From: Escherichia coli
GTDB lineage: Bacteria > Pseudomonadota > Gammaproteobacteria > Enterobacterales > Enterobacteriaceae
Strand: one strand, 5' to 3'
Assembly: GCF_003790525.1 (NCBI RefSeq)
Contig: NZ_CP033635.1
Length of the DNA stretch: 64,000 nucleotides
Shown: positions 1 to 64,000 of the stretch, piece after piece
How the letters are laid out: each line of letters opens with the position of its first letter
Position numbering within the stretch: position 1 is the stretch's first letter
Notes under the pieces: generated by a model
The model's input: only the letters and a program-made list of their open reading frames with translations
Database searches by the model: none
Told to the model about the DNA's origin: nothing
Translations under genes and position numbers: made by a program

Positions 1-83
1 AATACCGTGGTCGTCTGGATAACGTGTTTGTTACCGTGATTGGTCTGCTGACCATCCTGAACATCGTATACAAACTGTTTTAA
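1..83 (+). CDS. tdcC: 3' end of threonine/serine transporter gene (partial, start outside window)
   Basis: Open frame from position 3 reading ...DNVFVTVIGLLTILNIVYKLF then TAA at 81-83; lies directly upstream of tdcD as in the tdc operon. Confidence 0.55.
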   Translation, partial: YRGRLDNVFVTVIGLLTILNIVYKLF

Positions 84-108
84 TCCGTAACTCAGGATGA
101 GAAAAGAG

Positions 109-1317
109 ATGAATGAATTTCCGGTTGTTTTGGTTATTAACTGTGGTTCGTCTTCGATTAAGTTTTCCGTACTCGATGCCAGCGACTGTGAAGTATTAAT
201 GTCAGGTATTGCCGACGGTATTAACTCGGAAAATGCATTCTTATCCGTAAATGGGGGAGAGCCAGCACCGCTGGCTCACCACAGCTACGAAGGTGCATTG
301 AAGGCAATTGCATTTGAACTGGAAAAACGGAATTTAAATGACAGTGTGGCCTTAATTGGCCACCGCATCGCTCACGGCGGCAGTATTTTTACCGAGTCCG
401 CCATTATTACCGATGAAGTCATTGATAATATCCGTCGCGTTTCTCCACTGGCACCCCTGCATAATTACGCCAATTTAAGCGGTATTGAATCGGCGCAGCA
501 ATTATTTCCGGGCGTAACTCAGGTGGCGGTATTTGATACCAGTTTCCACCAGACGATGGCTCCGGAAGCTTATTTATACGGCCTGCCGTGGAAATATTAT
601 GAAGAGTTAGGTGTACGCCGTTATGGTTTCCACGGCACGTCGCACCGCTATGTTTCCCAGCGCGCACATTCTTTGCTGAATCTGGCGGAAGATGACTCCG
701 GCCTGGTTGTGGCGCATCTTGGCAATGGCGCGTCAATCTGTGCAGTTCGCAACGGTCAGAGTGTTGATACCTCAATGGGAATGACGCCGCTGGAAGGCTT
801 GATGATGGGTACCCGCAGTGGCGATGTCGACTTTGGTGCGATGTCCTGGGTCGCCAGCCAAACCAACCAGAGCCTGGGTGACCTGGAACGCGTAGTGAAT
901 AAAGAGTCGGGATTATTAGGTATTTCCGGTCTTTCTTCGGATTTACGTGTTCTGGAAAAAGCCTGGCATGAAGGTCACGAACGCGCGCAACTGGCAATTA
1001 AAACCTTTGTTCACCGAATTGCCCGTCATATTGCCGGACACGCAGCCTCATTACATCGCCTGGATGGAATTATATTCACCGGCGGAATAGGAGAGAATTC
1101 AAGTTTAATTCGTCGTCTGGTCATGGAACATTTGGCTGTATTAGGCGTAGAGATTGATACAGAAATGAATAATCGCTCTAACTCCTGTGGAGAGCGAATT
1201 GTTTCCAGTGAAAATGCGCGTGTCATTTGCGCCGTTATCCCAACCAACGAAGAAAAAATGATTGCTTTGGATGCCATTCATTTAGGCAAAGTGAACGCGC
1301 CCGCAGAATTTGCATAA
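109..1317 (+). CDS. tdcD: propionate/acetate kinase
   Basis: ORF 97..1317; product [23 protein letters not shown]... matches the acetate-kinase family N-terminus. Start taken at the internal Met (MNEF) by recall of K-12 TdcD. Confidence 0.9.
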
Positions 1318-1350
1318 TTTAGTTGAAGTATTGTAGAGAGATTATTTTTC

Positions 1351-3645
1351 ATGAAGGTAGATATTGATACCAGCGATAAGCTGTACGCCGACGCATGGCT
1401 TGGCTTTAAAGGTACGGACTGGAAAAACGAAATTAATGTCCGCGATTTTATTCAACATAACTATACACCGTATGAAGGTGATGAATCTTTTCTCGCCGAA
1501 GCAACGCCAGCCACCACGGAATTGTGGGAAAAAGTGATGGAAGGCATCCGTATCGAAAACGCAACCCACGCGCCGGTTGATTTCGATACTAATATTGCTA
1601 CCACCATTACCGCTCATGATGCGGGATATATTAACCAGCCGCTGGAAAAAATAGTGGGCCTGCAAACGGATGCGCCATTAAAGCGTGCGCTGCATCCGTT
1701 CGGTGGCATTAATATGATTAAAAGTTCATTCCACGCCTATGGTCGTGAAATGGACAGTGAATTTGAATATCTGTTTACCGATCTGCGTAAAACCCATAAC
1801 CAGGGCGTATTTGATGTTTACTCACCGGATATGCTGCGCTGCCGTAAATCTGGCGTGCTGACCGGTTTACCAGATGGCTATGGTCGTGGGCGCATTATCG
1901 GTGACTATCGCCGCGTGGCGCTATATGGCATCAGTTATCTGGTGCGTGAACGCGAACTGCAATTTGCCGATCTCCAGTCCCGTCTGGAAAAAGGCGAGGA
2001 TCTGGAAGCCACCATCCGTCTGCGTGAGGAGCTGGCGGAACATCGTCGTGCGCTGTTGCAGATTCAGGAAATGGCGGCGAAATACGGTTTTGATATCTCC
2101 CGTCCGGCGCAGAATGCGCAGGAAGCGGTGCAGTGGCTCTACTTCGCTTACCTGGCGGCAGTGAAATCACAGAACGGCGGCGCAATGTCTCTTGGCCGTA
2201 CGGCATCGTTCCTCGATATCTACATTGAGCGCGACTTTAAAGCTGGCGTACTCAATGAACAGCAGGCACAGGAACTGATCGACCACTTCATTATGAAGAT
2301 CCGTATGGTGCGCTTCCTGCGTACGCCGGAATTTGATTCGCTGTTCTCCGGCGACCCAATCTGGGCGACGGAAGTGATCGGCGGGATGGGGCTGGACGGT
2401 CGTACGCTGGTGACCAAAAACTCTTTCCGTTATCTGCACACCCTGCACACTATGGGGCCAGCACCGGAACCAAACCTGACCATTCTGTGGTCGGAAGAAT
2501 TACCGATCGCCTTCAAAAAATATGCCGCACAGGTGTCTATCGTCACCTCTTCCTTGCAGTATGAAAACGACGATCTGATGCGTACTGACTTCAACAGCGA
2601 CGATTACGCGATTGCCTGCTGCGTTAGCCCGATGGTGATTGGTAAGCAAATGCAGTTCTTTGGTGCACGCGCTAACCTGGCGAAAACGCTGCTCTACGCA
2701 ATTAACGGCGGGGTGGATGAGAAGCTGAAGATTCAGGTCGGGCCGAAAACAGCACCATTGATGGACGATGTGCTGGACTACGACAAAGTGATGGACAGCC
2801 TCGATCATTTCATGGATTGGCTGGCAGTGCAGTACATCAGCGCGCTGAATATCATCCACTACATGCACGACAAGTACAGCTATGAAGCCTCGCTGATGGC
2901 GCTGCACGATCGTGATGTTTATCGCACGATGGCATGCGGCATCGCGGGCCTGTCGGTGGCGACGGACTCCCTGTCTGCCATCAAATATGCCCGCGTGAAA
3001 CCAATCCGTGACGAAAACGGCCTGGCGGTGGACTTTGAAATCGACGGCGAATATCCGCAGTACGGTAACAACGACGAGCGCGTAGACAGCATTGCCTGCG
3101 ACCTGGTTGAACGCTTTATGAAGAAAATTAAAGCGCTGCCAACCTATCGCAACGCCGTCCCTACCCAGTCGATTCTGACTATCACTTCTAACGTGGTGTA
3201 CGGCCAGAAAACCGGTAACACGCCGGACGGTCGTCGCGCCGGAACACCGTTCGCACCGGGCGCTAACCCGATGCACGGTCGTGACCGCAAAGGTGCGGTA
3301 GCCTCGCTGACGTCGGTGGCGAAACTGCCGTTCACCTACGCCAAAGACGGTATTTCGTACACCTTCTCAATTGTCCCGGCGGCGCTGGGCAAAGAAGATC
3401 CAGTACGTAAAACCAACCTTGTCGGCCTGCTGGATGGGTATTTCCACCACGAAGCGGATGTCGAAGGCGGTCAACACCTCAACGTCAACGTAATGAATCG
3501 GGAAATGCTGCTGGATGCCATCGAGCACCCGGAAAAATATCCTAACCTGACAATCCGTGTCTCTGGCTACGCCGTGCGCTTCAACGCACTGACCCGTGAA
3601 CAGCAGCAGGATGTTATTTCACGTACCTTTACCCAGGCGCTCTGA
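1351..3645 (+). CDS. tdcE: 2-ketobutyrate/pyruvate formate-lyase (glycyl radical enzyme)
   Basis: 764-aa [27 protein letters not shown]...; PFL-family sequence; position in tdc operon. Confidence 0.92.
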
Positions 3646-3658
3646 CGCCGGAGGATGT

Positions 3659-4048
3659 ATGAAAAAGATTATCGAAACGCAACGTGCCCCAGGCGCAATC
3701 GGCCCTTATGTTCAAGGCGTTGATTTAGGCAGCATGGTCTTCACCTCCGGGCAAATTCCGGTTTGCCCACAGACCGGTGAGATCCCGGCTGATGTGCAAG
3801 ATCAGGCGCGTTTAAGCCTCGAAAACGTCAAAGCGATCGTGGTTGCTGCCGGGCTGAGCGTGGGCGATATCATCAAGATGACCGTGTTCATCACCGATCT
3901 GAATGATTTTGCCACCATCAATGAAGTCTATAAGCAGTTCTTCGATGAGCATCAGGCGACCTACCCGACCCGGAGCTGTGTGCAGGTCGCGCGTTTGCCG
4001 AAAGATGTGAAGCTGGAAATTGAAGCCATCGCAGTACGTAGTGCGTAA
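3659..4048 (+). CDS. tdcF: RidA/YjgF-family enamine/imine deaminase
   Basis: 129-aa product MKKIIETQRAPGAIGPYVQG... from ATG at 3659, inside ORF 3596..4048. Confidence 0.9.
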   Translation: MKKIIETQRAPGAIGPYVQGVDLGSMVFTSGQIPVCPQTGEIPADVQDQARLSLENVKAIVVAAGLSVGDIIKMTVFITDLNDFATINEVYKQFFDEHQATYPTRSCVQVARLPKDVKLEIEAIAVRSA

Positions 4049-4119
4049 AGCCTCGTGAGCGGGACGGTCGCAAGGTCGTTCCGCTCCACTTCACTGAACG
4101 GCAATCCGAGGGTGTGGAT

Positions 4120-5484
4120 ATGATTAGTGCATTCGATATTTTCAAAATTGGGATTGGTCCCTCCAGTTCGCATACCGTGGGGCCAATGAATGCCGGAAAA
4201 AGTTTTATTGATCGGCTGGAAAGTAGCGGCTTATTAACCGCGACGAGCCATATTGTGGTCGATCTGTACGGGTCGTTGTCACTGACGGGCAAAGGCCATG
4301 CCACGGATGTCGCCATCATCATGGGACTGGCAGGAAACAGTCCGCAGGATGTTGTCATTGATGAGATCCCTGCATTTATAGAGTTAGTGACGCGCAGCGG
4401 GCGGCTGCCAGTGGCATCTGGTGCGCATATTGTTGATTTTCCTGTAGCAAAGAACATTATCTTCCATCCCGAAATGTTGCCTCGCCATGAGAACGGAATG
4501 CGGATCACTGCCTGGAAGGGACAGGAAGCGCTATTAAGCAAAACCTATTACTCTGTCGGCGGCGGGTTTATTGTCGAAGAAGAACACTTCGGCCTGTCGC
4601 ACGATGTCGAAACGTCCGTACCTTACGATTTCCACTCAGCAGGAGAACTGCTGAAAATGTGTGATTACAACGGCCTGTCTATTTCTGGCCTGATGATGCA
4701 CAACGAGCTGGCGCTGCGCAGTAAAGCGGAAATTGATGCCGGTTTTGCCCGTATCTGGCAAGTGATGCATGACGGTATTGAACGCGGGATGAACACTGAA
4801 GGCGTGCTGCCTGGTCCGCTCAATGTGCCGCGCCGTGCCGTAGCGCTGCGTCGTCAGTTGGTTTCCAGCGATAACATCTCTAACGATCCGATGAATGTCA
4901 TCGACTGGATCAACATGTACGCGCTGGCGGTTAGTGAAGAAAACGCAGCTGGCGGGCGCGTGGTAACGGCACCGACTAACGGTGCGTGCGGCATTATTCC
5001 GGCAGTGCTGGCTTATTACGATAAGTTCCGTCGTCCGGTAAATGAGCGGTCAATTGCCCGCTATTTTCTTGCAGCCGGGGCTATTGGCGCGCTGTATAAA
5101 ATGAACGCCTCCATCTCTGGCGCGGAAGTCGGCTGTCAGGGGGAGATTGGCGTGGCCTGTTCAATGGCGGCGGCAGGGTTAACTGAACTACTGGGCGGCA
5201 GTCCGGCGCAGGTATGCAATGCGGCGGAAATCGCGATGGAGCATAACCTTGGGCTGACCTGCGATCCGGTTGCCGGACAGGTACAAATCCCGTGCATTGA
5301 ACGTAATGCCATTAATGCCGTGAAAGCAGTAAACGCCGCGCGGATGGCGATGCGCCGCACCTCGGCACCGCGTGTTTCACTCGATAAAGTGATCGAGACG
5401 ATGTATGAAACCGGCAAAGATATGAACGATAAATACCGCGAAACATCACGCGGAGGACTGGCTATTAAAGTGGTCTGCGGCTGA
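4120..5484 (+). CDS. tdcG: L-serine dehydratase (iron-sulfur dependent)
   Basis: ORF 4114..5484; [23 protein letters not shown]... is the typical L-serine dehydratase N-terminus. Start may be 4114 or 4120. Confidence 0.88.
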
Positions 5485-5507
5485 CATTGCTGTCAGCTTT
5501 CATCCTT

Positions 5508-5534
5508 GGGTGCACAAATGTGCACCTTTTTTTT
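5508..5534 (+). terminator. rho-independent terminator after tdcG
   Basis: GC hairpin gggtgcacaaatgtgcacc followed by a run of T (tttttttt) just after the tdcG stop. Confidence 0.5.
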
Positions 5535-5758
5535 GTGATCTGCCGCAAATAGAGAATGAATATTCTCTTGCGATTAATTTAGTAGAAAATTCTTATCCAT
5601 CTCCGTTATTTCAAAGTCTTGATTGTGAAGATTTTCTCTGACCTCGCGCGTATCATTTCTTTATTCTAATAACTCGCCTGCAAAAACGTAGACCGCATAT
5701 CGCCTTGATGCGGCTCGGAAAAAAATAATAAGCCCTACAAAATATTGAGCGAGAAATT

Positions 5759-7090
5759 ATGGAAATTGCATCGAATAAAGGCGTCATTGCAGACGCTTCG
5801 ACCCCGGCGGGTCGTGCTGGAATGAGTGAGAGCGAGTGGCGAGAAGCGATCAAATTCGACAGTACTGACACCGGCTGGGTGATTATGAGTATCGGGATGG
5901 CGATTGGCGCGGGGATTGTTTTTCTCCCGGTGCAGGTCGGTTTGATGGGGTTGTGGGTATTTTTGCTCTCATCGGTGATTGGTTACCCGGCAATGTATCT
6001 GTTTCAGCGGTTGTTTATTAATACGTTGGCAGAATCACCAGAATGTAAAGATTACCCGAGCGTCATTAGCGGTTATTTAGGTAAAAACTGGGGCATCCTG
6101 TTAGGTGCACTCTATTTCGTAATGCTGGTGATTTGGATGTTCGTCTATTCCACCGCCATCACCAACGATAGTGCTTCCTACCTGCATACCTTCGGCGTGA
6201 CGGAAGGGTTGCTGTCAGACAGTCCCTTTTATGGTCTGGTACTGATTTGCATTCTGGTGGCGATCTCTTCACGCGGCGAGAAATTGTTATTCAAAATTTC
6301 GACCGGCATGGTGCTGACCAAGCTGCTGGTGGTCGCGGCGCTGGGCGTATCGATGGTGGGAATGTGGCATCTGTATAACGTCGGTTCGCTACCGCCGCTG
6401 GGGCTGCTGGTGAAAAACGCCATTATTACGCTGCCGTTTACCCTGACGTCGATTCTGTTTATCCAGACGTTAAGCCCGATGGTGATCTCTTATCGCTCGC
6501 GGGAAAAATCGATTGAAGTGGCGCGGCATAAAGCATTGCGGGCAATGAATATCGCGTTTGGCATTTTGTTTGTCACCGTCTTTTTCTACGCAGTGTCGTT
6601 CACGCTGGCGATGGGACATGACGAAGCGGTAAAAGCCTACGAGCAGAATATTTCCGCGCTGGCGATTGCGGCGCAGTTTATTAGCGGTGACGGCGCAGCG
6701 TGGGTGAAAGTGGTCAGCGTCATTCTCAATATCTTTGCAGTAATGACCGCGTTTTTTGGCGTCTATTTAGGCTTTCGCGAAGCAACGCAAGGGATCGTAA
6801 TGAACATCCTGCGTCGCAAGATGCCTGCCGAGAAGATTAACGAAAATCTCGTTCAGCGCGGCATCATGATTTTCGCCATTTTGCTGGCCTGGAGCGCCAT
6901 CGTACTGAACGCACCGGTGTTGAGCTTCACCTCTATCTGTAGCCCGATTTTCGGCATGGTAGGGTGCCTGATCCCGGCGTGGCTGGTTTACAAAGTACCG
7001 GCATTGCACAAATACAAAGGGATGTCTCTGTACCTGATTATCGTCACTGGTTTGTTGCTTTGTGTTTCTCCGTTCCTGGCATTTTCTTGA
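5759..7090 (+). CDS. cyuP: serine/cysteine transporter-like inner membrane protein (HAAAP family)
   Basis: 443-aa hydrophobic multi-TM ORF; synteny with K-12 yhaO (cyuP) between tdcG and yhaM. Confidence 0.85.
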   Translation: MEIASNKGVIADASTPAGRAGMSESEWREAIKFDSTDTGWVIMSIGMAIGAGIVFLPVQVGLMGLWVFLLSSVIGYPAMYLFQRLFINTLAESPECKDYPSVISGYLGKNWGILLGALYFVMLVIWMFVYSTAITNDSASYLHTFGVTEGLLSDSPFYGLVLICILVAISSRGEKLLFKISTGMVLTKLLVVAALGVSMVGMWHLYNVGSLPPLGLLVKNAIITLPFTLTSILFIQTLSPMVISYRSREKSIEVARHKALRAMNIAFGILFVTVFFYAVSFTLAMGHDEAVKAYEQNISALAIAAQFISGDGAAWVKVVSVILNIFAVMTAFFGVYLGFREATQGIVMNILRRKMPAEKINENLVQRGIMIFAILLAWSAIVLNAPVLSFTSICSPIFGMVGCLIPAWLVYKVPALHKYKGMSLYLIIVTGLLLCVSPFLAFS

Positions 7091-7117
7091 TTTCCCTGAA
7101 ATTTTAAGGTTTTTAAT

Positions 7118-8428
7118 ATGTTTGATTCGACTTTAAATCCGTTATGGCAGCGTTACATCCTCGCCGTTCAGGAGGAAGTAAAACCGGCGCTGGGATGTAC
7201 TGAACCGATTTCACTGGCGCTGGCGGCGGCGGTTGCTGCGGCAGAACTGGAAGGTCCGGTTGAACGTGTAGAAGCCTGGGTTTCGCCAAATCTGATGAAG
7301 AACGGTCTGGGCGTCACCGTTCCCGGCACGGGAATGGTGGGGCTGCCGATTGCGGCGGCGCTGGGAGCGTTAGGTGGAAATGCTAACGCCGGGCTGGAAG
7401 TGCTGAAAGATGCAACTGCGCAGGCAATTGCCGATGCCAAAGCACTGCTGGCGGCGGGGAAAGTCTCAGTTAAGATCCAGGAACCTTGCGATGAAATCCT
7501 CTTCTCACGCGCCAAAGTCTGGAACGGTGAGAAGTGGGCGTGTGTCACCATTGTCGGCGGGCATACCAACATTGTGCATATTGAGACGCACAATGGTGTG
7601 GTGTTTACCCAGCAGGCGTGTGTGACAGAGGGCGAGCAAGAGTCGCCGCTGACGGTGCTTTCCAGGACGACGCTGGCTGAGATCCTGAAGTTCGTCAATG
7701 AAGTCCCGTTTGCGGCGATCCGCTTTATTCTCGATTCCGCGAAGTTAAATTGCGCGTTATCGCAGGAAGGCTTGAGCGGTAACTGGGGGCTGCATATTGG
7801 CGCGACGCTGGAAAAACAGTGCGCGCGCGGCTTGCTGGCGAAAGATCTCTCTTCATCCATTGTGATTCGTACCAGCGCGGCATCCGATGCGCGTATGGGC
7901 GGCGCTACGCTTCCGGCAATGAGTAACTCCGGCTCGGGTAACCAGGGGATCACTGCAACAATGCCTGTGGTGGTGGTAGCAGAACACTTCGGGGCCGATG
8001 ATGAACGGCTGGCGCGTGCGCTGATGCTTTCGCATTTGAGCGCGATTTACATCCATAACCAGTTACCGCGTTTGTCTGCGCTTTGTGCCGCAACGACCGC
8101 AGCAATGGGGGCCGCCGCCGGGATGGCATGGCTGGTGGATGGGCGTTATGAAACCATTTCGATGGCGATCAGCAGTATGATCGGCGATGTCAGCGGCATG
8201 ATTTGCGATGGTGCGTCGAACAGCTGCGCGATGAAGGTTTCGACCAGTGCTTCGGCTGCGTGGAAAGCGGTGTTAATGGCGCTGGATGATACCGCAGTGA
8301 CCGGCAATGAAGGGATTGTGGCGCATGATGTTGAGCAGTCGATTGCCAACCTGTGTGCGTTAGCAAGCCATTCGATGCAGCAAACGGATCGGCAGATTAT
8401 CGAGATTATGGCGAGCAAGGCCAGATAA
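7118..8428 (+). CDS. cyuA: L-cysteine desulfidase
   Basis: 436-aa [41 protein letters not shown]...; synteny with K-12 yhaM (cyuA). Confidence 0.85.
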
Positions 8429-8447
8429 TCGCCAGGTTTTGGGGAGC

Positions 8448-8556
8448 GTGCCGGATGCGATGCTGGCGCATCTTGTCCGGCCTACGGGGTGCGCAATTTG
8501 TTGATGTTGTTGTGTTTTGTAGGCCGGATAAGGCGTTTACGCCACATCCGGCACTT
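8448..8556. repeat. REP (repetitive extragenic palindrome) cluster
   Basis: gccggatgcg...cttgtccggcctac and taggccggataaggcgtttacgccacatccggcac: typical E. coli REP consensus units in an intergenic gap. Confidence 0.6.
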
Positions 8557-8560
8557 GTCT

Positions 8561-8725
8561 TTACGCGGTAGCTTCATCCTCGGCTAAACGCGTTTCAGCA
8601 TCCGCGACGATGGCTTCCAGCTCGCTCAACATCTCTTCATAGCCAAAATTTTTGGCGGTGCGAGAAGGTTCTTTCGCCACCACGGGCTTCACTGGCTGAC
8701 GCTTTTTGGCCGATTTTTTACTCAT
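8561..8725 (-). CDS. yhaL: small protein YhaL (54 aa)
   Basis: Hand translation of the minus strand gives MSKKSAKKRQPVKPVVAKEPSRTAKNFGYEEMLSELEAIVADAETRLAEDEATA*. Below the 60-aa cutoff of the ORF track. Sits between cyuA and yhaK as in K-12. Confidence 0.7.
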   Translation of the reverse strand: MSKKSAKKRQPVKPVVAKEPSRTAKNFGYEEMLSELEAIVADAETRLAEDEATA

Positions 8726-8747
8726 CATCATCTCCCTGTAAAAACAA

Positions 8748-9449
8748 CTAGACAGGCAAATCTATCAGCAAAGCGCGCAGTGGGGAATCGGCAACCAGCG
8801 TAATGTTAGCCTCGTCACGAATAAACGCCCCATCACCGCAGGTCAGCGCCGCTTTCTCTTCATGATGCGTAAGCGCATGAAATTTCCCGTGAATCGATTG
8901 CAAATACGCGCGTGGCCCATGCAACTGGAAATTCGCACTTTCGCCTTTGTCGAGCACGATATGGTGCAGCCACACTTGCTGGCGCAATTGCAGGCTTCCC
9001 ATCCCACCTTCTGGCGAGGCGATTAATTGCTGCTTGCTCATATTAAGCGCCAGTTTTTGAATCAGCGGATTCTCTCGTTGTGGGCAGGCATCCAGCCAAA
9101 GTTGCATTCGCGTTAACGATTTGTCTTTGCTGAGATTGTGTTCGCTATAGCTGACACCCGGCTGGGTAGAGAGCAGCAACACCTCACCGGCGCTGGCCTG
9201 AACATGATTGCCTTCGCTGTCGCGATACTCAGCTTCTCCATCCAGAATCACATTTAAAATATCGACTTTGGGATAGGTTCGCGGCTGAAAGGCGGCACCT
9301 GGGGCCAGCACTTCCTGGTTAAGCACGCGCAGGGAGGCATAGCCTAACAATTTCGGGTCGAAGTAGTGTCCAAAGGAAAAAGTATACCGGGCCTGCAACC
9401 ATCCGTAGTCTGCTTGTCCACACTGCCTGGCAGTTCGGGTAGTAATCAT
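8748..9449 (-). CDS. yhaK: pirin-like (cupin) protein
   Basis: 233-aa ORF; synteny and sequence recall of K-12 YhaK. Confidence 0.85.
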   Translation of the reverse strand: MITTRTARQCGQADYGWLQARYTFSFGHYFDPKLLGYASLRVLNQEVLAPGAAFQPRTYPKVDILNVILDGEAEYRDSEGNHVQASAGEVLLLSTQPGVSYSEHNLSKDKSLTRMQLWLDACPQRENPLIQKLALNMSKQQLIASPEGGMGSLQLRQQVWLHHIVLDKGESANFQLHGPRAYLQSIHGKFHALTHHEEKAALTCGDGAFIRDEANITLVADSPLRALLIDLPV

Positions 9450-9553
9450 AATTCTTGACCTCTCTTTACTTCCTTTTATGGTAAGGGGCTGGACGCTACA
9501 TTGTTAGCCAGATATTCTGCCCGGTATGTTCAAATTTCCTGAATGAGAACGAA

Positions 9554-10450
9554 ATGGCCAAAGAAAGGGCATTAACGCTGGAAGCACTACGGGTTATGGA
9601 TGCGATCGATCGCCGGGGCAGTTTTGCGGCGGCGGCGGATGAGCTGGGACGCGTGCCTTCCGCACTTAGCTACACCATGCAAAAATTGGAAGAAGAGCTG
9701 GATGTGGTGCTGTTTGACCGCTCGGGCCATCGCACCAAATTCACCAATGTCGGGAGGATGTTGCTGGAGCGAGGGCGCGTTTTGCTGGAAGCCGCAGATA
9801 AACTGACTACCGATGCGGAAGCTCTCGCGCGCGGTTGGGAAACGCATCTCACCATTGTGACCGAAGCGCTGGTACCGACACCTGCCTTTTTCCCGTTAAT
9901 CGACAAACTGGCGGCAAAAGCCAATACCCAACTGGCAATTATCACCGAAGTGCTGGCGGGGGCGTGGGAACGGCTGGAGCAGGGGCGGGCGGATATTGTT
10001 ATCGCGCCGGATATGCATTTTCGCTCCTCGTCGGAGATCAACTCGCGCAAGCTCTATACGTTAATGAACGTCTACGTTGCCGCGCCTGATCACCCGATTC
10101 ATCAGGAGCCGGAACCGTTATCTGAAGTGACGCGCGTGAAATATCGTGGAATTGCGGTGGCGGATACCGCTCGTGAGCGCCCGGTATTGACCGTACAGCT
10201 ACTGGACAAACAGCCGCGTTTAACGGTGAGCACGATTGAAGATAAACGTCAGGCATTACTGGCGGGGCTTGGCGTGGCGACGATGCCGTATCCGATGGTC
10301 GAAAAAGATATTGCGGAAGGGCGGTTGCGTGTCGTCAGCCCGGAATCGACCAGCGAGATCGATATTATTATGGCCTGGCGTCGTGACAGTATGGGGGAGG
10401 CGAAATCCTGGTGTCTGCGGGAAATTCCCAAACTTTTTAGCGGAAAATAA
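9554..10450 (+). CDS. yhaJ: LysR-family transcriptional regulator
   Basis: 298-aa ORF with N-terminal HTH region (RVMDAIDRRGSFAAAADELGRVPSALSYTMQKLE...) typical of LysR regulators. Confidence 0.85.
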   Translation: MAKERALTLEALRVMDAIDRRGSFAAAADELGRVPSALSYTMQKLEEELDVVLFDRSGHRTKFTNVGRMLLERGRVLLEAADKLTTDAEALARGWETHLTIVTEALVPTPAFFPLIDKLAAKANTQLAIITEVLAGAWERLEQGRADIVIAPDMHFRSSSEINSRKLYTLMNVYVAAPDHPIHQEPEPLSEVTRVKYRGIAVADTARERPVLTVQLLDKQPRLTVSTIEDKRQALLAGLGVATMPYPMVEKDIAEGRLRVVSPESTSEIDIIMAWRRDSMGEAKSWCLREIPKLFSGK

Positions 10451-10500
10451 TATTTGTTATTTTTAATAAAAAGGGGCGAAATATCGCCCCAATTCTAAGA

Positions 10501-10857
10501 TTAATTTGAACCAAACTTCGGATCGTTTCCGTAACGATTGCTGCCAGAATTGCCTTCTAAACAGGCAAATACAAACAGAACTAACCAGCCAATGACCGGT
10601 ACCAGATAGAGAAGCGCCCACGCACCTGAACGGTCAGTATCGTGCAGACGACGAACGCACAGAGCAATGACCGGAATGATTGTTGCTGCCAGGTAAATGA
10701 GAGAAAGGAATGGAAACTCTAAACCTAAAATCAATTGAATGACATTGATAATAGCGCCGACGATGGCGTTAATCAGAGTAAACATCCAGTACTCTTTACG
10801 ACGTGCGCGACCAGAGAAACCAACATAATTTTTTAATACGGCTAAATACCACTGCAT
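10501..10857 (-). CDS. yhaI: DUF805 inner membrane protein
   Basis: 118-aa ORF MQWYLAVLKNYVGFSGRARRKEYWMF...RRLHDTDRSGAWALL; paralogous to the adjacent yhaH. Confidence 0.8.
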   Translation of the reverse strand: MQWYLAVLKNYVGFSGRARRKEYWMFTLINAIVGAIINVIQLILGLEFPFLSLIYLAATIIPVIALCVRRLHDTDRSGAWALLYLVPVIGWLVLFVFACLEGNSGSNRYGNDPKFGSN

Positions 10858-11098
10858 AAAAACATCCCTTTAATTAAAAGTGACGAAAGTCTATTCCGGG
10901 TATTGTGTAAATGCTATTCGTATCTTTCTTTTTCGGATGTTATAAAGGTTTTGATATTTAAGATAAATACATGGTTATTTTTTATAGGTAATTTATATAA
11001 CGATATTGAAATATTTTAAATAAACATTAGTAAATTATTCATTCATCAACATGATGATAAAAGCCGGATGAGTCAGACATCCGGCGAGGAGATTTGTT

Positions 11099-11464
11099 TT
11101 AAGGTTCCAGTTTTGGATCAGGTCCAAAGCGGTTTTCGCCTGGCGTACCCGCCTGGCAGTTAAAGACGATGATAATAAGCCAGCCGATAAACGGGATTAA
11201 GAACAGCAGTGCCCACCACGCCGAGCGGTCGGTGTCGTGCAGGCGGCGGAACTGAACTGCCCACCATGGTAAAAACACCAGAATACCGTAGATTGTCGTC
11301 AGGATGCCTTCGCCACCGGCACGTTGCCAGCCTAACATTTTATCCAGTAGCCCCAGCACGAACGTAAAGATGATGTTGACCAGAATAAACATCCAGTACT
11401 CTTTGCGCCGCGCACGACCCCGGAAACCGACATAATTTTTTAGTACTTTCAGATACCAGTCCAT
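11099..11464 (-). CDS. yhaH: DUF805 inner membrane protein
   Basis: ORF 11099..11485; start chosen at MDWYLKVLKNYVGFRGRARRKEYWMF (internal Met) by analogy with yhaI and K-12. Confidence 0.8.
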   Translation of the reverse strand: MDWYLKVLKNYVGFRGRARRKEYWMFILVNIIFTFVLGLLDKMLGWQRAGGEGILTTIYGILVFLPWWAVQFRRLHDTDRSAWWALLFLIPFIGWLIIIVFNCQAGTPGENRFGPDPKLEP

Positions 11465-11597
11465 TTTTGCCTCAATTTTGCTCAATCACTTGTTTTTAAA
11501 GCAGCAAATTAAGAATAGACGTGAATGAAATGGCAGTAAATATTATCTCTATGAATTAATAAGGCGCTGTGAAGGATAGGGGCAAGCGCAAAATTGC

Positions 11598-11700
11598 CAG
11601 ATGCGCTACGCTTATCTGGCCTGCGCGGTCATTGCAACATATTGAATATAAATGTTTTGTAGGTTTGATAAGGCGTTTACGCCGCATCCGACATGAACAA
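11598..11700. repeat. REP element cluster
   Basis: Contains ...gataaggcgtttacgccgcatccgaca... REP consensus between yhaH and yqjG. Confidence 0.5.
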
Positions 11701-11746
11701 CATGCACTTAGCTAATTATCAGAGGCACATCGTAAGGTGCCTTTTT

Positions 11747-12733
11747 TTAACCGAAGCGAACATCTCGTCCATGCGGTTCATCGAGATCCTGCCACGGACC
11801 AATTGAAATAATCCCCGTAGGGTTGATGGTCTTATGGCTGCGGAAGTAATGATTACGGATGTGATCGAAATTGACTGTTTCGGCAATTCCCGGCATCTGG
11901 TAGATATCGCGCAGGAAGCCATACAGATTCAGGTAATCGCTGATGCGGTGCTTATCACACTTGAAGTGGGTCACATACACTGGATCAAAACGCACCAGCG
12001 TGGTCCACAGGCGAATATCGGCTTCGGTTAGCTGGTTGCCGGTCAGGTAACGGTGCTGACCTAAAATCTGTTCCAGTCGCGCCAGCGATTCAAACACTTT
12101 CGCCACCGCCTCGTCGTAAGCTTGCTGGCTGGTGGCAAAACCGGCTTTATACACGCCGTTGTTAACAGTGTCATAAATCCAGCCGTTAAGTTCGTCAATT
12201 TTCGTTTGCAGGGCTGGTGGGTAGTAATCACCCGCTTTCGCGCCCAGCGCATCAAACGCGGTATTGAACATGCGTATGATTTCTGCTGATTCGTTGCTGA
12301 CGATGGTGTGGTTCTTTTTGTCCCACAGCACGGGAACAGTCACTCGTCCGCTGTAGTGTGGATCGGCGTGGAGATAAAGCTGATACAGAAATTCATGTTG
12401 ATAGAGCGTGTCGCCGGTTGCTCCCGGAAAACTGTCATCAAAGGTCCAGCCGTTTTCCAGCATCAGCGGGTTCACTACGGAAACGGAAATAAACGGTTCC
12501 AGTCCTTTGAGTTTACGCATGATCAGCGTGCGGTGCGCCCACGGGCAGGCGAGTGAAACATAGAGATGATAACGATCTTTCTCTGCGATAAAACCGCCTT
12601 TGCCAGTGGGGCCTGGCGCGCCATCGGCAGTGAGCCAGTTACGAAATGCGGAAGCTGAACGTTGAAATTTACCGCCGGTAGATTTGGTATCGTACCAGGT
12701 GTCATGCCAGACGCCGTCAATCAGTTGACCCAT
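11747..12733 (-). CDS. yqjG: glutathionyl-hydroquinone reductase (GST Xi class)
   Basis: ORF 11747..12916; start placed at MGQLIDGVWHDTWYDTKSTGGKFQRSAS... (328 aa) with cat at 12731-12733. Confidence 0.88.
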   Translation of the reverse strand: MGQLIDGVWHDTWYDTKSTGGKFQRSASAFRNWLTADGAPGPTGKGGFIAEKDRYHLYVSLACPWAHRTLIMRKLKGLEPFISVSVVNPLMLENGWTFDDSFPGATGDTLYQHEFLYQLYLHADPHYSGRVTVPVLWDKKNHTIVSNESAEIIRMFNTAFDALGAKAGDYYPPALQTKIDELNGWIYDTVNNGVYKAGFATSQQAYDEAVAKVFESLARLEQILGQHRYLTGNQLTEADIRLWTTLVRFDPVYVTHFKCDKHRISDYLNLYGFLRDIYQMPGIAETVNFDHIRNHYFRSHKTINPTGIISIGPWQDLDEPHGRDVRFG

Positions 12734-12789
12734 TTTTCTCTCCTCCAATAGCAAAAACGAGGAGCGTTTCTCCTCGTTTGAGACTGATG

Positions 12790-12905
12790 GCAAACGCAAA
12801 ACTGCCTGATGCGCTATGCTTATCAGGCCTACGAGGTTTCTGCAATGTATTGAATTTGCATGTTTTTGTAGGCCGGATAAGGCGTTCACGCCGCATCCGG
12901 CATGA
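12790..12905. repeat. REP element cluster
   Basis: gcctgatgcgctatgcttatcaggcctac ... taggccggataaggcgttcacgccgcatccggca REP units between yqjG and yqjF. Confidence 0.55.
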
Positions 12906-12980
12906 ACAACGCGCACTTTGTCAACAATCTGAAACGAGGAGTGTTCCTCCTCGTTTTTTATTGTTAAGTATAGCGCGTGC

Positions 12981-13373
12981 TTACCACTTTTTATTCAGCA
13001 GGCGGTCGATGCTATACGCGCCTGGACCGGTAATTGCCAGCAGCAGGAATCCGCCAGAAATCGTCAGGTTTTTCATGAACATCAGCGAGTTGACGCCTTC
13101 AGCAAAGTTGCTGTGAAATAAAAATGCCGTCAGCAGCGTAAAGCCCGCAGTAAACAGGGCTGTGGTACGTGTCAGGAAACCGAACAGGATTGCCAGACCA
13201 CCACCAAACTCAAGCAGAATCACCAGCGGCAGCATAAAGCCGGGGACGCCCATTGCTTCCATATATTGTTGGGTACCCGCGTAGCCAGTAATTTTTCCCC
13301 AGCCTGCGGTAATAAACAGAATCGGCATTAAAATACGCGCTACCAGTACACCAACATCTTCTAATTTTTTCAT
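12981..13373 (-). CDS. yqjF: DoxX-family inner membrane protein
   Basis: ORF 12981..13463; start at MKKLEDVGVLVARILMPILFITAGWGK (130 aa) by K-12 recall. Confidence 0.8.
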   Translation of the reverse strand: MKKLEDVGVLVARILMPILFITAGWGKITGYAGTQQYMEAMGVPGFMLPLVILLEFGGGLAILFGFLTRTTALFTAGFTLLTAFLFHSNFAEGVNSLMFMKNLTISGGFLLLAITGPGAYSIDRLLNKKW

Positions 13374-13558
13374 CATACTCTCCACTGCGCCGCTCAGGCT
13401 GCTGATTGTTTTTTTGTGCAAGGGCGCGCTATTAGCGTCGTTGCTGTCGATGGAGAGAATCATAAACGTGGCGAAGCGTGATTGTTAGCAAGGAAAATTG
13501 TCAAAAATCTTCAAAAAATTTGAGGGATAAGGCCGGAATGGCTCCGGCCAGAGGGAAG

Positions 13559-13858
13559 TTAACCGCGAAGCTGTTGCTGCTTGAGGGTCGTTTTAACCAG
13601 ACGCCAGGCGCTCCATACGCCAAAACCGCGTCTGGCCCAGCGGACCAGCATATTAGGATGGCGAATCGTCCAGATCGCCATCACGCTACTGCCAACCAGC
13701 GCCCAGGAGCGCAGACTTAGCAGCATATTCCAGCGACGATCGTAAGCGCCTGTTGCCTCCAGCCATTCACGACGACTGGCAGAAAGATCCAGCCGTTGTT
13801 GCTGGATCTGGCTAAGCAGTTGCGCCTTACGTCGTTCACGTTCGACTTTACTGCTCAC
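13559..13858 (-). CDS. yqjK: small conserved protein YqjK
   Basis: Product (M)SSKVERERRKAQLLSQIQQQRLDLSASRREW... Likely GTG start at 13856-13858, overlapping the 3' end of yqjE. Confidence 0.65.
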   Translation of the reverse strand: MSSKVERERRKAQLLSQIQQQRLDLSASRREWLEATGAYDRRWNMLLSLRSWALVGSSVMAIWTIRHPNMLVRWARRGFGVWSAWRLVKTTLKQQQLRG

Positions 13859-14252
13859 GGGACTCCTCCTCGAGCAGCTGCCGATCGTTTGCCAGCTCAT
13901 GGCGTGTATGGCGCAGCAAGGTGGATTTACGCGATTTACGTAACGTCCAGATACCGCCAATCAGTGCCAGTAGCAGCAACACCACGGTGGTGGCAATCAT
14001 CGCATTCAGGCGATATTGCGGATCAACCGCCCAAATAATTAGCACCATCAGGCTCATAAGACCAAATGCAGCGAAAAGCATCGTCAGGCCCAGCATCAGT
14101 AAAAGTTGAAAGAGATTCGCTTTTTCCTCTTCCAGCTCCACCACCGCCAGCCGCAGACGTGTTTCCACCATTTCAACCATGATGGAAACAATTCGCTGCC
14201 CGATGCCCAGAACGCTTTTACCGGGCCCTTGCGCGTGATGAGTGTCCGCCAT
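13848..14252 (-). CDS. yqjE: DUF1469 inner membrane protein
   Basis: ORF 13848..14321; start at MADTHHAQGPGKSVLGIG... (134 aa) by K-12 recall. Confidence 0.8.
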   Translation of the reverse strand: MADTHHAQGPGKSVLGIGQRIVSIMVEMVETRLRLAVVELEEEKANLFQLLLMLGLTMLFAAFGLMSLMVLIIWAVDPQYRLNAMIATTVVLLLLALIGGIWTLRKSRKSTLLRHTRHELANDRQLLEEESREQ

Positions 14253-14254
14253 AA

Positions 14255-14560
14255 TTAACGACGCGACAGCAGAACGCCGAGCACTACACCGATTGCAGCG
14301 CCAATGCCCACGCCGGTCCACGGATTTTCACGCACATACTCATCGGCACGCGCCGCCGCGACACGGGTTTGTTTGGCGATGGCATCACCGGTTTCACCCA
14401 GGCGATAACGGCTCTGTTTCAGTGCCTGCTCCGCTTTGCTACGAATCTTACTCAACTCTTCTTTCGACTTCTCGCCAGATGAGCTAAGCACCTCTTCCAG
14501 CGTATCGGAAAGGGATTTCAACTCAGCACGCAGATGTTCCGTAGTGTGTTCTTTCGACAT
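14255..14560 (-). CDS. yqjD: ribosome-associated membrane protein (ElaB/YqjD family)
   Basis: 101-aa ORF MSKEHTTEHLRAELKSLSDTLEEVLSSSGEKSKEE... with a C-terminal TM helix. Confidence 0.85.
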   Translation of the reverse strand: MSKEHTTEHLRAELKSLSDTLEEVLSSSGEKSKEELSKIRSKAEQALKQSRYRLGETGDAIAKQTRVAAARADEYVRENPWTGVGIGAAIGVVLGVLLSRR

Positions 14561-14597
14561 AGTTTTCTCCAGGTGAGTAAGTAGTGACTATTGTGAG

Positions 14598-14966
14598 TTA
14601 GTAGTCGCGCGCTTCCAGCTTTTTCAGCTCTTCCTGCGCTTCTGCCAGTTTCCGTTCGCGTTTGGCAATCTTATCTGCATCGCCTTTTTGCTTCGCCTCG
14701 GCTAAATCTTGCTGGCGTTCCGCCACCTCATCTTTCTGCTTTGCGATTTTCTTCTGATGATCGGCACGCAGTTGGCTATCTGAACAGTTGGCCCGGACTT
14801 CACTCAGGGCTTTATTCAGACCGTCAATACGATTCTGGTTTTGGTGTTTTTCGGCATAGCTGATCTCCTTAAGGATATTTTGCTCCTTTTCCTGACACAG
14901 GGTAGTGGCATAACTACCGGCACTAAGAGCAAAGAGAGAAACAGCTAAAGCGATGCGGTATTTCAT
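14598..14966 (-). CDS. yqjC: DUF1090 periplasmic protein
   Basis: ORF 14598..14981; start at MKYRIALAVSLFALSAGSYA (signal peptide) and a Lys/Glu-rich coiled-coil-like body. Confidence 0.8.
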   Translation of the reverse strand: MKYRIALAVSLFALSAGSYATTLCQEKEQNILKEISYAEKHQNQNRIDGLNKALSEVRANCSDSQLRADHQKKIAKQKDEVAERQQDLAEAKQKGDADKIAKRERKLAEAQEELKKLEARDY

Positions 14967-15112
14967 TCTTGAACCTTCCATTGTGATTCGGACCTATTAC
15001 AAAGGAACGATTGTCCAGACAACGAAGCGGTCGTGTTAACCACCGCCCCATTAATCATAGACAGTTACGGTGAAATCACCAAAGTGAGTGATCTGTTTCG
15101 GATAACAGGAAG

Positions 15113-15496
15113 TTATCCGAAGCGATGAGAGTTATCCCGCAACCGGGTCAGCCACTGCATTGCCTGACTATTATTGTCCTGCTGCGCAATGATGTAGCCA
15201 TGGGGCAATGTTCTGTCGAGGACCGCTTTTGCGGCGGCGCTCTGGTCGCTGGAGTCAAAGGTAATTAACAGAGTGTCGTTTTTGGGGGTGATACTTTTGA
15301 AAGGAATGCCGTGAGCGTCAAGGTGATGCCAGATTGAAAAACCGTCTGGCATCGTTGTGCCTTGATGAACGGCACGAATCGCCAGCGTAGACTCTTGCTG
15401 GCGAACCGCGGACCAGGCCAGCAACAGCGTGCCGACCAGAAGTAAAACAGCGCCGGACCAGGCTAGCTGGCGAAGTGACATGCGAGGTATTTGCAT
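15113..15496 (-). CDS. mzrA: modulator of EnvZ/OmpR (MzrA)
   Basis: 127-aa [37 protein letters not shown]...; K-12 recall. Confidence 0.85.
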
Positions 15497-15499
15497 CCC

Positions 15500-16162
15500 T
15501 TACCCCCGATTTCCATATTTCTTTTTCCATAACACAACCAGAGAACCTGCCAGGCCAAACACCAGCAGCACCACCGGGAGCAGCATCAGGCATGACATCA
15601 GCTGGTCCTCGTACTTTAAAAATACCGGCGTTTTGCCGAGCATGTAACCCAGAGTTGTCAGGATCAATACCCACAGCAGACCACTCATCCAGTTGAAGAA
15701 CTGAAAGCGCGCGTTATTCAGCCCTGATAACCCGGCAATCGTCGGCAGCAGTGTTCTGACAAACGCAATAAAGCGACCAATTAACAGCGCCGATAAACCG
15801 TGTTTATGAAAAAGATGGTGTGCGCGTTGATGATAATGCGCGGGTAAATGAGATAGCCAGTTTTGTACGGTGCGGGTATTGCCCAGCCATCGCCCCTGAA
15901 TATAGCTGACCCAGCAGCCGAGGCTGGCGGCAACGGTCAGCAGCAGAATCGTTTGCGGATAGCCCATCGCGCCTTTCGCAATCAATACGCCGACCAGTAC
16001 CAGTAAACTGTCGCCCGGTAAAAAGGCCGCCGGAAGCAAGCCGTTTTCAAGGAACAAAATGACAAACAAGACAAAATACAACATGCCAATCATCGACGGA
16101 TTGGCCAGGGTTTCAAAATCCTGCGCCCACAGGGCTTGCAGCAATTGGGTCAAAAGTTCCAT
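15500..16162 (-). CDS. yqjA: DedA-family inner membrane protein
   Basis: 220-aa multi-[35 protein letters not shown]...; K-12 recall. Confidence 0.88.
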
Positions 16163-16506
16163 TCATTATTCCTGGTGAATCGGTTAACGCCACGCTGGTT
16201 TTAAATGATGCACTACCGCAATGTTATTGCTGTTTTGGTATGTTTTGCGGGTTTGATACATCAACACAGCCTGAACTATTCCCTGTTAAATCGTGAGATA
16301 AGAAAGCATTCAAAAGCATAAATTCAAATTGAATCTAATTGTAACAAAGGTCAACGTTGTTCGTTATCAAAATTACATGTCCGTGGAGTCTGATTTTGCT
16401 GAATGCAGGGGAGGGAGGCGAGAGGATTTACACAGGCTGACACTTTATACTTTTCGCTTACCGACGAGACAAACAGGCGCACTGTAGCGCCTGTCGGACA
16501 GGAATT

Positions 16507-17283
16507 TCATTTACTGCCGCTGGTGGCTGTATCGAGATGCACCACCGGGTTTTCGGCGAACAGATAGCGGTCGGCATTGAACTCGAAATCGTCGCTGGTT
16601 TCGTTAAATAACATGATCTTGGTGTTTTCCAGGTGCTGCCACATTGCCAGCTTAGCAGCATGAGGATCTTTGCGAATCAGCGCCTTGAGGATTTGATCGT
16701 GGTCATCACACCAGTTATCGACGGTACGGGCATCAATGTGTTCGTGCAGTTTTTTCCAGTACGGGTTATGACTACGCTGGGTCCACATTTTTTCAACGAT
16801 AGCCGCCAGGGCGGAGTTCTGCGTCGCCAGGGCTACCTGAATATGGAACTGCAAATCCCACTCGGAATCACGGAAGCATTGTTCGCCGCGCGCCTGCTCC
16901 TGGATGGCCATCAATTTCATGATGTCCTGTTTTGTGACCTGAGTTGCCGCGAACTCGGCAATATTACTTTCGATGAGCTGGCGGGCTTGCAGTAGCTCAA
17001 ACGGACCGTAATTGGCAAACTCCATATTATTGTCAGCCGATTGCTGATGGCGCGGCTGGTTGGAAACCACATGAATACCTGAACCTTTACGCACTTCGAC
17101 ATAGCCTTCAACTTCCAGCATGATGATGGCTTCACGAACCACGGTGCGGCTGACGTTTTTTTCATCGGCAATAAAGCGTTCGGCAGGCAGTTTATCACCT
17201 ACCAGATAGACGCCCTGTTCGATGCGCTCTTTCAGATCAGCGGCAAGTTGTTGATACAAACGGCGTGGTTCAGTGATTTCCAT
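16507..17283 (-). CDS. exuR: GntR-family hexuronate regulon repressor
   Basis: ORF 16507..17346; start at [24 protein letters not shown] (258 aa); N-terminal GntR HTH plus FCD domain. Confidence 0.9.
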
Positions 17284-17572
17284 ATGCGTCTCCAGGAGTG
17301 GAATGCGGACAAAGTTATCATACCACTTTATGCATGCGTATGCCATTGTTAAAATATAAATCGAATGATTGAAATAATATTATTTATTGATGTTATGAAT
17401 ATTAATATATTCCTAAAATTGATTATGTTGAATTGTGAAAAAACATATTTTTCAGTAGGTTGTATTTTTTTGAGAATAAATAATTTTATCTAAAGATGCT
17501 TTTTTGTGTTGACTTGAAAAATAGTATGATTTCTAATGCGCCAACTTTTTATGAAATAATTTAACTGATTAA

Positions 17573-18289
17573 ATGGTGGCGAAAATTAATCGATTATTAC
17601 GGCTCGGGCCTGTCTTACTTCTGTGCACATCATTTTTCGCACAATCTAATATGACTGTATATCCTATGTCTGTATCTATAAACAGTCAGGGAGAAGGAAG
17701 TGTTCGTGTAATATCGAAAACGAATGAAGTCCAATATATAAAGGCAACCGTATTTCGTATCGATAATCCATCAACACCACAAGAAAAAGAAATCGAAGTA
17801 ACTTCAGGCGATGCAAACCAACTTGTGATAATGCCGCCCAAATTTGCTTTGCCTGGCGGTAGTAGCAAAACCGTGCGTTTTGTGGCAATGGAACCTGAGC
17901 AAAAAGAAAAAAACTATCGGGTTAAATTTGAAGCTGTACCCAGCATTGATGATGCAACAGATAATAAAAAAGATCTCTCCATGCAATTAACGGTTAACTT
18001 AATTTGGGGGATTGTTGTCAGCGTGCCACCTCAGCAGCCTGTGGCAAAGTTAGATATTAACGCCGATAAAAAGCTAATCAATAATGGCAATCAACGTCTG
18101 AAGATATTAACCATTGCCTATTGTAAAAATAGTGGTTCTGCGGAGTGCAGAACACAGACCGTAAATAAAAACATTTTCCCTGGTCAGGAAAGAGTTTTAG
18201 AAAGCATATCTGGCTACGATAAAATCGTTGTCAAATATAATAACTGGATCACCAAGGACAATGGCGAGTTTGAGCTGGCGGTCCATTAA
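17573..18289 (+). CDS. class-5 fimbrial periplasmic chaperone (CfaA/CooB-like)
   Basis: 238 aa with signal peptide; ...NMTVYPMSVS... and ...KNYRVKFEAVPS... parallel CfaA motifs (NFMIYPIS, YRVYFEAV); first gene of a chaperone-pilin-usher-adhesin array. Confidence 0.85.
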   Translation: MVAKINRLLRLGPVLLLCTSFFAQSNMTVYPMSVSINSQGEGSVRVISKTNEVQYIKATVFRIDNPSTPQEKEIEVTSGDANQLVIMPPKFALPGGSSKTVRFVAMEPEQKEKNYRVKFEAVPSIDDATDNKKDLSMQLTVNLIWGIVVSVPPQQPVAKLDINADKKLINNGNQRLKILTIAYCKNSGSAECRTQTVNKNIFPGQERVLESISGYDKIVVKYNNWITKDNGEFELAVH

Positions 18290-18318
18290 TTATCATTGTA
18301 ATAAACCAAGGAATAGTA

Positions 18319-18819
18319 ATGAAAAAGGTATTCGCAAAATCTCTTCTGGTAGCGGCAATGTTTTCCGTTGCAGGTTCTGCATTAGCAGTACAAAAAGATA
18401 TCACTGTTACTGCTAACGTTGATGCTGCTCTGGATATGACGCAGACCGATAATACTGCACTGCCGAAGGCAGTAGAAATGCAATATCTGCCAGGTCAGGG
18501 TCTGCAATCTTACCAGTTAATGACTAAAATCTGGTCAAATGACACGACCAAAGACGTGAAAATGCAGTTAGTTTCGCCTGCGCAACTGGTTCAGAGCCTG
18601 GACGCCAGCAAAATTGTTCCGCTGACCGTAACCTGGGGTGGTGAAGAGATTAAAGCTGATGCGGCAACCACTTTTACCGCAACGAAAATCTTTGCTTCCG
18701 ATGCGTTAACTAACGGTTCGCTGGCTAAACCACTGATGTTTTCCCAGGCTACCAAAGGTGTTCTGGAAACGGGTATCTACCGTGGCGTAGTTAGCATTTA
18801 TCTGTCCCAGGCTCTCTAA
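18319..18819 (+). CDS. class-5 fimbrial major pilin (CfaB/CooA-like)
   Basis: 166 aa; signal peptide MKKVFAKSLLVAAMFSVAGSALA then VQKDITVTANVDAALD..., closely resembling the CFA/I major subunit (VEKNITVTASVDPVIDL...). Confidence 0.85.
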   Translation: MKKVFAKSLLVAAMFSVAGSALAVQKDITVTANVDAALDMTQTDNTALPKAVEMQYLPGQGLQSYQLMTKIWSNDTTKDVKMQLVSPAQLVQSLDASKIVPLTVTWGGEEIKADAATTFTATKIFASDALTNGSLAKPLMFSQATKGVLETGIYRGVVSIYLSQAL

Positions 18820-18891
18820 TCTGGATAACAGAATTAACATGCAATAAAGGGAGGCAAGTCCTCCCTTCTTTTAACTATTTTAGTATTTATT

Positions 18892-21594
18892 ATGGATTAC
18901 AGGACAGCCATGGACAAAAAATTACTGGCTCTTTTGATCCTGGCGAGTCTCAGCCCGGCAAAGGCAACATTAACAAAAATTCCCGCTGGTTTTGAGGTTA
19001 TTGCTCAGGGACAGCAGGAGTATATCGAGGTTTATTTTGCAGGGAAAAGTCTCGGTAAATATTATGCGATGGTTAATCTTGATACCGTAACCTTTCTTGA
19101 TTCATCAAGTTTATACAGCAAACTTGAATTGAGCACTGACGATCAAAAAATCGCTCATACAGTGAAAGAAAAACTATCGCAACCCTTAGCTCGCCACGGT
19201 GAACTGGCTTGTGGTTTTGTACGTACTGATTCAGGATGCGGTTTTCTTAATACTGAGACAGTAGAAATAATCTACAATGATGAAGAAAGTTCAGCAACGC
19301 TATTTCTTAATCCGCAATGGAGTTCTGCGTTTAACTCGAAGTCATTGTATTTAAATCCAGACAAAAATACGGTTAACGCTTTTATACATCAGCAAGATAT
19401 TAATGTGCTGGTACAGGATGATTACCAATCGTTGTCAATTCAGGGTAATGGCGCACTGGGAATAACAGAAAATAGCTATATTGGTGCGCACTGGAATTTC
19501 GACGGTTATGATGCAGATGATGTCAGCGACAACAATGTCGATGTCAGCGATCTCTATTACCGCTATGATTTTTTACGCCGTTATTATGTGCAGGCGGGGC
19601 GGATGGACAACCGCACATTATTTAATGCGCAAGGTGGAAACTTTACTTTTAACTTTCTGCCACTCGGTGCCATCGACGGAATGCGTATCGGGTCGACTCT
19701 CAGTTATTTAAACCAGACGCAAAGCCAGCAGGGAACGCCGGTAATGATCCTGCTTTCGCGCAATTCTCGTGTTGATGCTTATCGTAATGAACAACTGTTG
19801 GGATCGTTTTACCTCAATAGTGGTTCGCAATTTATTGATACCAGTTCCTTTCCGCCAGGCAGCTACAGCGTGGCGTTAAAAGTTTATGAAAATAACCAAC
19901 TCACCCGCACCGAGCTTGTACCGTTTACCAAAACCGGCGGTCTGACAGACGGAAATGCCCAGTGGTTCTTGCAGGCAGGTAAAACCACATCACAGGTTTC
20001 TGATGATGAAAGTTCTGCTTATCAGCTAGGCGTACGCCTGCCATTACATCCGCAATATGAGCTCTACGCAGGGCTGGCGAATGCCGATGATGTAAGTGCT
20101 TTCGAGTTAGGCAATAACTGGACGGCAGATTTAGGCGGGGCGGGGAATCTGGCTATCAGTGCCAGCGTGTTCCGTAACGATGACGGCGGCAAAGGCGATA
20201 TGCAACAGGCCAACTGGAGTCATCCGGGATGGCCGACGTTGGGCTTTTATCGGACCAACTCTGACGGTGATGCTTGTACAACCGACAACAGAGAGAGCTA
20301 CAACGCCTTAAGCTGTTATGAAAGTATTTCCGCGACGGTTTCACAGAATTTTGTCGGCTGGAATATGATGCTGGGTTATACCCGCACACAAAATAACACT
20401 GATGATAGTTTGCGCTGGGACAAACAGCAGAGCTTTGAAAATAACTATCTTCGCCAGACTTCGGCTCAAAGCATTTCCGAGACCGTACAACTTAGCGCTT
20501 CTCGCGCTTTTGTGATGCGTGACTGGATTTTGAGTACTTCCCTTGGGGTTTTCCATCGTAATGACAACGGCGGTGGTAGCGATGACAACGGTTTGTATCT
20601 GTCGTTTTCGTTATCTGATACGCCGACGATGGACAGCAATAACAACAGCCATTCAACCAATGTTTCTACTGATTATCGTTATAGCGATCAGGATGGCGAT
20701 CAAACGTCATGGCAGTTATCGCATACCTTTTATAACGACTCATTCAGCCATAAAGAGCTTGGCGTGACCGTCGGCGGTTTGAACACCGATACCATAAACA
20801 GCGCGGTTAACGGGCGTTGGGATGGCCAATATGGAAATGTCTACGCTACTGTCTCAGACAGTTATGATCGCCAGAACCATGATCATCTCTCGGCCTTCAC
20901 CGGGACATACAGCTCCACGCTGGCGGTGAGTCGCTATGGCATCAATTTGGGGGCCAGCGGCTCAGATGATTTGCTGGGAGCGGTGTTGGTGGATGTGAAA
21001 GGTTTCTCTGAACAGGATGAACAGAGTCAGGGTCTGCAACTCGAAGCGCGGGTGGCTGGCAGCAGAACATTGCAGCTTGGTCAAAGCGACAGCGTGTTAT
21101 TCCCCTATCCTGGATTTCAGTCTGGCTTTGTTGAAGTTAACGACAGTAATCAGGGTAACCAGCAAGGAACAACCAACATCATTAACGGTGCGGGAAATCG
21201 TGAGTTAATGCTGTTGCCGGGCAAATTACGTTATCGCGAAGTGTCTGCCAGTTTTAATTACAACTATATTGGTCGTTTGTTATTGCCCGCATCGGTAGAG
21301 AAATTCCCGCTGGTGGGTCTGAATAGCGCCATGTTACTGGTGGCTGAAGATGGCGGATTCACACTTGAGATCAGCAGTGGTGAAAAAGAGTTGTATCTGC
21401 TTTCCGGGCAGCAGTTCCTGAAATGTCCGCTGAATGTTTTGAAGAAACGCGCCAGCATTCGCTATAGCGGGGATGTGAATTGTAGCGTGGTGAGTTATTC
21501 ACAATTGCCGGAATCTATTCAGGTTCAGGCACAGTTGAAACAGCCTAAATTACGTGGAAACGTCCAGACGGCGCAAAGGGAGGTTGCACCATGA
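18892..21594 (+). CDS. class-5 fimbrial outer-membrane usher (CfaC/CooC-like)
   Basis: 900-aa ORF with signal peptide, about the size of CfaC, between pilin and adhesin genes; start may be the second Met at 18910. Confidence 0.85.
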   Translation: MDYRTAMDKKLLALLILASLSPAKATLTKIPAGFEVIAQGQQEYIEVYFAGKSLGKYYAMVNLDTVTFLDSSSLYSKLELSTDDQKIAHTVKEKLSQPLARHGELACGFVRTDSGCGFLNTETVEIIYNDEESSATLFLNPQWSSAFNSKSLYLNPDKNTVNAFIHQQDINVLVQDDYQSLSIQGNGALGITENSYIGAHWNFDGYDADDVSDNNVDVSDLYYRYDFLRRYYVQAGRMDNRTLFNAQGGNFTFNFLPLGAIDGMRIGSTLSYLNQTQSQQGTPVMILLSRNSRVDAYRNEQLLGSFYLNSGSQFIDTSSFPPGSYSVALKVYENNQLTRTELVPFTKTGGLTDGNAQWFLQAGKTTSQVSDDESSAYQLGVRLPLHPQYELYAGLANADDVSAFELGNNWTADLGGAGNLAISASVFRNDDGGKGDMQQANWSHPGWPTLGFYRTNSDGDACTTDNRESYNALSCYESISATVSQNFVGWNMMLGYTRTQNNTDDSLRWDKQQSFENNYLRQTSAQSISETVQLSASRAFVMRDWILSTSLGVFHRNDNGGGSDDNGLYLSFSLSDTPTMDSNNNSHSTNVSTDYRYSDQDGDQTSWQLSHTFYNDSFSHKELGVTVGGLNTDTINSAVNGRWDGQYGNVYATVSDSYDRQNHDHLSAFTGTYSSTLAVSRYGINLGASGSDDLLGAVLVDVKGFSEQDEQSQGLQLEARVAGSRTLQLGQSDSVLFPYPGFQSGFVEVNDSNQGNQQGTTNIINGAGNRELMLLPGKLRYREVSASFNYNYIGRLLLPASVEKFPLVGLNSAMLLVAEDGGFTLEISSGEKELYLLSGQQFLKCPLNVLKKRASIRYSGDVNCSVVSYSQLPESIQVQAQLKQPKLRGNVQTAQREVAP

Positions 21595-22685
21595 GAAATC
21601 GATTAATTGCCGTGATTTTATGTTTATTTGGCATGGTCGCGGGGGGGCACGCTACGCCAAATGTGACGGCTGAAATTACTTATGATTTGGCCGCTGGTAG
21701 GGCGGATTATTACTTCTGGAATAGGGAAGATCCCCCCGCAGTAAGCTACAACACGACATGGTCAAGTTATAAATGCGATTTTCCTGATGTGCAGCAGACC
21801 TGTACCGCATCAGGAAATTTATCAACAGTGAAAATATATTTGACAGAAAAACGCAGTGGAATGCGTTGGCCCGTCAAACTCAAAGGCTATGTTGATGCGG
21901 AGGTCTGGAACCCGGGTGGAGTCTGTAACGGATGGTCGACGCAAATCGCGTTAGCTAACGGTACGGGTTATCAATGTAAAAGTGCTTCAGACGGTTATAT
22001 ACAACATCTTGCGAGCGCAAAGCCGATGACGCTCTATCTTGAACAGTCCGAAATGAAAAATTTACCAATCGGTGGTGTTTGGGAAGGTTCGGTCAAATTG
22101 CAGTTTACTAATCCGTCTACGGATTATCGCGCCGATATTACGCTTAATGTCCTCGATCCCAACCATATCGACGTGTTCTTCCCGGAGTTCGCCCACGCTA
22201 CGCCACGCGTACAACTGGATTTGCATCCAACAGGCAGCGTTAACGGCAACAACTACGCGCAAGATCTGACTATGTTGGATATGTGCCTGTACGATGGCTT
22301 TAACGGTAACGGTCTTAGCTATGAAATTTTGCTAAAAGATGAGGGAAGAACGGCGGCAGGACGCAGTAATGGTGAGTTTTCGATTTATCGTCAGGGCGCG
22401 AGCTCAACGGATGAAGGGGAGCGTATTGATTACCGTGTCAAAATGTACGACCCGGAATCAGGTGGGCAAATCGATGTGCGCAACAATGAGAGCATGGTCT
22501 GGACCAACATCAACCTTAAACGTGTCCGCCCGGTGGTGCTTCCAGGCATTCGTTACGCTGTGATGTGTGTTCCCACACCGCTGACGCTGGTGGTCGACAA
22601 ATTTAACGTGACGGCAAAACAGGCGGGATATTATATGGGTAAATTGTCGGTCATCTTTACCCCGTCATTGCCGACAATCAATTGA
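21591..22685 (+). CDS. class-5 fimbrial minor subunit / tip adhesin (CfaE/CooD-like)
   Basis: 364 aa; start overlaps the usher stop (ATGA); motifs LPIGGVWEGSVKL, DLHPTGS, DMCLYDGF and C-terminal AGYYMGKLSVIFTPSLPT parallel CfaE (LPFGGVWNAVLKL, RPTGGG, DMCFYDGY, AGQYMGNIKITFTPSSQTL). Confidence 0.82.
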   Translation: MRNRLIAVILCLFGMVAGGHATPNVTAEITYDLAAGRADYYFWNREDPPAVSYNTTWSSYKCDFPDVQQTCTASGNLSTVKIYLTEKRSGMRWPVKLKGYVDAEVWNPGGVCNGWSTQIALANGTGYQCKSASDGYIQHLASAKPMTLYLEQSEMKNLPIGGVWEGSVKLQFTNPSTDYRADITLNVLDPNHIDVFFPEFAHATPRVQLDLHPTGSVNGNNYAQDLTMLDMCLYDGFNGNGLSYEILLKDEGRTAAGRSNGEFSIYRQGASSTDEGERIDYRVKMYDPESGGQIDVRNNESMVWTNINLKRVRPVVLPGIRYAVMCVPTPLTLVVDKFNVTAKQAGYYMGKLSVIFTPSLPTIN

Positions 22686-22700
22686 CCTCGCAGACCAGAA

Positions 22701-22739
22701 AAAACTAAACAACGAAGCCGCCTGAAGAGGCGGCTTCGT
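22701..22739 (-). terminator. rho-independent terminator downstream of exuT
   Basis: Hairpin cgaagccgcc-tgaagag-ggcggcttcg followed on the minus strand by a T-rich tract, directly after the exuT stop. Confidence 0.5.
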
Positions 22740-22760
22740 CATTACAACTTACGTTAATTC

Positions 22761-24059
22761 TTAATGTTGCGGTGCGGGATCGTTATGTGATTCCTGCGCC
22801 ACCTCAATCGCCGGTTTGTTCTGCAATACCGTCCAGATAACCAGTGCCCCCAGTAGGTCGAATACCGCAAGTACTGCGAACAGCGGGCTAAAGCCGATGG
22901 TGTCAGCCAGTGCACCAACCACCAGAGCAAAGAGCGTACTTGCCAGCCATGCGGACATCCCGGTTAAACCGTTCGCCGTCGCCACTTCGTTACGACCGAA
23001 CACGTCAGAAGAGAGCGTAATCAGTGCGCCAGACAGTGCCTGGTGAGCAAAACCACCGATACACAGCAGCATAATCGCGACATACGGGTTGGTGAACAGA
23101 CCGATCATACCCGGGCCAATCATCAGCACAGCACCCAGCGTTACGACCATCTTACGGGAAACGATCAGGTTCACACCAAACCAACGCTGGAACAGCGGCG
23201 GCAGGTAACCACCGAGGATACAACCGAGGTCAGCAAACAGCATCGGCATCCAGGCAAACATCGCGATCTCTTTCAGGTTAAAGCCGTAAACTTTAAACAT
23301 GAACAGCGGGATCCACGCGTTAAAAGTACCCCATGCCGGTTCTGCCAGGAAGCGCGGCAGCGCGATACCCCAGAACTGACGGTTGCGCAGGATCTGACCA
23401 ACGGACATTTTCTTCGCTGTGTCAACCTGGTGCTGGGCTTCCTGACCATTAATAATGTAGTCGCGTTCTTCATCGGTCAGATGTTTCTGGTCGCGCGGAT
23501 GCTTGTAGAAAATCAGCCATGCCATCGCCCAGATAAAGCTCAACGCACCGGAGATGATAAATGCCATCTGCCAGCTGTGCATCACGATTGCCCATACCAC
23601 CAGCGGCGGCGCAATCATCGCACCAATCGAAGAACCTACGTTAAAGTAACCTACCGCGATGGAACGCTCTTTCGCCGGGAACCATTCGGAGCTGGCTTTC
23701 AGACCCGCCGGAATCATCGCGGCTTCCGCGGCACCGACCGCACCACGAGCAACCGCCAGGCCACCCCAACTACCTGCCAGCGCGGTTGCACCACAGAACA
23801 CGGCCCACAGTACAGCAAACATTGCATAACCGATTTTCGTACCCAGCACATCCAGTACATAACCCGCTACCGGTTGCATGACCGTATAAGCAGCAGAATA
23901 CGCTGCGATGATATAGGAATACTGTTGGGTGGAGATGTTTAACTCTTCCATCAGAGTTGGCGCAGCTGCCGCCACAGTGTTACGCGTCAGGTAACCAAGC
24001 ACGGTGCCGAGCGTCACCAGTGCGATCATATACCAACGTAACCCTTTAATTTTACGCAT
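22761..24059 (-). CDS. exuT: hexuronate transporter (MFS)
   Basis: ORF 22761..24179; start taken at MRKIKGLRWYMIALVTLG (432 aa) by K-12 recall; the 40-codon N-terminal extension is rejected. Confidence 0.88.
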   Translation of the reverse strand: MRKIKGLRWYMIALVTLGTVLGYLTRNTVAAAAPTLMEELNISTQQYSYIIAAYSAAYTVMQPVAGYVLDVLGTKIGYAMFAVLWAVFCGATALAGSWGGLAVARGAVGAAEAAMIPAGLKASSEWFPAKERSIAVGYFNVGSSIGAMIAPPLVVWAIVMHSWQMAFIISGALSFIWAMAWLIFYKHPRDQKHLTDEERDYIINGQEAQHQVDTAKKMSVGQILRNRQFWGIALPRFLAEPAWGTFNAWIPLFMFKVYGFNLKEIAMFAWMPMLFADLGCILGGYLPPLFQRWFGVNLIVSRKMVVTLGAVLMIGPGMIGLFTNPYVAIMLLCIGGFAHQALSGALITLSSDVFGRNEVATANGLTGMSAWLASTLFALVVGALADTIGFSPLFAVLAVFDLLGALVIWTVLQNKPAIEVAQESHNDPAPQH

Positions 24060-25954
<1,895 letters not shown>

Positions 25955-25968
25955 GGTCTGGGGTTGAT

Positions 25969-27456
25969 ATGCAATACATCAAGATCCATGCGCTGGATAA
26001 CGTCGCGGTTGCTTTAGCGGATTTGGCTGAAGGCACAGAAGTCAGTGTCGATAACCAGACTGTTACGCTGCGCCAGGATGTTGCTCGTGGACATAAATTT
26101 GCGTTAACGGATATCGCAAAAGGGGCCAACGTCATTAAATATGGCCTGCCGATTGGTTATGCATTGGCGGATATTGCTGCGGGGGAACACGTTCACGCCC
26201 ACAATACGCGCACGAATCTGAGCGATCTGGATCAGTATCGCTATCAACCTGATTTTCAGGATCTGCCTGCGCAAGCGGCAGATCGTGAAGTGCAGATCTA
26301 TCGTCGCGCGAACGGCGATGTCGGGGTGCGTAATGAGCTGTGGATCCTGCCAACCGTGGGTTGTGTTAACGGCATCGCGCGGCAGATCCAGAACCGTTTC
26401 CTGAAAGAGACCAACAACGCTGAAGGTACCGACGGCGTGTTCCTCTTCAGCCACACCTACGGCTGCTCACAACTGGGCGACGATCACATCAATACTCGCA
26501 CCATGCTGCAAAACATGGTGCGCCACCCGAACGCGGGCGCAGTGCTGGTGATTGGTCTGGGCTGTGAAAACAACCAGGTTGCCGCATTCCGTGAAACGTT
26601 GGGCGATATCGATCCTGAACGCGTTCATTTCATGATCTGCCAACAGCAGGATGATGAAATCGAGGCCGGGATCGCGCATTTGCATCAGCTGTATAACGTG
26701 ATGCGCAACGATAAACGCGAGCCAGGCAAACTCAGCGAACTGAAGTTTGGTCTGGAGTGCGGTGGTTCTGACGGTCTTTCTGGTATTACTGCTAACCCGA
26801 TGCTGGGGCGTTTCTCTGACTACGTGATTGCTAACGGTGGTACTACCGTACTGACCGAAGTGCCGGAGATGTTTGGCGCAGAGCAGTTGCTGATGGACCA
26901 TTGCCGCGACGAAGCAACGTTTGAAAAACTGGTCACCATGGTCAACGACTTCAAACAGTACTTTATTGCCCATGACCAGCCGATCTACGAAAACCCATCA
27001 CCGGGGAACAAAGCGGGCGGTATCACCACGCTGGAAGACAAATCACTTGGCTGTACCCAGAAAGCGGGTTCCAGTGTCGTGGTTGACGTGCTGCGTTACG
27101 GCGAGCGTCTGAAAACGCCGGGGCTGAACTTGTTAAGTGCGCCGGGTAACGATGCCGTAGCGACCAGCGCCCTGGCGGGTGCGGGCTGCCATATGGTGCT
27201 GTTCAGTACTGGTCGTGGTACGCCGTATGGTGGATTTGTGCCGACGGTGAAAATCGCCACCAACAGTGAACTGGCGGCGAAGAAAAAACACTGGATCGAC
27301 TTTGACGCGGGTCAGCTGATCCACGGTAAAGCGATGCCGCAGTTGCTGGAAGAATTTATCGATACCATCGTTGAGTTTGCCAACGGTAAGCAAACCTGCA
27401 ACGAGCGTAACGACTTCCGTGAACTGGCGATCTTTAAAAGCGGCGTAACGCTATAA
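25969..27456 (+). CDS. uxaA: altronate dehydratase
   Basis: 495-aa ORF MQYIKIHALDNVAVALADLAEGTEVSV...; immediately downstream of uxaC. Confidence 0.92.
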   Translation: MQYIKIHALDNVAVALADLAEGTEVSVDNQTVTLRQDVARGHKFALTDIAKGANVIKYGLPIGYALADIAAGEHVHAHNTRTNLSDLDQYRYQPDFQDLPAQAADREVQIYRRANGDVGVRNELWILPTVGCVNGIARQIQNRFLKETNNAEGTDGVFLFSHTYGCSQLGDDHINTRTMLQNMVRHPNAGAVLVIGLGCENNQVAAFRETLGDIDPERVHFMICQQQDDEIEAGIAHLHQLYNVMRNDKREPGKLSELKFGLECGGSDGLSGITANPMLGRFSDYVIANGGTTVLTEVPEMFGAEQLLMDHCRDEATFEKLVTMVNDFKQYFIAHDQPIYENPSPGNKAGGITTLEDKSLGCTQKAGSSVVVDVLRYGERLKTPGLNLLSAPGNDAVATSALAGAGCHMVLFSTGRGTPYGGFVPTVKIATNSELAAKKKHWIDFDAGQLIHGKAMPQLLEEFIDTIVEFANGKQTCNERNDFRELAIFKSGVTL

Positions 27457-27538
27457 AGTCGAAATGAGTTGTTAATAAAAAACGGCGTTTCATAATGTGA
27501 AGCGCCGTTTGCTTTTCCATACCTGCTAAGGATTTATC

Positions 27539-28090
27539 ATGACCGCGTATTGGCTGGCCCAGGGCGTGGGTGTCATCGCCTTTCTGATTGGTATCACAAC
27601 ATTTTTCAATCGTGACGAACGTCGCTTCAAAAAGCAGCTTTCGGTCTATAGCGCCGTTATTGGCGTACATTTTTTTCTTCTGGGCACCTATCCTGCCGGT
27701 GCCAGTGCCATCCTTAATGCCATTCGTACATTGATTACCTTACGCACGCGCAGCTTATGGGTAATGGCGATTTTTATTGTGCTGACTGGCGGAATTGGCC
27801 TCGCGAAGTTCCATCATCCTGTCGAACTACTGCCGGTAATCGGCACGATTGTCAGTACCTGGGCGCTGTTCCGCTGTAAAGGGCTGACCATGCGCTGCGT
27901 AATGTGGTTTTCAACGTGTTGCTGGGTGATTCACAACTTCTGGGCGGGGTCGATAGGCGGCACGATGATTGAGGGGAGTTTTCTGCTCATGAATGGCCTG
28001 AATATCATTCGTTTCTGGCGGATGCAGAAAAGGGGAATTGATCCGTTTAAAGTGGAGAAAACCCCTTCCGCCGTAGACGAAAGGGGCTAA
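27539..28090 (+). CDS. ygjV: inner membrane protein YgjV
   Basis: 183-aa multi-TM ORF; synteny. Confidence 0.8.
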   Translation: MTAYWLAQGVGVIAFLIGITTFFNRDERRFKKQLSVYSAVIGVHFFLLGTYPAGASAILNAIRTLITLRTRSLWVMAIFIVLTGGIGLAKFHHPVELLPVIGTIVSTWALFRCKGLTMRCVMWFSTCCWVIHNFWAGSIGGTMIEGSFLLMNGLNIIRFWRMQKRGIDPFKVEKTPSAVDERG

Positions 28091-28093
28091 GTA

Positions 28094-29338
28094 TTAGTTA
28101 CGCAGGGCGCTATTTGCCAGACGATCGTCTTCCGCCTGGCAAGCTGCCGCAGTGAACAGCACGTCAGTTGAAGAGTTCAGCGCGGTTTCGCAAGAGTCCT
28201 GCAATACGCCGATGATAAAGCCGACGGCAACCACCTGCATGGCGATATCGTTCGAAATACCGAACATATTACAGGCCAGTGGGATCAGCAGCAGAGACCC
28301 CCCCGCCACGCCGGATGCGCCACAGGCACACAGAGAAGCCACTACGCTTAACAGCAGCGCTGTGGGCAGATCCACCGGAATACCCAGCGTATTAACCGCA
28401 GCCAGCGTCAACACGGTAATGGTGATTGCTGCGCCCGCCATATTGATGGTGGCTCCCAGCGGAATAGAAACGGAATAGGTATCGCGATCCAGATTCAGCT
28501 TTTCACACAGCGCCATATTCACCGGAATGTTCGCTGCAGAGCTGCGGGTGAAGAAGGCATACACGCCGCTTTCGCGCAGGCACAGCAGCACCAGCGGGAA
28601 CGGGTTACGACGAATCTTCCACCACACCAGCAAGGGGTTAACCACCAGCGCCACCAGCAGCATACAGCCAACCAGCACGACCAGCAGTTGCGCGTAGCCC
28701 CACAGTGTGGAGAAACCGGTGGTTGCCAGGGTAGAAGAAACCAGACCAAAAATACCGATCGGTGCGAAGCGAATGACCAGTTTCACCATAAAGGTGACGG
28801 CATTCGACATATCGTTGACCAGGTTTTTGGTGGTCTCGTTACCGTGACGCAGTGCGAAACCGAGGCCAATTGCCCACACCAGGATCCCGATATAGTTACC
28901 TTTCAGCAGCGCGTCAATGGGGTTGGAAACCATGCTCATTACCAGCCCGCGCATTACTTCTACAATGCCTGACGGCGGCGAAATATCACCCGCGCTACTG
29001 GACAAGTGCAGGGTAGAAGGGAAGGCAAAACTGAAGATTACTGCGGCCAGAGCAGCAGAGAAGGTGCCCAGCAGATAGAGGAACAAAATAGGGCGGATAT
29101 TGGTTTTCTGCCCGTGCTGGTGGTTAGCAATAGATGCCATTACCAGCATCAACACCAGGATGGGGGCAACGGCTTTCAGTGCGCCGACGAACAAAGTACC
29201 TAACAGACCAACAGCTTCCGCCGCGGGTTTTGAGATCCATGCCAGAAGAATCCCCAGAACAAGGCCGACCAGGATTTGTTTTACCAGGCTGCCATGAGCC
29301 AGACGCCGGAATAGCCCCGGTGAACGTTGCGTAGTCAT
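28094..29338 (-). CDS. sstT: Na+-coupled serine/threonine transporter
   Basis: 414-aa [37 protein letters not shown]...; DAACS family. Confidence 0.9.
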
Positions 29339-29661
29339 TTTTCGATCCTTTCATTGTGTTGTCGCACATCCCTGGTGCGTTCTGTCGACGCATCTTTCAG
29401 GATGTAACAAAGTGTTTGCAAGGTCGAGTATAAGGAAAGTTACAGCTTCGGGAAGCGAAAAATGCTGGATTTTAAAGAGAGGTCATATTTTGCAACTTAA
29501 TGGTTACATTTGTTTGACATAAAAATAAAGCCCAACGTGCAGCTTCCAGACTGATGACAACGTCAAAAAAGTACTCGGTCAGTCCCCTCGCCCCTTTTGG
29601 GGAGAGGGAGAAAACGGTGCTCATGTTGATGACAGGGTACACGGCGTGGGCAGATTAAAAA

Positions 29662-30627
29662 TCATCCAACCCGCTGCTTATCATGCCGATAATTCACCCA
29701 GGCGTTGATAATAAACGTCATCACCAGAATGCCAAACACCACGCCCAGCGAGACGGCGATCGGAATATGGTAGAAGTCGACAATCAGCATCTTGATACCG
29801 ATAAACACCAGAATCACCGCCAGACCATATTTGAGCATCGAGAAACGCTCTGCCACACCTGCCAGCAGGAAATACATCGCACGCAGGCCGAGGATCGCAA
29901 ACAGGTTTGAGGTCAGCACAATAAACGGATCGGTGGTCACGGCGAAGATAGCCGGAATACTATCCACGGCGAAAATCACGTCGCTCAACTCCACCAGAAT
30001 CAGCACCAGCATCAGCGGCGTGGCATACAACAAACCATTCTTACGCACAAAGAAATGCTCGTTGTCGATGGTGTCGGTCATGCGTAAATGACCGCGTAGC
30101 CAGCGCACCAGCGGCTTGTCGCCAATGCCTGATTCATCTTCATGGGCGAGCGCCATCTTCACGCCGGTAAACAGCAGGAAGGCACCGAAGATATACAAGA
30201 TCCAGTCGAACTGTGAAATCAGCCAGCTACCAGTGAAGATCATGATGGTACGCAGAACAATCGCCCCGAGCACGCCATACACCAGCACGCGACGTTGTAA
30301 TGCCGCCGGAACAGAGAAATAGCTGAACAACATCAGCCAGACAAAGACGTTATCGACCGCCAGCGATTTCTCAATCAGATAACCGGTGAGGAAGGCCAGT
30401 GCCTGTGGATCGGCAACGGCGCGACCTTCGGTTTGCACCAGATACCACCAGAAAGCGGCGTTAAACAGTAACGACAGCGTCACCCAGACCAGCGACCAGG
30501 CCGCAGCCTGTTTCATGGTCATGGCATGTGCCCCACGACGCCCCTGCAACAACAGGTCGATAGCCAGCATAATGGTGACAACAACAGCGAATCCGCCCCA
30601 TAGCAACGGCGTGCCGACAGTATTCAT
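29662..30627 (-). CDS. alx: TerC-family membrane protein (putative Mn exporter)
   Basis: 321-aa multi-TM ORF; synteny with K-12 alx (ygjT). Confidence 0.88.
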
Positions 30628-30639
30628 AGAAGTTCCTTA

Positions 30640-30890
30640 CACATAAAAAAACGGCCAACGTCGGAAGACGTCAGCCGCTGCTTTTTATGCATAGACCTCG
30701 CCTTCCGGCAAGGTCTCACTTACAACAAAAAAGGAATACGTCTGCGTATTCCTTTCGGGTTGCCCGGTGACCGGATGTGGTTTTTCACACATCGTAATGA
30801 CGATCGACCGGCAATGAAGTTACTCCCCTTTGCAGGTAACAAAGTATGACAGACCATTCAGTCAGTCAATGGTCTGTTACATACCTTTTA
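30640..30890 (-). ncRNA. sraF: alx 5' leader (SraF / yybP-ykoY Mn-riboswitch-type element), approximate bounds
   Basis: About 280-bp untranslated gap upstream of alx. By established knowledge the alx leader is a structured pH/Mn-responsive RNA; I did not verify the fold by eye. Confidence 0.4.
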
Positions 30891-30910
30891 CACTGTTTTA
30901 CTTTGGCAAT

Positions 30911-31897
30911 TTATAGTTTTACGCTATCTGCCGGAAAAATCACCCTAGTCTGGCGGCGGATCTCGGTCAGCAGTTTGGCGGTGATGCGACTGACCGCCAG
31001 CCCTGGATGATCCACCAGATGCTCATCCACCAGGGTAGCGAACAGCTCTGCTTCGTAGAGCATGGTATTAATATGCTGCGGTTGGGTGAGATCCTGCATC
31101 TGGCTGCCACGCGGAACAAAGCAAACTTTCTGGCATTCAGACAGTTTTTCAATCACCAGCGATCCCGCTTCGCCCTGAATCTCGCTTGCCAGGACAGAAT
31201 CGCTCACTTTTGAGTGCTGCAACGTAACGCTGAAATCACCGTAATCCATCACCACCACGCCGTGGGCATCCACACCGCTTGCCAGCAAACTGGCGGTTGC
31301 CTGCACGCTTTTCGGTTCACCGAATAATGCCACCGCCGACGCCAGGCAGTAAAAGCCGATATCCATAATTGAACCGTTAGAGAATGCCGGATTAAAGGTG
31401 TTGGGATTCTCACCATCCAGGTAACGTTGATACCGCGAGGAATACTGGCAATAGTTGAAAAAGACTTTACGCAGTTTGCCGACTTTCGGCAGCGCCTGGC
31501 GCAACAGATGAAAGTTCGGCAGGCTGGCGGTTTTAAATGCCTCAAACAGCACCACCTGATTTTCCCGCGCACAGGCAATGGCGGCATCCACTTCCGCCAG
31601 ATTCGACGCCAGTGGCTTCTCGCAAATCACATGAATTTTGTGACTAAGGAAAAGTTGTGTCTGGGAAAAGTGCAGGGAATTCGGGCTGGCAATATACACC
31701 GCGTCAATGGCATCGCTTTCTGCCATCGCTTCCAGCGACGTAAACAGATGCTCGACAGAAAAATCATTGGCGAAGTGCTGGGCCTGTTCAAGACTGCGGG
31801 AATAAACGGCGGTTAACTTGTATTTACCGCTCTCATGGGCGGCCTCGACGAACTGGCGAGTGATCCAGTTCGTACCAATCACAGCGAAACGTATCAT
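30911..31897 (-). CDS. ygjR: Gfo/Idh/MocA-family oxidoreductase
   Basis: ORF 30911..31915; start at MIRFAVIGTNWITRQFVEAAHESGK (Rossmann N-terminus). Confidence 0.8.
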   Translation of the reverse strand: MIRFAVIGTNWITRQFVEAAHESGKYKLTAVYSRSLEQAQHFANDFSVEHLFTSLEAMAESDAIDAVYIASPNSLHFSQTQLFLSHKIHVICEKPLASNLAEVDAAIACARENQVVLFEAFKTASLPNFHLLRQALPKVGKLRKVFFNYCQYSSRYQRYLDGENPNTFNPAFSNGSIMDIGFYCLASAVALFGEPKSVQATASLLASGVDAHGVVVMDYGDFSVTLQHSKVSDSVLASEIQGEAGSLVIEKLSECQKVCFVPRGSQMQDLTQPQHINTMLYEAELFATLVDEHLVDHPGLAVSRITAKLLTEIRRQTRVIFPADSVKL

Positions 31898-31975
31898 AAC
31901 GCGTGGATACTCCATAAAGGGATTCTCTCGTCACTGTAGCACGCCTTTTTTATCTTCGACGTGCGCAGATACGCA

Positions 31976-32659
31976 TTATTCTTTTGCCGGACAGCCATGC
32001 TCACTAAACGGCCCAATCATAACCAACGGCCCGAGATATTTCGGCTGGCGATGGAGGATTTTCGCATCAATCACCGCGCTGACTCTGGCAAGTTTTTCCC
32101 GCAGTTGAGTATATAAACCGTGTTTCATATTCAGGTCTGGCGCGTTAAAACCGATAGCATCGATACCATACTGTTTTGCCAGCCAGATGGCGCGTTGGTT
32201 ATGAAATTCTTGCGAGATAATGGTGATATGGTTTTCACTAAACACCTTGTTGGCACGCACCACCGAATCAAGCGTTGAGAATCCGGCATAGTCGCAGAAG
32301 ATCACTTTTGCCGGTACGCCTTTAGCGATCAAGGCTTGCTGCATTCCTGACGCTTCATCGTAATTTTTACGTCCATTATCGCCGCTCACCAATAGCCATT
32401 TCACTTTTCCGGCGTGGTACAACTCTGCGGCGCTATCAATACGTCGGGTAAAGTAGCGATTACCCGGCCTGGCTCCCAGCAATAAACCCACGTTCCGCGC
32501 CGGAACGGCGTTGACATCGCTCCAGGTCAGTTGTTGGCTGGCGTTTACCATAACGCGATCGGCAATAAAAATGGTCGCTCCTGCTATAAGCAACAATAAA
32601 CAGCCAATCTTAAGAGTCCGGCGAGAAAAACAAATACGGAGAAGAAGGCGGGGCTGCAT
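31976..32659 (-). CDS. ygjQ: DUF218 (YdcF-like) protein
   Basis: 227-aa ORF with N-terminal TM anchor; synteny. Confidence 0.78.
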
Positions 32660-32735
32660 GGTCGTTATCCTTAACGAAAGGGGGGAGGTCGATTTTAGGC
32701 GCTATAGGAAGAAAAAATAACGCCTGACATCATTT

Positions 32736-33239
32736 TCAGATTTTGTCCTGCCCAAGCGACAACTGCGTTAGCCACAGCCGGGTGTCGAACTCAAGCTGGT
32801 GGTACTGCGGCTCCATATGGCAGCACAATTGATAGAACGCTTTGTTATGCTCTTTCTCCTTCAGGTGCGCCAACTCGTGCACCACGATCATGCGCAAAAA
32901 CGGTTCCGGCGCGTTGCGAAACACGGTAGCGACGCGGATCTCCGCCTTTGCTTTCAGCTTGCCGCCCTGCACACGCGAAACAGCGGTATGTAACCCGAGC
33001 GCATTTTTCAGCACATGGATCTTGTTGTCATACATCACTTTATTGATCGGCGGGGCATTGCGCAGAAACTGATTTTTAAGATCCTGAGTATATTGCCAGA
33101 GGGCTTTATCGGTGGCGTAGTCGTGTGTTCCCGGATAGCGTTTTGCCAGCACATCGCCCAGACGCTGTTCGTTAATCAGCGTTCGCACCTGGGAAAGTAG
33201 CTGCTCGGGATAACCCTGAAGATAAGTAAGATTGCTCAT
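32736..33239 (-). CDS. ygjP: metal-dependent hydrolase (WLM/HExxH-like)
   Basis: ORF 32736..33275; start at [15 protein letters not shown]; contains [11 protein letters not shown] (HExxH). Confidence 0.8.
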
Positions 33240-33323
33240 AACCGCCCACGAAAAAGAGAAAAAGGGTATACTCACGCACCCTTTTCAGGGGCAACGTCGA
33301 AATTTTATCATTCAGGAGGGCCG

Positions 33324-34460
33324 ATGAGCCACTTAGACAACGGTTTCCGTTCACTGACACTACAACGTTTTCCGGCGACGGATGACGTTAACCCGCTACA
33401 GGCGTGGGAAGCGGCGGATGAATATTTGCTGCAACAGTTGGACGACACAGAAATCCGCGGCCCGGTGTTGATCCTGAATGATGCCTTTGGTGCGTTAAGT
33501 TGTGCGCTGGCGGAACATAAGCCGTACAGCATTGGCGACTCATACATCAGTGAACTGGCCACGCGCGAGAATTTACGCCTCAACGGGATTGATGAATCGA
33601 GCGTGAAGTTTCTCGACAGCACCGCCGACTACCCGCAACAGCCGGGCGTGGTACTGATCAAAGTACCGAAAACACTGGCGTTGCTGGAACAACAACTGCG
33701 TGCGCTGCGCAAAGTGGTCACGCCGGATACACGTATTATTGCCGGTGCTAAAGCCCGTGACATTCACACCTCCACGCTGGAACTGTTCGAAAAAGTGCTC
33801 GGTCCGACCACCACCACACTGGCATGGAAGAAAGCGCGCCTGATTAACTGCACTTTCAACGAGCCGCCGCTGGTTGATGCACCGCAGACCGTTAGCTGGA
33901 AGCTGGAAGGTACTGACTGGACTATCCACAACCATGCGAATGTCTTCTCCCGCACCGGGCTGGATATTGGCGCGCGCTTCTTTATGCAGCATCTGCCAGA
34001 GAATCTCGAAGGTGAGATTGTCGATCTCGGTTGTGGTAATGGCGTTATTGGTCTGACGCTGCTTGATAAAAACCCGCAGGCGAAAGTGGTGTTTGTCGAT
34101 GAATCGCCGATGGCGGTTGCTTCCAGCCGTTTGAACGTTGAAACCAACATGCCAGAGGCGTTGGATCGCTGCGAGTTTATGATTAACAACGCGCTCTCCG
34201 GCGTGGAGCCTTTCCGCTTTAATGCTGTGCTCTGCAACCCGCCGTTTCATCAGCAACATGCGCTGACCGATAACGTCGCCTGGGAGATGTTCCACCACGC
34301 CCGCCGCTGTCTGAAAATCAACGGCGAGCTGTATATCGTTGCCAACCGTCACCTGGATTACTTCCACAAACTGAAGAAAATTTTCGGCAACTGCACCACC
34401 ATCGCCACGAATAATAAATTTGTGGTGCTGAAAGCAGTGAAGCTGGGGCGTCGTCGGTAA
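33324..34460 (+). CDS. rlmG: 23S rRNA (guanine1835-N2)-methyltransferase
   Basis: 378-aa ORF with SAM-binding motif [10 protein letters not shown] and NPPFH catalytic motif. Confidence 0.9.
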
Positions 34461-34475
34461 GATTGGCAGCTACCT

Positions 34476-34566
34476 GCCAGATAAGGCGTAAACGCCTTAT
34501 CTGGCATACGTTCAGCACATTACCCCCAGGTCGGATAAGACGCGGCAAGCGTCGCATCCGGCACTT
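34476..34566. repeat. REP element cluster
   Basis: ctgccagataaggcgtaaacgccttatctggca and cggataagacgcggcaagcgtcgcatccggca palindromic units between rlmG and fadH. Confidence 0.55.
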
Positions 34567-34577
34567 CAATGCACAAT

Positions 34578-36623
<2,046 letters not shown>

Positions 36624-36766
36624 TTATGTGGTCGGATGAGTTCTAATTTAGCCGTCGCCGGAGAAAAGGGAAAAGGGGAGTGCGGGGTTTGTGATGGGAT
36701 TCAAAAAGAATACGCCCGTTCGTCATGCCGGACGGCGGTAATACAGTCGTCCGGCATCGGGAAAAA

Positions 36767-46713
<9,947 letters not shown>

Positions 46714-46714
46714 T

Positions 46715-47090
<376 letters not shown>

Positions 47091-47094
47091 AAAG

Positions 47095-48646
<1,552 letters not shown>

Positions 48647-48852
48647 TTAACATCTGTTGTTGTTTTGCACGGTTTTTGTCGGGTATGGATTTGGCGATTG
48701 CTGCGCAAATGCACACTTTCAGGGCAACAACTGCCTGATTTTTGGGCAAGATAATTAACGTTTTCGTATAGTAACAGAGTGAAAGTATTTTAAATCAAGG
48801 GATTAGATTTATGCTTTAATCGCAAATTGCGATCTAAATCAAATTAATCAGT

Positions 48853-48880
48853 TAAAGATAACCGCAGTGGGGCCGACATA
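48853..48880 (+). promoter_or_regulatory. candidate sigma-28 (FliA) promoter of aer
   Basis: taaagata-N11-gccgacat about 50 bp upstream of the aer ATG; matches the sigma-28 consensus TAAAGTTT-N11-GCCGATAA at most positions. Confidence 0.45.
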
Positions 48881-48928
48881 AACTCTGACAAGAAGTTAAC
48901 AACCATATAACCTGCACAGGACGCGAAC

Positions 48929-50449
48929 ATGTCTTCTCATCCGTATGTCACCCAGCAAAATACCCCGCTGGCGGACGATACCACTCTGATGTCCACTACC
49001 GATCTGCAAAGCTATATCACTCATGCTAATGACACTTTTGTGCAGGTGAGCGGCTTTACCTTGCAAGAGTTACAAGGGCAGCCGCACAACATGGTGCGTC
49101 ACCCGGATATGCCAAAAGCGGCGTTTGCAGATATGTGGTTCACCCTGAAAAAAGGGGAGCCCTGGAGCGGCATCGTGAAAAATCGCCGCAAAAATGGCGA
49201 CCATTATTGGGTGCGGGCCAATGCGGTACCGATGGTGCGCGAGGGAAAAATCAGTGGCTATATGTCGATTCGTACCCGGGCGACGGATGAAGAGATCGCG
49301 GCGGTGGAGCCGCTGTACAAAGCGTTGAACGCCGGACGTACCAGTAAGCGTATTCATAAAGGCCTGGTGGTGCGTAAAGGCTGGCTGGGAAAACTGCCTT
49401 CATTACCGCTTCGCTGGCGGGCGCGTGGCGTGATGACCCTGATGTTTATCTTGCTGGCGGTCATGCTTTGGTTTGTTGCTGCCCCGGTGGTGACGTATAT
49501 CCTCTGTGCGTTAGTGGTATTGTTGGCAAGCGCCTGTTTTGAATGGCAGATTGTCCGCCCGATAGAAAATGTCGCCCGTCAGGCACTGAAGGTGGCGACC
49601 GGAGAGCGTAATAGTGTTGAGCATCTGAATCGCAGCGATGAGCTGGGGCTGACATTACGCGCGGTAGGGCAGCTTGGCCTGATGTGCCGTTGGCTAATTA
49701 ACGATGTCTCAAGCCAGGTGTCCAGTGTCAGAAATGGCAGTGAGACGCTGGCGAAAGGCACCGATGAACTGAACGAACATACCCAGCAGACAGTTGATAA
49801 CGTTCAGCAAACGGTGGCGACCATGAACCAGATGGCGGCGTCGGTGAAACAGAACTCTGCCACGGCGTCGGCTGCTGATAAACTTTCTATCACCGCCAGT
49901 AATGCGGCAGTGCAGGGCGGGGAGGCGATGACTACGGTGATCAAGACAATGGACGATATTGCCGACAGTACCCAGCGCATTGGCACCATTACTTCGCTGA
50001 TTAACGATATTGCGTTTCAGACCAATATTCTGGCCCTGAATGCGGCGGTGGAAGCGGCGCGTGCCGGCGAACAGGGCAAAGGTTTTGCAGTGGTGGCGGG
50101 GGAAGTGCGTCATTTAGCCAGCCGCAGCGCCAATGCTGCCAACGATATTCGCAAGCTGATTGATGCCAGTGCTGATAAGGTGCAATCTGGTTCGCAGCAG
50201 GTACACGCCGCCGGACGGACGATGGAAGATATTGTGGCGCAGGTAAAAAACGTCACCCAGTTGATAGCTCAGATTAGCCATTCAACGCTGGAACAGGCCG
50301 ATGGGCTTTCCAGCCTGACCCGTGCAGTGGATGAGCTTAACCTGATCACCCAGAAAAACGCCGAGTTAGTGGAAGAGAGTGCGCAGGTGTCGGCGATGGT
50401 GAAACACCGCGCCAGCCGACTGGAAGACGCGGTGACGGTGCTGCATTAA
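48929..50449 (+). CDS. aer: aerotaxis receptor (PAS-FAD plus MCP signalling domain)
   Basis: 506-aa [45 protein letters not shown]... Confidence 0.92.
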
Positions 50450-50477
50450 TCGGTATGCCGGATCCGGCAATCGGTGA

Positions 50478-51101
50478 TTAATCCAGTTGCGTAATATCAA
50501 AAGCGGCGCGGTCGATCACCGCAATGATCTTTTTTATTTGTGCATCAGTGATATCGCTCTGGTTGACGCGTAAATCCAGCACCGCTTTAAAATTATCCAG
50601 CGCCCGCTTCATTTGCGGGTTCTGGCGCAGCGCAGCGCCAACGCAACGCGATTTGATGCGTTCTTCAATCATCTCTACCTGTTCGCGGTTTTCTTCCAGC
50701 CACTGCGCGCCTTGTTCGGTCAGCGCAATCTGCTTCTTACCACCTTCCTCTTCGCGAATGGTAATCAGCGACTGCTCCTGCAGAAAATCCAGCGTTGGGT
50801 AGATGACGCCCGGGCTTGGGGTGTAATTCCCCTGGGTTAGATTCTCAATCGCTTTAATCAATTCGTAACCGTGGCTGTCATCGCGCGAGAGAATATCCAG
50901 AATCACCAGACGTAATTCACCGTGACCAAAGAAACGTTGCCGACGACCGCCGCCGCGACCGTGGCGACCACCGCAGCATTGACCGTGTTCATGCTGGTGA
51001 CCGTGTCCGCAGTGCTCGTGTTCTGACTTCTCACCTTTGCAGCAGCCCTCATGGCGTGGCTGGCCTTCATGTTTACAACACCCTTCGTGATGATGGCTCA
51101 T
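50478..51101 (-). CDS. yqjI: PadR-family Ni/Fe-responsive repressor
   Basis: 207-aa ORF with a His/Cys-rich N-terminus MSHHHEGCCKHEGQPRHEGCCKGEKSEHEHCGHGHQHEHG and a PadR winged-HTH. Confidence 0.88.
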   Translation of the reverse strand: MSHHHEGCCKHEGQPRHEGCCKGEKSEHEHCGHGHQHEHGQCCGGRHGRGGGRRQRFFGHGELRLVILDILSRDDSHGYELIKAIENLTQGNYTPSPGVIYPTLDFLQEQSLITIREEEGGKKQIALTEQGAQWLEENREQVEMIEERIKSRCVGAALRQNPQMKRALDNFKAVLDLRVNQSDITDAQIKKIIAVIDRAAFDITQLD

Positions 51102-51122
51102 ATCAGCCTCCTTTTGCTTAAT

Positions 51123-51136
51123 TAGATATATCTAAT
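51123..51136. promoter_or_regulatory. palindromic TTAGATATATCTAA motif (candidate YqjI operator) at the yqjI promoter
   Basis: Perfect palindrome ttagatatatctaa just upstream of the yqjI start; a related copy ttagatatatctga lies at about 51351-51364 upstream of yqjH. Confidence 0.35.
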
Positions 51137-51200
51137 TTATATCTGATATGAGCACTCTTGCAAGAATAAAAATGATTTTTAAATGTGGCTCATCTCACAC

Positions 51201-51280
51201 GTAGGCCGGATAAGGCGTTCACGCCGCATCCGACATTGAGCAATGATGCTTGATAAGAGGTTGCGCGTCTTATCAGACTA
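51201..51280. repeat. REP element
   Basis: gtaggccggataaggcgttcacgccgcatccgaca in the yqjI-yqjH intergenic region. Confidence 0.5.
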
Positions 51281-51313
51281 CAGATATATCAGTTCTACAA
51301 ATCGCTTGCATTT

Positions 51314-51338
51314 ATCATGATTAACAATCATTATCATT
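51314..51338. promoter_or_regulatory. candidate Fur box upstream of yqjH
   Basis: atcatgattaacaatcattatcatt resembles the Fur consensus (GATAATGATAATCATTATC). yqjH encodes a ferric-siderophore reductase. Confidence 0.35.
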
Positions 51339-51387
51339 TACGAAAATTATTTAGATATATCTGATTACTATCACGAAGGCGATAACA

Positions 51388-52152
51388 ATGAATAACTCCC
51401 CCCGCTACCCGCAGCGCGTTCGCAATGATCTGCGCTTCCGTGAACTGACTGTGTTACGCGTTGAGCGCATCAGCGCCGGTTTTCAGCGCATTGTCCTCGG
51501 CGGCGAGGCGCTGGACGGTTTTACGTCGCGCGGCTTTGACGATCACAGCAAACTCTTCTTTCCTCAACCTGACGCTCACTTTGTGCCGCCAACGGTAACG
51601 GAAGAGGGCATCGTCTGGCCGGAAGGACCACGCCCACCGTCGCGTGACTATACGCCGCTGTATGACGAACTACGCCATGAACTGGCGATCGATTTCTTTA
51701 TTCACGACGGTGGGGTCGCCAGCGGCTGGGCGATGCAGGCGAAACCGGGCGATAAACTTACGGTGGCAGGTCCGCGCGGTTCGCTGGTGGTGCCGGAAGA
51801 TTACGCGTATCAGCTGTATGTCTGCGATGAATCCGGAATGCCCGCACTGCGCCGCCGCCTGGAAACGTTGAGCAAACTTGCCGTTAAACCGCAAGTTAGT
51901 GCGCTGGTTAGCGTGCGGGATAACGCCTGTCAGGATTATCTCGCGCACCTTGATGGTTTTAATATCGAATGGCTGGCACATGATGAGCAGGCGGTAGATG
52001 CGCGTCTGGCGCAGATGCAAATCCCTGCCGATGATTACTTCATCTGGATAACCGGCGAAGGCAAAGTCGTTAAGAATTTAAGCCGCCGCTTTGAAGCGGA
52101 ACAGTATGACCCACAGCGGGTACGTGCAGCGGCTTACTGGCACGCAAAGTAA
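51388..52152 (+). CDS. yqjH: NADPH-dependent ferric-siderophore reductase
   Basis: 254-aa ORF MNNSPRYPQRVRNDLRFRELTVLRVERISAGFQRIVLGGEALDGF... Confidence 0.88.
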   Translation: MNNSPRYPQRVRNDLRFRELTVLRVERISAGFQRIVLGGEALDGFTSRGFDDHSKLFFPQPDAHFVPPTVTEEGIVWPEGPRPPSRDYTPLYDELRHELAIDFFIHDGGVASGWAMQAKPGDKLTVAGPRGSLVVPEDYAYQLYVCDESGMPALRRRLETLSKLAVKPQVSALVSVRDNACQDYLAHLDGFNIEWLAHDEQAVDARLAQMQIPADDYFIWITGEGKVVKNLSRRFEAEQYDPQRVRAAAYWHAK

Positions 52153-52168
52153 CTGATATATATAAAGA

Positions 52169-52196
52169 AAAAGGCTGACGATTTCTCGTCAGCCTT
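52169..52196. terminator. bidirectional rho-independent terminator (yqjH / ileX)
   Basis: Hairpin aaaggctgacg-atttct-cgtcagccttt flanked by A-run on one side and T-run on the other. Confidence 0.5.
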
Positions 52197-52205
52197 TGCT
52201 ATGTC

Positions 52206-52253
52206 TGGTGGCCCCTGCTGGACTTGAACCAGCGACCAAGCGATTATGAGTCA
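52206..52253 (-). other. ileX: 3' partial copy (about 47 nt) of tRNA-Ile2 (ileX, CAU anticodon): island att junction
   Basis: Minus-strand read gives ...GACTCATAATCGCTTGGTCGCTGGTTCAAGTCCAGCAGGGGCCACCA, i.e. anticodon loop, T-arm, acceptor 3' strand and CCA. The 5' half (acceptor/D-arm) is absent; the upstream sequence diverges. Confidence 0.75.
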
Positions 52254-52378
52254 TGAGGCAAGTTCGTTCTATATTGTTTTTGTTTGTTCGTGATTGCTTT
52301 ATTAGTTGTTTGTAATCAATAAATTATGTGATTTTCCCTGTCTCCGCTTGGTTCCGTTTTTTCTTCATTGTACGATCG

Positions 52379-52402
52379 TTACCTGACCCATTACCTGACC
52401 CA
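52379..52402 (+). repeat. tandem 12-bp direct repeat (ttacctgaccca x2) upstream of int
   Basis: Two exact adjacent copies about 47 bp upstream of the integrase ATG, within the island-side arm of the att junction. Confidence 0.6.
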
Positions 52403-52448
52403 AAATCACGAGTTATTCTGATTGTTACTGGTTTAGAAAAGAGGTTCT

Positions 52449-53765
52449 ATGGCCGTCAATCTTACTGAAACAGCCATCCGAGCATTGAAAGCAAAAAAGA
52501 CATCGTTCTATGTCTGGAGCAACAGCTCTCAACGTGGCACTGGACGACTTGGTGTCAAAGTTCAGCCTTCTGGCAGCAAGATTTTCTATTTCCGCTATTA
52601 CGTGGAAAAAGGGAAAAAAGAAAGATTCATTCAATTGGGTATATGGCCTGAGATGAAACTGGCCACAGCGAATGAACTGACAAAAAAGTATGGTGCCTGG
52701 CTCATTGAAGGAAAGGATCCCCAGGCAGAACTGGAACGACAACAGTTTGCAGAACAGCAGCGGATACAACTCCATCAATCACAGGGCTCATTTGAAGCAT
52801 TGATTCATGGTTATGTTAACAAAATGAAAATTGATAATAAGAGGACATGGCAGGATGTTCTGAAACGCCTTGAAAATGAATGCTATACAGTGATCCCCCG
52901 TGAAACTAAAGCTAAAGATGTGACTTCCGGACAGATTAAACATATCCTGGCCGGGATCATTCAGCGCGGTGCTGTGGTTCACTCTAACCGGATCCGTTCT
53001 TACCTGATGGCTGCATTTAACTATGGACTGAAAGCAGATAACGATCCGATGAACACAAGTGTAGGGATTACTTTTGGGCTGGAGGCAAATCCGGTGTCAG
53101 TGATACCGAAACAGTCATCTGCTGAAAAAGTCGGTGATACCTGGCTGACACTTGAAGAGTTGCGTTTTCTAATGGAACATTTTGCTGAAGCAACCAACGT
53201 TGGATTATTGATGCAACATTTGATCCGATTCTGTATCTATACCGGAGGGCAACGTCCTTTCGAAATGATCGCCAGTCAGTGGTGTGATGTTGATTTTCAA
53301 CAAAAAACGCTGCTGGTGACTGCTGATGTCTCTAAAAATAAACGAGAGCATTTGATACCGTTGACTGAATCAGCATTACAGGAATTATCCTGTGTGCAGG
53401 AGTTAACAAAAGAAAAATCCAGCCCTTACATTTTTCCACTTTCGACTAATGGTAAGCGTCCGGTTCGTACGGACAGTCTGGCTCGCGCTATCATGTATTT
53501 CCGGGCTTTTAATCCTGACTTTAAAATTTTTACAGCACGTGACTTACGTCGGACCTGTAAAACGTTAATGGGAGAAGCTGGGATCAGTAAGGAAATCCGC
53601 GATCGTATTCAAAATCATGCGTTGAACGATGTCAGTTCAAAACATTATGATCGATACGATTATTTGCCAGAAAAACGCAGAGCACTTGAGATCTGGGAGG
53701 ACCGGGTTAATAACTATCAACAGCAAACAGGCAATAATGTTGTCAATCTGTTTGGCAGAAGGTGA
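52449..53765 (+). CDS. P4-type tyrosine recombinase / phage integrase
   Basis: 438-aa ORF MAVNLTETAIRALKAKKTSFYVWSNSSQRGTGRLGVKVQPSGSKIFYFRYYV... (typical N-terminal arm-binding region of P4-like integrases); the C-terminal region contains R, H and Y residues compatible with a tyrosine-recombinase catalytic core; adjacent to the tRNA fragment. Confidence 0.9.
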   Translation: MAVNLTETAIRALKAKKTSFYVWSNSSQRGTGRLGVKVQPSGSKIFYFRYYVEKGKKERFIQLGIWPEMKLATANELTKKYGAWLIEGKDPQAELERQQFAEQQRIQLHQSQGSFEALIHGYVNKMKIDNKRTWQDVLKRLENECYTVIPRETKAKDVTSGQIKHILAGIIQRGAVVHSNRIRSYLMAAFNYGLKADNDPMNTSVGITFGLEANPVSVIPKQSSAEKVGDTWLTLEELRFLMEHFAEATNVGLLMQHLIRFCIYTGGQRPFEMIASQWCDVDFQQKTLLVTADVSKNKREHLIPLTESALQELSCVQELTKEKSSPYIFPLSTNGKRPVRTDSLARAIMYFRAFNPDFKIFTARDLRRTCKTLMGEAGISKEIRDRIQNHALNDVSSKHYDRYDYLPEKRRALEIWEDRVNNYQQQTGNNVVNLFGRR

Positions 53766-53894
53766 GGGAGTTCCTGGTTGCTGTACGAATTGTGTACAAT
53801 TGATGGGTATTGTTGATGCACTTGGTTCTTGTATTGTTTACTATAATTATTGAGGTAAATTTTCGTGCCGGTATTACTCAGAGGGGATTCAAAA

Positions 53895-54491
53895 ATGGCT
53901 GTAATTCCAATGTCTTACTCCCCTGCTACTGTAGCTCGTCGTTTTTCGATACTGGATGGAGTAACTATTCAGGGCGTGCTTTACCAGATCATCTGGGATC
54001 CAAAGACTCCGTTTGCTGCGGTAATCGAAGCTGCACCTTCTGTTATTGATGGTGATGTTCGCCATAAGGTTGTTGCCACTCTGGAGCTTCAGCGTCGTCC
54101 CCGGCTTGAAGGCGTGTTTGTCCAGAAATTCTGGGAAGAACAGGATGTTGCTCAGATTGAAGGGATTGTTGTCGATGGCGCTGTACGTGATGTTGGTCTT
54201 GCAACGTTTGTTTATGAAACGATAGTCACAAAAGCGGGCGTTGTACTATTAAGTGATAACGAGCAATATGAAGGAGGTAAAGCTCTCTGGCAGCATATTG
54301 CGCGTCGTTCAACGAATCTGAAGGTGTTTATTTTAGATACTGATTCCGCACGGTATTACCCGTTTGATGGCGAACGGATCAGTTATGACGGGAAAAGCAT
54401 CCCGGAATCAGAAATCTGGAGTGAACATCCTGAGCGAAACAGACACGCTGTCGTTCTTGTGGCTGAATCTGTTAATGGTAAAGCCGCATAA
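53895..54491 (+). CDS. hypothetical protein (198 aa), integrase-proximal cargo
   Basis: ORF 53865..54491; ATG at 53895 has a good SD (agagggga). No family recognised; an R-x-x-G-x-A stretch (VRDVGLA) is only faintly reminiscent of GNAT motif A. Confidence 0.55.
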   Translation: MAVIPMSYSPATVARRFSILDGVTIQGVLYQIIWDPKTPFAAVIEAAPSVIDGDVRHKVVATLELQRRPRLEGVFVQKFWEEQDVAQIEGIVVDGAVRDVGLATFVYETIVTKAGVVLLSDNEQYEGGKALWQHIARRSTNLKVFILDTDSARYYPFDGERISYDGKSIPESEIWSEHPERNRHAVVLVAESVNGKAA

Positions 54492-54573
54492 TTTGCTGAG
54501 TGTCTCATTTTTTGAGATCTTGCTGGAAAGTCTCCTTTGGGGATAGCGAACTGCTATCCCCTTTCTCAGTGAG

Positions 54574-56178
54574 TTACTGTTCGACCAGACATTTTCCCCA
54601 TAAAGGTCGTATCGAGTATCTATCTTCGCTATATGGATTTATTTTATTTTTTTCCCTCTGTGCTATCAGCAACGTGTCGATCTCATCCTTAATAATGTGT
54701 TGAACTGCTTGACGGTAACGGTTAAGCGAAGTGTCACTGATATCTTGTGGAAGTTGTAGACTGCCATCTGCCTTGACAAGTTCATTTACACCATCTTTAA
54801 TTCTGCGTCCCTGACCATCAGGTATACCTTCATTCAGATCATAGCCTTTTAGTCCTGCAAGACGAATATTCACGTCAATCTTTTCTGTACGTATCTTTTT
54901 GTTACTTACCAACAGAATTTTATTGGCGTTATACCATTTTTCAAATATTTCCAGTTGTTTCATGATGTTTGTGAAGTTATTCAGTTCGCTCCTGAATTCA
55001 ATAGATTTTCTAATTTTACGCTCTTTTGCATCAATGTTTATTCCTGGATAATTTATTTCCATTTTTAACGGTTCTGTGTATGCCTGTTGCAGGCAATCAG
55101 CAAGATTCATTGCTGCATCCTGCAGGGTATTGGTATAAATCAGTTTCAGAAGTTCATCACGCTGTATAGTGATTTGACAATAGTCTTTTTCCCATGCGGT
55201 GGTGTTTTCAATCGTGTCACTTTCATCGGAAATAATTGTTGTGAACTTCCAGGTGTAACGAATAAAATCATTTCCTTTAAAATATTGCACTAATTTATTT
55301 AACCATTCATATATTTCCAGAGCATAAAGTTTAACGTATCCATCATATATTATCTTTGTTGCATTTTTGTTGGCTAGCGAAAACATTTTGTCCACGAATT
55401 CTGTACGCCCGATTGTTAGCAATTGTTTTCTAAGTTTACTCACATCGTTAGTATCTGGTTTCTCACAATTCCAGGGACTTTTGTATTCATTTTCAAAAGG
55501 AGAAAGCCATTCAGGAATCTCTGTTTCTGAGTGATAGCAGTTGTTAATAGCCAAACCAAGGGTTCTGGCAAGTATCGCTGATTCATCAATTTGATGGTAT
55601 CGGTTCAGTTGTTCCAGTAATTCTTTAGTACATGAGTGCGCAACAGAAAGATCCTGATGGCAATATCCTTGTCGAACCAGAGCGGGAAGTGGTGAGCAAT
55701 GAGCTTTACAATCTGTCAGAATATTGAACAAATCGTTTCTGACGAATTCTTCCATCTCAGGTGTTTTCCAGCCACCACTATTTTGGCCGACAAATTTTGC
55801 TGTTGGTTCCCTGTTCATATCTCCCCAGGTTTTCAGGCTGACGAGTCTGTTATCAAAACCATTGTATAAATGGCACATAACCTGAAAAGCAGCATACAGA
55901 TCTTTAGATAGTGGATTATCGGTCTCACTTATGGAGTAGTTCTCTCTGTTTTTCTCTAAAATACTTTGGAGTTTTGTGTTAGCGCGTAATGCCGAGAGAA
56001 TCCGATGTTGTTCATCAAACCAAGGACGATATTCTGGATCCAGATACAATCTGCGTGCTTTGAAAATGAGTAGAAGCAACTGTTCGGAAACAGCTTCATG
56101 TATGTGGGGAAACGGCATGGAGGTGCCGGATAAAACACGATAGTACGGGTGGTTTGTTTTTACCTTTTTAGTTACCAT
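54574..56178 (-). CDS. hypothetical protein (about 514-534 aa), AT-rich, convergent with the 198-aa gene
   Basis: Long uninterrupted ORF with Lys/Asn/Glu/Tyr-rich, low-GC composition. No Walker A, HEPN, PD-(D/E)xK or TM signature recognised by eye. Alternative start at Met21 (56118). Confidence 0.6.
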   Translation of the reverse strand: MVTKKVKTNHPYYRVLSGTSMPFPHIHEAVSEQLLLLIFKARRLYLDPEYRPWFDEQHRILSALRANTKLQSILEKNRENYSISETDNPLSKDLYAAFQVMCHLYNGFDNRLVSLKTWGDMNREPTAKFVGQNSGGWKTPEMEEFVRNDLFNILTDCKAHCSPLPALVRQGYCHQDLSVAHSCTKELLEQLNRYHQIDESAILARTLGLAINNCYHSETEIPEWLSPFENEYKSPWNCEKPDTNDVSKLRKQLLTIGRTEFVDKMFSLANKNATKIIYDGYVKLYALEIYEWLNKLVQYFKGNDFIRYTWKFTTIISDESDTIENTTAWEKDYCQITIQRDELLKLIYTNTLQDAAMNLADCLQQAYTEPLKMEINYPGINIDAKERKIRKSIEFRSELNNFTNIMKQLEIFEKWYNANKILLVSNKKIRTEKIDVNIRLAGLKGYDLNEGIPDGQGRRIKDGVNELVKADGSLQLPQDISDTSLNRYRQAVQHIIKDEIDTLLIAQREKNKINPYSEDRYSIRPLWGKCLVEQ

Positions 56179-56957
56179 AATGTTAAATTCTTCCGTCTAT
56201 TGCATAGCTGTTTCCAGTAGAGAAACTTGATACAGTCCTTTGTCAGGACATTGATACAGAGTTAACAGCCTCTACGAAATGGGAATCAGTTATGCAGTGG
56301 CATTATACGATGCTGAATCTAATACGATATCCTTAGCGTTTATTCCTGATTTTTTTACGAGCATTCCCTTTTGTTGCATATTGCTCAGGACGCAAATGAT
56401 TTTACGGTTATAGCCCTCTACAGTCACGTCACTTTCATCTGAAAATATGTATCGTTTTCATTCAATTATTATCTTTTGTCTGCACTTTAGCTTTAGAAAG
56501 TTGGCAAAAATCAACTCCCTCTTACAAGTTCTATTATCGCCAGAAGATAATTTTGTGAACTTCGTCACGTTTTCAAACTAATGTTGTGGGGGCTTTTCTG
56601 GGGAGAATTTTTGGTCACTACCCCTCCTCTTGATATCATAGATTATAACAAGATTTTTTTTGTTTTTGTCTGCATAAAATAACCTACGAATATTGTGATT
56701 TTGATTTTTATTTTGTATACCAAAAAGCATTGTTTAAGTTATTTTTATATTGTGACTTTCTTTGTTGTTATTGTGTTATTAGAAGTCAGTTAATTAAATC
56801 ATTTCTCACAATTTGATTTCTTGGTTGTGCAAATGTATTGTTTTGCTCGTGAGTTGCTGGTGCTGTTCAACAGCATACCACTACAGATAGATGTAGTGAT
56901 TTGAGCAGCTCACATGCATATACAATCTGAAAATCATGAATATATAAGGAGAGCAAT

Positions 56958-57185
56958 ATGTGGAAGCCGTTAAGAGATGAGAACCGTTTATCAATTTTGA
57001 AGATCTATGGATACACCTGTGACAGACTGGTACGAGAAAAGGAACGCCAGAAAATTACGTCTATTTCTCGTTCACAAGCCTGGAAACTGGAACGTGAAGG
57101 AAAATTCCCGCCACGTAAAACTATTGGAAAGAAATCCTGTGGGTGGTTATTAAGTGATCTATTGTGGTGGATTAGTCAGTATTAA
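56958..57185 (+). CDS. AlpA-family phage/island transcriptional regulator
   Basis: 75-aa ORF MWKPLRDENRLSILKIYGYTCDRLVREKERQKITSISRSQAWKLEREGKFPPRKTIGKKSCGWLLSDLLWWI: typical AlpA/Prophage_CP4-57 regulator pattern; strong SD (aaggag). Confidence 0.75.
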   Translation: MWKPLRDENRLSILKIYGYTCDRLVREKERQKITSISRSQAWKLEREGKFPPRKTIGKKSCGWLLSDLLWWISQY

Positions 57186-57247
57186 CCTTATAGTATCAGA
57201 ATAATATATATTTCTATATTTTAATTTTATAATTAAAAAGGAGTTTC

Positions 57248-57994
57248 ATGATGAAACGTGTCTCTTTCTCTCTTGCAGAAACATATGAAGCTGATGTAAT
57301 TAAAAAGTATCAGCATTTAAAAAAATGCTCATTTTCAGCAGCGATTAAAGAGTGTTTAAAGCTAGGGGCTCCTGTTTTAAACAGGATAAATGAAAATATT
57401 GCTGCTATAACTGATATAGAGGATAAGCTACGTCAGTTTTTTAATGAGGAACCATTTGTGCAACGGACAAAGCCTGAAATAACAAAAGGAGAGTTTTTTC
57501 ATAGCATTTATAAATCGCATATCAAATATGAATATGATGTTCTCGATAGAAAGATATTTCCTCATGAAAGCACCAGAAATGCTATGGGAGTTGCAGAGAA
57601 AAAGGGAATTAAAGAGAATGCGACCTTAATGCTGGAATATTATAAAGTTGAGAAGGCAATTTGTATTTACACGAACAGAAAAGTTTCCCATACCCTGAAT
57701 CGTGCAGGAGGGTTTTATAAAACCATTCTGATTAAAACCAGTGTTTTTGGGGATTATTTTTTTGACTTTTGCAATTCAGTTTGCCTGCCGATAGATGAGT
57801 TGATTGAGTATGGTACGAAAGAAACAGTGAGGCGACATCAGATTCGTAGTACAGGATTTTGTACTTTTCATATTCCGATTTTTTATATCAATAATAAGGC
57901 TGTAATAGTGCCTGTTCTGAGAACAGAGGAAGTTTCACAAAGTTCCAGAACAGGTGGAGATGTTATTATTATTAACCCATTTGAAGATGAATGA
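57248..57994 (+). CDS. hypothetical protein (248 aa) with possible N-terminal RHH-like segment
   Basis: N-terminus MMKRVSFSLAETYEADVIKKYQHL resembles the beta-strand-helix start of ribbon-helix-helix proteins; remainder unassigned; SD aaggag. Confidence 0.55.
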   Translation: MMKRVSFSLAETYEADVIKKYQHLKKCSFSAAIKECLKLGAPVLNRINENIAAITDIEDKLRQFFNEEPFVQRTKPEITKGEFFHSIYKSHIKYEYDVLDRKIFPHESTRNAMGVAEKKGIKENATLMLEYYKVEKAICIYTNRKVSHTLNRAGGFYKTILIKTSVFGDYFFDFCNSVCLPIDELIEYGTKETVRRHQIRSTGFCTFHIPIFYINNKAVIVPVLRTEEVSQSSRTGGDVIIINPFEDE

Positions 57995-58215
57995 TTATGG
58001 CCCGCGTAGATTTATTCATAACCCAGAAATCGTGGTGTAAATGATGAACAGAAACCGCTTTCTGAGGTTAAAGAGAGCAATCATTACCCGGGAGTGGCCA
58101 ACTCTTTTATCGAGTACTTTTCCGATGTATCTGGAGAGCCTCCCTTAGAAAAGAGTAATGCGACTCAGGAAAAAACAGGTTCAATAATTAATTCATGACA
58201 CCAGTTTGAGGCATT

Positions 58216-58776
58216 ATGGCGAGTTTTGCATACATAGACTCTGAAAAATGGTCAAAACTTAATCGCTTAAAATCCATGATTCAGAGATATTTTAAAGAAC
58301 CACTATTGCAGTTAACAGGCGAATTGGGTCGCCCGGATTATACTCTGGCAGACAGAAAACGGTTAGTTCGACTCCTGACGCAGGATATGCAAAGGGGTGA
58401 TATTCTGATTACTAAATCGTTAACTTGTTTTGGTAATACGCCGGAAAAAATACAGGAGGTTTTATCTTTAAGTATCAGACAAGGTATTAATATTTGCTTT
58501 TTTACGTCATCAGAGTTGCCGGATGGTGATGATATTCCTGTGGTACTCACCGGGATGATTTTACCTACAGATATTAGAGGAAAAATTCCCGACATCAGTA
58601 TCCGGAAAATTAAAAGAAAACCAGGAAGGAAAGAAGGGAGTATTCATAGTAAAAATATCAGACAGTTGAAATTGCAGGGGTTCAGTCAGTCACAAACAGC
58701 CAGAAAATTAAGCATCAGTTTATCCACTGTAAAAAGACACTGGGATAAAGGTATTGTTGATCTAACTGCAGAGTAA
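58216..58776 (+). CDS. serine-recombinase (resolvase/invertase)-like protein with degenerate catalytic motifs and C-terminal HTH
   Basis: 186 aa; MASFAYIDSEK.. parallels resolvase MxxIGYxRVST.. and GDILITKSLTCFGN parallels GDxLVVxKLDRLGRS, but the conserved Arg/Asp residues are replaced; C-terminal GFSQSQTARKLSISLSTVKRHW is resolvase-type HTH. Confidence 0.55.
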   Translation: MASFAYIDSEKWSKLNRLKSMIQRYFKEPLLQLTGELGRPDYTLADRKRLVRLLTQDMQRGDILITKSLTCFGNTPEKIQEVLSLSIRQGINICFFTSSELPDGDDIPVVLTGMILPTDIRGKIPDISIRKIKRKPGRKEGSIHSKNIRQLKLQGFSQSQTARKLSISLSTVKRHWDKGIVDLTAE

Positions 58777-59041
58777 CATTTTATAGTCCTTGTAGCTATT
58801 GGCAATGGAGTTATAAATACATGTGCGTTGGATAGGTAATATATATTATATCTGTGATGTATAGTATATGTGTAATGATGGATATGATGTACTAATAGAG
58901 CTAATGGTATTCTGATACCAAATAATTAGTTGTGTGTAGATCATAACTCTGTTTAATGTTTTAGAACGTTCTAATGTAACTGTGTAACATCATCCTGTTC
59001 TCTAATGTAACAATAGGCAGTAGCGTTTTTCTTAATTGACG

Positions 59042-59067
59042 CCCAGAGGGTTATATATCCCTCTGGG
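59042..59067. promoter_or_regulatory. perfect palindrome cccagaggg-ttatatat-ccctctggg
   Basis: 9-bp inverted arms separated by an 8-bp AT spacer, about 90 bp upstream of the 204-aa gene; flanked by direct repeats of tctaatgtaac. Confidence 0.4.
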
Positions 59068-59157
59068 AACTACTGATACGAATATTAATATCTGCTTCTG
59101 TTGTGTATTGGGTAGGTTAACTATTAGCTTATCTCTGAAAGCAAAAGGAATATTAAC

Positions 59158-59772
59158 ATGATTACGATTGAAACTCTTTACGGTGAATGTCATGAGGCTC
59201 ACGGGTTAAAAATAAGAAACCAGGTGAATAACCTCTTCCAGAAACATCCCAGAATAACGGCAATACGGGTGGATCTCCATTATCCTCCCGTGATTGACAA
59301 CGGGGATACCATTACCTGTTTTCCTAACCTGAGTCCCGGAGAGATATCTCGTTTCCGTAACTCGCTGAATGCGAAAATTAATGCAGATCAACACCGTAAA
59401 AAACAACAAGGCAAACGCACCTACGCAACGTCGGTTTGTATTATCTGGGCGAAAGAATATACGCAGTCCTTTAAATGTCATTATCACGTCTGCCTTTTTT
59501 TTAACAAAGACGCCTATTACCACCTGGGAGACTATGAGCGCTCTGACACCCTGAGAGGGTTAATTACCGGAGCCTGGTACAGTGCCTTAGGGTTAGAACT
59601 GGAAGATCACCAGGGACTAGTTCATTTCCCTGCTAATGGACGTTACATCCTGGATATTAACGATCCTGATTTCCCTGAGCAATATCAGCGCTTATTGGCA
59701 CGTCTGGATTATCTGACGAAGCTCGACACTAAAGCATCAGGCCAGCGTAACTTTGGCTACAGCGGTTTTTGA
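59158..59772 (+). CDS. HUH-endonuclease (rolling-circle Rep / inovirus Gp2-like, YagK/YfjJ-type) protein
   Basis: 204 aa; contains KCHYHVCLFF (H-u-H motif) and a downstream DYLTK (YxxK-type candidate catalytic Tyr); genomic context matches CP4-type prophage modules. Confidence 0.55.
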   Translation: MITIETLYGECHEAHGLKIRNQVNNLFQKHPRITAIRVDLHYPPVIDNGDTITCFPNLSPGEISRFRNSLNAKINADQHRKKQQGKRTYATSVCIIWAKEYTQSFKCHYHVCLFFNKDAYYHLGDYERSDTLRGLITGAWYSALGLELEDHQGLVHFPANGRYILDINDPDFPEQYQRLLARLDYLTKLDTKASGQRNFGYSGF

Positions 59773-59799
59773 CCTATTGTAACTGTAAGGTGATTTATT

Positions 59800-60366
59800 A
59801 TGTATACAGAATCAAACGTTAAGCTTTCCTGTAACGCCCTCTGGCAAAAGTATGTCCTTGCAACTCTGTATCGGGCTGCAGCTACACATCCTAAAATTAA
59901 ATTATTACAATTTAAATTAATACCTTGCCCAGGTATGAACAAGGCAATTCCCTCTCTGATGGCTGATTTTACTGGTGAACTGCATAGACTAATTTCTGAA
60001 TATTTGCAGTGCAAGCGACGTAAAGATAAATCTGTTGAGCCCGCCCCTTTATATTATCTCTGGAGTAGGGAAGCTGTGGCTAACGATACCACTCCTTATC
60101 TTATGGTACTGCTACTTAATAACGATGTCTGGTGTAAGAGTCGTGAGGTGGTGGCTCTCAGAAATCTGATTGAGCAGGCGTGGGGAAAAGTATTGGACGA
60201 AGATAACTCCATTACACATCAGGTTGTGTATCCTGAAGTGCTGTCGTTGGTATTTGATGCAGCTAACACATACAACGCTGAGCCTGGTGTACTGGAACAG
60301 ACGGCCCAGGCTTACATTGAATCGCATGGTGCCATTGAACGTCATCTTGGGTGTAGTGACTTTTAA
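59800..60366 (+). CDS. paralog of the preceding HUH/Gp2-like gene with degenerate HUH motif
   Basis: 188 aa; aligns by eye to the upstream gene (HPRITAIRVDLHYP vs HPKIKLLQFKLIP; HYHVCLFFNKDAY vs PYLMVLLLNNDVW; LRGLITGAWYSALG vs LRNLIEQAWGKVLD), but the two His of the HUH motif are lost. Confidence 0.5.
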   Translation: MYTESNVKLSCNALWQKYVLATLYRAAATHPKIKLLQFKLIPCPGMNKAIPSLMADFTGELHRLISEYLQCKRRKDKSVEPAPLYYLWSREAVANDTTPYLMVLLLNNDVWCKSREVVALRNLIEQAWGKVLDEDNSITHQVVYPEVLSLVFDAANTYNAEPGVLEQTAQAYIESHGAIERHLGCSDF

Positions 60367-60561
60367 CGACGTCAGGTGATGCATAAGGGCCTTTCGCTGA
60401 GAGGCCCTGTTTACACAATTAAATAAGTCGAACCCGACCAGCAATTTTGACGTTGACGGCAGGATTATTGAGGGGCAATCAATGTGTTCTTCGGCAGCGA
60501 TTACGGTAGTGAACGGACCTGCTGTCTGAATGGTATCGATCCGCAAGCGTATCTGCGCCAT

Positions 60562-61650
60562 TGGATTTGCCCCTATATTTCCAGACACCTGTTATCACTT
60601 AACCCATTACTGGCCCGCTGCCGTAGATATTCCCGTGGCGAGCGATAACCCAGTGCACTATGCGGATGCCATTCGTTATAATGCTCGAACGCCTCTGCAA
60701 GGTTCTTTGCTGCCGTTAACCCGTCTGGTTTGGGCATGATACTGATGTAATCACGCTTTATCGTTTTCACGAAGCTCTCTGCTATGCCGTTACTCTCCGG
60801 ACTCCGCACCGCCGTGTTCTTCGGTTCAAGTCCCAGCATCCGGGCGAACTGGCGTGTTTCATTAGCCCGGTAGCATGAACCATTATCCGTCAGCCACTCC
60901 ACTGGAGATGTCGGAAGCTCGCTGCCGAAGCGGCGTTCCACCGCTCCCAGCATGACGTCCTGTACTGTTTCACTGTCGAAGCCGCCCGTAGTGACCGCCC
61001 AGTGCAGTGCCTCACGGTCACAGCAGTCCAGCGCGAACGTGACCCCCAGTTTTTCTCCGTTATCACAGCGGAACTCGAACCCGTCAGAGCACCATCGTTG
61101 ATTGCTTTCTTTCACGGCCACTTTGCCAGTATGTGCCCGTTTCGATGGCGGTACAGCGGTTTTTCGCTCAAGCAACAGCGCATTCTGGCGCATGATCCGG
61201 TAAACACGTTTGGCATTGATAGCAGGCATACCATCAAGTTCGGCCTGTCTGCGAAGCAGCGCCCATACCCGACGATAACCATACGTGGGCAGCTCTCCGA
61301 TAACATGGTGTATACGGAGAAGCACATCCGTATCATCTGAGTGACGGCTGCGGCGACCATCTTTCCAGTCATCGGTTCGTCTGAGAATGACGTGCAACTG
61401 CGCACGCGACACCCGGAGACAACGGCTGACTAAGCTTACTCCCCATCCCCGGGCAACAAGGGAGACCGTCATTCCCGGTTCAAAGCTCTGCTGAACAATA
61501 GCGATCTTTTCCTGTGTAGTACGCCGTCTGCGTTTCTCCGGCCCTAAGACATCAATCATCTGTTCTCCAATGACTAGTCTAGAAACTAGTATTAAGACTA
61601 TCACTTATTTAAGTGATATTGATTGTCTGGAGATTCAGGGGGCCAGTCTA
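60562..61650 (-). mobile_element. IS2 (IS3 family) with internal deletion of about 240 bp
   Basis: IS2 terminal sequences recognised at both ends (minus-strand 5' TAGACTGGCCCCCTGAATCTCCAGACAA... and ...GGGGCAAATCCA 3'). Length about 1089 bp versus 1331 bp for intact IS2. Confidence 0.85.
60573..61559 (-). CDS. insCD: IS2 transposase derivative: in-frame fusion of InsC N-terminus (about 37 aa) to InsD
   Basis: Product [37 protein letters not shown]|[24 protein letters not shown]... with DDE integrase core. The junction lies between similar VAR/IAR codons; the native -1 frameshift region is missing. Confidence 0.8.
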
Positions 61651-61984
61651 TATATCAATTAATCATTAGTTTAAAAGCTTGTTCAACTGCATACATCATT
61701 AGCGTTTAAGCCAGTGAACAGGAAGTTTACTGGCTTAATTACAGTAATATAGTGTATCGCTATGCTCACTGAGTCTTAGATCTCCACCGTCGGTCTAATA
61801 TTCGCACTCCTGCTAACAACCGGTAATCAAATCGTCCTCCGGTATTGAAAGTTAATACACAAATCAGGATGATGGAGGCTCATACTGGTACAGCGCGACC
61901 ACTTATGCAGGCGTCTCTGTCAGGTTTGTTGCCCGGATCACCCGCATCAGGGACAGGGCTGTTCAGTTATCCGCAGGAGAAAAT

Positions 61985-62995
61985 ATGTCACTCAAGGCTA
62001 TCGCCGCCGAACTCGGGATCTCTGTCACCACAGTCAGCCGGGCGCTTGGCGGATTTTCGGACGTTTCCGCTTCGACCCGTGCACGTGTAGAAGCGGAAGC
62101 TCGGCGTCGTGGTTATCGCCCGAATACCCTGGCAAGACGTCTCAAAACCGGTAAAACCGATGCGGTCGGCCTGGTCTTCCCTGAACATGCTGTACTGTTC
62201 AGCAGTAGTGTGTTTGTGGATATGGTCAGTTGTATCAGCCGGGAACTGGTCCGCCATGATATTGACTTACTGCTGATAGCCGATGATGAACGGGCTGACA
62301 GCCACAGCTATATGCGTCTGGTCGAAAGCCGCCGGGTTGATGCCCTTATCGTGGCGCACACGATGGATAATGACCCGCGTCTTACACACCTGCAGGAGGC
62401 CGGTATTCCGTTTCTGGCACTCGGTCAGGTGCCGTCCGGTCTTCCCTGTGCCTGGTTTGACTTTGATAACCATGCAGGAACCTGGCAGGCCACACAGCAC
62501 CTGATTGCCCTGGGCCATCAGCGAATTGCCCTGCTGAGTGAGGACAACTCCCGTGCCTATGTCACTGCACGACGTCAGGGATGGCGCGATGCCCTGAGTG
62601 AACATGGTCTGCCTGAGACCTGGCTACGCCGGGTCTCTCCCACCCGACGCTCAGGTTTCCAGGCAGTGACTGAGTTAATGTCACTTCCGCTTCCCCCGAC
62701 GGCCATTATTACCGACAGTGACCTGATCGGTGATGGCGCGGCCATGTCGCTGCAGTTATCCGGTCATCTGTCCGGAGAGGATGCCGTCTCTCTTGTGGTT
62801 TATGATGGTCTGCCGCAGGACAGTATTATTGAACAGGATGTGGCTGCAGTTCTTCAGTCAACACGACATCGCGTCGGTCGTCAGATTGCCGACATGATAC
62901 GCCAGCTGGTCACGAATGTTTCACCTGAAATGCTACAAGTACTCTGGCAGCCGGAATTTCATCCTGGCAAGACAACGCTTGCTCCCTCCGCCTGA
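61985..62995 (+). CDS. LacI-family transcriptional repressor (RafR-like)
   Basis: 336-aa ORF MSLKAIAAELGISVTTVSRALGGFSDVSASTRARVEAEARRRGYRPNTLARRL... with N-terminal LacI HTH and periplasmic-binding-protein-like body; directly upstream of an alpha-galactosidase gene. Confidence 0.7.
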   Translation: MSLKAIAAELGISVTTVSRALGGFSDVSASTRARVEAEARRRGYRPNTLARRLKTGKTDAVGLVFPEHAVLFSSSVFVDMVSCISRELVRHDIDLLLIADDERADSHSYMRLVESRRVDALIVAHTMDNDPRLTHLQEAGIPFLALGQVPSGLPCAWFDFDNHAGTWQATQHLIALGHQRIALLSEDNSRAYVTARRQGWRDALSEHGLPETWLRRVSPTRRSGFQAVTELMSLPLPPTAIITDSDLIGDGAAMSLQLSGHLSGEDAVSLVVYDGLPQDSIIEQDVAAVLQSTRHRVGRQIADMIRQLVTNVSPEMLQVLWQPEFHPGKTTLAPSA

Positions 62996-63088
62996 TTTTT
63001 AATCCCGCTCACAAATTCGAATCGTTTCGGTTGCTATCCGAAACGATTCGGATCAACAGTAAGGCATACCCGAAAACGGAGATGTCTT

Positions 63089-64000
63089 ATGGAACCGATG
63101 TACCGCAGGCTGACCAGTCCCCACTCAGACCTGATTATTAAAACCCACCCGTATGCAGAGATTGTCTGGTGGGGATCCACCCTGAAACACTTTTCACCGG
63201 ATGACTGTATCAGCCTGGAAAGGCCGGTTGCGAATGGTCGTCTGGATACCGACACCCCACTGACGCTGATGGCCGAAAACGGCGCGGGACTTTTTGGCTC
63301 GCCGGGGCTGGAGGGACACCGCAACGGGCTGGATGCGTCCCCTGTGTTCCGTACCATCAGCGTGGTACAGGCCGGAGAATCACTCACCCTGACCAGTGAG
63401 GATGCAGTGGCGGGTCTGCGCATGGTCAGTGAACTGGTGCTGACATCGTCCGGTGTGCTGAAGATGCGTCATGCCCTGACGAACCTCCGTGAAGGGGACT
63501 GGCAGGTGAACCGCTTCGCCATCACGCTCCCTGTGGCTGAAAGGGCAGAGGAAGTCATGGCCTTCCACGGACGCTGGACTCGTGAGTTTCAGCCGCACAG
63601 GGTCCGTCTCACACATGACGGTTTTGTGCTGGAGAACCGCCGGGGCCGCACGTCCCATGAGCATTTTCCGGCACTGATTGCCGGTGCCCCCGGTTTCTCA
63701 GAACAGCAGGGCGAGGTGTGGGCCGTACATCTGGGCTGGAGTGGCAACCATCGCATGAAATGTGAGGTCAAAACTGACGGACGGCGTTACCTCCAGGCGG
63801 AAGCACTGTGGATGCCCGGAGAAAAAGCCCTGAAGAAGGATGAGACCGTGTACACGCCGTGGCTGTACGCCAGCTATTCCCCGGAGGGGCTCAATGGTAT
63901 GAGTCAGCAGTACCACCGTTTTCTGCGCGATGAAATCATCCGTTTTCCTGAGCAGAAACCCCGTCCGGTGCACCTCAATACCTGGGAAGGTATTTATTTT
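63089..64000 (+). CDS. alpha-galactosidase, GH36 (RafA-like), 3' end outside window
   Basis: Open frame from ATG 63089 to the window end: MEPMYRRLTSPHSDLIIKTHPYAEIVWWG...RPVHLNTWEGIYF (GH36 N-terminal domain pattern). Not in the ORF track because there is no stop within the window. Confidence 0.7.
   Translation, partial: MEPMYRRLTSPHSDLIIKTHPYAEIVWWGSTLKHFSPDDCISLERPVANGRLDTDTPLTLMAENGAGLFGSPGLEGHRNGLDASPVFRTISVVQAGESLTLTSEDAVAGLRMVSELVLTSSGVLKMRHALTNLREGDWQVNRFAITLPVAERAEEVMAFHGRWTREFQPHRVRLTHDGFVLENRRGRTSHEHFPALIAGAPGFSEQQGEVWAVHLGWSGNHRMKCEVKTDGRRYLQAEALWMPGEKALKKDETVYTPWLYASYSPEGLNGMSQQYHRFLRDEIIRFPEQKPRPVHLNTWEGIYF

Follow-up and report, generated by a model that had tools for sequence, protein, structure and literature searches.

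The window analysed here, a stretch of 64,000 nucleotides (64 kb) from Escherichia coli, holds the E. coli gene nfeF (yqjH), which ends at 52152, followed by the displaced 3′ part of the tRNA gene ileX and then by a genomic island. The features of this junction, with their positions in the window, are as follows.

52170-52197: native hairpin with a 12-bp stem between nfeF and ileX; chromosomal and present in the empty K-12 site
52206-52252, minus strand: displaced 3′ 47 nt of native ileX (tRNA-Ile2, CAU); the chromosomal half at the int-proximal junction
52233-52252: 20-bp block CGACCAAGCGATTATGAGTC in the ileX anticodon stem-loop region
52270-52313, plus strand: T-rich tract, 28 of 44 bases T (64%), moderately conserved among 25 aligned arms
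52314-52326, plus strand: IHF-consensus site AATCAATAAATTA, an exact match to WATCAANNNNTTR
52348-52376, plus strand: candidate int promoter, with −35 TTGGTT (52348-52353), a 17-bp spacer and −10 TACGAT (52371-52376)
52379-52390, plus strand: 12-mer unit 1, an exact copy of TTACCTGACCCA; candidate arm-type integrase site
52391-52402, plus strand: 12-mer unit 2, an exact copy of TTACCTGACCCA; candidate arm-type integrase site
52449-53765, plus strand: int, a 438-aa tyrosine integrase with arm-DNA-binding, central and catalytic domains
56958-57185, plus strand: AlpA-family protein of 75 aa (PF05930, E = 2.5e-14); candidate excisionase or directionality factor

The empty K-12 site, in which the order is nfeF-ileX-mug, served as the reference for aligning the junction. 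Identity to native ileX stops at 52252, so the island-specific DNA begins at 52253 and the arm up to int is 196 bp long, instead of the 195 bp from 52254 given in the first-pass annotation. ARAGORN found no complete tRNA in the window, and both ARAGORN and Rfam are blank at this locus. Elsewhere in the window, Rfam reports the sRNA ES036 (CssrF) at 12825-12865 on the minus strand (38.4 bits vs. a gathering threshold of 37.6), which is unrelated to the island. When the two att copies at the island's junctions are compared, perfect identity is confined to the 20-bp block in the anticodon region, and we infer that strand exchange would take place within 52233-52252, since this is the sole stretch that is perfectly identical between both junction copies.

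The island is carried by ~455 of 5426 complete E. coli genomes (about 8%), and among E. coli genomes the int-side arm is found in ~457 and the tRNA-side arm in 472. In strain SCEC020022 the island is ~45 kb long and ends at an intact ileX adjoining mug, and its tRNA-proximal end carries a CP4-like module (Ag43, DUF932, antirestriction, RadC/JAB, YeeU/CbtA and DUF4942). A relative of the island lies at another chromosomal place in E. coli ET776 (L006, record ~1.16 Mb), with an arm that is 73% identical, an int gene followed by a Fic gene, and a tRNA-Ile-like fragment alongside that differs by one base (CCCTTG). The target of this relative is probably ileY, and if so, both tRNA-Ile2 genes are used.

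The two tandem 12-mer copies which the first-pass annotation had placed at 52379..52402 were recovered exactly by sequence search, in the local context gtacgatcg TTACCTGACCCA TTACCTGACCCA aaatcac. Their placement upstream of int also stands, although the gap to the ATG at 52449, estimated earlier as about 47 bp, is 46 bp. The 64-kb window contains no other exact copy of TTACCTGACCCA, and its seven matches with two mismatches are scattered and unrelated. No other 10-15-bp unit occurs in the window as an exact two-copy tandem; 100 first-order Markov simulations give a mean of 0.08 such duplications per window, and Tandem Repeats Finder (TRF) returned just four further arrays, all of them weak. 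By itself the repeat is only mildly improbable; its weight comes from comparative evidence. As a separate observation, an imperfect 18-bp tandem repeat, GTAATGTATAGTATATCT, occupies 58836-58877 (2.3 copies, 79% matches), in an intergenic region of the island upstream of a YagK/YfjJ-domain gene at 59158.

The far junction of the island lies outside the window, and the data for it are from near-identical complete E. coli genomes. The first-pass annotation had pointed to this other junction as the place in which to look for the same 12-mer, and an identical tandem pair is indeed present there. In SCEC020022 the 24-bp far pair is exact, lies at 23517-23540 of the extracted locus (L002) in the same orientation as the int-side pair, and follows the stop codon of the DUF4942 gene by 17 bp; the 3′ end of ileX is 57 bp away from it. 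The distance from the int-side pair to the core is 126 bp, and that from the far-side pair to the 20-bp block is 84 bp; the arm 12-mers thus flank the core on either side without adjoining it, and their sequence is unlike that of the core. In E. coli AHM8C160RI (L009, ~601-699), the tRNA-side arm has one 12-bp unit, resulting from a clean 12-bp deletion. A search of the rebuilt attachment site with up to 3 mismatches gave only one additional unit copy, the weak match TTAGCTAACCC in the terminator hairpin supplied by the island, which we treat as chance because it is not conserved in diverged arms.

The intact ileX at the far junction is a hybrid, in which the T-arm is altered by a compensatory pair (GCTGG/CCAGC to GTTGG/CCAAC) together with two loop bases, and the native ileX T-arm is found in the displaced fragment adjoining int. 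Comparison of L002 23541-23673 with window 52170-52252 shows that the island provides a replacement ileX 3′ half and its own downstream hairpin, and for this reason the rebuilt ileX is intact and has a terminator-like structure. In the circular form predicted from these two junctions, the tRNA side would present the TTACCTGACCCA pair, 84 bp comprising the replacement tRNA 3′ end and terminator, and the 20-bp crossover block. On the int side, the block would be followed by 61 bp, the IHF site, 52 bp, the pair seen in the window, 46 bp and int.

The comparison of homologous arms, as proposed in the first-pass annotation, showed the pair to be invariant in diverged arms. We aligned 25 int-side arms, 24 of them distinct, from about 20 genera and with integrases that are 84-100% identical. 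In all 25, both units keep the 11 bases TTACCTGACCC unchanged (100% conservation, compared with a mean of 86% for the rest of the arm), and the twelfth base of the unit is its sole variable position. Among 24-bp windows along the arm, conservation peaks in those starting at 52375-52378, which consist almost entirely of the repeat. Within E. coli, int-side arms occur at every identity level from 100% to ~73%, and tRNA-side arms at levels down to 75%. The pair is intact in six aligned int-side arms with diverged flanks, and likewise in six tRNA-side arms, including those that are 75-79% identical, except in one strain that has lost one unit.

A wider scan for integrase homologues, made with an alignment query and one genome per species, yielded 80 loci, with identities of 33-98%. 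Every one of the 18 scanned loci whose integrase is 84-87% identical carries TTACCTGACCC at about −71 and −59 relative to int; their genera include Yersinia, Erwinia, Brenneria, Phytobacter, Kluyvera, Buttiauxella, Kosakonia, Enterobacter, Cedecea, Photorhabdus, Siccibacter and Citrobacter. In these 18 loci a third copy, inverted, follows at about −36, with a single mismatch in one locus, whereas the E. coli/E. albertii lineage of the window is without this copy and has a different sequence there; no inverted third copy is found between the pair and the ATG (52403-52448), a segment that has been replaced in this lineage. The inverted copy, GGGTCAGGTAA, lies 12 bp past the pair and can be seen in L006 (~2650-2660), L007 (~2622-2632), L008 and L016-L031. 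If it were transcribed, it would form a strong 5′-UTR hairpin with a direct unit (−29 kcal/mol, z = −3.4), and the RNA fold of the window's own 5′ region is no better than that of shuffled sequences (z = +0.75).

More distant integrases, ~57% identical, come from Pantoea, Erwinia, Chimaeribacter, Buttiauxella massiliensis and Silvania. These loci have the same core and no TTACCTGACCCA-type motif; the matching position holds a pair of its own, TTACGTCACC(T/C)(G/A) CTACATCACCCA, i.e., TTACGTCACCYR/CTACATCACCCA, with a second unit that begins CTACATCACCC, and in two of them (L040 and L041) an inverted copy lies downstream of the pair. The N-terminal 100 residues of these integrases are 49-50% identical to those of the island's enzyme, compared with 59-62% for the rest of the protein. 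A metagenome scan for this variant gave 39 matches, and in 34 of these the tRNA core precedes the pair by ~140-150 bp and an integrase-like ORF follows it. One further match (L100) has int downstream, with an upstream sequence too short to show the core. Another (L125) is a single tRNA-side arm and is the only far-arm case for this group. Three matches (L124, L127 and L135), which by eye appear to lie in unrelated and possibly coding sequence, are read as chance because neither a tRNA core nor int is nearby. In L125 (reverse complement, ~1740-1790), there are three direct copies (TACGTCACCCAG, an 8-bp gap, then TTACGTCACCCA CTACATCACCCG), followed by a hairpin, a tRNA-Ile 3′ fragment and then yet other foreign sequence, which suggests another tandem island array.

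The pattern extends to distant relatives, which carry tandem units of their own, namely TTAGATCACCC, CAAGTACACTT, TTGTTTGACTA, TACTTGACTAA, AACTACACCCA, TTACTTGACCCG and TTACCGCCAGTG, and, in Methylomonas and Pseudomonas, units of period 11 or 13. A tandem array with a period of 11-13 bp is found within −200..+30 of int in 60 of 78 loci of the family, against 0.048 expected from the remaining sequence of those loci. Across the integrase family, arm units such as TTACCTGACCC, TTACGTCACCC, TTACTTGACCC, TAACTACACCC and TTGTTTGACTA, among others, differ at few positions. A locus of Salinivibrio sharmensis (L047, 2670-2990) contains two related islands in tandem at one tRNA-Ile site, where a far arm with two copies of TTACCTGACCCA, a hairpin and a tRNA fragment is directly adjoined by an int-side arm with two copies of TTGTTTGACTA and an inverted copy. 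This Salinivibrio int-side arm has the layout of a pair plus an inverted copy, as in the 84-87% group and in L040 and L041, and the arrangement suggests that the two arm-site specificities do not cross-react. It is possible, though we hold this only tentatively, that arm units have drifted together with the integrase N-terminal domain into mutually orthogonal specificities and that the loss of the third site in the window's lineage has led to looser control of int.

Between the core and the pair, the first-pass annotation had noted a T-rich tract with repeated TGTTT and TTGTT units near 52270..52310, together with an expectation of IHF sites in this arm. The composition count bears out the tract, with TGTTT at 52275, 52281 and 52307 and TTGTT at 52274, 52280, 52284 and 52306. 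However, these units do not themselves contain an IHF consensus, and the perfect consensus is found immediately 3′ of the tract, at 52314-52326. The predicted IHF site is separated from the core by 61 bp and from the repeat pair by 52 bp. The window contains 6 matches to WATCAANNNNTTR vs. 3.1 expected, a count that carries no argument, so that the case for this site is made by position and conservation. Among the 25 aligned arms, the AATCA core and the TT are invariant, A52319 and A52326 are conserved at ~90% and the four N positions are variable, and every scanned locus of the 84-87% group has an exact consensus at about −136. The T-rich tract is probably the A/T-rich flank of the IHF site, and it may also hold phased sites for the excisionase (AlpA).

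The candidate int promoter ends 2 bp before the first repeat and is a weak match to the consensus (7/12); a promoter scan of 52100-52600 at a threshold of 9/12 found none. At the homologous position, a Yersinia locus of the 84-87% group (L016) has TTGGTT-17-TATTAT and three loci of the ~57% group have TTGTTC-17-TATCAT, and the aligned int-side arms show little or no variation in TTGG, in the last T of TTGGTT and in TTGTAC..ATC. Across the whole family, the best promoter matches are scattered relative to the arrays outside the three closest groups. The candidate promoter would start transcription inside unit 1, and since the int-side pair is directly downstream of the likely −10 box, bound integrase should block transcription of its own gene. 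Given the weak promoter candidate and the reliance on analogy with other systems, we put autorepression of int via the 12-mer pair, which the first-pass annotation had raised as a possible function of the repeats, at about an even chance. Piazzolla et al. reportedly found in 2006 that the N-terminus of P4 Int is sufficient for autorepression. P4 Int is described as repressing its own promoter, Pint, which contains an IHF site, and IntI of PAI I536 as autorepressed and modulated by IHF (PMC7286903). Autorepression has been demonstrated for IntS and IntF as well (PMC2951348).

The closest known parallel in layout is the attachment site of phage P4, whose record (NC_001609) annotates 12-bp pairs called 'attP arm sequence repeat' flanking a 20-bp core. 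The annotated P4 arm repeats are as follows.

3942-3965: int-side pair
4151-4174: pair on the other side of the core
3915-3926: inverted copy over the int start

One further copy is annotated inside P4 int. In both P4 and the island, a 20-bp core within a tRNA gene is thus flanked on either side by a direct 12-bp pair, of which the int-side one is just upstream of int, at pair-to-core distances of 112 vs. 126 bp on the int side and 53 vs. 84 bp on the far side. Between the core and the int-side pair P4 has, as read by eye, an imperfect IHF-consensus-like sequence, WATCAANNNNTGC, in the manner of the island's site at 52314-52326. P4 and most relatives of the island share an inverted extra copy near the int start, which the window's lineage is without, and P4 and the island both encode a PF13356 integrase and a small protein of the AlpA/Vis type. 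However, the P4 units, TTGGGGGCAT(A/C)(A/T), are unrelated in sequence to TTACCTGACCCA, and P4 Int is 22% identical to the island integrase over 410 residues, so that the domain architecture is shared and the clade is distinct. The targets differ too (leuX for P4 and ileX for the island), as do the elements, one being a satellite phage and the other a ~45-kb CP4-like island. We regard the island's attachment site as one that works like the attP of P4 without belonging, by sequence, to the P4 Int subfamily.

The attP of phage lambda has arm sites P1, P2 and P′1-P′3 and IHF sites H1, H2 and H′. The island resembles lambda in its heterobivalent type of integrase, in candidate sites that occupy both arms at a spacing of roughly one helical turn, and in the predicted bending by IHF of the DNA between arm and core, whereas the integrase subfamily, the number of sites and their arrangement differ, and int of lambda is not transcribed from within attP. 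In the KplE1 IntS and CP4-6 IntF systems (Panis et al. 2010, PMC2951348), arm-type sites lie beside the −10 box, as the 12-mers would beside the candidate −10 box of the island, and the 'OD' shape of ptwF-intF of CP4-6, with int diverging from the tRNA fragment, is shared with the island (PMC2951348). Such a layout leads one to expect negative autoregulation. However, the integrases of KplE1 and CP4-6 are unrelated or distant to that of the island, and the island's promoter is a weak sequence candidate; IntF, which we considered as a close relative, is only 25% identical. In K-12, the thrW fragment of CP4-6 diverges from intF (minus strand; L014 ~3560-3590 and L015 ~1505-1527). A motif of ~23 bp, ATTTACTTACACCAGC(A/T)GTTACA, has one copy at the intF end, within the annotated start of that gene, and another in the arm next to thrW; both are likely arm sites of an unrelated integrase.

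The same repeat unit appears in a recently described element, IECsakMK101 of Cronobacter sakazakii MK_10, a tRNA-Ile element with CP4-6-like genes for which circular excision was detected by outward PCR (PMC12757443). The authors reported internal repeats 5′-TGGGTCAGGTAA-3′ at both termini (PMC12757443, December 2025), and this sequence is the reverse complement of the window's unit, although the element differs from the island in host genus and cargo. They speculated that these repeats 'may be involved in regulation of recombination' (PMC12757443). Our literature search returned no paper that assigns or tests the TGGGTCAGGTAA/TTACCTGACCCA repeats as arm sites.

The N-terminal domain of the island integrase matches PF13356 (Arm-DNA-bind_3; residues 5-97, E = 2.1e-14). 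Taken with this domain, the proposal of the first-pass annotation that the repeats are arm-type integrase sites gains support from the far pair, the invariance of the units, their co-variation with the integrase and the layout of the P4 attP. Reading from sequence, we consider it very probable that the 12-mers serve the integrase as arm-type sites, in an attachment site of P4-like design where an IHF site separates pair and core. The integrase would use the 12-mers as docking sites for cutting the island into and out of ileX: its N-terminal arm-binding domains would hold the arm pairs while its catalytic domains hold the core, and IHF would bend the intervening DNA so that arm and core meet, as they do in lambda and P4. 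AlpA-family proteins are the usual excisionase type of such islands, and the one encoded here would bias the reaction toward excision.

This last protein might instead be the one that binds the 12-mers. Tandem direct repeats are typical targets of small winged-helix excisionases, a candidate for which is encoded by the island, and in 12 related loci AlpA homologues that are 69-76% identical follow int at a distance of 2-4 kb, although this co-occurrence fits either reader. We nevertheless find binding by AlpA in place of the integrase unlikely, for excisionase sites are normally on one arm and the 12-mer pairs are on both, the layout matches that of the annotated attP arm repeats of P4, and the unit changes in step with the divergence of the integrase N-terminal domain. 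In L006 and L008, moreover, the pair is intact and no AlpA homologue was detected in the ~2.5 kb downstream of int, a point that is weak given the usual distance of 2-4 kb.

In another reading, the int-side pair would serve purely as a transcriptional operator for int and play no part in recombination, with the far-arm copy as a relic; the pair does abut the candidate −10 box, and autorepression is documented in related systems. A relic would, however, decay like its flanks, and the far pair, which is beside neither int nor an evident promoter, is kept in the 75-79% identical arms and across orders, as the Salinivibrio far arm shows, which makes this reading highly unlikely. That the duplication is a functionless product of chance or replication slippage is less probable still and can be practically dismissed. 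There are only two copies, and slippage does occur, since the far arm of L009 lost one unit by its 12-bp deletion, but the simulated expectation is ~0.08 per window, the pair is invariant on both arms and across about 20 genera, and 60 of 78 relatives have lineage-specific pairs of their own.

The analysis brings out no new principle; the biology is ordinary and P4-phage-like, and its use is in annotation. It defines the probable functional attachment site of a widespread island, with relatives in many Enterobacterales and Vibrionaceae: a core in the anticodon stem-loop of ileX, one IHF site and two arm-site pairs. The exact boundaries of the island are now available for annotation, and the 24-bp pair beside a tRNA-Ile 3′ fragment offers a signature by which island ends can be found. 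The loss of the inverted third site in the window's E. coli lineage might loosen the control of int. If the arm specificities are indeed orthogonal, several related islands could reside in tandem at one tRNA gene without cross-excision, and the natural variants of integrase and arm site form a set for testing how arm specificity is encoded.

Follow-up and report, generated by a model that had tools for sequence, protein, structure and literature searches.

The CP4-57 element of Escherichia coli K-12, inserted at ssrA, has the gene order ssrA-intA-yfjH-alpA-yfjI-yfjJ-abpBA-...-rnlAB. The island in the window analyzed here (the whole stretch of 64 kb of E. coli DNA) resembles it, since a P4-type integrase gene (int), a gene in reverse orientation, alpA, YfjI/DUF3987, a Gp2/YfjJ-like gene and then defense cargo follow one another on the same strands. 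However, the present island lies at ileX, and a copy adjoining proA marks a second insertion place of the family. It also has an additional GNAT-like gene after int, here named ORF-A, and the reversed gene, ORF-B, is separated from alpA by about 700-780 bp, compared with 43 bp in CP4-57. ORF-B is unrelated to YfjH, which occupies the equivalent slot of CP4-57, and homology between the two was rejected (hhalign probability 0.2).

Another comparison is with old, tin, fun/Z, orf30, and similar morons, single accessory genes that occupy variable slots of P2-like prophages, and with the systems described by Rousset et al. (2022, PMC9122126). P2 hotspots have been shown to harbor anti-phage genes, and a 2026 preprint describes defense hotspots within the P2 late genes and another downstream of GpL, which it connects with the accessory hotspot of the tail genes. 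A homolog with 41% identity to ORF-B fills the S-V junction among the tail genes of a Klebsiella P2-like prophage, a variable slot that L-413C leaves empty and that another gene occupies in ST147-VIM1phi7.1. In contrast, ORF-B of the window belongs to a chromosomal island backbone rather than to a P2 hotspot, and, unlike in the hotspots of P4-like satellites, there is no turnover of gene content between int and alpA in the islands inspected. Our overall explanation, which we put forward tentatively and as a serious possibility short of a probable one, is that ORF-A and ORF-B are backbone genes independent of each other, ORF-A being GNAT-like and ORF-B an effector in conflicts between mobile elements.

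Organization and integration site of the island

The P4-type tyrosine integrase (438 aa; 52449..53765, + strand) matched NCBIfam PRK09692 (E = 3e-21) and phrog_1 (E = 7e-46), and Arm-DNA-bind_3 and Phage_integrase domains are present in the near-identical integrases of three other islands (L002-L004). A 47-nt 3' fragment of tRNA-Ile2 (ileX, CAU anticodon; 52207..52253, - strand), read from the sequence, represents the int-proximal att repeat. Integration at ileX, as proposed in the preliminary description, agrees with this att fragment, but ARAGORN and Rfam searches found no intact ileX or other tRNA gene in the 64-kb window. In island-free genomes a tRNA-Ile is located at the same position and their match stops at window position 52252, and in strain W2-5 the intact tRNA-Ile is located at the far end of an island spanning about 34.7 kb. 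The far end of the W2-5 island carries the usual CP4-type module of GTPase, Ag43, DUF932, antirestriction, RadC, and YeeU/CbtA genes. The att fragment together with int (query window 52150-53800, at least 80% present) was found in 453 of 5426 E. coli genomes. The island is ridden with IS elements, and its backbone has in part been replaced or truncated.

The islands of this family are arranged as att, int, ORF-A, reversed ORF-B, a long AT-rich gap, alpA, YfjI/DUF3987 or a substitute, Gp2/YfjJ-like genes, and variable cargo; in this window, proteins of 248 and 186 aa stand in for YfjI. The order int-ORF-A-ORF-B-alpA was observed in every island inspected (L001, L002-L004, L014, L015, L020, L021, and L025), with L021 being disrupted by IS3 and having no integrase of the family annotated beside ORF-A, and int not being listed for L025. 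The slot between int and the regulator had been regarded as a variable cargo hotspot, and a comparison across E. coli carriers of the island had been proposed to check this. The comparison gave the opposite result: the same two genes are present in all of these islands, and the variable cargo (TOTE, type I RM, DMSO reductase) sits further to the right, beyond the Gp2-like genes. The genome counts are in line with this, with ORF-B in 689 genomes and ORF-A at 731 chromosomal places. int, ORF-A, ORF-B, and alpA are a fixed backbone of this CP4-57-like integrative island at ileX.

ORF-B and its protein family

ORF-B (WP_000256688.1; 534 aa; 54574..56178, - strand) is the founding member of a tiny, fast-evolving orphan family that is almost all-alpha and carried by mobile elements. 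Its GC content is 38.3%, against 53.4% in the flanking core genes. The family comprises 42 representatives among 1.84 billion proteins, and a second word-indexed search with a wider ORF-B alignment yielded no further members. ORF-B and 10-20 relatives had no match in Pfam, NCBIfam, PADLOC, and PHROG scans, and no PADLOC-DB v2.0.0 family was hit by ORF-A, ORF-B, or 10 diverse ORF-B relatives at E <= 1. PDB profile searches with full-length and N-terminal-domain profiles of ORF-B returned chance matches only, such as Etk (E = 0.017), and the fold search gave no match outside its own family. Full-length homologs are kept across genera at identities down to 18%, and only 19 columns are invariant in an alignment of 20 members.

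In agreement with the preliminary description, neither a Walker A motif nor a transmembrane segment is present in ORF-B, but the HEPN-like Rx4-6H motif that had been described as missing was found as R169-Q-G-Y-C-H174. R169, Y172, and H174 are invariant in all 20 family members, their region was modelled at pLDDT 88-92, and the motif is placed at a loop-helix junction. ORF-B shares with HEPN ribonucleases (RnlA, Abi-type HEPN) the all-alpha structure, the invariant R-x4-H, mobile carriers, and defense-type neighbors. In HEPN motifs a conserved polar residue directly follows the arginine, whereas in the ORF-B family this residue is Q, K, L, or M. In addition, ORF-B is large and has several domains, a four-helix HEPN fold was not recognized in it by structure or profile comparison, and kinship to HEPN_LA2681 and RnlA was rejected by hhalign. 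The resemblance of ORF-B to HEPN proteins is one at the level of the motif, not one of membership.

Distribution and genomic contexts of ORF-B

ORF-B (any allele) is present in 689 of 5426 complete E. coli genomes, about 13%. Beyond the Klebsiella P2-like prophage, homologs occur on IncF plasmids near type II RM, DUF4145, and AbiEii genes, on an IMG/VR contig near a type II RM pair, in Serratia adjoining IS110, and in small chromosomal islets, and a remote homolog is flanked by a pPIWI-RE REase module and an HEPN_LA2681 gene. No homolog was found in 50,697 deposited phage records. In the Klebsiella/Citrobacter lineage, ORF-B always lies beside a divergent gene for an extremely acidic protein (145-149 aa, pI 4.05). 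These distributions identify ORF-B as a self-contained single-gene module that travels on its own among islands, prophages, and plasmids. An 11.7-kb Salmonella "plasmid" carrying a 100% identical ORF-B was considered as an excised circle of the island and rejected, because this contig is linear and holds aer, nfeR, and nfeF, and it is a chromosomal fragment.

Possible role of ORF-B in mobile-element conflicts

ORF-B may be an autonomous conflict or defense effector. Its dN/dS values (0.23-0.53) exceed those of its neighbors (0.03-0.21), and this fast evolution, together with its wider genomic contexts, fits a conflict or defense role. The earlier proposal of an undescribed system is retained for the uncharacterized ORF-B, which is carried by mobile elements, and not for the pair of genes. 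ORF-B would act as an effector of the phage-exclusion or abortive-infection type. The conserved N-terminal domain (residues 1-230), which carries E32/Q33, R42, D109, and the R169-x4-H174 dyad, might be the catalytic part, possibly an HEPN-like nuclease, and the middle and C-terminal parts, which vary more, might serve in sensing or regulation. In the absence of a trigger, ORF-B would be expressed at a low level owing to the long AT-rich region upstream.

Several observations count against this role. In E. coli, ORF-B is fixed in the backbone and is not swapped in a hotspot, and neither ORF-B nor ten relatives gave a PADLOC match, nor did the deposited phage records contain any homolog. Neighboring genes offer little argument on mobile elements, whose gene neighbors are mostly accessory in any case. 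The more specific proposal is that ORF-B represents a new single-protein immune or anti-mobile-element family with an all-alpha fold unlike solved structures, an R-x4-H catalytic dyad, an autonomous cassette found in CP4-like islands, P2-like prophages, and IncF plasmids, and control by the acidic partner in one lineage. Taken as a whole, we consider this proposal possible but rather doubtful. If ORF-B is a defense or exclusion effector, it would add a single-gene system with a new structure, one that is already widespread and that current annotation tools overlook, and the int-adjacent backbone genes of CP4-57-type islands would merit testing in addition to the recognized cargo hotspots.

ORF-B as a possible regulator of the island

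ORF-B could also be the island's own regulator or sensor, a functional analog of the master repressors Stl (SaPIs) or cI (phages), acting on the intergenic region and through alpA on excision and replication. The position of ORF-B facing alpA, together with their joint divergence, would equally suit such a regulator. alpA (56958..57185, + strand) codes for an AlpA-family protein of 75 aa (phrog_2790, E = 3e-22), which RefSeq labels AlpA or HTH regulator, and it is divergent from ORF-B. The AlpA-like regulator and the P4-type integrase that had been named as flanking the two ORFs were both confirmed. The intergenic region between ORF-B and alpA (56179..56957) is 779 bp long with 33.9% GC, bearing out the earlier view of an AT-rich ORF-B preceded by about 780 bp of AT-rich non-coding DNA, and it presumably holds both promoters.

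In all island alleles ORF-B is divergent from alpA across this shared gap, whose length (692-779 bp) and AT-richness are kept, and the allele of the window cannot be aligned with the others over the inner ~650 bp. ORF-B, the gap, and alpA have diverged together in the manner of an immunity region, with dS between alleles of 1.1 for ORF-B and 1.0-1.8 for alpA, whereas int and ORF-A are nearly identical (dS 0.05-0.2). The fixed presence of ORF-B in every island of the family, the other reversed gene, yfjH, at the equivalent position of CP4-57, and the small genes that remote homologs often face and that look HTH-like by eye (L008, L016, L017) also favor a regulator. ORF-B and alpA have the divergent arrangement, and the region between them the co-variation, expected of an Stl- or cI-like repressor and its operator, yet ORF-B is also found without alpA. 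Its homologs in the P2 S-V slot, on IncF plasmids, beside IS110 in Serratia, and in chromosomal islets lack both alpA and the island. Moreover, no HTH or other DNA-binding domain was detected at E <= 0.01 in any of 20 ORF-B members (best match HTH_6 in one member, E = 0.056), the 534-aa protein is far larger than typical repressors, and it is unrelated to YfjH. A regulatory function of ORF-B is unlikely on balance; if real, it would provide a first handle on the control of AlpA and excision in a very common class of E. coli islands.

The gap itself revealed few features. It contains no ORF with homologs, no tandem repeat, and no Rfam family, the sole match of the Rfam type being a chance snoRNA (E = 0.023), and promoter-like sites are not above shuffle expectation. 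An RNA element, whether type III toxin-antitoxin-like or of another sort, was rejected for want of convincing repeats, of an Rfam family, and of sequence conserved between alleles. A 99-aa ORF upstream of ORF-B in L002 is probably spurious, because among the alleles compared (L002, L020, the window, L014, and L025) it recurs only in the gap of L020, a close relative (95% identity), and is absent from the window, L014, and L025.

ORF-B as a possible counter-defense factor

ORF-B might instead be a counter-defense or establishment factor that aids its carrier element, for example in anti-restriction or against abortive infection, and does not defend the host. DNA-mimic anti-restriction proteins are typically strongly acidic, and the constant divergent partner of ORF-B in the Klebsiella/Citrobacter lineage is of this acidic kind. 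The carriers are prophages and conjugative plasmids, which need to enter new hosts, and the fast evolution of ORF-B suits either side of an arms race. However, the E. coli islands lack the acidic partner, and the 779-bp gap contains no remnant of it or of small partner genes of other lineages. Nothing marks the acidic protein as a DNA mimic; it had no PADLOC match (L005 copy) and no PHROG match (L037 copy). In addition, ORF-B is absent from all 50,697 phage records. We regard a counter-defense function as improbable.

ORF-A, a GNAT-like protein

ORF-A (WP_000268404.1; 198 aa; 53895..54491, + strand) has an alternative start, GTG at 53865, which would give 208 aa. Both ORF-A and ORF-B are labelled hypothetical protein in RefSeq, and literature searches by protein accessions and by gene and island names returned nothing on either of them. 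The preliminary description could place neither ORF in a family. This holds for ORF-B, for which the recommended Pfam, PADLOC, and fold checks gave nothing, but not for ORF-A, which matches phrog_7522 (E = 6e-124) and is GNAT-like by fold.

ORF-A has the mixed beta-sheet and the beta4-alpha3-beta5-alpha4 order of the GNAT core. Where alpha3 begins lies motif A (Q/R-x-x-G-x-G/A), the loop that binds the acyl-CoA pyrophosphate; in ORF-A it reads R98-D-V-G101-L-A103 and thus has the form R-x-x-G-x-A. R98, G101, L102, and A103 are invariant in 21 homologs, and helix 102-113 comes next. ORF-A differs from described GNAT proteins in that it has no significant match to GNAT sequence profiles (Pfam Acetyltransf_1 only at E = 0.16), no relevant match in the PDB profile search, and none in NCBIfam or PADLOC, and in that its N-terminal part of ~65 aa is rich in beta-structure and resembles P1 PmgF and P7 Upf52.1. 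ORF-A is a GNAT-fold protein with an intact acyl-CoA-binding motif, and a putative acyl-CoA N-acyltransferase. A toxin-antitoxin module of the GNAT type (AtaT/TacT/KacT-like) was also considered. There is no small antitoxin ORF upstream of ORF-A, the spacing from int being only 130 bp, and the next gene is the convergent ORF-B. ORF-A has no partner antitoxin and therefore does not form such a module.

ORF-A is inherited together with int and occurs in P1-like phage-plasmids as well. It was counted at 731 chromosomal places and 129 P1-like plasmid places, and is also present in SJ46 and RCS47.

Independence of ORF-A and ORF-B

The preliminary description correctly recognized ORF-A and ORF-B as two convergent genes at these coordinates, and regarded them as a possible coupled system. 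According to this view, the two genes would work together as a single system (toxin/immunity, abortive infection, or anti-defense) that is exchanged as hotspot cargo, which would agree with their near-constant co-occurrence in E. coli chromosomes (ORF-B in 689 genomes, ORF-A at 731 places). However, the 82-bp gap between their stop codons contains a G+C-rich hairpin (GGGGAUAGC...GCUAUCCCC; 54539..54561), a candidate terminator that would separate the convergent transcripts. The region 54480-54585 has a folding energy of -38.2 kcal/mol (z = -4.6), which none of 200 shuffles reached; a simple terminator scan did not call the hairpin because its T-run is weak.

Nucleotide identity between island variants falls from 93-99% in int and ORF-A to 55-75% in ORF-B, and the jump lies exactly at the junction of ORF-A and ORF-B, where it marks a sharp recombination breakpoint; dS differs six- to twenty-fold between the two genes. 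ORF-A occurs without ORF-B in SJ46, RCS47, and the 129 plasmid places, and ORF-B without ORF-A at every locus outside E. coli (Klebsiella, Citrobacter, Raoultella, Serratia, and metagenomic loci). In the Klebsiella lineage, ORF-B has another constant partner, the acidic protein. The two genes thus show neither the shared orientation or transcription nor the co-occurrence across contexts of a two-gene operon, and the constant content of the slot and the lack of a small antitoxin-like ORF upstream of ORF-A speak against exchangeable toxin-antitoxin cargo as well. ORF-A and ORF-B are two independent units with separate histories. The two-gene reading is largely refuted by this distribution and has very little probability left. 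Whether ORF-B is an effector or a regulator, two-gene hotspot cargo is removed as a false lead.

Selection on the two genes

Both ORFs are intact, selected protein-coding genes. At saturating dS, dN/dS was 0.03 for ORF-A compared with its SJ46 homolog and 0.23-0.28 for ORF-B, and this purifying selection on ORF-A and ORF-B shows that they are real genes. That they are functionless, decaying remnants hitch-hiking in a defective prophage-like island is scarcely credible: the island's IS load and damaged backbone, a frameshifted copy of ORF-B (L015), and a copy of ORF-A split by IS3 (L021) would agree with decay, but both genes have dN/dS values far below 1, full-length ORF-B homologs with 19 invariant columns persist across genera, and 677 of the 689 carrier genomes keep at least 80% of ORF-B.

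Organization and distribution of the island

The core genes aer, nfeR (yqjI), and nfeF (yqjH) occupy the window as far as 52152 and are followed by a 47-nt 3' fragment of tRNA-Ile2 (ileX) on the minus strand (52207-52253), which was read directly from the sequence; neither ARAGORN nor Rfam detected an intact tRNA in the window. Then come the P4-type integrase gene int (52449-53765, plus strand, 438 aa), the integrase-proximal gene ORF-A (53895-54491, plus strand, 198 aa, WP_000268404.1), the convergent ORF-B (54574-56178, minus strand, 534 aa, WP_000256688.1), a 779-bp intergenic gap (56179-56957), and an AlpA-family gene (alpA, 56958-57185). E. coli W2-5 is 100% identical over this region, and both ORFs are annotated there as 'hypothetical protein' under the same accessions. 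The GC content was 38.3% in ORF-B and 33.9% in the gap, compared with 53.4% in the core genes. The gene calls, the GC figures, and the W2-5 annotation thus uphold the positions and the AT-rich composition reported in the preliminary description, which was also right that ORF-B has no Walker A motif and no transmembrane segments. In W2-5, the element is ~34.7 kb long and reaches an intact tRNA-Ile beside mug (L026, 10141-10216), and the module typical of CP4-type elements (GTPase, Ag43, DUF932, antirestriction, RadC, YeeU/CbtA) is located at its far end. Since only the ileX 3' fragment lies beside int and the intact tRNA-Ile is this far off, int is located at the tRNA-distal end.

The islands examined, which carry this integrase or variant ORF-B alleles (L002-L004, L014, L015, L020, L021, and L025), all shared the order int, 198-aa gene, reversed 534-545-aa gene, long gap, alpA, DUF3987/YfjI, and Gp2-like gene, followed by variable cargo including TOTE fragments, a group II intron, helicases, type I RM, and DMSO reductase. 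In L021, IS3 interrupts ORF-A, and the annotation shows no int of this family next to that gene; for L025, no int is listed. The K-12 cryptic prophage CP4-57 has the same layout (intA, reversed yfjH, alpA, yfjI, yfjJ, then abpBA and rnlAB). Any allele of ORF-B was found in 689 of 5426 complete E. coli genomes (259 at a nucleotide identity of at least 95% and 430 at about 69-71%); in the same set, ORF-A was found at 731 chromosomal and 129 plasmid places, and 453 genomes contained the att fragment with int (query 52150-53800) at a coverage of at least 80%. The constant gene order and these counts indicate that, in this island family, the int-alpA slot belongs to the constant backbone and is not the variable hotspot for which it had been taken.

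Several features of individual copies were also observed. In the window, a variant gene set follows alpA in place of the usual YfjI/DUF3987 (57248-57994, 58216-58776, 59158-59772, and 59800-60366), consisting of a 248-aa protein that matched no family, a 186-aa protein whose C-terminal HTH resembles DNA-invertase or sigma-70 region 4, and two tandem Gp2/YagK-YfjJ-like genes downstream. An IS3-family transposase ORF (60573-61604) and a higher-GC LacI-family regulator gene (61985-62995) come next, and from ~61.7 kb the content departs from that of W2-5, where IS elements and a DMSO reductase operon occupy this part. In E. coli 2014C-4423 (L020, 831-3765), the cargo downstream of the Gp2-like gene consists of a gene for a TOTE conflict-system primase, interrupted by two copies of IS600. 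The copy in NZ_CP010208.1 'plasmid B' (L025) contains ORF-A, an ORF-B allele, alpA, YfjI, Gp2, and a DEAD/DEAH helicase, and adjoins proA-proB-phoE, close to the thrW/CP4-6 site; integration of this island family is therefore not confined to a single site. The record itself probably represents a piece of chromosome. Salmonella enterica 'plasmid pIndS102_4' (CP101363.1) is an 11.7-kb linear record with aer, nfeR, nfeF, and the left end of the island, and its ORF-B is 100% identical in protein to that of the window; rather than a plasmid, this record most likely represents a wrongly assigned chromosomal contig or contamination from E. coli.

Separate histories of ORF-A and ORF-B

In a sliding comparison of the window with three variant islands, nucleotide identity was 95-99% across int and ORF-A, dropped sharply at the junction of the two ORFs (~54500) to 55-75% across ORF-B, was ~35% (unalignable) in the gap, and reached 65-79% in alpA. 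Codon analysis gave dS and dN/dS values of 0.08-0.12 and 0.04-0.09 for int, 0.02-0.22 (between islands) and 0.03-0.21 for ORF-A, 1.12-1.15 and 0.23-0.53 for ORF-B, and 1.0-1.8 and 0.11-0.19 for alpA, with dS of ORF-B and alpA taken between the window and other alleles. The dS values and the identity pattern indicate that ORF-B shares its history with alpA and not with ORF-A. At the protein level, ORF-B evolved several-fold faster. The 82-bp stop-to-stop gap contains strong hairpins, including 54539-54561 (z -4.6), which fit two separate convergent transcripts. Away from the E. coli islands, ORF-A was found without ORF-B and ORF-B without ORF-A.

ORF-B family and its conserved residues

No family in Pfam, NCBIfam, PADLOC, or PHROG matched ORF-B or its relatives, and PDB yielded no sequence match. 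The family is tiny: a search of 5.8 billion proteins gave 20 clusters at 90% identity, and one of 1.84 billion gave 42 representatives with ~14 full-length lineages. All members with a named source belong to Enterobacterales (E. coli, Serratia, Dickeya, and Klebsiella), and Foldseek added two distant structural relatives, both uncharacterised, from Pseudoalteromonas and Erwinia. ORF-B is a real orphan family whose predicted fold had no match, a status common to many hypothetical proteins of mobile elements. The accessions of the two proteins are not mentioned in the literature searched. Two family members in AFDB, A0ABC7ZZ27 and A0A085GKA2, are named 'tRNA-dihydrouridine synthase' in UniProt/AFDB; neither sequence nor fold backs this name, which seems to be an annotation error that may have propagated.

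Only 19 columns were invariant across 20 members, down to 18% identity (M1, L16, E32, Q33, L37, R42, D109, R169, Y172, H174, L177, W310, I338, L363, D447, S481, R487, P525, and W527), and the polar ones clustered in the well-modelled N-terminal 230 residues. An HEPN-like Rx4-6H had been reported as absent, but R-x4-H is present as R169-QGYC-H174 and is invariant across the family. Despite this motif, ORF-B is not an established HEPN protein; the profile and fold tests performed were negative.

Genomic contexts of ORF-B relatives

In a K. pneumoniae P2-like prophage, a 41%-identical ORF-B homologue is located between tail genes S and V. Phage L-413C has no gene at this junction and ST147-VIM1phi7.1 has another one, of 347 aa, which makes the junction a genuinely variable slot. 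A 2026 preprint reported that the late genes of P2 include defence hotspots; it also described one downstream of GpL and connected this one with a tail-gene hotspot for accessory genes. The Klebsiella/Citrobacter lineage always has a divergent gene for a very acidic 145-149-aa protein (pI 4.05, poly-D/E/Y tail) ~300 bp upstream of the ORF-B homologue on the opposite strand (L005, 5225-5662; L023, 6173-6622; and L036-L039), as seen in the P2-like prophage, in Klebsiella and Citrobacter IncF plasmids, and in four IMG/VR contigs. Prophage and plasmid copies are 63.5% identical in this partner and 62.4% in ORF-B, showing that the two co-diverged; the partner may be a mimic of DNA or an inhibitory protein.

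Neighbours of ORF-B on plasmids and viral contigs include type II RM, DUF4145, AbiEii, and UmuDC genes. On metagenomic contig L008, a remote homologue (22% identical, tblastn) lies between a pPIWI-RE REase module (1-5108, including a 1232-aa gene) and the gene for a 531-aa HEPN_LA2681 protein (7838-9433), surroundings that look like a defence island. Further remote homologues occur beside IS110 (Serratia), beside mnmE, or near ParE/RelB, with differing small divergent neighbours including glycine-zipper membrane proteins. Pairs of small genes were observed divergently upstream of remote homologues (L016, 6062-6667; L017, 1974-2588; L010-L012, ~1750-2410), encoding glycine/alanine-rich 'glycine-zipper' membrane proteins of 104-107 aa, or of 82 aa with CxxC...CPCC, and also an 88-aa protein of HTH-like appearance. 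None of 50,697 deposited phage records contained an ORF-B homologue. The sole constant over all contexts was ORF-B with a longish upstream region, which argues for an autonomous single-gene unit.

In the gap upstream of ORF-B, tandem repeats, convincing direct or inverted repeats, Rfam families, and remnants of the partner genes known from other lineages were all absent, and promoter-like sites were no commoner than in shuffled sequence. Between the window and other island alleles it is alignable only at its edges, i.e., the two gene starts, while its length (692-779 bp) and AT-richness are retained. It may represent promoter and regulatory DNA, possibly silenced.

Possible role of ORF-B

Our preferred reading, a tentative one, is that ORF-B is a stand-alone effector of conflict or defence type. 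Its conserved N-terminal domain would be the catalytic part, and the invariant R-x4-H makes an HEPN-like nuclease the most concrete guess. Four features set ORF-B apart from the background of mobile-element hypothetical proteins: it is common (about 13% of the complete E. coli genomes), moves alone among three classes of mobile element, evolves fast, and has an invariant, catalytic-looking dyad that is a direct target for a mutational test.

Alternatively, ORF-B could serve the island as a regulator or sensor with alpA as its target, given that the two genes are divergent and co-diverged; however, ORF-B also occurs in alpA-free contexts and has no HTH domain, and this role seems rather unlikely. 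A function as a counter-defence or establishment factor is also unlikely. The two-gene defence or toxin system of ORF-A and ORF-B put forward in the preliminary description is very improbable in view of the break at their junction, their unlike dS, and the occurrence of each without the other outside E. coli islands; with the slot constant as well, regarding them as a pair in a hotspot was wrong. That the two ORFs are decaying junk is hardly credible, as it is contradicted by purifying selection.

ORF-A, a divergent GNAT-like protein

ORF-A matched phrog_7522 (E 6e-124), a PHROG family of unknown function, and its sole Pfam match was a faint one to Acetyltransf_1 (E 0.16). At the start of alpha3, the invariant R98-D-V-G101-L-A103 is consistent with GNAT motif A. 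On the modelled structure and this motif, ORF-A is filed as a GNAT-fold, GNAT-like protein, i.e., a divergent member of a known superfamily. Therefore, the earlier view that neither ORF could be placed stands for ORF-B but not for ORF-A. Homologues 87% identical to ORF-A are present in the P1-like phage-plasmids SJ46, RCS47, and vB_EcoM-673R5, directly after bplB and ahead of repL/kilA in SJ46, and residues 4-66 are ~45% identical to P1 PmgF and P7 Upf52.1. No antitoxin-like ORF was found beside ORF-A. A GTG start at 53865 would add 10 codons (MPVLLRGDSK; 53865-53894), an extension that homologues with identities as low as 67% retain as MPVLL(K/R/T)GDS; since it is conserved and also overlaps the purine-rich Shine-Dalgarno sequence of the ATG at 53895, the true start of ORF-A is ambiguous.

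Follow-up and report, generated by a model that had tools for sequence, protein, structure and literature searches.

A conserved backbone operon of CP4-6-type islands in Escherichia coli encodes a predicted HUH endonuclease downstream of a candidate bipartite cis site

Introduction

Few accessory elements are as common in Escherichia coli and its relatives as CP4-type islands, which carry defence, virulence and metabolic genes as cargo, and the backbone genes that follow alpA in these islands are still uncharacterised, in K-12 as elsewhere. What these genes encode, and what they might do for an island, is the question raised here by a 64,000-nt stretch of E. coli DNA (contig NZ_CP033635.1; hereafter the window). 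The original prediction for this locus described an AlpA-like gene followed by four genes on the same strand, encoding an RHH-like protein, a catalytically degenerate serine-recombinase homologue and tandem HUH paralogues, only one of which has the HUH motif, and regarded the combination as unusual and perhaps as the core of a satellite-like element.

Results

The five ORFs are all present in the ORF list of the window, on the + strand throughout, and their coordinates and lengths match those predicted (Table 1). Of 5,426 complete E. coli genomes, 255 carry annotated copies of the entire island that are identical or nearly so, and all five ORFs are intact in at least 255 genomes. Because of these island copies, and because the 188-aa gene has a dN/dS of 0.23–0.38 relative to diverged copies, the ORFs cannot be put down to chance. 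The first gene was correctly assigned to the AlpA/Vis family: its product matches phrog_2790, labelled 'excisionase and transcriptional regulator', an identical copy is labelled AlpA family regulator in GenBank, and a P4-type integrase gene (tyrosine-type recombinase/integrase in RefSeq) lies 3.2 kb upstream.

Table 1. Features of the island backbone and its surroundings in the window
Feature	Coordinates	Strand	Profile match or other detail
P4-family tyrosine integrase, left island end, just downstream of nfeF	52449..53765	+	phrog_1 7e-46; NCBIfam PRK09692 3e-21
Two-gene cargo block between int and alpA	53865..56178	.	
208-aa cargo protein, between int and alpA	53865-54491	+	phrog_7522 2e-129 (unknown-function family)
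534-aa cargo protein, between int and alpA	54574-56178	-	
AlpA/Vis-family small HTH protein (75 aa), excision/transcription regulator	56958-57185	+	phrog_2790 3.1e-22
YagM homologue, 248 aa	57248-57994	+	31% identity to K-12 YagM, full length, E 2e-32
YagL homologue, 186 aa	58216-58776	+	36% identity to K-12 YagL
Box A CTAACTGCAGAGTAAC, conserved non-coding box that overlaps the 186-aa gene's stop codon	58762..58777	+	kept in other loci
Box B CGTTGGATAGGTAATATATA, conserved 20-nt site upstream of yagK/yfjJ-family genes	58826..58845	+	consensus TGTyGGAwAGkTAwTATAw
Hairpin CCCAGAGGG TTATATAT CCCTCTGGG in the leader of the 204-aa gene, perfect 9-bp stem, AT-rich 8-nt loop	59042..59067	+	
YagK/YfjJ-family single-domain HUH endonuclease homologue, 204 aa	59158-59772	+	PF11726 4.6e-55
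Tandem HUH-protein paralogue, 188 aa, without H108, H110, Y185 and K188	59800-60366	+	PF11726 2.9e-9

The region belongs to a genomic island of the P4-integrase family and CP4-6 type, inserted beside nfeF in E. coli, and forms the conserved backbone operon of this island. Its order of alpA, yagM-like, yagL-like and yagK-like genes is homologous to ykgV-yagM-yagL-yagK of K-12 CP4-6 (which also has intF and yagN), with gene order and strand shared and with box A and box B likewise placed between yagL and yagK. Pairing a nickase with a dead resolvase is thus not unusual, as had been suggested, being the standard backbone of K-12 CP4-6 and recurring in many genera; only the tandem dead paralogue is rare, and the remainder of the module is ordinary for this island family. 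The window island differs from CP4-6 in its integrase type, its AlpA class, its insertion site adjoining nfeF with no tRNA, and a longer leader of unrelated sequence, as well as in the additional HUH-less paralogue, to which K-12 yagJ is unrelated. The notion of a satellite-like element did not stand either, since the module forms the left arm of a composite island >45 kb in length, which carries sugar, lactate, type I RM and Ag43 genes and is broken up by IS elements and gene fragments. We detected no DUF3987 primase or capsid-hijack genes in the module and no PHROG structural or packaging matches within it; a phage satellite (P4-like, PICI or PICMI) was therefore rejected despite the presence of int and alpA.

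In a set of 39 loci, drawn from many Enterobacterales and one Aeromonas, the interval between alpA and the HUH gene is filled either by yagM and yagL or by yfjI, whose product matches the helicase family phrog_2373 (5e-100). These are two interchangeable middle modules, and the HUH gene stays constant beside either. The CP4-57-type backbone (intA-alpA-yfjI-yfjJ) thus shares with the window int, alpA and a YagK/YfjJ HUH gene behind box A and box B, whereas its YfjI DUF3987 helicase/primase is replaced in the window by the RHH protein and the dead resolvase. A DNA-processing module directly after alpA is common to the window, the CP4-57 type and the int-alpA-prim core of PICMI satellites; in the latter the replication gene is a DUF3987 primase and, unlike in the window island, no YagK gene has been reported (PMC10803314).

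The 248-aa protein combines a putative CopG-like ribbon-helix-helix segment (residues 1–38) with a C-terminal part of about 170 residues that has no assigned fold. CopG was the sole match of the YagM family profile in the PDB (E 0.044), and a single hhalign comparison of the family with CopG gave a probability of 92.5% (E 5e-7), while Pfam gave nothing significant. The predicted RHH-like N-terminus therefore has moderate support from these profile comparisons.

For the 186-aa protein, both the resolvase-like architecture with a C-terminal HTH and the loss of catalytic residues were borne out. The YagL family profile aligns end to end with gamma-delta/Tn3 resolvase (residues 1–175, E 2e-11), the top Foldseek matches are Tn3, gamma-delta and Sin (E 2e-6, probability 1.0), and the best Pfam values among family members are 1.6e-6 for Resolvase and 4.4e-7 for HTH_7. 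With gamma-delta/Tn3 resolvase, Hin and Sin the 186-aa protein shares its length, the fold of the catalytic domain, the GD...L..LG block, the Gly-Arg of the arm and the C-terminal HTH. In contrast to these small serine recombinases, no member of the YagL family has the nucleophilic serine (the S10 column reads C, C, A, R, P, G, V, A, R or gap), and the rest of the catalytic set (R8/D67/R68/R71) is likewise not preserved in the family alignment: D67 is replaced by T, S, N, H, Y or E and R68 by C, Y, S or D, and only three of ten members retain R8 and three of ten R71. The window protein lacks Ser at S10, has T, C and N at D67, R68 and R71, and has a shortened, proline-rich E-helix region of low model confidence. 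It is a serine-recombinase relic that cannot form a phosphoserine intermediate but retains the core of the fold together with the arm arginine and the HTH, and the YagL family is revealed as a recombinase turned DNA-binding protein. The HTH of YagL binds nucleic acids in vitro (PMC11587861). A Shine-Dalgarno-like sequence precedes the ATG of the 186-aa gene.

Recent RefSeq naming of this protein (WP_000135718.1), applied by PGAP, makes it a type I phosphoribosyltransferase (PRT), and a phmmer search of the lone sequence against the PDB does give HPRT as the best match (E 2.6e-4, residues 46–119), but with the YagL family profile resolvases beat HPRT by nine orders of magnitude (2e-11 against a best HPRT value of 3e-3), the top fold-search matches are serine recombinases only, with no PRT, the C-terminal HTH is of the resolvase type, and the acidic pair of the PRPP loop (VEDIIDSGNT) lies opposite TKSLTCFGNT, ED being replaced by TK. 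Profile, fold, HTH and catalytic-column evidence together refute this extremely improbable identity, and the RefSeq name is corrected here.

The 204-aa protein, to which K-12 YagK is 59% identical, matches PF11726 (formerly Inovirus_Gp2/DUF3296) over model positions 2–170 of 170 and, partially, PF23343 REP_ORF2-G2P (E 5.8e-4, model positions 33–66 of 99); both members of the tandem pair match PF11726. It contains the KCHYHVCLFF and DYLTK motifs, and among homologues with 39–62% identity to it R37, D39, H41, E100, H108, Y185 and K188 are invariant and H110 is found in 29 of 30. In the AF2 model (pLDDT 82), H108-Y-H110 sits on strand 107–116, and Y185 and K188 of the YxxK motif are on helix 172–187, C-terminal to the HUH strand. 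The protein accordingly has the HUH motif, the YxxK tyrosine helix and the nuclease fold of Rep-class HUH proteins (the nuclease domains of AAV Rep and parvovirus NS1, pMV158 RepB, phiX174 gpA and inovirus gpII), sharing with them the order of HUH strand and tyrosine helix and the conserved Glu on a neighbouring strand. It differs from them in comprising only about 200 residues, without a helicase or oligomerisation domain, and in its chromosomal-island setting. The proposed Rep-like protein is upheld by these data, and with every catalytic residue in place (E100, H108, H110 and Y185-xx-K188) it is predicted to be an intact endonuclease.

In the literature searched, nicking, replication, transfer or other biochemistry has been reported for no YagK/YfjJ protein. 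No small plasmid or phage with a YagK protein as its sole replicase was found in plasmid and phage collections: nearly all of the plasmid matches listed for YagK homologues are on plasmids of >50 kb, 41 of 67 such plasmid records are typed as conjugative, and one weak, unannotated match was obtained among 50,697 phage records. The RefSeq name of inovirus gpII replication protein was rejected in view of this phage result, the partial G2P match and the chromosomal-island context.

The 188-aa protein is 22% identical to the 204-aa protein (E 6e-6) and matches PF11726 over model positions 26–125. As predicted, it lacks both HUH histidines, and the tyrosine is lost besides: the KCHYHVCLFF region aligns to TPYLMVLLL (HYH to PYL) and DYLTK to EQTAQ (within LEQTAQ), leaving neither an HUH motif nor a YxxK tyrosine. 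Its gene, preceded at the ATG by a Shine-Dalgarno-like sequence, is nevertheless under purifying selection. It also remains intact in genomes whose upstream gene keeps only its last 50–65 codons, and since it survives beside a truncated partner, an obligate heterodimer of the two proteins is unlikely. A second tandem intact/dead HUH pair, probably of independent origin, was found in Citrobacter.

Between the 186-aa and 204-aa genes we identified two conserved non-coding boxes. Box B occurs once per locus, upstream of every yagK/yfjJ-family gene and co-oriented with it, 76–457 nt before the start; a search of both strands over 575 kb gave one further match only, a weak inverted copy adjoining box B in a single locus. 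The CAGAGT of box A begins exactly 57 nt before box B, and box A is found at the same offset in about 26 of 32 loci with either module type, directly after the upstream stop codon (yagL or yfjI). Variation in box B follows YagK similarity (rho 0.45), a correlation that physical linkage alone would also produce, and not AlpA class (partial 0.03); the same box B sequence is found with three unrelated AlpA classes. Across loci, box B does not lie consistently in a hairpin. The K-12 copy of box B matches the position of an RpoD-holoenzyme SELEX promoter, TTTAGA-16-TATAAT (PMC3946193), and yfjJ carries an RNA polymerase sigma-S ChIP peak in the literature; because polymerase binds the K-12 region in vitro and because of the peak at yfjJ, box B may be a promoter-operator only. 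This newly identified bipartite arrangement, a precise 20-nt site with a second box at a fixed distance, is a candidate nick site or promoter-operator. The leader hairpin of the 204-aa gene, known here from this island only, folds as DNA at -10.8 kcal/mol (z = -4.5 against shuffles); no T-run follows it and terminator scoring did not call it a terminator.

Discussion

The best explanation of the module, which we put forward tentatively and at somewhat less than even likelihood, is a CP4-6-type backbone operon with an AlpA-triggered, HUH-nicking mechanism. A replication-initiation role, as raised in the original prediction, is plausible. AlpA would switch on excision of the island and transcription of the operon, and once the island is excised the HUH enzyme would nick one of its strands site-specifically, joining the DNA through Tyr185, so that the nick could launch rolling-circle copying or the single strand could be handed off. 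The candidate nick site would be the bipartite box A/box B directly upstream of the HUH gene, a layout that resembles a plasmid double-strand origin beside its rep gene. The RHH protein and the dead resolvase may act as sequence-specific DNA-binding accessory or repressor subunits, filling the slot of the YfjI primase/helicase in CP4-57-type islands. On plasmid pMV158 the HUH Rep, RepB, is paired with the repressor CopG, which is encoded upstream of it, just as the RHH gene lies upstream of the 204-aa gene in the window. The dead paralogue, unable to cut, would most likely be a regulator binding the same DNA or the active enzyme. Nicking of the box site by the HUH enzyme, if it occurs, would provide a mechanism for replication or mobilisation after excision in a very large class of islands.

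A wider reading, which we regard as doubtful, is that P4-integrase islands across Enterobacterales have YagK/YfjJ proteins as their dedicated HUH nickases, acting on box A and box B at their 57-nt offset, a site that travels with the nickase gene. Accessory functions would then be supplied by alternative modules, the RHH protein with the dead resolvase in CP4-6-type islands and the YfjI primase/helicase in CP4-57-type islands; the excised island would start rolling-circle replication or the transfer of a single strand from the boxes, and HUH-dead tandem paralogues, of multiple origin, would serve as inhibitors or specificity factors. Were this so, the islands would have an origin of a new class, and the persistence and spread of 'cryptic' islands would be accounted for.

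It is less likely that the module is a mobilisation relaxosome, in which the HUH protein nicks an oriT-like box A/box B with the help of RHH and HTH accessory factors and the strand is exported through the T4SS of a co-resident conjugative plasmid; that the island is an integrative mobilisable element, as this would make it, is equally unlikely. In conjugation, RHH accessory proteins beside HUH relaxases are the rule, and both the predominance of conjugative plasmids among YagK-bearing plasmid records and the unique, oriented cis site adjoining the HUH gene are in line with such a role. Transfer between strains is reported for related Pseudomonas islands that carry intY and alpA together with an inovirus Gp2-like gene, though it is mediated by a jumbo phage (PMC12595487). 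On the other hand, the motif order in the 204-aa protein is that of Reps, from HUH to Tyr, while most relaxases have Tyr before HUH; the small protein has no extra domain and the module no coupling protein or other transfer gene; the helicase/primase of the sister module points to replication; and CP101363.1, the only small record with an identical 204-aa protein, is non-mobilizable by MOB-suite.

Just as improbable, in our view, is a purely regulatory cassette that encodes DNA-binding transcription factors (the HUH-fold proteins, the dead resolvase, the RHH protein), with box A/box B as a promoter-operator and no strand being cut; its targets would be island genes such as int or cargo. The overlap of K-12 box B with a polymerase-binding promoter, the sigma-S peak at yfjJ, nucleic-acid binding by YagL and the retention of a paralogue devoid of catalytic residues agree with this, as do the strong Rho terminators and H-NS silencing reported for the K-12 operon (PMC9160355). 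The conservation of E100, H108, H110, Y185 and K188 among such diverged homologues is, however, hard to explain without catalysis.

That the module is a decaying, non-functional leftover of a cryptic P4-like element, with the 188-aa gene a pseudogene-like duplicate, is more improbable still: IS elements and gene fragments interrupt the island, the 204-type gene is truncated in many E. coli genomes and one E. albertii copy is frameshifted, but against this stand the dN/dS of the 188-aa gene, the widely intact ORFs, and the conservation of gene order, catalytic residues and non-coding boxes across genera.

PADLOC and NCBIfam searches gave no match for either cargo protein encoded between int and alpA. 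An E. albertii locus likewise has the 208-aa and 534-aa cargo genes together, next to the same int and alpA.

Genomic context of the module

Synteny was compared across 39 loci encoding YagK relatives, from Yersinia, Photorhabdus, Serratia, Citrobacter, Dickeya, Pectobacterium, Providencia, Proteus, Aeromonas and others. Two gene orders recur among them: the CP4-6 type, int-(yagN or yfjH)-alpA-yagM-yagL-yagK, which is that of the window, and the CP4-57 type, int-alpA-yfjI-yfjJ. The five open reading frames of the module were found exactly where the original prediction had placed them, all on the same strand, and the first four share the backbone alpA-yagM-yagL-yagK with CP4-6 of E. coli K-12. 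The module thus belongs to a known CP4-6-type backbone, and a combination that had been called unusual is the standard one in K-12. In the CP4-57 type, YfjI matches a phage DNA helicase family (5e-100) and also a primase family. As both recurrent gene orders keep the HUH gene while the middle differs, the HUH gene is the constant element, with the ribbon-helix-helix (RHH) protein and the dead resolvase filling the primase/helicase slot. In int-alpA-prim PICMI satellites, a DUF3987 primase is the replication gene (PMC10803314). Related tmRNA islands of Pseudomonas, with intY, alpA and an 'inovirus Gp2-like' gene, move by jumbo-phage transduction, and that study gave the Gp2-like gene no role (PMC12595487).

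Coordinates of the features discussed (L0xx, compared loci)
Feature	Sequence	Position	Strand	Remark
nfeF terminator hairpin	window	52170-52197		AAAGGCTGACGA/TCGTCAGCCTTT
P4-family integrase gene	window	52449-53765		island start, immediately 3' of nfeF
int-alpA gap	window	53865-56178		two genes
Region 5' of alpA	window	56179-56957		780 bp
Direct-repeat pair	window	56690, 56747		57 nt apart
alpA-like gene	window	56958-57185	+	75-aa product
248-aa (YagM-like) gene	window	57248-57994	+	
186-aa (YagL-like) gene	window	58216-58776	+	
Box A	window	58762-58777		CTAAyTrCAGAGTrAC
Box B	window	58826-58845	that of the gene	20 nt, consensus TGTyGGAwAGkTAwTATAw
Leader hairpin	window	59042-59067		
204-aa (YagK-like) gene	window	59158-59772	+	
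188-aa gene	window	59800-60366	+	
CP4-6 subgroup leader	K-12 (L002)	6947-7140	-	also L006-L012, L020
yagL	K-12 (L002)	7221-7919		
Tandem pair	Citrobacter (L042)	6956-8513		also L043
Partial-match class	E. coli (L050)	8956-9747		also L048, L049

The module region is AT-rich (GC 33-45%, against 50-57% in the flanks), and downstream of the 188-aa gene the island is broken by an IS3-family element. At a coverage of 80% or more, the whole 8.4-kb stretch was found in 255 of 5,426 complete E. coli genomes, and many of these copies are 99.9-100% identical. In E. coli FDAARGOS_1298 the island runs >35 kb past the IS, through a raffinose/sucrose-type cluster, IS debris, lactate-utilisation genes, a type I restriction-modification system, a GTPase-family gene and Ag43. 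Because of this extent and cargo, the element is a large composite CP4-type genomic island and not a compact satellite, and the satellite-like reading that had been proposed is not supported.

The integrase end of the island adjoins the nfeF terminator hairpin and not a tRNA gene, and no tRNA gene was found within the 64-kb window. Nor was a flanking direct repeat found inside the window, since the right end of the island lies beyond it. An identical module, including an identical 204-aa gene, is carried by CP101363.1, deposited as the 11.7-kb Salmonella enterica 'plasmid pIndS102_4'. This record was considered as an excised circle and rejected, being a linear contig with aer-side chromosomal genes; it is probably a chromosomal contig mis-assigned as a plasmid. 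It also holds genes for a chemotaxis receptor, a PadR-family regulator and a siderophore-interacting protein, corresponding to the aer, nfeR, nfeF position of E. coli.

The position between int and alpA in P4-like elements often holds defence cargo. Here it is filled by two genes, one for a 208-aa protein (phrog_7522) and one, on the opposite strand, for a 534-aa protein; they recur as a pair beside this int and alpA in E. albertii (L024). Neither had a PADLOC or NCBIfam match, and PADLOC returned no defence system for any of the module and cargo proteins.

The YagK-like HUH protein and its HUH-less paralogue

The 204-aa protein matches PF11726 (YagK_YfjJ_C) at 4.6e-55 and, weakly, the HUH Rep model PF23343 (5.8e-4), and is 59% identical to K-12 YagK. 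The motifs quoted for it, KCHYHVCLFF and DYLTK, are both present. Across 30 homologues with 39-62% identity, R37, D39, H41, W97, E100, H108, Y185 and K188 are invariant, and H110 is kept in 29. An AlphaFold model (pLDDT 82, pTM 0.82) places HYH on the central strand and Y185 on a later helix. Together, the profile match, the invariant H108, Y185 and K188 and the model bear out an HUH/YxxK Rep-like protein, a predicted nickase. The PDB holds no structure for the YagK/YfjJ family, and a literature search found no biochemical study of these proteins. YagK homologues are essentially absent from phage records; almost all of the plasmid matches listed come from large replicons, and of the 67 plasmid records with a homologue, 41 were typed conjugative. 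Given this distribution, the RefSeq name 'inovirus Gp2 family protein' denotes a fold relationship, not a phage function. A role for YagK as the replicase of a small plasmid or phage was likewise discarded, as none was found in the plasmid and phage records.

The 188-aa protein also matches PF11726 (2.9e-9) and is 22% identical to its 204-aa neighbour (E 6e-6). In the alignment, KCHYHVCLFF becomes TPYLMVLLL and DYLTK becomes LEQTAQ, so that besides the two histidines whose loss had been predicted (H108 to P, H110 to L) the tyrosine and lysine are gone as well (Y185 to Q, K188 to Q); E100 is retained. Judged by its dN/dS of 0.23-0.38 (against copies at dS ~0.1), the gene is no pseudogene. The pair is intact in 322 complete E. 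coli genomes, and some part of it is matched in 1,416. In many of the partial-match records sampled, the 188-aa gene is intact and only the last 50-65 codons of the upstream gene are left, which makes obligate pairing with an active neighbour unlikely. In this class (~1,000 E. coli genomes) the C-terminal stub is fused behind DUF7828 and zinc-ribbon genes, and nearby is a third YagK-domain gene, more distant in sequence and with its HUH motif intact (GLHIHF...YLAK).

Among the 39 loci from other species, a tandem pair occurs in one lineage only, Citrobacter sp. (L042 and L043), where it is followed by a yfjI-like gene. From the second Citrobacter copy, too, the two histidines, the tyrosine and the lysine are missing (KKYYV, DRLTI), and it resembles its own neighbour (32%, E 1e-25) more than it does the 188-aa protein of the window (E 2.5e-4), which suggests that inactivation in Citrobacter was independent. 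K-12 yagJ, considered as a homologue of the 188-aa gene, has no similarity to it.

The YagL-like, YagM-like and AlpA-like proteins

Taken as a single sequence, the 186-aa protein gives ambiguous evidence. Pfam returned Resolvase at E 0.094 and HTH_7 at E 0.004, phmmer against the PDB ranked HPRT (2.6e-4) ahead of resolvases (0.04-0.13), and a recent RefSeq/PGAP name for WP_000135718.1 is type I phosphoribosyltransferase. A word-indexed protein search lacked the sensitivity needed for the 186-aa and 188-aa proteins and gave close relatives only; HMMER, run exhaustively over 1.84 billion representatives, retrieved just 33 relatives of the 186-aa protein, those of full length having 181-194 aa. 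A profile of ten family members, including K-12 YagL (36% identity), matched gamma-delta and Tn3 resolvases end to end at 2e-11, with HPRT down to 3e-3, and Pfam detected Resolvase in four of the ten (best 1.6e-6) and HTH_7 in three (best 4.4e-7). With the AlphaFold model (pLDDT 72), the top matches of a PDB fold search were serine recombinases only (E 2e-6, probability 1.0).

When the catalytic residues of the ten members were mapped onto gamma-delta resolvase, none had serine at the S10 position and all had substitutions at D67 and R68; R8 and R71 are kept in three of the ten, R71 being N in the window protein. Y6 and D59 persist, as do the arm arginine R142 and the HTH. Profile, fold search and residue mapping thus agree with the degenerate recombinase with a C-terminal HTH of the original prediction. 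Together with Pfam on the relatives they rule out the phosphoribosyltransferase identity, and that name is wrong; profile, fold and residues show the protein to be a catalytically dead serine-recombinase homologue, recombinase-derived and predicted to bind DNA. K-12 YagL is reported to bind RNA and DNA in vitro through its C-terminal HTH (PMC11587861). The E-helix segment of the window protein is short, proline-rich and modelled with low confidence. All YagL relatives start at the conserved Met of MRSFFY, residue 1 of resolvase in the alignment, and the start annotated for K-12 yagL looks to be set ~43 codons 5' of where it belongs.

Along its entire length the 248-aa protein shares 31% identity with K-12 YagM, and Pfam gave no significant match for it or ten relatives. 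A profile of 11 YagM-family proteins had a sole match in the PDB, the RHH repressor CopG (residues 1-38, E 0.044), and profile-sequence hhalign gave CopG a probability of 92.5%. The predicted RHH-like N-terminus is therefore moderately supported, a reading that leaves the ~170 remaining residues outside it. The 75-aa AlpA-like protein matches phrog_2790, an excisionase/regulator family, at 3e-22.

A conserved bipartite element upstream of yagK/yfjJ genes

Almost every yagK/yfjJ-family gene is preceded, 76-457 nt before its start codon, by box B, which occurs once per locus and always in the orientation of that gene. A PWM scan of both strands of 575 kb retrieved a single extra match, weak and inverted, which lies 32 nt 3' of box B in one compared locus (L013). 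Box A is placed such that its CAGAGT begins exactly 57 nt before box B, and it was seen in ~26 of 32 loci, with both module types represented. It lies directly 3' of the stop codon of the upstream gene, whichever gene that is, and a hairpin that varies in sequence comes after it. Just 5' of box A, therefore, is the boundary at which the two module types recombine. The bipartite element (box A, 57 nt, box B) was seen in the window, L002, L003 and L006-L044.

The element is independent of upstream module type and AlpA class, and we regard it as a candidate promoter-operator, HUH target site, or both. Box B variation correlates with YagK similarity (Spearman 0.45) and not with AlpA class (partial 0.03), and identical box B sequences stand alongside three unrelated AlpA classes. 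Since it tracks YagK and not AlpA class, an AlpA-binding element was rejected as the main reading of box B. Part of the correlation with YagK comes from linkage to yagK. The core of box B, TTG(G)ATA...TAATA, may resemble the CTTG/ATA nick sites of the phiX174 and pC194 class, a similarity treated as a lead only. In K-12, box B coincides with an RpoD-holoenzyme promoter from genomic SELEX, TTTAGA-16-TATAAT (PMC3946193), and yfjJ carries a ChIP peak of sigma-S RNA polymerase (PMC4447067).

Exact box B matches in IMG/VR numbered 30, with 11 directly upstream of a YagK gene; on a rough estimate, the others are about what chance gives for an 18-mer of this degeneracy, and box B without a YagK gene was discarded. 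A hairpin or long-range stem arm was also rejected. For the CP4-6 subgroup, RNAalifold proposed pairing of box B with a downstream CCAGTATATACC block, but no compensatory change backs it; box B had no consistent hairpin membership, and across 30 loci no inverted repeat rose above shuffled controls. The leader of this subgroup, from box B to the yagK ATG (~200 nt), shows ~80% identity among seven genera (E. coli, Mixta, Citrobacter, Brenneria, Edaphovirga, Yersinia and Photorhabdus) and contains several hairpins, with one compensatory pair only, so that a structured RNA is not established. The long leaders matched no known RNA family in Rfam. The window leader of the 204-aa gene is longer and different in sequence; 90 nt before the gene it has a hairpin with a perfect 9-bp GC-rich stem and loop TTATATAT (z = -4.5), with no T-run after it.

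Possible roles of the module

The domain-level reading of the original prediction was accurate and now has profile and structural support. Further additions are modest, namely the corrected identity of the YagL family, the recurrence of the HUH-dead paralogue, and the box A/box B site, which makes YagK/YfjJ function directly testable. What the analysis establishes is the homology and the folds, which catalytic residues are present or lost, the synteny, the selection and a conserved site.

In the mechanism that we propose, AlpA-driven excision would precede nicking of island DNA by the HUH enzyme, for which box A/box B is the candidate site, and the nick would launch rolling-circle replication or single-strand hand-off. 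DNA-binding accessory or repressor functions may fall to the RHH protein and the dead resolvase, and a regulatory one to the dead 188-aa paralogue. As a whole, this reading, which we infer, is possible and is put forward tentatively. A mobilisation relaxosome seems unlikely, and it is doubtful that the module is a purely regulatory cassette; decay is quite improbable. The operon is normally silenced in K-12, as shown by strong Rho-dependent terminators 5' of yagM, yagL and yfjI (PMC9160355) and by the binding of H-NS.

In the window, the intergenic region 5' of alpA is very AT-rich (~34% GC) and may be a regulatory region; it includes the direct-repeat pair ATATTGTGA(T/C)TTT.

Follow-up and report, generated by a model that had tools for sequence, protein, structure and literature searches.

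Insertion sequences of the IS66 family are bounded by terminal inverted repeats and carry an 8-bp target duplication. One of its members, ISEc23, encodes the genes tnpA, tnpB, and tnpC, in that order. IS2A of Escherichia coli K-12, which is 1331 bp long, belongs to the IS3 family. YagK/YfjJ (inovirus Gp2-like) genes are a feature of CP4-type islands and occur in many E. coli islands, and the raffinose (raf) operon of the plasmid pRSD2 type runs rafR-rafA-rafB-rafD ... rafY.

Counterparts of each of these systems meet near the end of the stretch of E. coli DNA analysed here, which is 64,000 nt long and which we call the window. Likeness and difference go hand in hand for all of them. The ISEc23-like piece shares 58% protein identity (with a 9-residue gap) and about 90% DNA identity with ISEc23, and its longer sister copies in other genomes keep the tnpC stop codon and an IS66-type right end (...GCTAAC, compared with ...GCTTAC in ISEc23); however, only about 84 nt are left in the window, without the catalytic domain, tnpA/tnpB, a terminal repeat, or a target duplication. 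The IS2 copy has the exact terminal inverted repeats of IS2A and is 96-97% identical to it in the parts that are kept, but it measures 1089 instead of 1331 bp, carries an InsC-InsD fusion, lacks the 5-bp target duplication, and, instead of standing alone as an insertion, marks the fixed left-hand border of a raf module. The gene upstream contains the PF11726 domain of YagK/YfjJ genes and is accompanied by the same 86-nt flank with a hairpin that goes with these genes in many E. coli islands, although this flank does not code for protein and no function has been described for it. The raf module, finally, has the gene order of the pRSD2-type operon, whereas it is chromosomal and sits in an island between nfeF and tRNA-Ile/mug with a deleted IS2 at its border.

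The subject of this study is the 195-nt interval 60367..60561, which the initial annotation had placed between an upstream gene and IS2 and had read as the possible 3' remnant of a gene truncated by that element. The delimitation is correct: the TAA stop codon of the upstream open reading frame (ORF) occupies 60364..60366, and the IS2 right inverted repeat TGGATTTGCCCCTATATTTCCAGACA, for which 0 matches are expected by chance, begins at 60562. The interpretation as a whole is partly supported. In our reading, to which we assign a probability of about 92%, the interval is junction DNA without a function that combines two unrelated pieces, namely the 3' flank of a YagK/YfjJ gene and a decayed ISEc23-like tnpC fragment that is cut by an IS2 seam. 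The features are collected in Table 1.

Table 1. Features in and around the interval, with window coordinates and the basis of each assignment
Feature	Coordinates	Strand	Basis
YagK/YfjJ-domain gene ("second HUH-like gene" of the initial annotation)	59800..60366	+	ORF; Pfam PF11726; PGAP
Conserved 3' flank of the YagK/YfjJ gene	60367..60452	+	Homology limits in L006 and L007
Hairpin	60386..60408	+	Folding energy; kept in homologues
25-nt linker between gene flank and first detectable IS66 homology	60453..60477		Common to all remnant-bearing loci
ISEc23-like IS66-family tnpC pseudogene fragment	60478..60561	+	tblastn, blastn, Pfam, PGAP
Scar of internal deletion in the tnpC fragment	60514..60517		Alignments with ISEc23 and remnant variant 2
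IS2 copy, 1089 bp	60562..61650	-	Terminal repeats; comparison with K-12 IS2A
Junction of IS2 internal deletion	61449..61462 (about)	-	blastn against IS2A
Left end of the raf (raffinose) module, starting TATATCAATTAATC	61651..62995	+	Same boundary in other DNA
LacI-type repressor gene	61985..62995	+	Within left end of the raf module

The ORF at the left edge of the interval matches Pfam PF11726 with E = 2.4e-9 and 37.8 bits (cut-off 25.8 bits), and PGAP names its product in locus L001 a 'YagK/YfjJ domain-containing protein'. It is the second of a tandem pair. The first YagK/YfjJ gene (59158..59772) scores 186.8 bits and has an additional weak match to Rep ORF2/G2P; the much weaker score of the second suggests a diverged or degenerating paralogue. 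Directly after the stop codon, the window, L001/L002, and L005 share a 3-nt ACG duplication (60368..60370; TTTTAACGACGTCAGG), and L003, L004, L006, L007, L008, and L014 read TTTTAAC(G/C/A)TCAGG at this site.

How far the flank of this gene extends can be seen from two loci in which it is followed by unrelated DNA. Homology to the window ends at 60452 in L006 (strain ChlosBP-23-1) and at about 60431 in L007 (O104:H4). Judged by these alignments, 60367..60452 travels with the YagK/YfjJ gene even where the DNA downstream differs. In the O104:H4 genome, FDAARGOS_349, the different sequence starts from the equivalent of 60432 (L007 3064..3230) and includes a 147-nt CDS annotated as 'replication initiation protein'; we take this sequence to resemble a plasmid origin of the ColE1/pMB1 type.

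The flank also holds the short hairpin that had been noticed in the interval. Quoted as gggcctttcgctgagaggccc (60387..60407), it is in full a 10-bp stem closed by a 3-nt loop, AGGGCCUUUC-GCU-GAGAGGCCCU, that lies 20 nt past the stop codon, has a folding energy of -15.9 kcal/mol, and is one of 14 hairpins of such strength in the 64 kb. All homologues contain it, although one position is mismatched in L003 and L006/L007 have a G-U wobble. The tail on its 3' side, UGUUUACACAAUU, is a weak U tract, and a terminator scan with a threshold of 5 T in 8 passed over the hairpin; its single hit in the region was a weak minus-strand site at 60439..60426. Owing to the poor U tract and the missing call, a role can only be inferred for the hairpin, which probably serves as a weak terminator or as an RNA stabiliser of the YagK/YfjJ transcript.

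The second piece is of an entirely different origin. The initial annotation had ascribed a coding-like composition to the sequence that follows the hairpin, and such a signal is real for about the last 80 nt alone, where it belongs to an IS66 tnpC; the first 86 nt, hairpin included, are the flank of the upstream gene. We compared the 537-aa TnpC from the full ISEc23 element of strain TUM9812 (L016) with the whole window by tblastn and obtained a single significant match, at 60484..60570 (E = 2.1e-7, with a 9-residue gap). It covers TnpC residues 477-514, of which 477-511 are encoded by the remnant and the last three codons lie inside IS2. Read from 60484, the frame gives VFFGSDYGSERTCCLNGIDPQAYLRH; as frame 1 (...GAINVFFGSDYGSERTCCLNGIDPQAYLRH) it then enters IS2. 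At the DNA level, 60510..60561 is 90.6% identical to ISEc23 (blastn, E = 1.8e-13) and is the only part of the window that ISEc23 matches at E<=1e-5, next to a weak 23-nt match at 60484..60506. The sole family match of the window fragment is to Pfam PF13817 (DDE_Tnp_IS66_C), with E = 1.5e-4 and 22.3 bits, below the 30-bit cut-off. A composite of both remnant variants, which is a reconstruction of ours and found in no genome, reaches 50.9 bits against the same cut-off of 30 bits.

Other copies of the remnant tell the same story at greater length. A longer sister copy is about 80% identical in DNA to IS66-type elements on 3152 plasmids, and this homology begins at the equivalent of window position 60478. 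PGAP treats the equivalent of 60484..60561 in identical loci as an incomplete pseudogene ('hypothetical protein') and calls the longer sister copy in L003 a frameshifted 'IS66 family transposase' with a missing N-terminus. The 25 nt that separate the gene flank from this homology (60453..60477) were considered as ISEc23 sequence as well and were rejected as such, since no convincing alignment to ISEc23 was obtained. Within the fragment, the scar at 60514..60517 marks the absence of 27 nt (9 codons) relative to ISEc23 and of 25 nt relative to remnant variant 2, and a short CGG repeat lies next to it.

By similarity, 60478..60561 is thus a fragment of an IS66-family transposase and neither an intact gene nor an intact element. 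Of a full-length tnpC (about 530 aa) with its DDE catalytic domain, only residues 477-511 are represented in the window; tnpA and tnpB are absent upstream of the fragment, where the neighbour is the YagK/YfjJ gene. The left end of the IS66 element is missing in every copy. L005/L014 retain its right end (...GCTAAC, then GATAATAG), which the window lacks, the sequence being cut by IS2 ahead of that point. The fragment cannot be a working element. Rather than the 3' remnant of a gene that had been proposed, it is an internal, near-C-terminal piece of tnpC whose own 3' end is missing, and it is ordinary mobile-element debris of an already known kind at a module boundary. The annotation label that is due is that of an IS66-family transposase pseudogene fragment.

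The distribution of the remnant across genomes allows its history to be traced. Among 5426 complete E. coli genomes, 515 carry the region, in each case on the chromosome. All remnant-bearing copies inspected (L003, L004, L005, L008, and L014) share an identical 5' junction, and tnpA, tnpB, and some 476 codons of tnpC therefore appear to have been lost in a single early event. The same loss is common to the IS2-free islands L003, L004, L005, and L014. Downstream of this junction, the copies fall into two variants. In variant 1, seen in the window and in L004, 27 nt are missing relative to ISEc23 beside the short CGG repeat. Variant 2 (L003, L005, and L014) keeps these bases but is 16 nt short between two GTATC repeats and contains frameshifts; in L005 and L014 it continues through the tnpC stop (...VDELLPWNVALTNK, stop) to the IS66-type right end ...GCTAAC.

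What IS2 did to this remnant follows from the genomes that lack it. In L004, which is of variant 1 and free of IS2, the IS66-homologous sequence extends at least 25 nt beyond ...CGCCAT, where it breaks off in the window, and L004 is otherwise 98.4% identical to the window over 190 of the 195 nt. The interval thus combines protein similarity with a near-identical counterpart in an island without IS2, so that of the two refuting observations named in the initial annotation one is borne out and the other is not. The exact junction between remnant and IS2 is found in 167 of 5426 genomes, and an uninterrupted remnant of the L004 type in 80 E. coli genomes. Since these 80 keep the uninterrupted form, IS2 would have cut the 3' end from a stump whose 5' part had been lost before. 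Hence, the idea of a gene remnant cut by IS2 stands for the 3' side and fails for the main truncation: the gene runs towards IS2, so the element took its 3' end and not its body. The comparison places the 5' truncation of tnpC before the arrival of IS2. As we picture the sequence of events, an old event common to hundreds of E. coli islands would have deleted the left part of the element (tnpA, tnpB, and about 476 tnpC codons), after which the stump may have decayed through small slippage deletions, with one lineage, including the window, losing 27 nt and another 16 nt.

In strain SCEC020022, a 5' piece of an ISEc23-like element lies about 25 kb to the right of the window's end region (L021 14130..14613). 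It consists of a frameshifted tnpA and a truncated tnpB, is 92.7% identical to ISEc23, and has the same strand as the tnpC stump. We considered the stump and these fragments as a single split element and abandoned the idea, as their order (stump first, on the same strand) is unlike that of a simple insertion.

The IS2 copy itself is well defined at both ends, where the terminal inverted repeats match exactly (right, 60562..60587; left, 61623..61650). With its 1089 bp it is shorter than the 1331-bp IS2A by an internal deletion of 242 bp. In blastn, positions 1-202 and 431-1331 of IS2A are kept and 203-430 are lost, and the deletion junction carries 14 nt of microhomology. The deletion fuses the first 37 or so codons of InsC in frame to InsD within a 343-codon ORF (60573..61604), the one IS2 ORF on which the Pfam domains HTH_Tnp_1, HTH_21, and rve are all found.

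Its flanks do not look like those of a simple insertion. The 5-bp target duplication is absent, with GCCAT on the left and TATAT on the right, and the continuation of the remnant, as known from the downstream sequence of L004 and L005, is present neither in the window nor in the 60 kb rightward in SCEC020022, a strain that matches the last 14 kb of the window save for an extra IS1 insertion. A synthetic query for the simple-insertion intermediate (the IS2 left end, GCCAT, and the rest of the remnant) found 0 of 5426 genomes. In strain CFSAN061769 (L020), a full 1331-bp IS2 lies between both junctions of the window. The junction of IS2 with raf is the more frequent of the two, being present in 234 of 5426 genomes. 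Strain 2452 carries the deleted IS2 and raf with 100% identity from the IS2 right end onward, adjoining phoH, and strain cq9 carries them with 99.8% identity, adjoining an ISL3 pseudogene. All in all, an identical deleted IS2 accompanies raf in at least three chromosomal contexts.

Because the target duplication is lacking and nothing further of the stump is left, we regard IS2 as a seam. It breaks the stump after ...CGCCAT, and its other side is permanently joined to the 10.1-kb raffinose-utilisation module. This IS2-raf unit may have been joined to the island by recombination (e.g., between IS2 copies), by movement of the unit, or by an IS2-mediated rearrangement, rather than by simple insertion; given that the intermediate occurs in none of the genomes, the mechanism is one that we infer. 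The initial annotation was right to suspect a historic rearrangement point here, as shown by the absent target duplication, the loss of the rest of the stump, and the IS2-raf unit at other chromosomal sites. Judged from the sequence comparisons, the junction between remnant and IS2 is a real boundary between the island backbone and the raf cargo.

Three other explanations of the interval deserve consideration. The first, that an ordinary (non-IS) gene of the island or its cargo lost its body to IS2, through insertion of the element or a deletion that it mediated, and left its 3' end here, is very improbable. The interval is cut by IS2, with no target duplication at the site, but the sole homology that can be detected is to an IS66-family transposase (residues 477-511 of 537), and the 5' truncation is also found in islands that are free of IS2. 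Frames do read into IS2 on both strands, as had been claimed: a plus-strand ORF of 54 aa (60484..60648) crosses into the element, and a minus-strand ORF of 158 aa (60588..60112) begins inside it and runs antisense through the region. The frame quoted as an example (...DVDGRIIEGQSMCSSAAITVVNGPAV, stop) is a different one, which ends at 60528..60530, 31 nt short of IS2, and is not the frame that bears the homology. The 27-nt deletion leaves the IS66 frame open, and a hybrid peptide might conceivably be expressed from the 54-aa frame. Yet the notion that either ORF encodes a functional small or hybrid protein is hardly tenable, as PGAP calls neither a gene in any genome inspected, the minus-strand ORF matches no Pfam family, indels of 25 and 16 nt together with frameshifts break or alter the frames in sister copies, and both ORFs need the IS2 junction, which is present in 167 of the 515 genomes.

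A somewhat better, though still improbable, case can be made for the first 86-100 nt as a functional structured RNA, such as a small RNA derived from the 3'UTR or a regulatory element, instead of a plain terminator hairpin. The 106-nt plus-strand fold of 60355..60460 is more stable than 200 of 200 shuffles (z = -3.73), the segment is kept beside YagK/YfjJ genes in differing contexts, and in L014 both partners of one outer-stem pair have changed. That very pair, however, is broken in two other sequences, and the consensus of six homologues gives a covariation term close to zero (+0.36), for which reason the larger fold was dropped. Furthermore, L006 and L007 have a shorter flank that lacks the 3' arm of this stem, and the single hairpin supplies most of the stability. 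A scan of 59000..62000 against Rfam (E<=1) returned two chance-level matches alone, both to eukaryotic families.

To the right of IS2, the genes are arranged as LacI-type repressor, alpha-galactosidase, MFS permease, GH32 invertase, and porin, an order that agrees with that of the raf operon (PMC12987596). From the literature on raf islands, we drew general context alone (PMC12987596). The module behaves as a discrete block of 10,107 bp (window 61651 onward; L011 36009..46115; L023); its copies on the E. coli chromosome and on an IncFII plasmid of Salmonella Saintpaul are 99.2% identical and have differing DNA on both sides. The boundary at 61651 recurs without IS2 in two places, on this Salmonella plasmid and in strain 98197. 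At its left end, TATATCAATT, the block has four neighbours that are unrelated to one another, and in two cases no IS is involved: IS2, an IS2-like element of an IncK2 plasmid, plain plasmid DNA, and, in strain 98197, the IS66 stump plus 8 bp.

The practical value of the junction between remnant and IS2 is that it locates the end of the backbone and the start of the cargo; beyond annotation, it matters little. With its presence in 167 of 5426 complete genomes, it may serve as a marker of one raffinose-positive island lineage at the nfeF/tRNA-Ile site, and the junction between IS2 and raf (234 of 5426) as a marker of the IS2-raf unit at any location. In SCEC020022, the island (716030..760672; L011/L021) lies between nfeF and tRNA-Ile/mug and ends in a tyrosine recombinase gene at the nfeF side and a tRNA gene at the far side; the 64-kb window itself contains no tRNA genes according to ARAGORN.

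From the island sequences at hand, the IS66 stump marks the border between the conserved island backbone and a variable region. One may also speculate that the zone of about 200 bp around it is a recurrent docking point for cargo instead of passive debris, with at least three cargoes starting in it or just after it, although we consider this unlikely. If it were true, the constant left end of raf beside four unrelated sequences would point to an IS2-independent and hitherto undescribed mobility of raf. The cargo that follows the stump varies (L003 5442..10148, L004 5344..10190, and L014): a type I Zorya anti-phage system is found in strain 350, a two-partner secretion/haemolysin-type locus in OkiPb01677, and raf in the window and in strain 98197.

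Follow-up and report, generated by a model that had tools for sequence, protein, structure and literature searches.

The element at positions 60562-61650 is, on the best explanation of the evidence as a whole, very probably a non-autonomous deletion derivative of IS2 (IS3 family). It lies on the minus strand of the window (the whole 64,000-nucleotide stretch of DNA that was analysed), is 1089 bp long, and has both terminal inverted repeats intact. One IS2 end, TGGATTTGCCCCTATATTTCCAGACA, is found at 60562-60587 (+) and the other, TAGACTGGCCCCCTGAATCTCCAGACA, at 61624-61650 (-). In each case there are no mismatches, the match is the only one in the window, and 100 shuffles produced none. Further IS2 ends were sought across the window; there are none besides these two. 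Features of the locus are as follows.

60484..60561, plus strand: C-terminal remnant of an IS66-family transposase, 78 bp (translation ...NGIDPQAYLRH), abutting IRR and with a YagK/YfjJ gene on its other side
60562..61650, minus strand: deleted IS2 element of 1089 bp, IRL on the raf side and IRR on the side of the IS66 remnant; placed by its exact ends and by alignment with the K-12 copy
60562..60602, minus strand: IRR, placed by exact end match
60573..61559, minus strand: 328-aa InsC'-InsD fusion ORF with an ATG start, WP_001354443.1; from translation, Pfam, and RefSeq annotation
61449..61462, minus strand: deletion junction, with the sole surviving repeat copy CCCTTGTTGCCCGG; comparison with the parent copy in strain CFSAN061769 (L004) shows that the left-copy sequence is kept
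61609..61650, minus strand: IRL, placed by exact end match; extent of ~41-42 bp taken from PMC3219604
61651..61984, no strand: flank from IRL to the raf regulator gene, ending ...TTGATATA at the IS2 boundary
61985..62995, plus strand: LacI-family regulator (rafR-like), the first gene of the raf cluster; ORF, WP_000053329.1, Pfam LacI/Peripla_BP

The alignment reference was IS2A of E. coli K-12 (1331 bp, NC_000913.3 381260-382590; locus L003:1761-3091). The only gap is one of 242 bp, at IS2 positions 189-430; of the 1089 aligned bases, 40 are mismatched (96.3% identity, 3.7% divergence). By ISfinder convention, copies of the same IS share ~95% nucleotide identity, and the window copy is above this level. 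Both inverted repeats are specific to IS2. Each carries one substitution relative to K-12, and both substitutions also occur in full-length copies elsewhere. That in IRL (position 29) is present in CFSAN061769 (L004) and L024, and that in IRR (position 1305) is common to all full-length copies of the same IS2 variant. Full-length members of this variant lineage include L004, L005, L022, L023, and L024. With K-12 IS2A, the window copy shares gene order, the DDE core, and the orfA start codon, in addition to both repeats. It differs in having no positions 189-430, no separate orfA and orfB, no A6G window, and no 5-bp target duplication.

In the closest full-length relatives, the segment missing here is bounded by 14-bp direct repeats, CCCTTGTTGCCCGG (IS2 position 189) and CCCTTATTGCCCGG (position 431), which are 242 bp apart. 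The repeats are alike at 13 of 14 bases and have an 8-bp perfect core, TTGCCCGG. A repeat-bounded 242-bp loss of this kind reads as the classic footprint of slipped-strand or short-homology deletion. Note that 242 is 3 x 80 + 2. Hence, loss of this many bases has exactly the effect on reading frame of the programmed -1 frameshift. The A6G motif at which that frameshift occurs (IS2 position 409) is itself within the deleted segment, and a single fused ORF remains in place of the orfA/orfB pair. InsC residues 1-37 (...MTVSLVAR) are joined to InsD from GWGVSLV.... Relative to OrfAB of the CFSAN061769 parent (409 aa, translated with the frameshift at A6G), the 328-aa product is missing residues 38-118 and has one substitution, T74S in fusion numbering.

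These results bear out the initial annotation, made from the letters of the sequence. It had recognized both IS2 termini and a length about 240 bp short of the canonical 1331 bp. It had also proposed an in-frame deletion that removed most of OrfA and the -1 frameshift window, leaving one 328-aa ORF with about 37 residues of InsC, joined at similar short sequences (SLVAR / IARGW). Mapping of the endpoints makes each of these claims exact, and the similar sequences correspond to the imperfect 14-bp repeat.

Thus described, the element has what is expected of a deletion derivative: both ends kept, a repeat-bounded internal loss, and a full-length parent identifiable at the same site. Conversely, it lacks three defining features of autonomous IS2, namely the frameshift arrangement, complete DNA-binding and oligomerisation modules, and a target duplication. 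Internal-deletion relics of insertion sequences are commonplace. Like other non-autonomous derivatives (defective copies and, at the extreme, MITE-like elements), the window copy has kept its ends and lost internal coding sequence, and could move at best in trans. It differs from them in that only 18% of the element is lost and a long ORF happens to survive. Hence, annotation pipelines call it an intact 'IS3 family transposase'.

Flanking sequences and the missing target duplication

The element is inside a genomic island that begins with a tyrosine integrase (52449-53765) adjoining nfeF. Left of IS2, the island carries P4-like genes, encoding an AlpA-type regulator and proteins of the inovirus-Gp2-family and YagK/YfjJ types. 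The raf cargo occupies the right-hand side and consists of a LacI-type regulator, alpha-galactosidase, LacY-type permease (MFS), GH32 invertase and, further on, a carbohydrate porin. The neighbouring genes had already been described as raf-like, and this assignment stands. A raf operon that includes the RafY porin has been described on plasmid pRSD2 and has been linked to chicken-associated E. coli (PMC12987596). Island-free strains have the ileX tRNA between nfeF and mug. A tRNA scan (ARAGORN) of the whole 64-kb window found none. Hence, the ileX/tRNA end of the island is beyond position 64000. The sole Rfam hit in the window is the sRNA ES036 (CssrF), at 12825-12865 (-), with 38.4 bits against a gathering score of 37.6 bits.

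On the IRR side, the IS66 remnant is annotated by PGAP as a partial pseudogene in L002 and in CFSAN061769 (L004), and longer versions of it occur in strains VTB96926v (L018) and ET734 (L019). On the IRL side, the flank at 61651..61984 is 100% identical in L001, L002, L004, and L019, and is present in 257 genomes. The 5 bp next to the element, on the plus strand, are GCCAT (60557-60561) and TATAT (61651-61655). There is no target-site duplication, as had been concluded from flanks read as about gccat and tatat.

Two other genomes bear on this loss. Strain CFSAN061769 carries a 1331-bp IS2, annotated with its programmed frameshift, at the same site and with the same flanks on both sides (NZ_CP042969.1 668234-669564; L004:6001-7331). 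Since this full-length copy has the same non-matching flanks, loss of the duplication is older than the internal deletion. Strain ET734 (L019) has the raf cluster and no IS2. Its raf flank, ending ...TTGATATA, is 100% identical to that of the window over 350 bp. It is followed by 118 bp and then by ATGGCGCAG / ATGGCGCAGATAC, the sequence that abuts IRR in the window. The 118 bp comprise the C-terminal end of the IS66-family transposase remnant (...LPEWPSNLL...) plus sequence beyond. Hence, the IS2 copy in the window replaces 118 bp of the IS66-family remnant region. An IS-linked rearrangement had been suggested to explain the missing duplication; this is supported, with the qualification that the event was small (118 bp) and preceded the internal deletion.

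Two routes fit these observations. Either a small stretch adjacent to IS2 was deleted after it had inserted, or two IS2 copies inserted 118 bp apart recombined with each other. The second route, in which homologous recombination between separate insertions, each with its own target duplication, takes the place of a transposase-mediated adjacent deletion, is a serious possibility, though we put its chance somewhat below even. Flank swapping and SNP mosaics, evident in the alleles of L022 and L023 at positions 1-188 and in conversion patches in L004 and L028, argue for it. Against this, the end product, with one IS2 replacing 118 bp of ET734, is identical to that of adjacent deletion. Note that recombination is a sub-alternative inside the explanation of the element as a deletion derivative, and not a competitor to it.

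Other elements meet the raf flank at this boundary. In plasmid pF11-3 (NZ_CP184146.1; L020:8081-9420), a different IS2-group element, 69% identical to IS2, abuts the flank at the same nucleotide (...TTGATATA). In ET734, the end of the IS66-family remnant meets the flank at the position occupied by IS2 in the window. Three different elements at one raf-flank boundary suggest either a site favoured for insertion or a long-standing boundary between modules.

Distribution and exchange of the deleted allele

Copies of 1089 bp that are 100% identical to the window occur at loci L001, L002, L006, L007 (strain 2452), L009, L011, L013, and L017. We counted the deletion more broadly with a 40-bp query centred on the junction, on which full-length IS2 cannot seed a match (the longest shared exact run is 27 bases). 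This replaced a 96-bp junction-spanning query, for which counts were unusable because BLAST joined both halves on full-length IS2. Of 5,426 complete E. coli genomes, 249 contain the junction; its 257 places are all chromosomal, with a median of 1 and a maximum of 3 per genome. The eight places in excess of genomes may reflect rare mobilisation of the deleted element in trans. Independent recurrence of the deletion was sought among ~23,000 IS2 places and none was found at another IS2 lineage or site. Hence, the deletion was one historical event, and not the product of a recurrent hot spot. The protein, WP_001354443.1, is recorded on at least 1000 contigs.

Comparison of related copies points to repeated exchange. 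Relative to the full-length copy of CFSAN061769, the window copy is identical at positions 1-188 and has seven substitutions, clustered at 504-672. Given this patch of alleles, the CFSAN061769 copy could be a gene-conversion 'repair' rather than an untouched ancestor. A junction query with K-12-type alleles matched one genome, that of strain 2900, at the same locus with the same flanks. The strain 2900 copy (NZ_CP103633.1; L028:3826-4914) has the same 242-bp deletion and 14 substitutions in two K-12-type patches, at positions 133-193 and 672-847. The pattern of patches indicates gene conversion with other copies of IS2 as donors, in the course of which the missing segment was not regained. In strains VE-F5 and TUM12357 (L022 and L023), a full-length IS2 shares the IRR flank of the window copy (the IS66 remnant) but has different IRL flanks and differs in its alleles at positions 1-188. 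SNP mosaics are present in the IS2 copies of L004, L022, L023, and L028. IS2 copies at the raf/IS66-remnant locus exchange both flanks and sequence, as VE-F5 and TUM12357 show directly.

Arrangements around the deleted copy were sampled from contigs that encode the exact 328-aa protein, and fell into 10 distinct contexts. One is that of the window, with raf, deleted IS2, then the IS66 remnant and YagK. In another, found in strain 2452 and others, the order is raf, deleted IS2, and a second, diverged copy of phoH-pgaDCBA in a serX island. In strain 2452 (NZ_CP031833.1, ~2.811-2.881 Mb; L007, L026, and L027) this serX tRNA island is ~70 kb and contains raf, the deleted IS2, phoH-pgaDCBA at the IRR end, and a GGDEF gene. 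The native dgcT-pgaABCD-phoH-efeB locus is just beyond the island, so that there are two phoH copies. The phoH' flank begins precisely where IRR ends. For the deleted copy to have acquired it, either recombination with another IS2 copy or, once the deletion had occurred, an end-specific event is needed. Recombination at a point to the right of the deletion, with a different IS2 copy as partner, would explain it and requires no transposase. A large ileX-phoH inversion was considered as the origin of this context and rejected, because in strain 2452 the ileX site is empty and the serX island carries a second phoH-pga of its own. A query combining IRR with the phoH flank was unfit for counting this context, because phoH is a core gene and hits to the flank alone reach the 80% coverage mark.

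Truncated copies also occur. The deleted IS2 is cut at element position 65 by an IS26-bounded resistance module (with an Antibiotic_NAT-type acetyltransferase) in L010 and L012, which keep positions 65-1089, and at position 55 by IS5 in L014, which keeps 55-1089. These cuts remove the IRL end and replace the raf side. In DAX4 (NZ_CP126343.1, 1.13-1.17 Mb; L029), the whole integrase-to-raf module, with the deleted IS2, is near ssrA/smpB. In DAX4, IS2 occurs at 18 places and the deletion junction at two; the second junction was sought within 20 kb of the first and was not found there. At least one original flank is kept in all 10 contexts, and among them a search for fresh-site copies with a 5-bp duplication found none. 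Hence, the sampled contexts hold no evidence of transposition by the deleted element.

The history that we propose is as follows. A full-length IS2 of the variant lineage, ~3.7% diverged from K-12 IS2A, would once have sat between the raf cluster and the IS66-family remnant, within the genomic island. Its target duplication would already have gone, with removal of 118 bp of the adjoining remnant, before the internal deletion. Later, a single loss of IS2 positions 189-430 between the 14-bp repeats, probably by replication slippage or short-homology recombination, would have joined orfA codon 37 to orfB and so created the one 328-aa ORF. The relic would then have been inherited, and have spread, together with the raf island. 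With both inverted repeats kept, mobilisation in trans would be possible in principle. Its sequence certainly offers other IS2 copies portable homology with which to recombine or undergo gene conversion.

Coding capacity of the fused reading frame

Pfam domains in the 328-aa fusion are listed below, by residue.

8-42: HTH_Tnp_1, matching only model positions 2-36 of 75
82-130: HTH_21
151-254: rve, E = 1.1e-18
243-308: rve_3, E = 3.9e-18

The DDE (rve) catalytic core is present, both by Pfam and by residue alignment; the triad D159, D225, and E261 of the fusion corresponds to D240, D306, and E342 of OrfAB. The N-terminus is incomplete. In OrfAB, the DNA-binding domain is a three-helix bundle of residues 13-58, comprising helix 1 (13-26), helix 2 (32-38), a turn (39-42), and recognition helix 3 (43-58), and a leucine-zipper-like oligomerisation motif occupies residues 73-100 (Lewis et al. 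2011, PMC3219604). With residues 38-118 gone, the fusion keeps helix 1, most of helix 2, the middle region, and the complete DDE core. The deletion takes the HTH turn, the recognition helix, the leucine-zipper-like motif, and the slippery site, and OrfA cannot be made.

The lost modules are those in which point mutations are most damaging. Substitutions S44N and L58I in OrfAB abolish DNA binding; L58I also abolishes transposition, and S44N reduces it by 80-85% (PMC3219604). Substitutions in the leucine-zipper-like motif, such as L97H, all but abolish IS2 transposition (PMC3219604). Hence, to judge from these published mutants of the full-length protein, the fusion is most likely unable to recognise IS2 ends or to multimerise, and so would be no working transposase. 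The initial annotation had called the product 'probably inactive or dysregulated', a view that this reasoning from the mutants supports. Expression of IS2 is driven by a weak extended -10 promoter located in IRL (PMC3219604); a consensus promoter scan did not pick this promoter up.

The fusion might instead have been kept because it affects other IS2 copies in trans, whether by inhibiting them in the manner of OrfB or by modulating them through a chimeric HTH; it would then be a domesticated regulator and not a dead relic. We regard this as improbable. None of the copies examined has a broken ORF, not even that of strain 2900 (98.7% identical), and an HTH-like pattern is preserved at the junction. 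In addition, OrfB of IS3 reportedly inhibits transposition. However, the copies are near-identical (0-2 SNPs), so that integrity of the ORF is uninformative on selection, and the variation in strain 2900 was imported by gene conversion. Furthermore, the IS26 and IS5 truncations occur without apparent penalty, and the oligomerisation motif required for mixed complexes is missing.

A more specific proposal concerns the junction itself. The 14-bp repeats encode L-V-A-R and L-I-A-R, each closing the first helix of an HTH-like motif ([LI][VI]ARxxGV). Read directly from the sequence, the deletion joins two such motifs in register (SLVAR followed by QHGV, and LIAR followed by GWGV). The resulting HTH-like signature, V35-A36-R37-G-W-G40-V-S, may confer some residual DNA binding. 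There is a slim chance that the 328-aa protein has a chimeric but foldable HTH with a new recognition helix and, made constitutively in the absence of OrfA, inhibits or modulates other IS2 copies in trans or binds some other DNA target. If so, the locus would hold a domesticated transposase fragment, and this could explain why the deleted allele far outnumbers the full-length allele at the locus.

It is very unlikely that the fusion is a constitutively made active, or hyperactive, transposase that needs neither the rare frameshift nor OrfA. The single ORF, the intact DDE triad, and the intact inverted repeats would be compatible with this. Normally, OrfAB is a low-frequency product of slippage at A6G (PMC3219604). 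Engineered, frame-fused OrfAB (A7G) is an active IS2 transposase and, like the natural fusion, is a single OrfA-OrfB ORF that needs no ribosomal frameshifting (Lewis et al. 2011, PMC3219604). The two differ in that the engineered protein has all 409 residues, whereas the natural fusion has lost 38-118 and, with them, the recognition helix and leucine-zipper-like motif in which single substitutions abolish binding, transposition, or both. The distribution of the allele also argues against activity: a median of one copy per genome, an original flank in every sampled context, and no new-site copy with a target duplication among those contexts.

Finally, an assembly or sequencing artefact of a full-length IS2 has next to no chance of accounting for the short length, and is ruled out, since the identical 1089-bp sequence recurs in many complete genomes obtained independently, by different laboratories and from different hosts and countries.

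Implications for IS2 and the raf island

The element is a defective IS2 relic of an ordinary sort, common to many genomes and situated at an island junction prone to recombination. A literature search found no paper describing the deleted IS2 allele or its link to the raf island. The allele is already in public databases, under a generic name; RefSeq labels WP_001354443.1 'IS3 family transposase' with no pseudogene flag. General knowledge of IS2 is unchanged by this copy. It does call for a correction of annotation, since the protein is called an intact transposase in hundreds of genomes, yet is without DNA-recognition and oligomerisation modules. Censuses of insertion sequences that count WP_001354443.1 as active IS2 are slightly wrong. 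The locus illustrates short-repeat deletion within an insertion sequence, loss of the target duplication via a small adjacent deletion, and the way in which IS copies undergo gene conversion or exchange their flanks. The 40-bp junction, being unique, offers a clean means of following the raf (raffinose-utilisation) island lineage through E. coli.

Follow-up and report, generated by a model that had tools for sequence, protein, structure and literature searches.

The plasmid raf operon of Escherichia coli has the form rafRABD-rafY (pRSD2 and K88 plasmids; Aslanidis 1989 and Ulmke 1997, cited in PMC4809568 and PMC12987596), a chromosomal raf locus has previously been described in strain Sanji (a 69.2-kb insertion with rafRABDY; PMC6392093), and raf genes have been associated with chicken isolates (PMC12987596). 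In what follows, the classical plasmid lineage is represented by the K88 plasmid pUMNK88_K88, the IncF plasmid p123 and one IncK2 plasmid, which serve as stand-ins for pRSD2. We take the operon of the K88/IncF-type plasmids to be of the pRSD2 type; a second point of reference is the pUR400-type scr regulon, in which the genes are ordered scrK-scrY-scrA-scrB-scrR. Set against these systems, the locus at the right end of the window (i.e. the whole stretch of 64,000 nucleotides that was analysed) is in our judgement quite probably (roughly 85%) the head of a raf operon that belongs to a lineage distinct from the K88/IncF/IncK2 one, that was brought as foreign cargo into an island in the tRNA gene ileX, where it is joined to the island via a deleted IS2, and that serves the use of raffinose-family oligosaccharides.

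The first gene of the operon, rafR (61985-62995, plus strand), starts with an ATG preceded at 5-6 nt by AGGAG and encodes a predicted LacI-family repressor of 336 aa, in which Pfam recognises a LacI helix-turn-helix (PF00356, residues 3-47, 38.6 bits against a cut-off of 27) and a sugar-binding core (Peripla_BP_1, PF00532, residues 58-311, E 2e-70). The sequence-only reading had placed a LacI-family repressor at 61985, and both the start and the family assignment hold exactly. The protein is 98.8% identical to the copy on a Salmonella plasmid, and it represents a rare allele (A89V, caused by a C to T exchange at 62250) that was seen on 3 contigs. The NCBI pipeline labels this repressor only as ‘substrate-binding domain-containing protein’ (and the porin discussed below only as ‘carbohydrate porin’), and no RafR or RafA label was found among the protein-cluster names. 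Upstream of rafR lie 333 bp (61652-61984, plus strand) with which the 10.1-kb raf module begins: the homologous copy on a Salmonella plasmid that has no IS2 (L004) aligns at 99.2% from exactly 61652 onward. This stretch presumably holds the rafR promoter; the two promoter-like sites found within it are not above chance, and the promoter and terminator scan of 61500-63300 likewise returned nothing above chance.

The repressor gene is followed, after a spacer of 93 bp, by the 5' part of rafA (63089-64000, plus strand), which comprises codons 1-304 of a 708-codon GH36 alpha-galactosidase gene (N-terminal domain and start of the catalytic barrel) and stays open to the end of the window. Its start, which had not been given before, is the ATG at 63089 (GGAG at 63078-63081). 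That a GH36 alpha-galactosidase follows the repressor, as had been proposed, is borne out by these 304 open codons and by the 708-aa alpha-galactosidase annotated in genomes that differ from the window by 1 base over 61600-64000. Full-length RafA (in the loci L001 and L017) displays the three-domain GH36 architecture in Pfam (Glyco_hydro_36N, Melibiase with E 5e-115, and Glyco_hydro_36C), and the Pfam matches of the predicted repressor and alpha-galactosidase of the window are far beyond chance. The L017 protein carries the motifs DDGWF, KWDMNR (at residue 447) and CASGGGRID, the latter two being encoded beyond the window; we take KWD (nucleophile Asp) and SGGGRxD (acid/base Asp) to be the GH36 catalytic motifs known from AgaA/AgaB.

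The spacer in front of rafA contains a control region (63009-63051, plus strand) with a 16-nt inverted repeat (94% complementary) and a conserved layout. Read on the plus strand, it consists of a TCACA that may represent a CRP half-site (63009-63013, invariant among the copies compared), a candidate operator O1 (TCGAATCGTTTCGG, 63017-63030), a -35-like TTGCTA (63031-63036) and a candidate operator O2 (CCGAAACGATTCGG, 63038-63051), both operators being palindromic 14-mers with a central CG. Seven copies share the succession of O1, -35-like box and O2: two of the window lineage (the window itself and the copy on the Salmonella plasmid), the three classical plasmids, and two intermediate variants whose RafR is 88% and 83% identical. 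This agrees with the raf promoter as published, which is reportedly equipped with two operators that flank its -35 box. No convincing -10 hexamer was seen by eye 16-18 nt after the -35-like box, the consensus promoter scan returned no site at the rafA promoter, and a search of the 20.7-kb locus L017 for the operator motif found no further copy and none before the tail genes. On the side of the protein, the RafR of the window agrees with the K88-type and IncK2 RafR (P0081, AM886293) at all of residues 11-24 in the recognition region (GISVTTVSRALGG), and the IncF-type RafR (P0080) has a single exchange there (V instead of I at residue 12). The hallmarks of the LacI/GalR family are thus present (helix-turn-helix, sugar-binding core, and a palindromic central-CG operator at the rafA promoter), and binding is predicted. 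As the two-operator layout is conserved and the recognition region identical, the likely mechanism is repression by RafR at O1 and O2 that would be relieved by an alpha-galactoside.

The continuation of the operon was followed on a contig (L017) that was found by look-up of the exact A89V RafR protein and that is identical to the window over 60433-64000. On it rafA is intact (708 aa) and is followed by intact rafB for a LacY-family permease (425 aa) and rafD for a GH32 invertase (476 aa), so that the permease and invertase genes expected beyond the window, and named as the check on the initial assignment, do follow rafA on this contig. Behind rafD come a gene for a crr-like EIIA-Glc paralogue (171 aa), a DUF2913 gene broken in two, a fructokinase gene (308 aa), a gene for a LamB-family porin (498 aa) and an IS1414 fragment. 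The nine-gene cluster is intact in L017 (product domains assigned by Pfam), RafD contains the GH32 motifs WMNDPNG, RDP and EC, and in the EIIA-Glc paralogue the two motifs with the active-site histidines (ETNHAF and LFVHFG) are preserved. The same gene array was found in the strains cq9 and N-01 and on a Salmonella Saintpaul IncFII plasmid. Delimited against the IS2-free Salmonella plasmid copy, the module measures 10.1 kb with a GC content of 56.6% and ends some 70 bp after the porin gene. The IS1414 terminus was considered as its right end and rejected, given a gap of 127 bp between the two; beyond these 127 bp, which could not be assigned to any element, lie IS1414 and IS3-family fragments.

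The tail of the module shares the order of fructokinase followed by ScrY porin with the scr regulon of pUR400 and Klebsiella. Its porin, which has an N-terminal sugar-porin extension, matches the ScrY structure 1A0S along its entire 413-residue barrel (740 bits; by inspection, some 80% identical), and a LacI-type palindrome (CTAAATCGATTTAG) stands in front of its gene. The scr genes scrA (EIIBC), scrB and scrR are, in contrast, missing; since the module ends about 70 bp past the porin without them, it does not represent an scr regulon and holds only the first two genes of one.

The raf module sits in foreign DNA that follows the E. coli chromosomal genes ebgRAC, ygjG, aer, nfeR and nfeF. Directly after the nfeF terminator, the left end of this foreign DNA is marked by the displaced native 3' half of the tRNA-Ile(CAU) gene ileX (52205-52251, minus strand), a stretch of 47 nt that spans the CCA end through the anticodon loop and shows no difference from the corresponding half of the K-12 gene. 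In K-12 a complete ileX occupies this position beside nfeF, and the site is without an island. In strain N-01 a complete tRNA-Ile closes the island some 45 kb away, its 3' half being island-derived and differing in bases of the T arm. The displaced half and the rebuilt tRNA-Ile of N-01 together imply that the island integrated in ileX. An argument that the island is not tRNA-integrated, based on the lack of a whole tRNA gene in the window (ARAGORN, Rfam), was dropped once the displaced half had been found. Next to it lies the gene of the island integrase (52449-53765, plus strand), a 438-aa tyrosine recombinase of the P4 type (Pfam Arm-DNA-bind_3 and Phage_integrase; annotated in N-01 as tyrosine-type recombinase). 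The tRNA-integrated island of the sequence-only reading is thus corroborated by a tyrosine integrase and by a 3' part of ileX that is duplicated at both ends, the far one as seen in N-01.

With the P4-type tRNA islands of E. coli (CP4-57-like) the ileX island shares the integrase with its arm-binding domain, the duplicated tRNA 3' half and YagK/YfjJ genes, and like those P4-type islands that carry a YeeU/CbtA module it has Ag43 and YeeU/CbtA genes, located at its far end. It departs from the CP4-57-like islands in its target (ileX) and in that the integrase stands beside the displaced tRNA half and not beside the rebuilt tRNA. The island arm was found in 255 genomes. Its left arm has a GC content of 39.7%, as compared to 51.1% for the core chromosome, and the raf module exceeds it by 17 points.

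The module is joined to the island backbone through a derivative of IS2 (an IS3-family element; 60562-61651, minus strand), which lies 333 bp upstream of rafR and possesses Pfam HTH_Tnp_1, HTH_21 and rve domains. It aligns in two pieces to the full IS2 of p123 (96-97% identical), retains both termini and measures 1090 bp against about 1331 bp for a full IS2, so that the rearranged IS2 noted earlier beside the raf genes is more precisely an element with an internal deletion. The deletion took out about 241 bp at a point where the aligned pieces overlap by 14 nt, which has the appearance of microhomology. As a result the N-terminus of OrfA reads in frame into OrfB (343-aa reading frame, 60573-61604), and the element is probably immobile on its own. 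No 5-bp target duplication was found, the pentamers that flank the IS2 (GCCAT and TATAT) being different. The last island backbone before the raf segment is the remnant of a transposase C-terminus (60484-60561, plus strand; a partial CDS in N-01), which is cut off by the IS2 derivative and which we read as IS66-family. PGAP labels the matching transposase fragment of strain W24 only as ‘transposase domain-containing protein’.

Three comparisons place homology breakpoints at the ends of this element: the raf-less ileX island of W24 is collinear up to 60561, continues the transposase reading frame and has a two-partner-secretion hemagglutinin cluster as its cargo from there on; in cq9 the match to the segment sets in only at 60562, and the DNA to its left is different; and the Salmonella plasmid copy, which has no IS2, starts precisely where the element ends on its inner side. 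Breakpoints at both ends of the IS2, together with the missing target duplication, fit an IS-associated acquisition, and the raf module was thus most likely acquired by IS2-associated recombination, the direction and mechanism of which we infer from these junctions. The IS-mediated capture suggested beforehand is consistent with these breakpoints, and its mechanism keeps the status of an interpretation. The alternative that raf was the original cargo of the ileX island, and that the IS2 derivative arrived later as an unrelated insertion with no role in a capture, has in its favour that the module lies in the ileX context in 165 genomes, a number comparable to the 184 that contain the full module (at least 80% of the 10.1 kb), which shows that inheritance has been stable, either vertically or with the island. 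We nevertheless regard it as unlikely, as a simple later insertion sits poorly with the want of a 5-bp duplication, with the divergence of W24 (exactly at the outer IS2 end, and into different cargo), with the start of the Salmonella copy at the inner one, with the different left neighbour of the IS2-raf segment in cq9, and with a module GC so far above that of the island arm.

If the products act as their characterised relatives do, RafR would occupy O1 and O2, the palindromic operators on either side of the rafA -35 box, until an alpha-galactoside inducer frees it; RafB, a LacY-type proton symporter, would import raffinose, from which RafA (GH36) would strip galactose to leave sucrose; RafD (GH32) would cleave the sucrose, and the fructokinase of the module would phosphorylate the resulting fructose, while its ScrY-type porin would pass the sugar through the outer membrane. 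The inducer specificity of RafR is assumed in this scheme, as the protein shares no more than 77-79% of its residues with the RafR that has been characterised. It is conceivable that the locus is silent, that it serves another alpha-galactoside (melibiose only, or stachyose), or that it is crippled by the A89V exchange in RafR or by effects of the IS on rafR expression, and the rarity of this allele (3 contigs), the position of the IS2, which cuts the region upstream of rafR 333 bp from its start, and promoter-like sites that do not rise above chance are all compatible with such a state. We hold this to be improbable, seeing that the reading frames are intact in L017, that an alpha-galactosidase, a LacY-type permease and an invertase make up what raffinose catabolism needs, that the module is kept at at least 99% identity in about 250 records, and that the plasmid copy without an IS2 has the same 333-bp region, from which it follows that the IS2 did not remove it. 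Use of raffinose-family oligosaccharides stays our preferred reading of the gene content.

A more far-reaching and doubtful proposal is that the module forms a self-contained hybrid and not simply a raf operon that other genes accompany as passengers. In this hybrid, rafRABD is combined with the head of an scr regulon (fructokinase and ScrY porin) and with an EIIA-Glc paralogue of its own that would tune the inducer exclusion of RafB. Should this be true, raffinose use would escape the glucose control of the host, or be re-wired relative to it, and this might contribute to the module being common in E. coli from poultry and pigs fed soybean oligosaccharides.

The relation of the locus to the classical plasmid operon was assessed gene by gene. 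We treat the K88/IncF/IncK2 lineage as the classical one for two reasons: it carries RafY, and the RafR of AM886293.1 (a published E. coli sequence, OCR-read from the supplement of PMC13056197) is, as read in this way, about 96% identical to the K88 copy; its identity to the RafR of the window is 75%. An intact 464-aa porin follows rafD in p123 and in the IncK2 plasmid, the one of p123 being recognised by Pfam as ‘glycoporin RafY’ (PF16966, 491 bits) and the IncK2 one being 88.6% identical to it, and the porin gene of pUMNK88_K88 is split by ISEc48. Both lineages have the same R-A-B-D order and the same product lengths (336, 708, 425 and 476 aa), which, together with the matching control region, upholds the proposal that the window contains the rafR-rafA head of a raf-type operon. 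The identities between the lineages are, however, limited: 77-79% for RafR, 87% for RafA, 88-89% for RafB and 83% for RafD, with a DNA identity of 79.6% that is confined to an interval which begins near the start of rafR and closes with rafD. The region upstream of rafR is unrelated between the two, and downstream of rafD the window lineage lacks RafY and has in its place the crr-like EIIA gene, the broken DUF2913 gene, the fructokinase gene and the ScrY-type porin gene, whose product belongs to the LamB/ScrY family and is about 20% identical to RafY. The comparison with RafR and RafA that had been advised as a check consequently gives homology and, at the same time, places the locus outside the classical plasmid lineage (as represented by the stand-ins for pRSD2).

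Identities of 79.6% in DNA and 77-89% in protein, combined with the different tail, argue for a separate raf lineage, and by its sequence the locus is a raf-type operon of a second, diverged lineage fused to an scr-like tail. That it might instead be the classical plasmid operon (pRSD2/K88 type), recently moved from a plasmid to the island, is very improbable: the shared gene order and product lengths and an IS2 that lies upstream of rafR on p123 too speak in its favour, yet the DNA identity is far too low and does not reach beyond rafR on one side or rafD on the other, the proteins are equally diverged, and the plasmids carry the 464-aa RafY where the window lineage has a ScrY-type porin with crr-like and fructokinase genes. 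Further rafRABD copies, in the same order and with a RafR 83-88% identical to that of the window, lie on metagenomic and Enterovibrio contigs; the LacI-family regulators of Dickeya (D. dadantii raf/scr clusters), Cronobacter, Lelliottia and others reach 55-69%. As a group these rafR-linked loci are more distant, with different tails and contexts.

The window lineage is mainly chromosomal (in the ileX island), with occasional plasmid copies in E. coli and Salmonella: of 5426 complete E. coli genomes, 246 (~4.5%) have its operon head, as against only 8 plasmids in PLSDB. What the analysis adds to the sequence-only reading is that the genes belong to a diverged, mostly chromosomal raf lineage with an scr-like tail and not to the classical plasmid operon. 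Raffinose use in E. coli would thus be encoded by at least two diverged operon lineages and not by the textbook plasmid one alone, which is of relevance for annotation, for gene-association studies that count rafY or rafABD (e.g. PMC12987596), and for diet-linked adaptation of gut E. coli. The locus itself is an ordinary one, which several per cent of sequenced E. coli carry, and raises no new question of principle. The raf insertion of Sanji was considered as a further instance of the ileX island and rejected, as the ileX site of that strain is empty and the insertion must accordingly lie elsewhere. Of 249 records that contain the operon head, 188 have 80% or more of the module as one contiguous piece; about a quarter do not, which indicates that truncated copies exist.

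The ileX island joins its backbone to the raf module through an IS2 derivative (window 60562-61651, minus strand), in which a deletion has joined the N-terminus of OrfA directly to OrfB, generating a single ORF of 343 aa (window 60573-61604, minus strand) that bypasses the usual frameshift and is labelled by PGAP as an intact 'IS3 family transposase'. A full-length IS2-like element is found at the same raf junction in the IncK plasmid pS84-1 (L005 10702-11936); it shares only 77% identity with IS2 over the 557 bp that align inside the transposase gene, and its last 78 bp, on the raf side, are nearly identical to IS2.

Strain W24 has this ileX island in a form that lacks raf (L019 22468-35709); there, the place held in the window by IS2 and raf is occupied by a two-partner-secretion hemolysin/hemagglutinin cluster. 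In strain cq9 the IS2-raf segment is preceded by a galactan-type cluster (L001 1-10245; ABC transporter, GH53, beta-galactosidase, maltoporin and LacI regulator), and the cargo of cq9 therefore constitutes a second carbohydrate island.

At the island ends, we observed that the integrase gene (window 52449-53765, plus strand) is adjoined by the displaced 3' half of ileX (window 52205-52251) and not by the rebuilt tRNA, which instead has the island's YeeU/CbtA end as its neighbour. This arrangement is the reverse of that expected for P4-type islands. A 25-bp motif composed of two copies of a 12-bp unit (TTACCTGACCCATTACCTGACCCAA, window 52379-52403) lies on the upstream side of the integrase gene, approximately 45 bp from it. 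A second copy, forming a direct repeat with the first, is found beside the rebuilt tRNA-Ile, some 55 bp in from the island's far end (L003 17663-17687, the locus that carries this far end). The copies at both ends may represent arm sites of the integrase. The sole Rfam match in the window is the small RNA ES036 (CssrF; 12825-12865, minus strand); its score of 38.4 bits compares with a gathering score of 37.6.

Within the raf module, RafR carries an A89V substitution caused by a single C-to-T change at window position 62250 (in comparison to all best-matching complete genomes); the exact A89V protein was seen on only 3 contigs, and common variants of the same cluster on hundreds. Upstream of rafR, a 14-nt inverted repeat (TTAAGCCAGTGAAC / GTTTACTGGCTTAA, window 61706-61738) overlaps a promoter-like -35.

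The tail of the module was followed on L017, a contig identical to the window over 60433-64000. Between rafD and the fructokinase gene it encodes an EIIA-Glc paralogue (L017 16054-17151, a range that includes the adjoining DUF2913 gene) with both active-site histidine motifs, whose closest solved relative is PDB 3OUR (named in the search output only as 'Phosphotransferase system IIA component'), which we take to be a Vibrio EIIA-Glc. Further along, the ScrY-type porin gene is preceded by a perfect palindrome (CTAAATCGATTTAG, L017 18156-18169) that resembles a ScrR/FruR-type operator, despite the lack of an scrR gene in the raf module. The DUF2913 gene is split in two, and the identical break is present in a Salmonella plasmid copy of the module.
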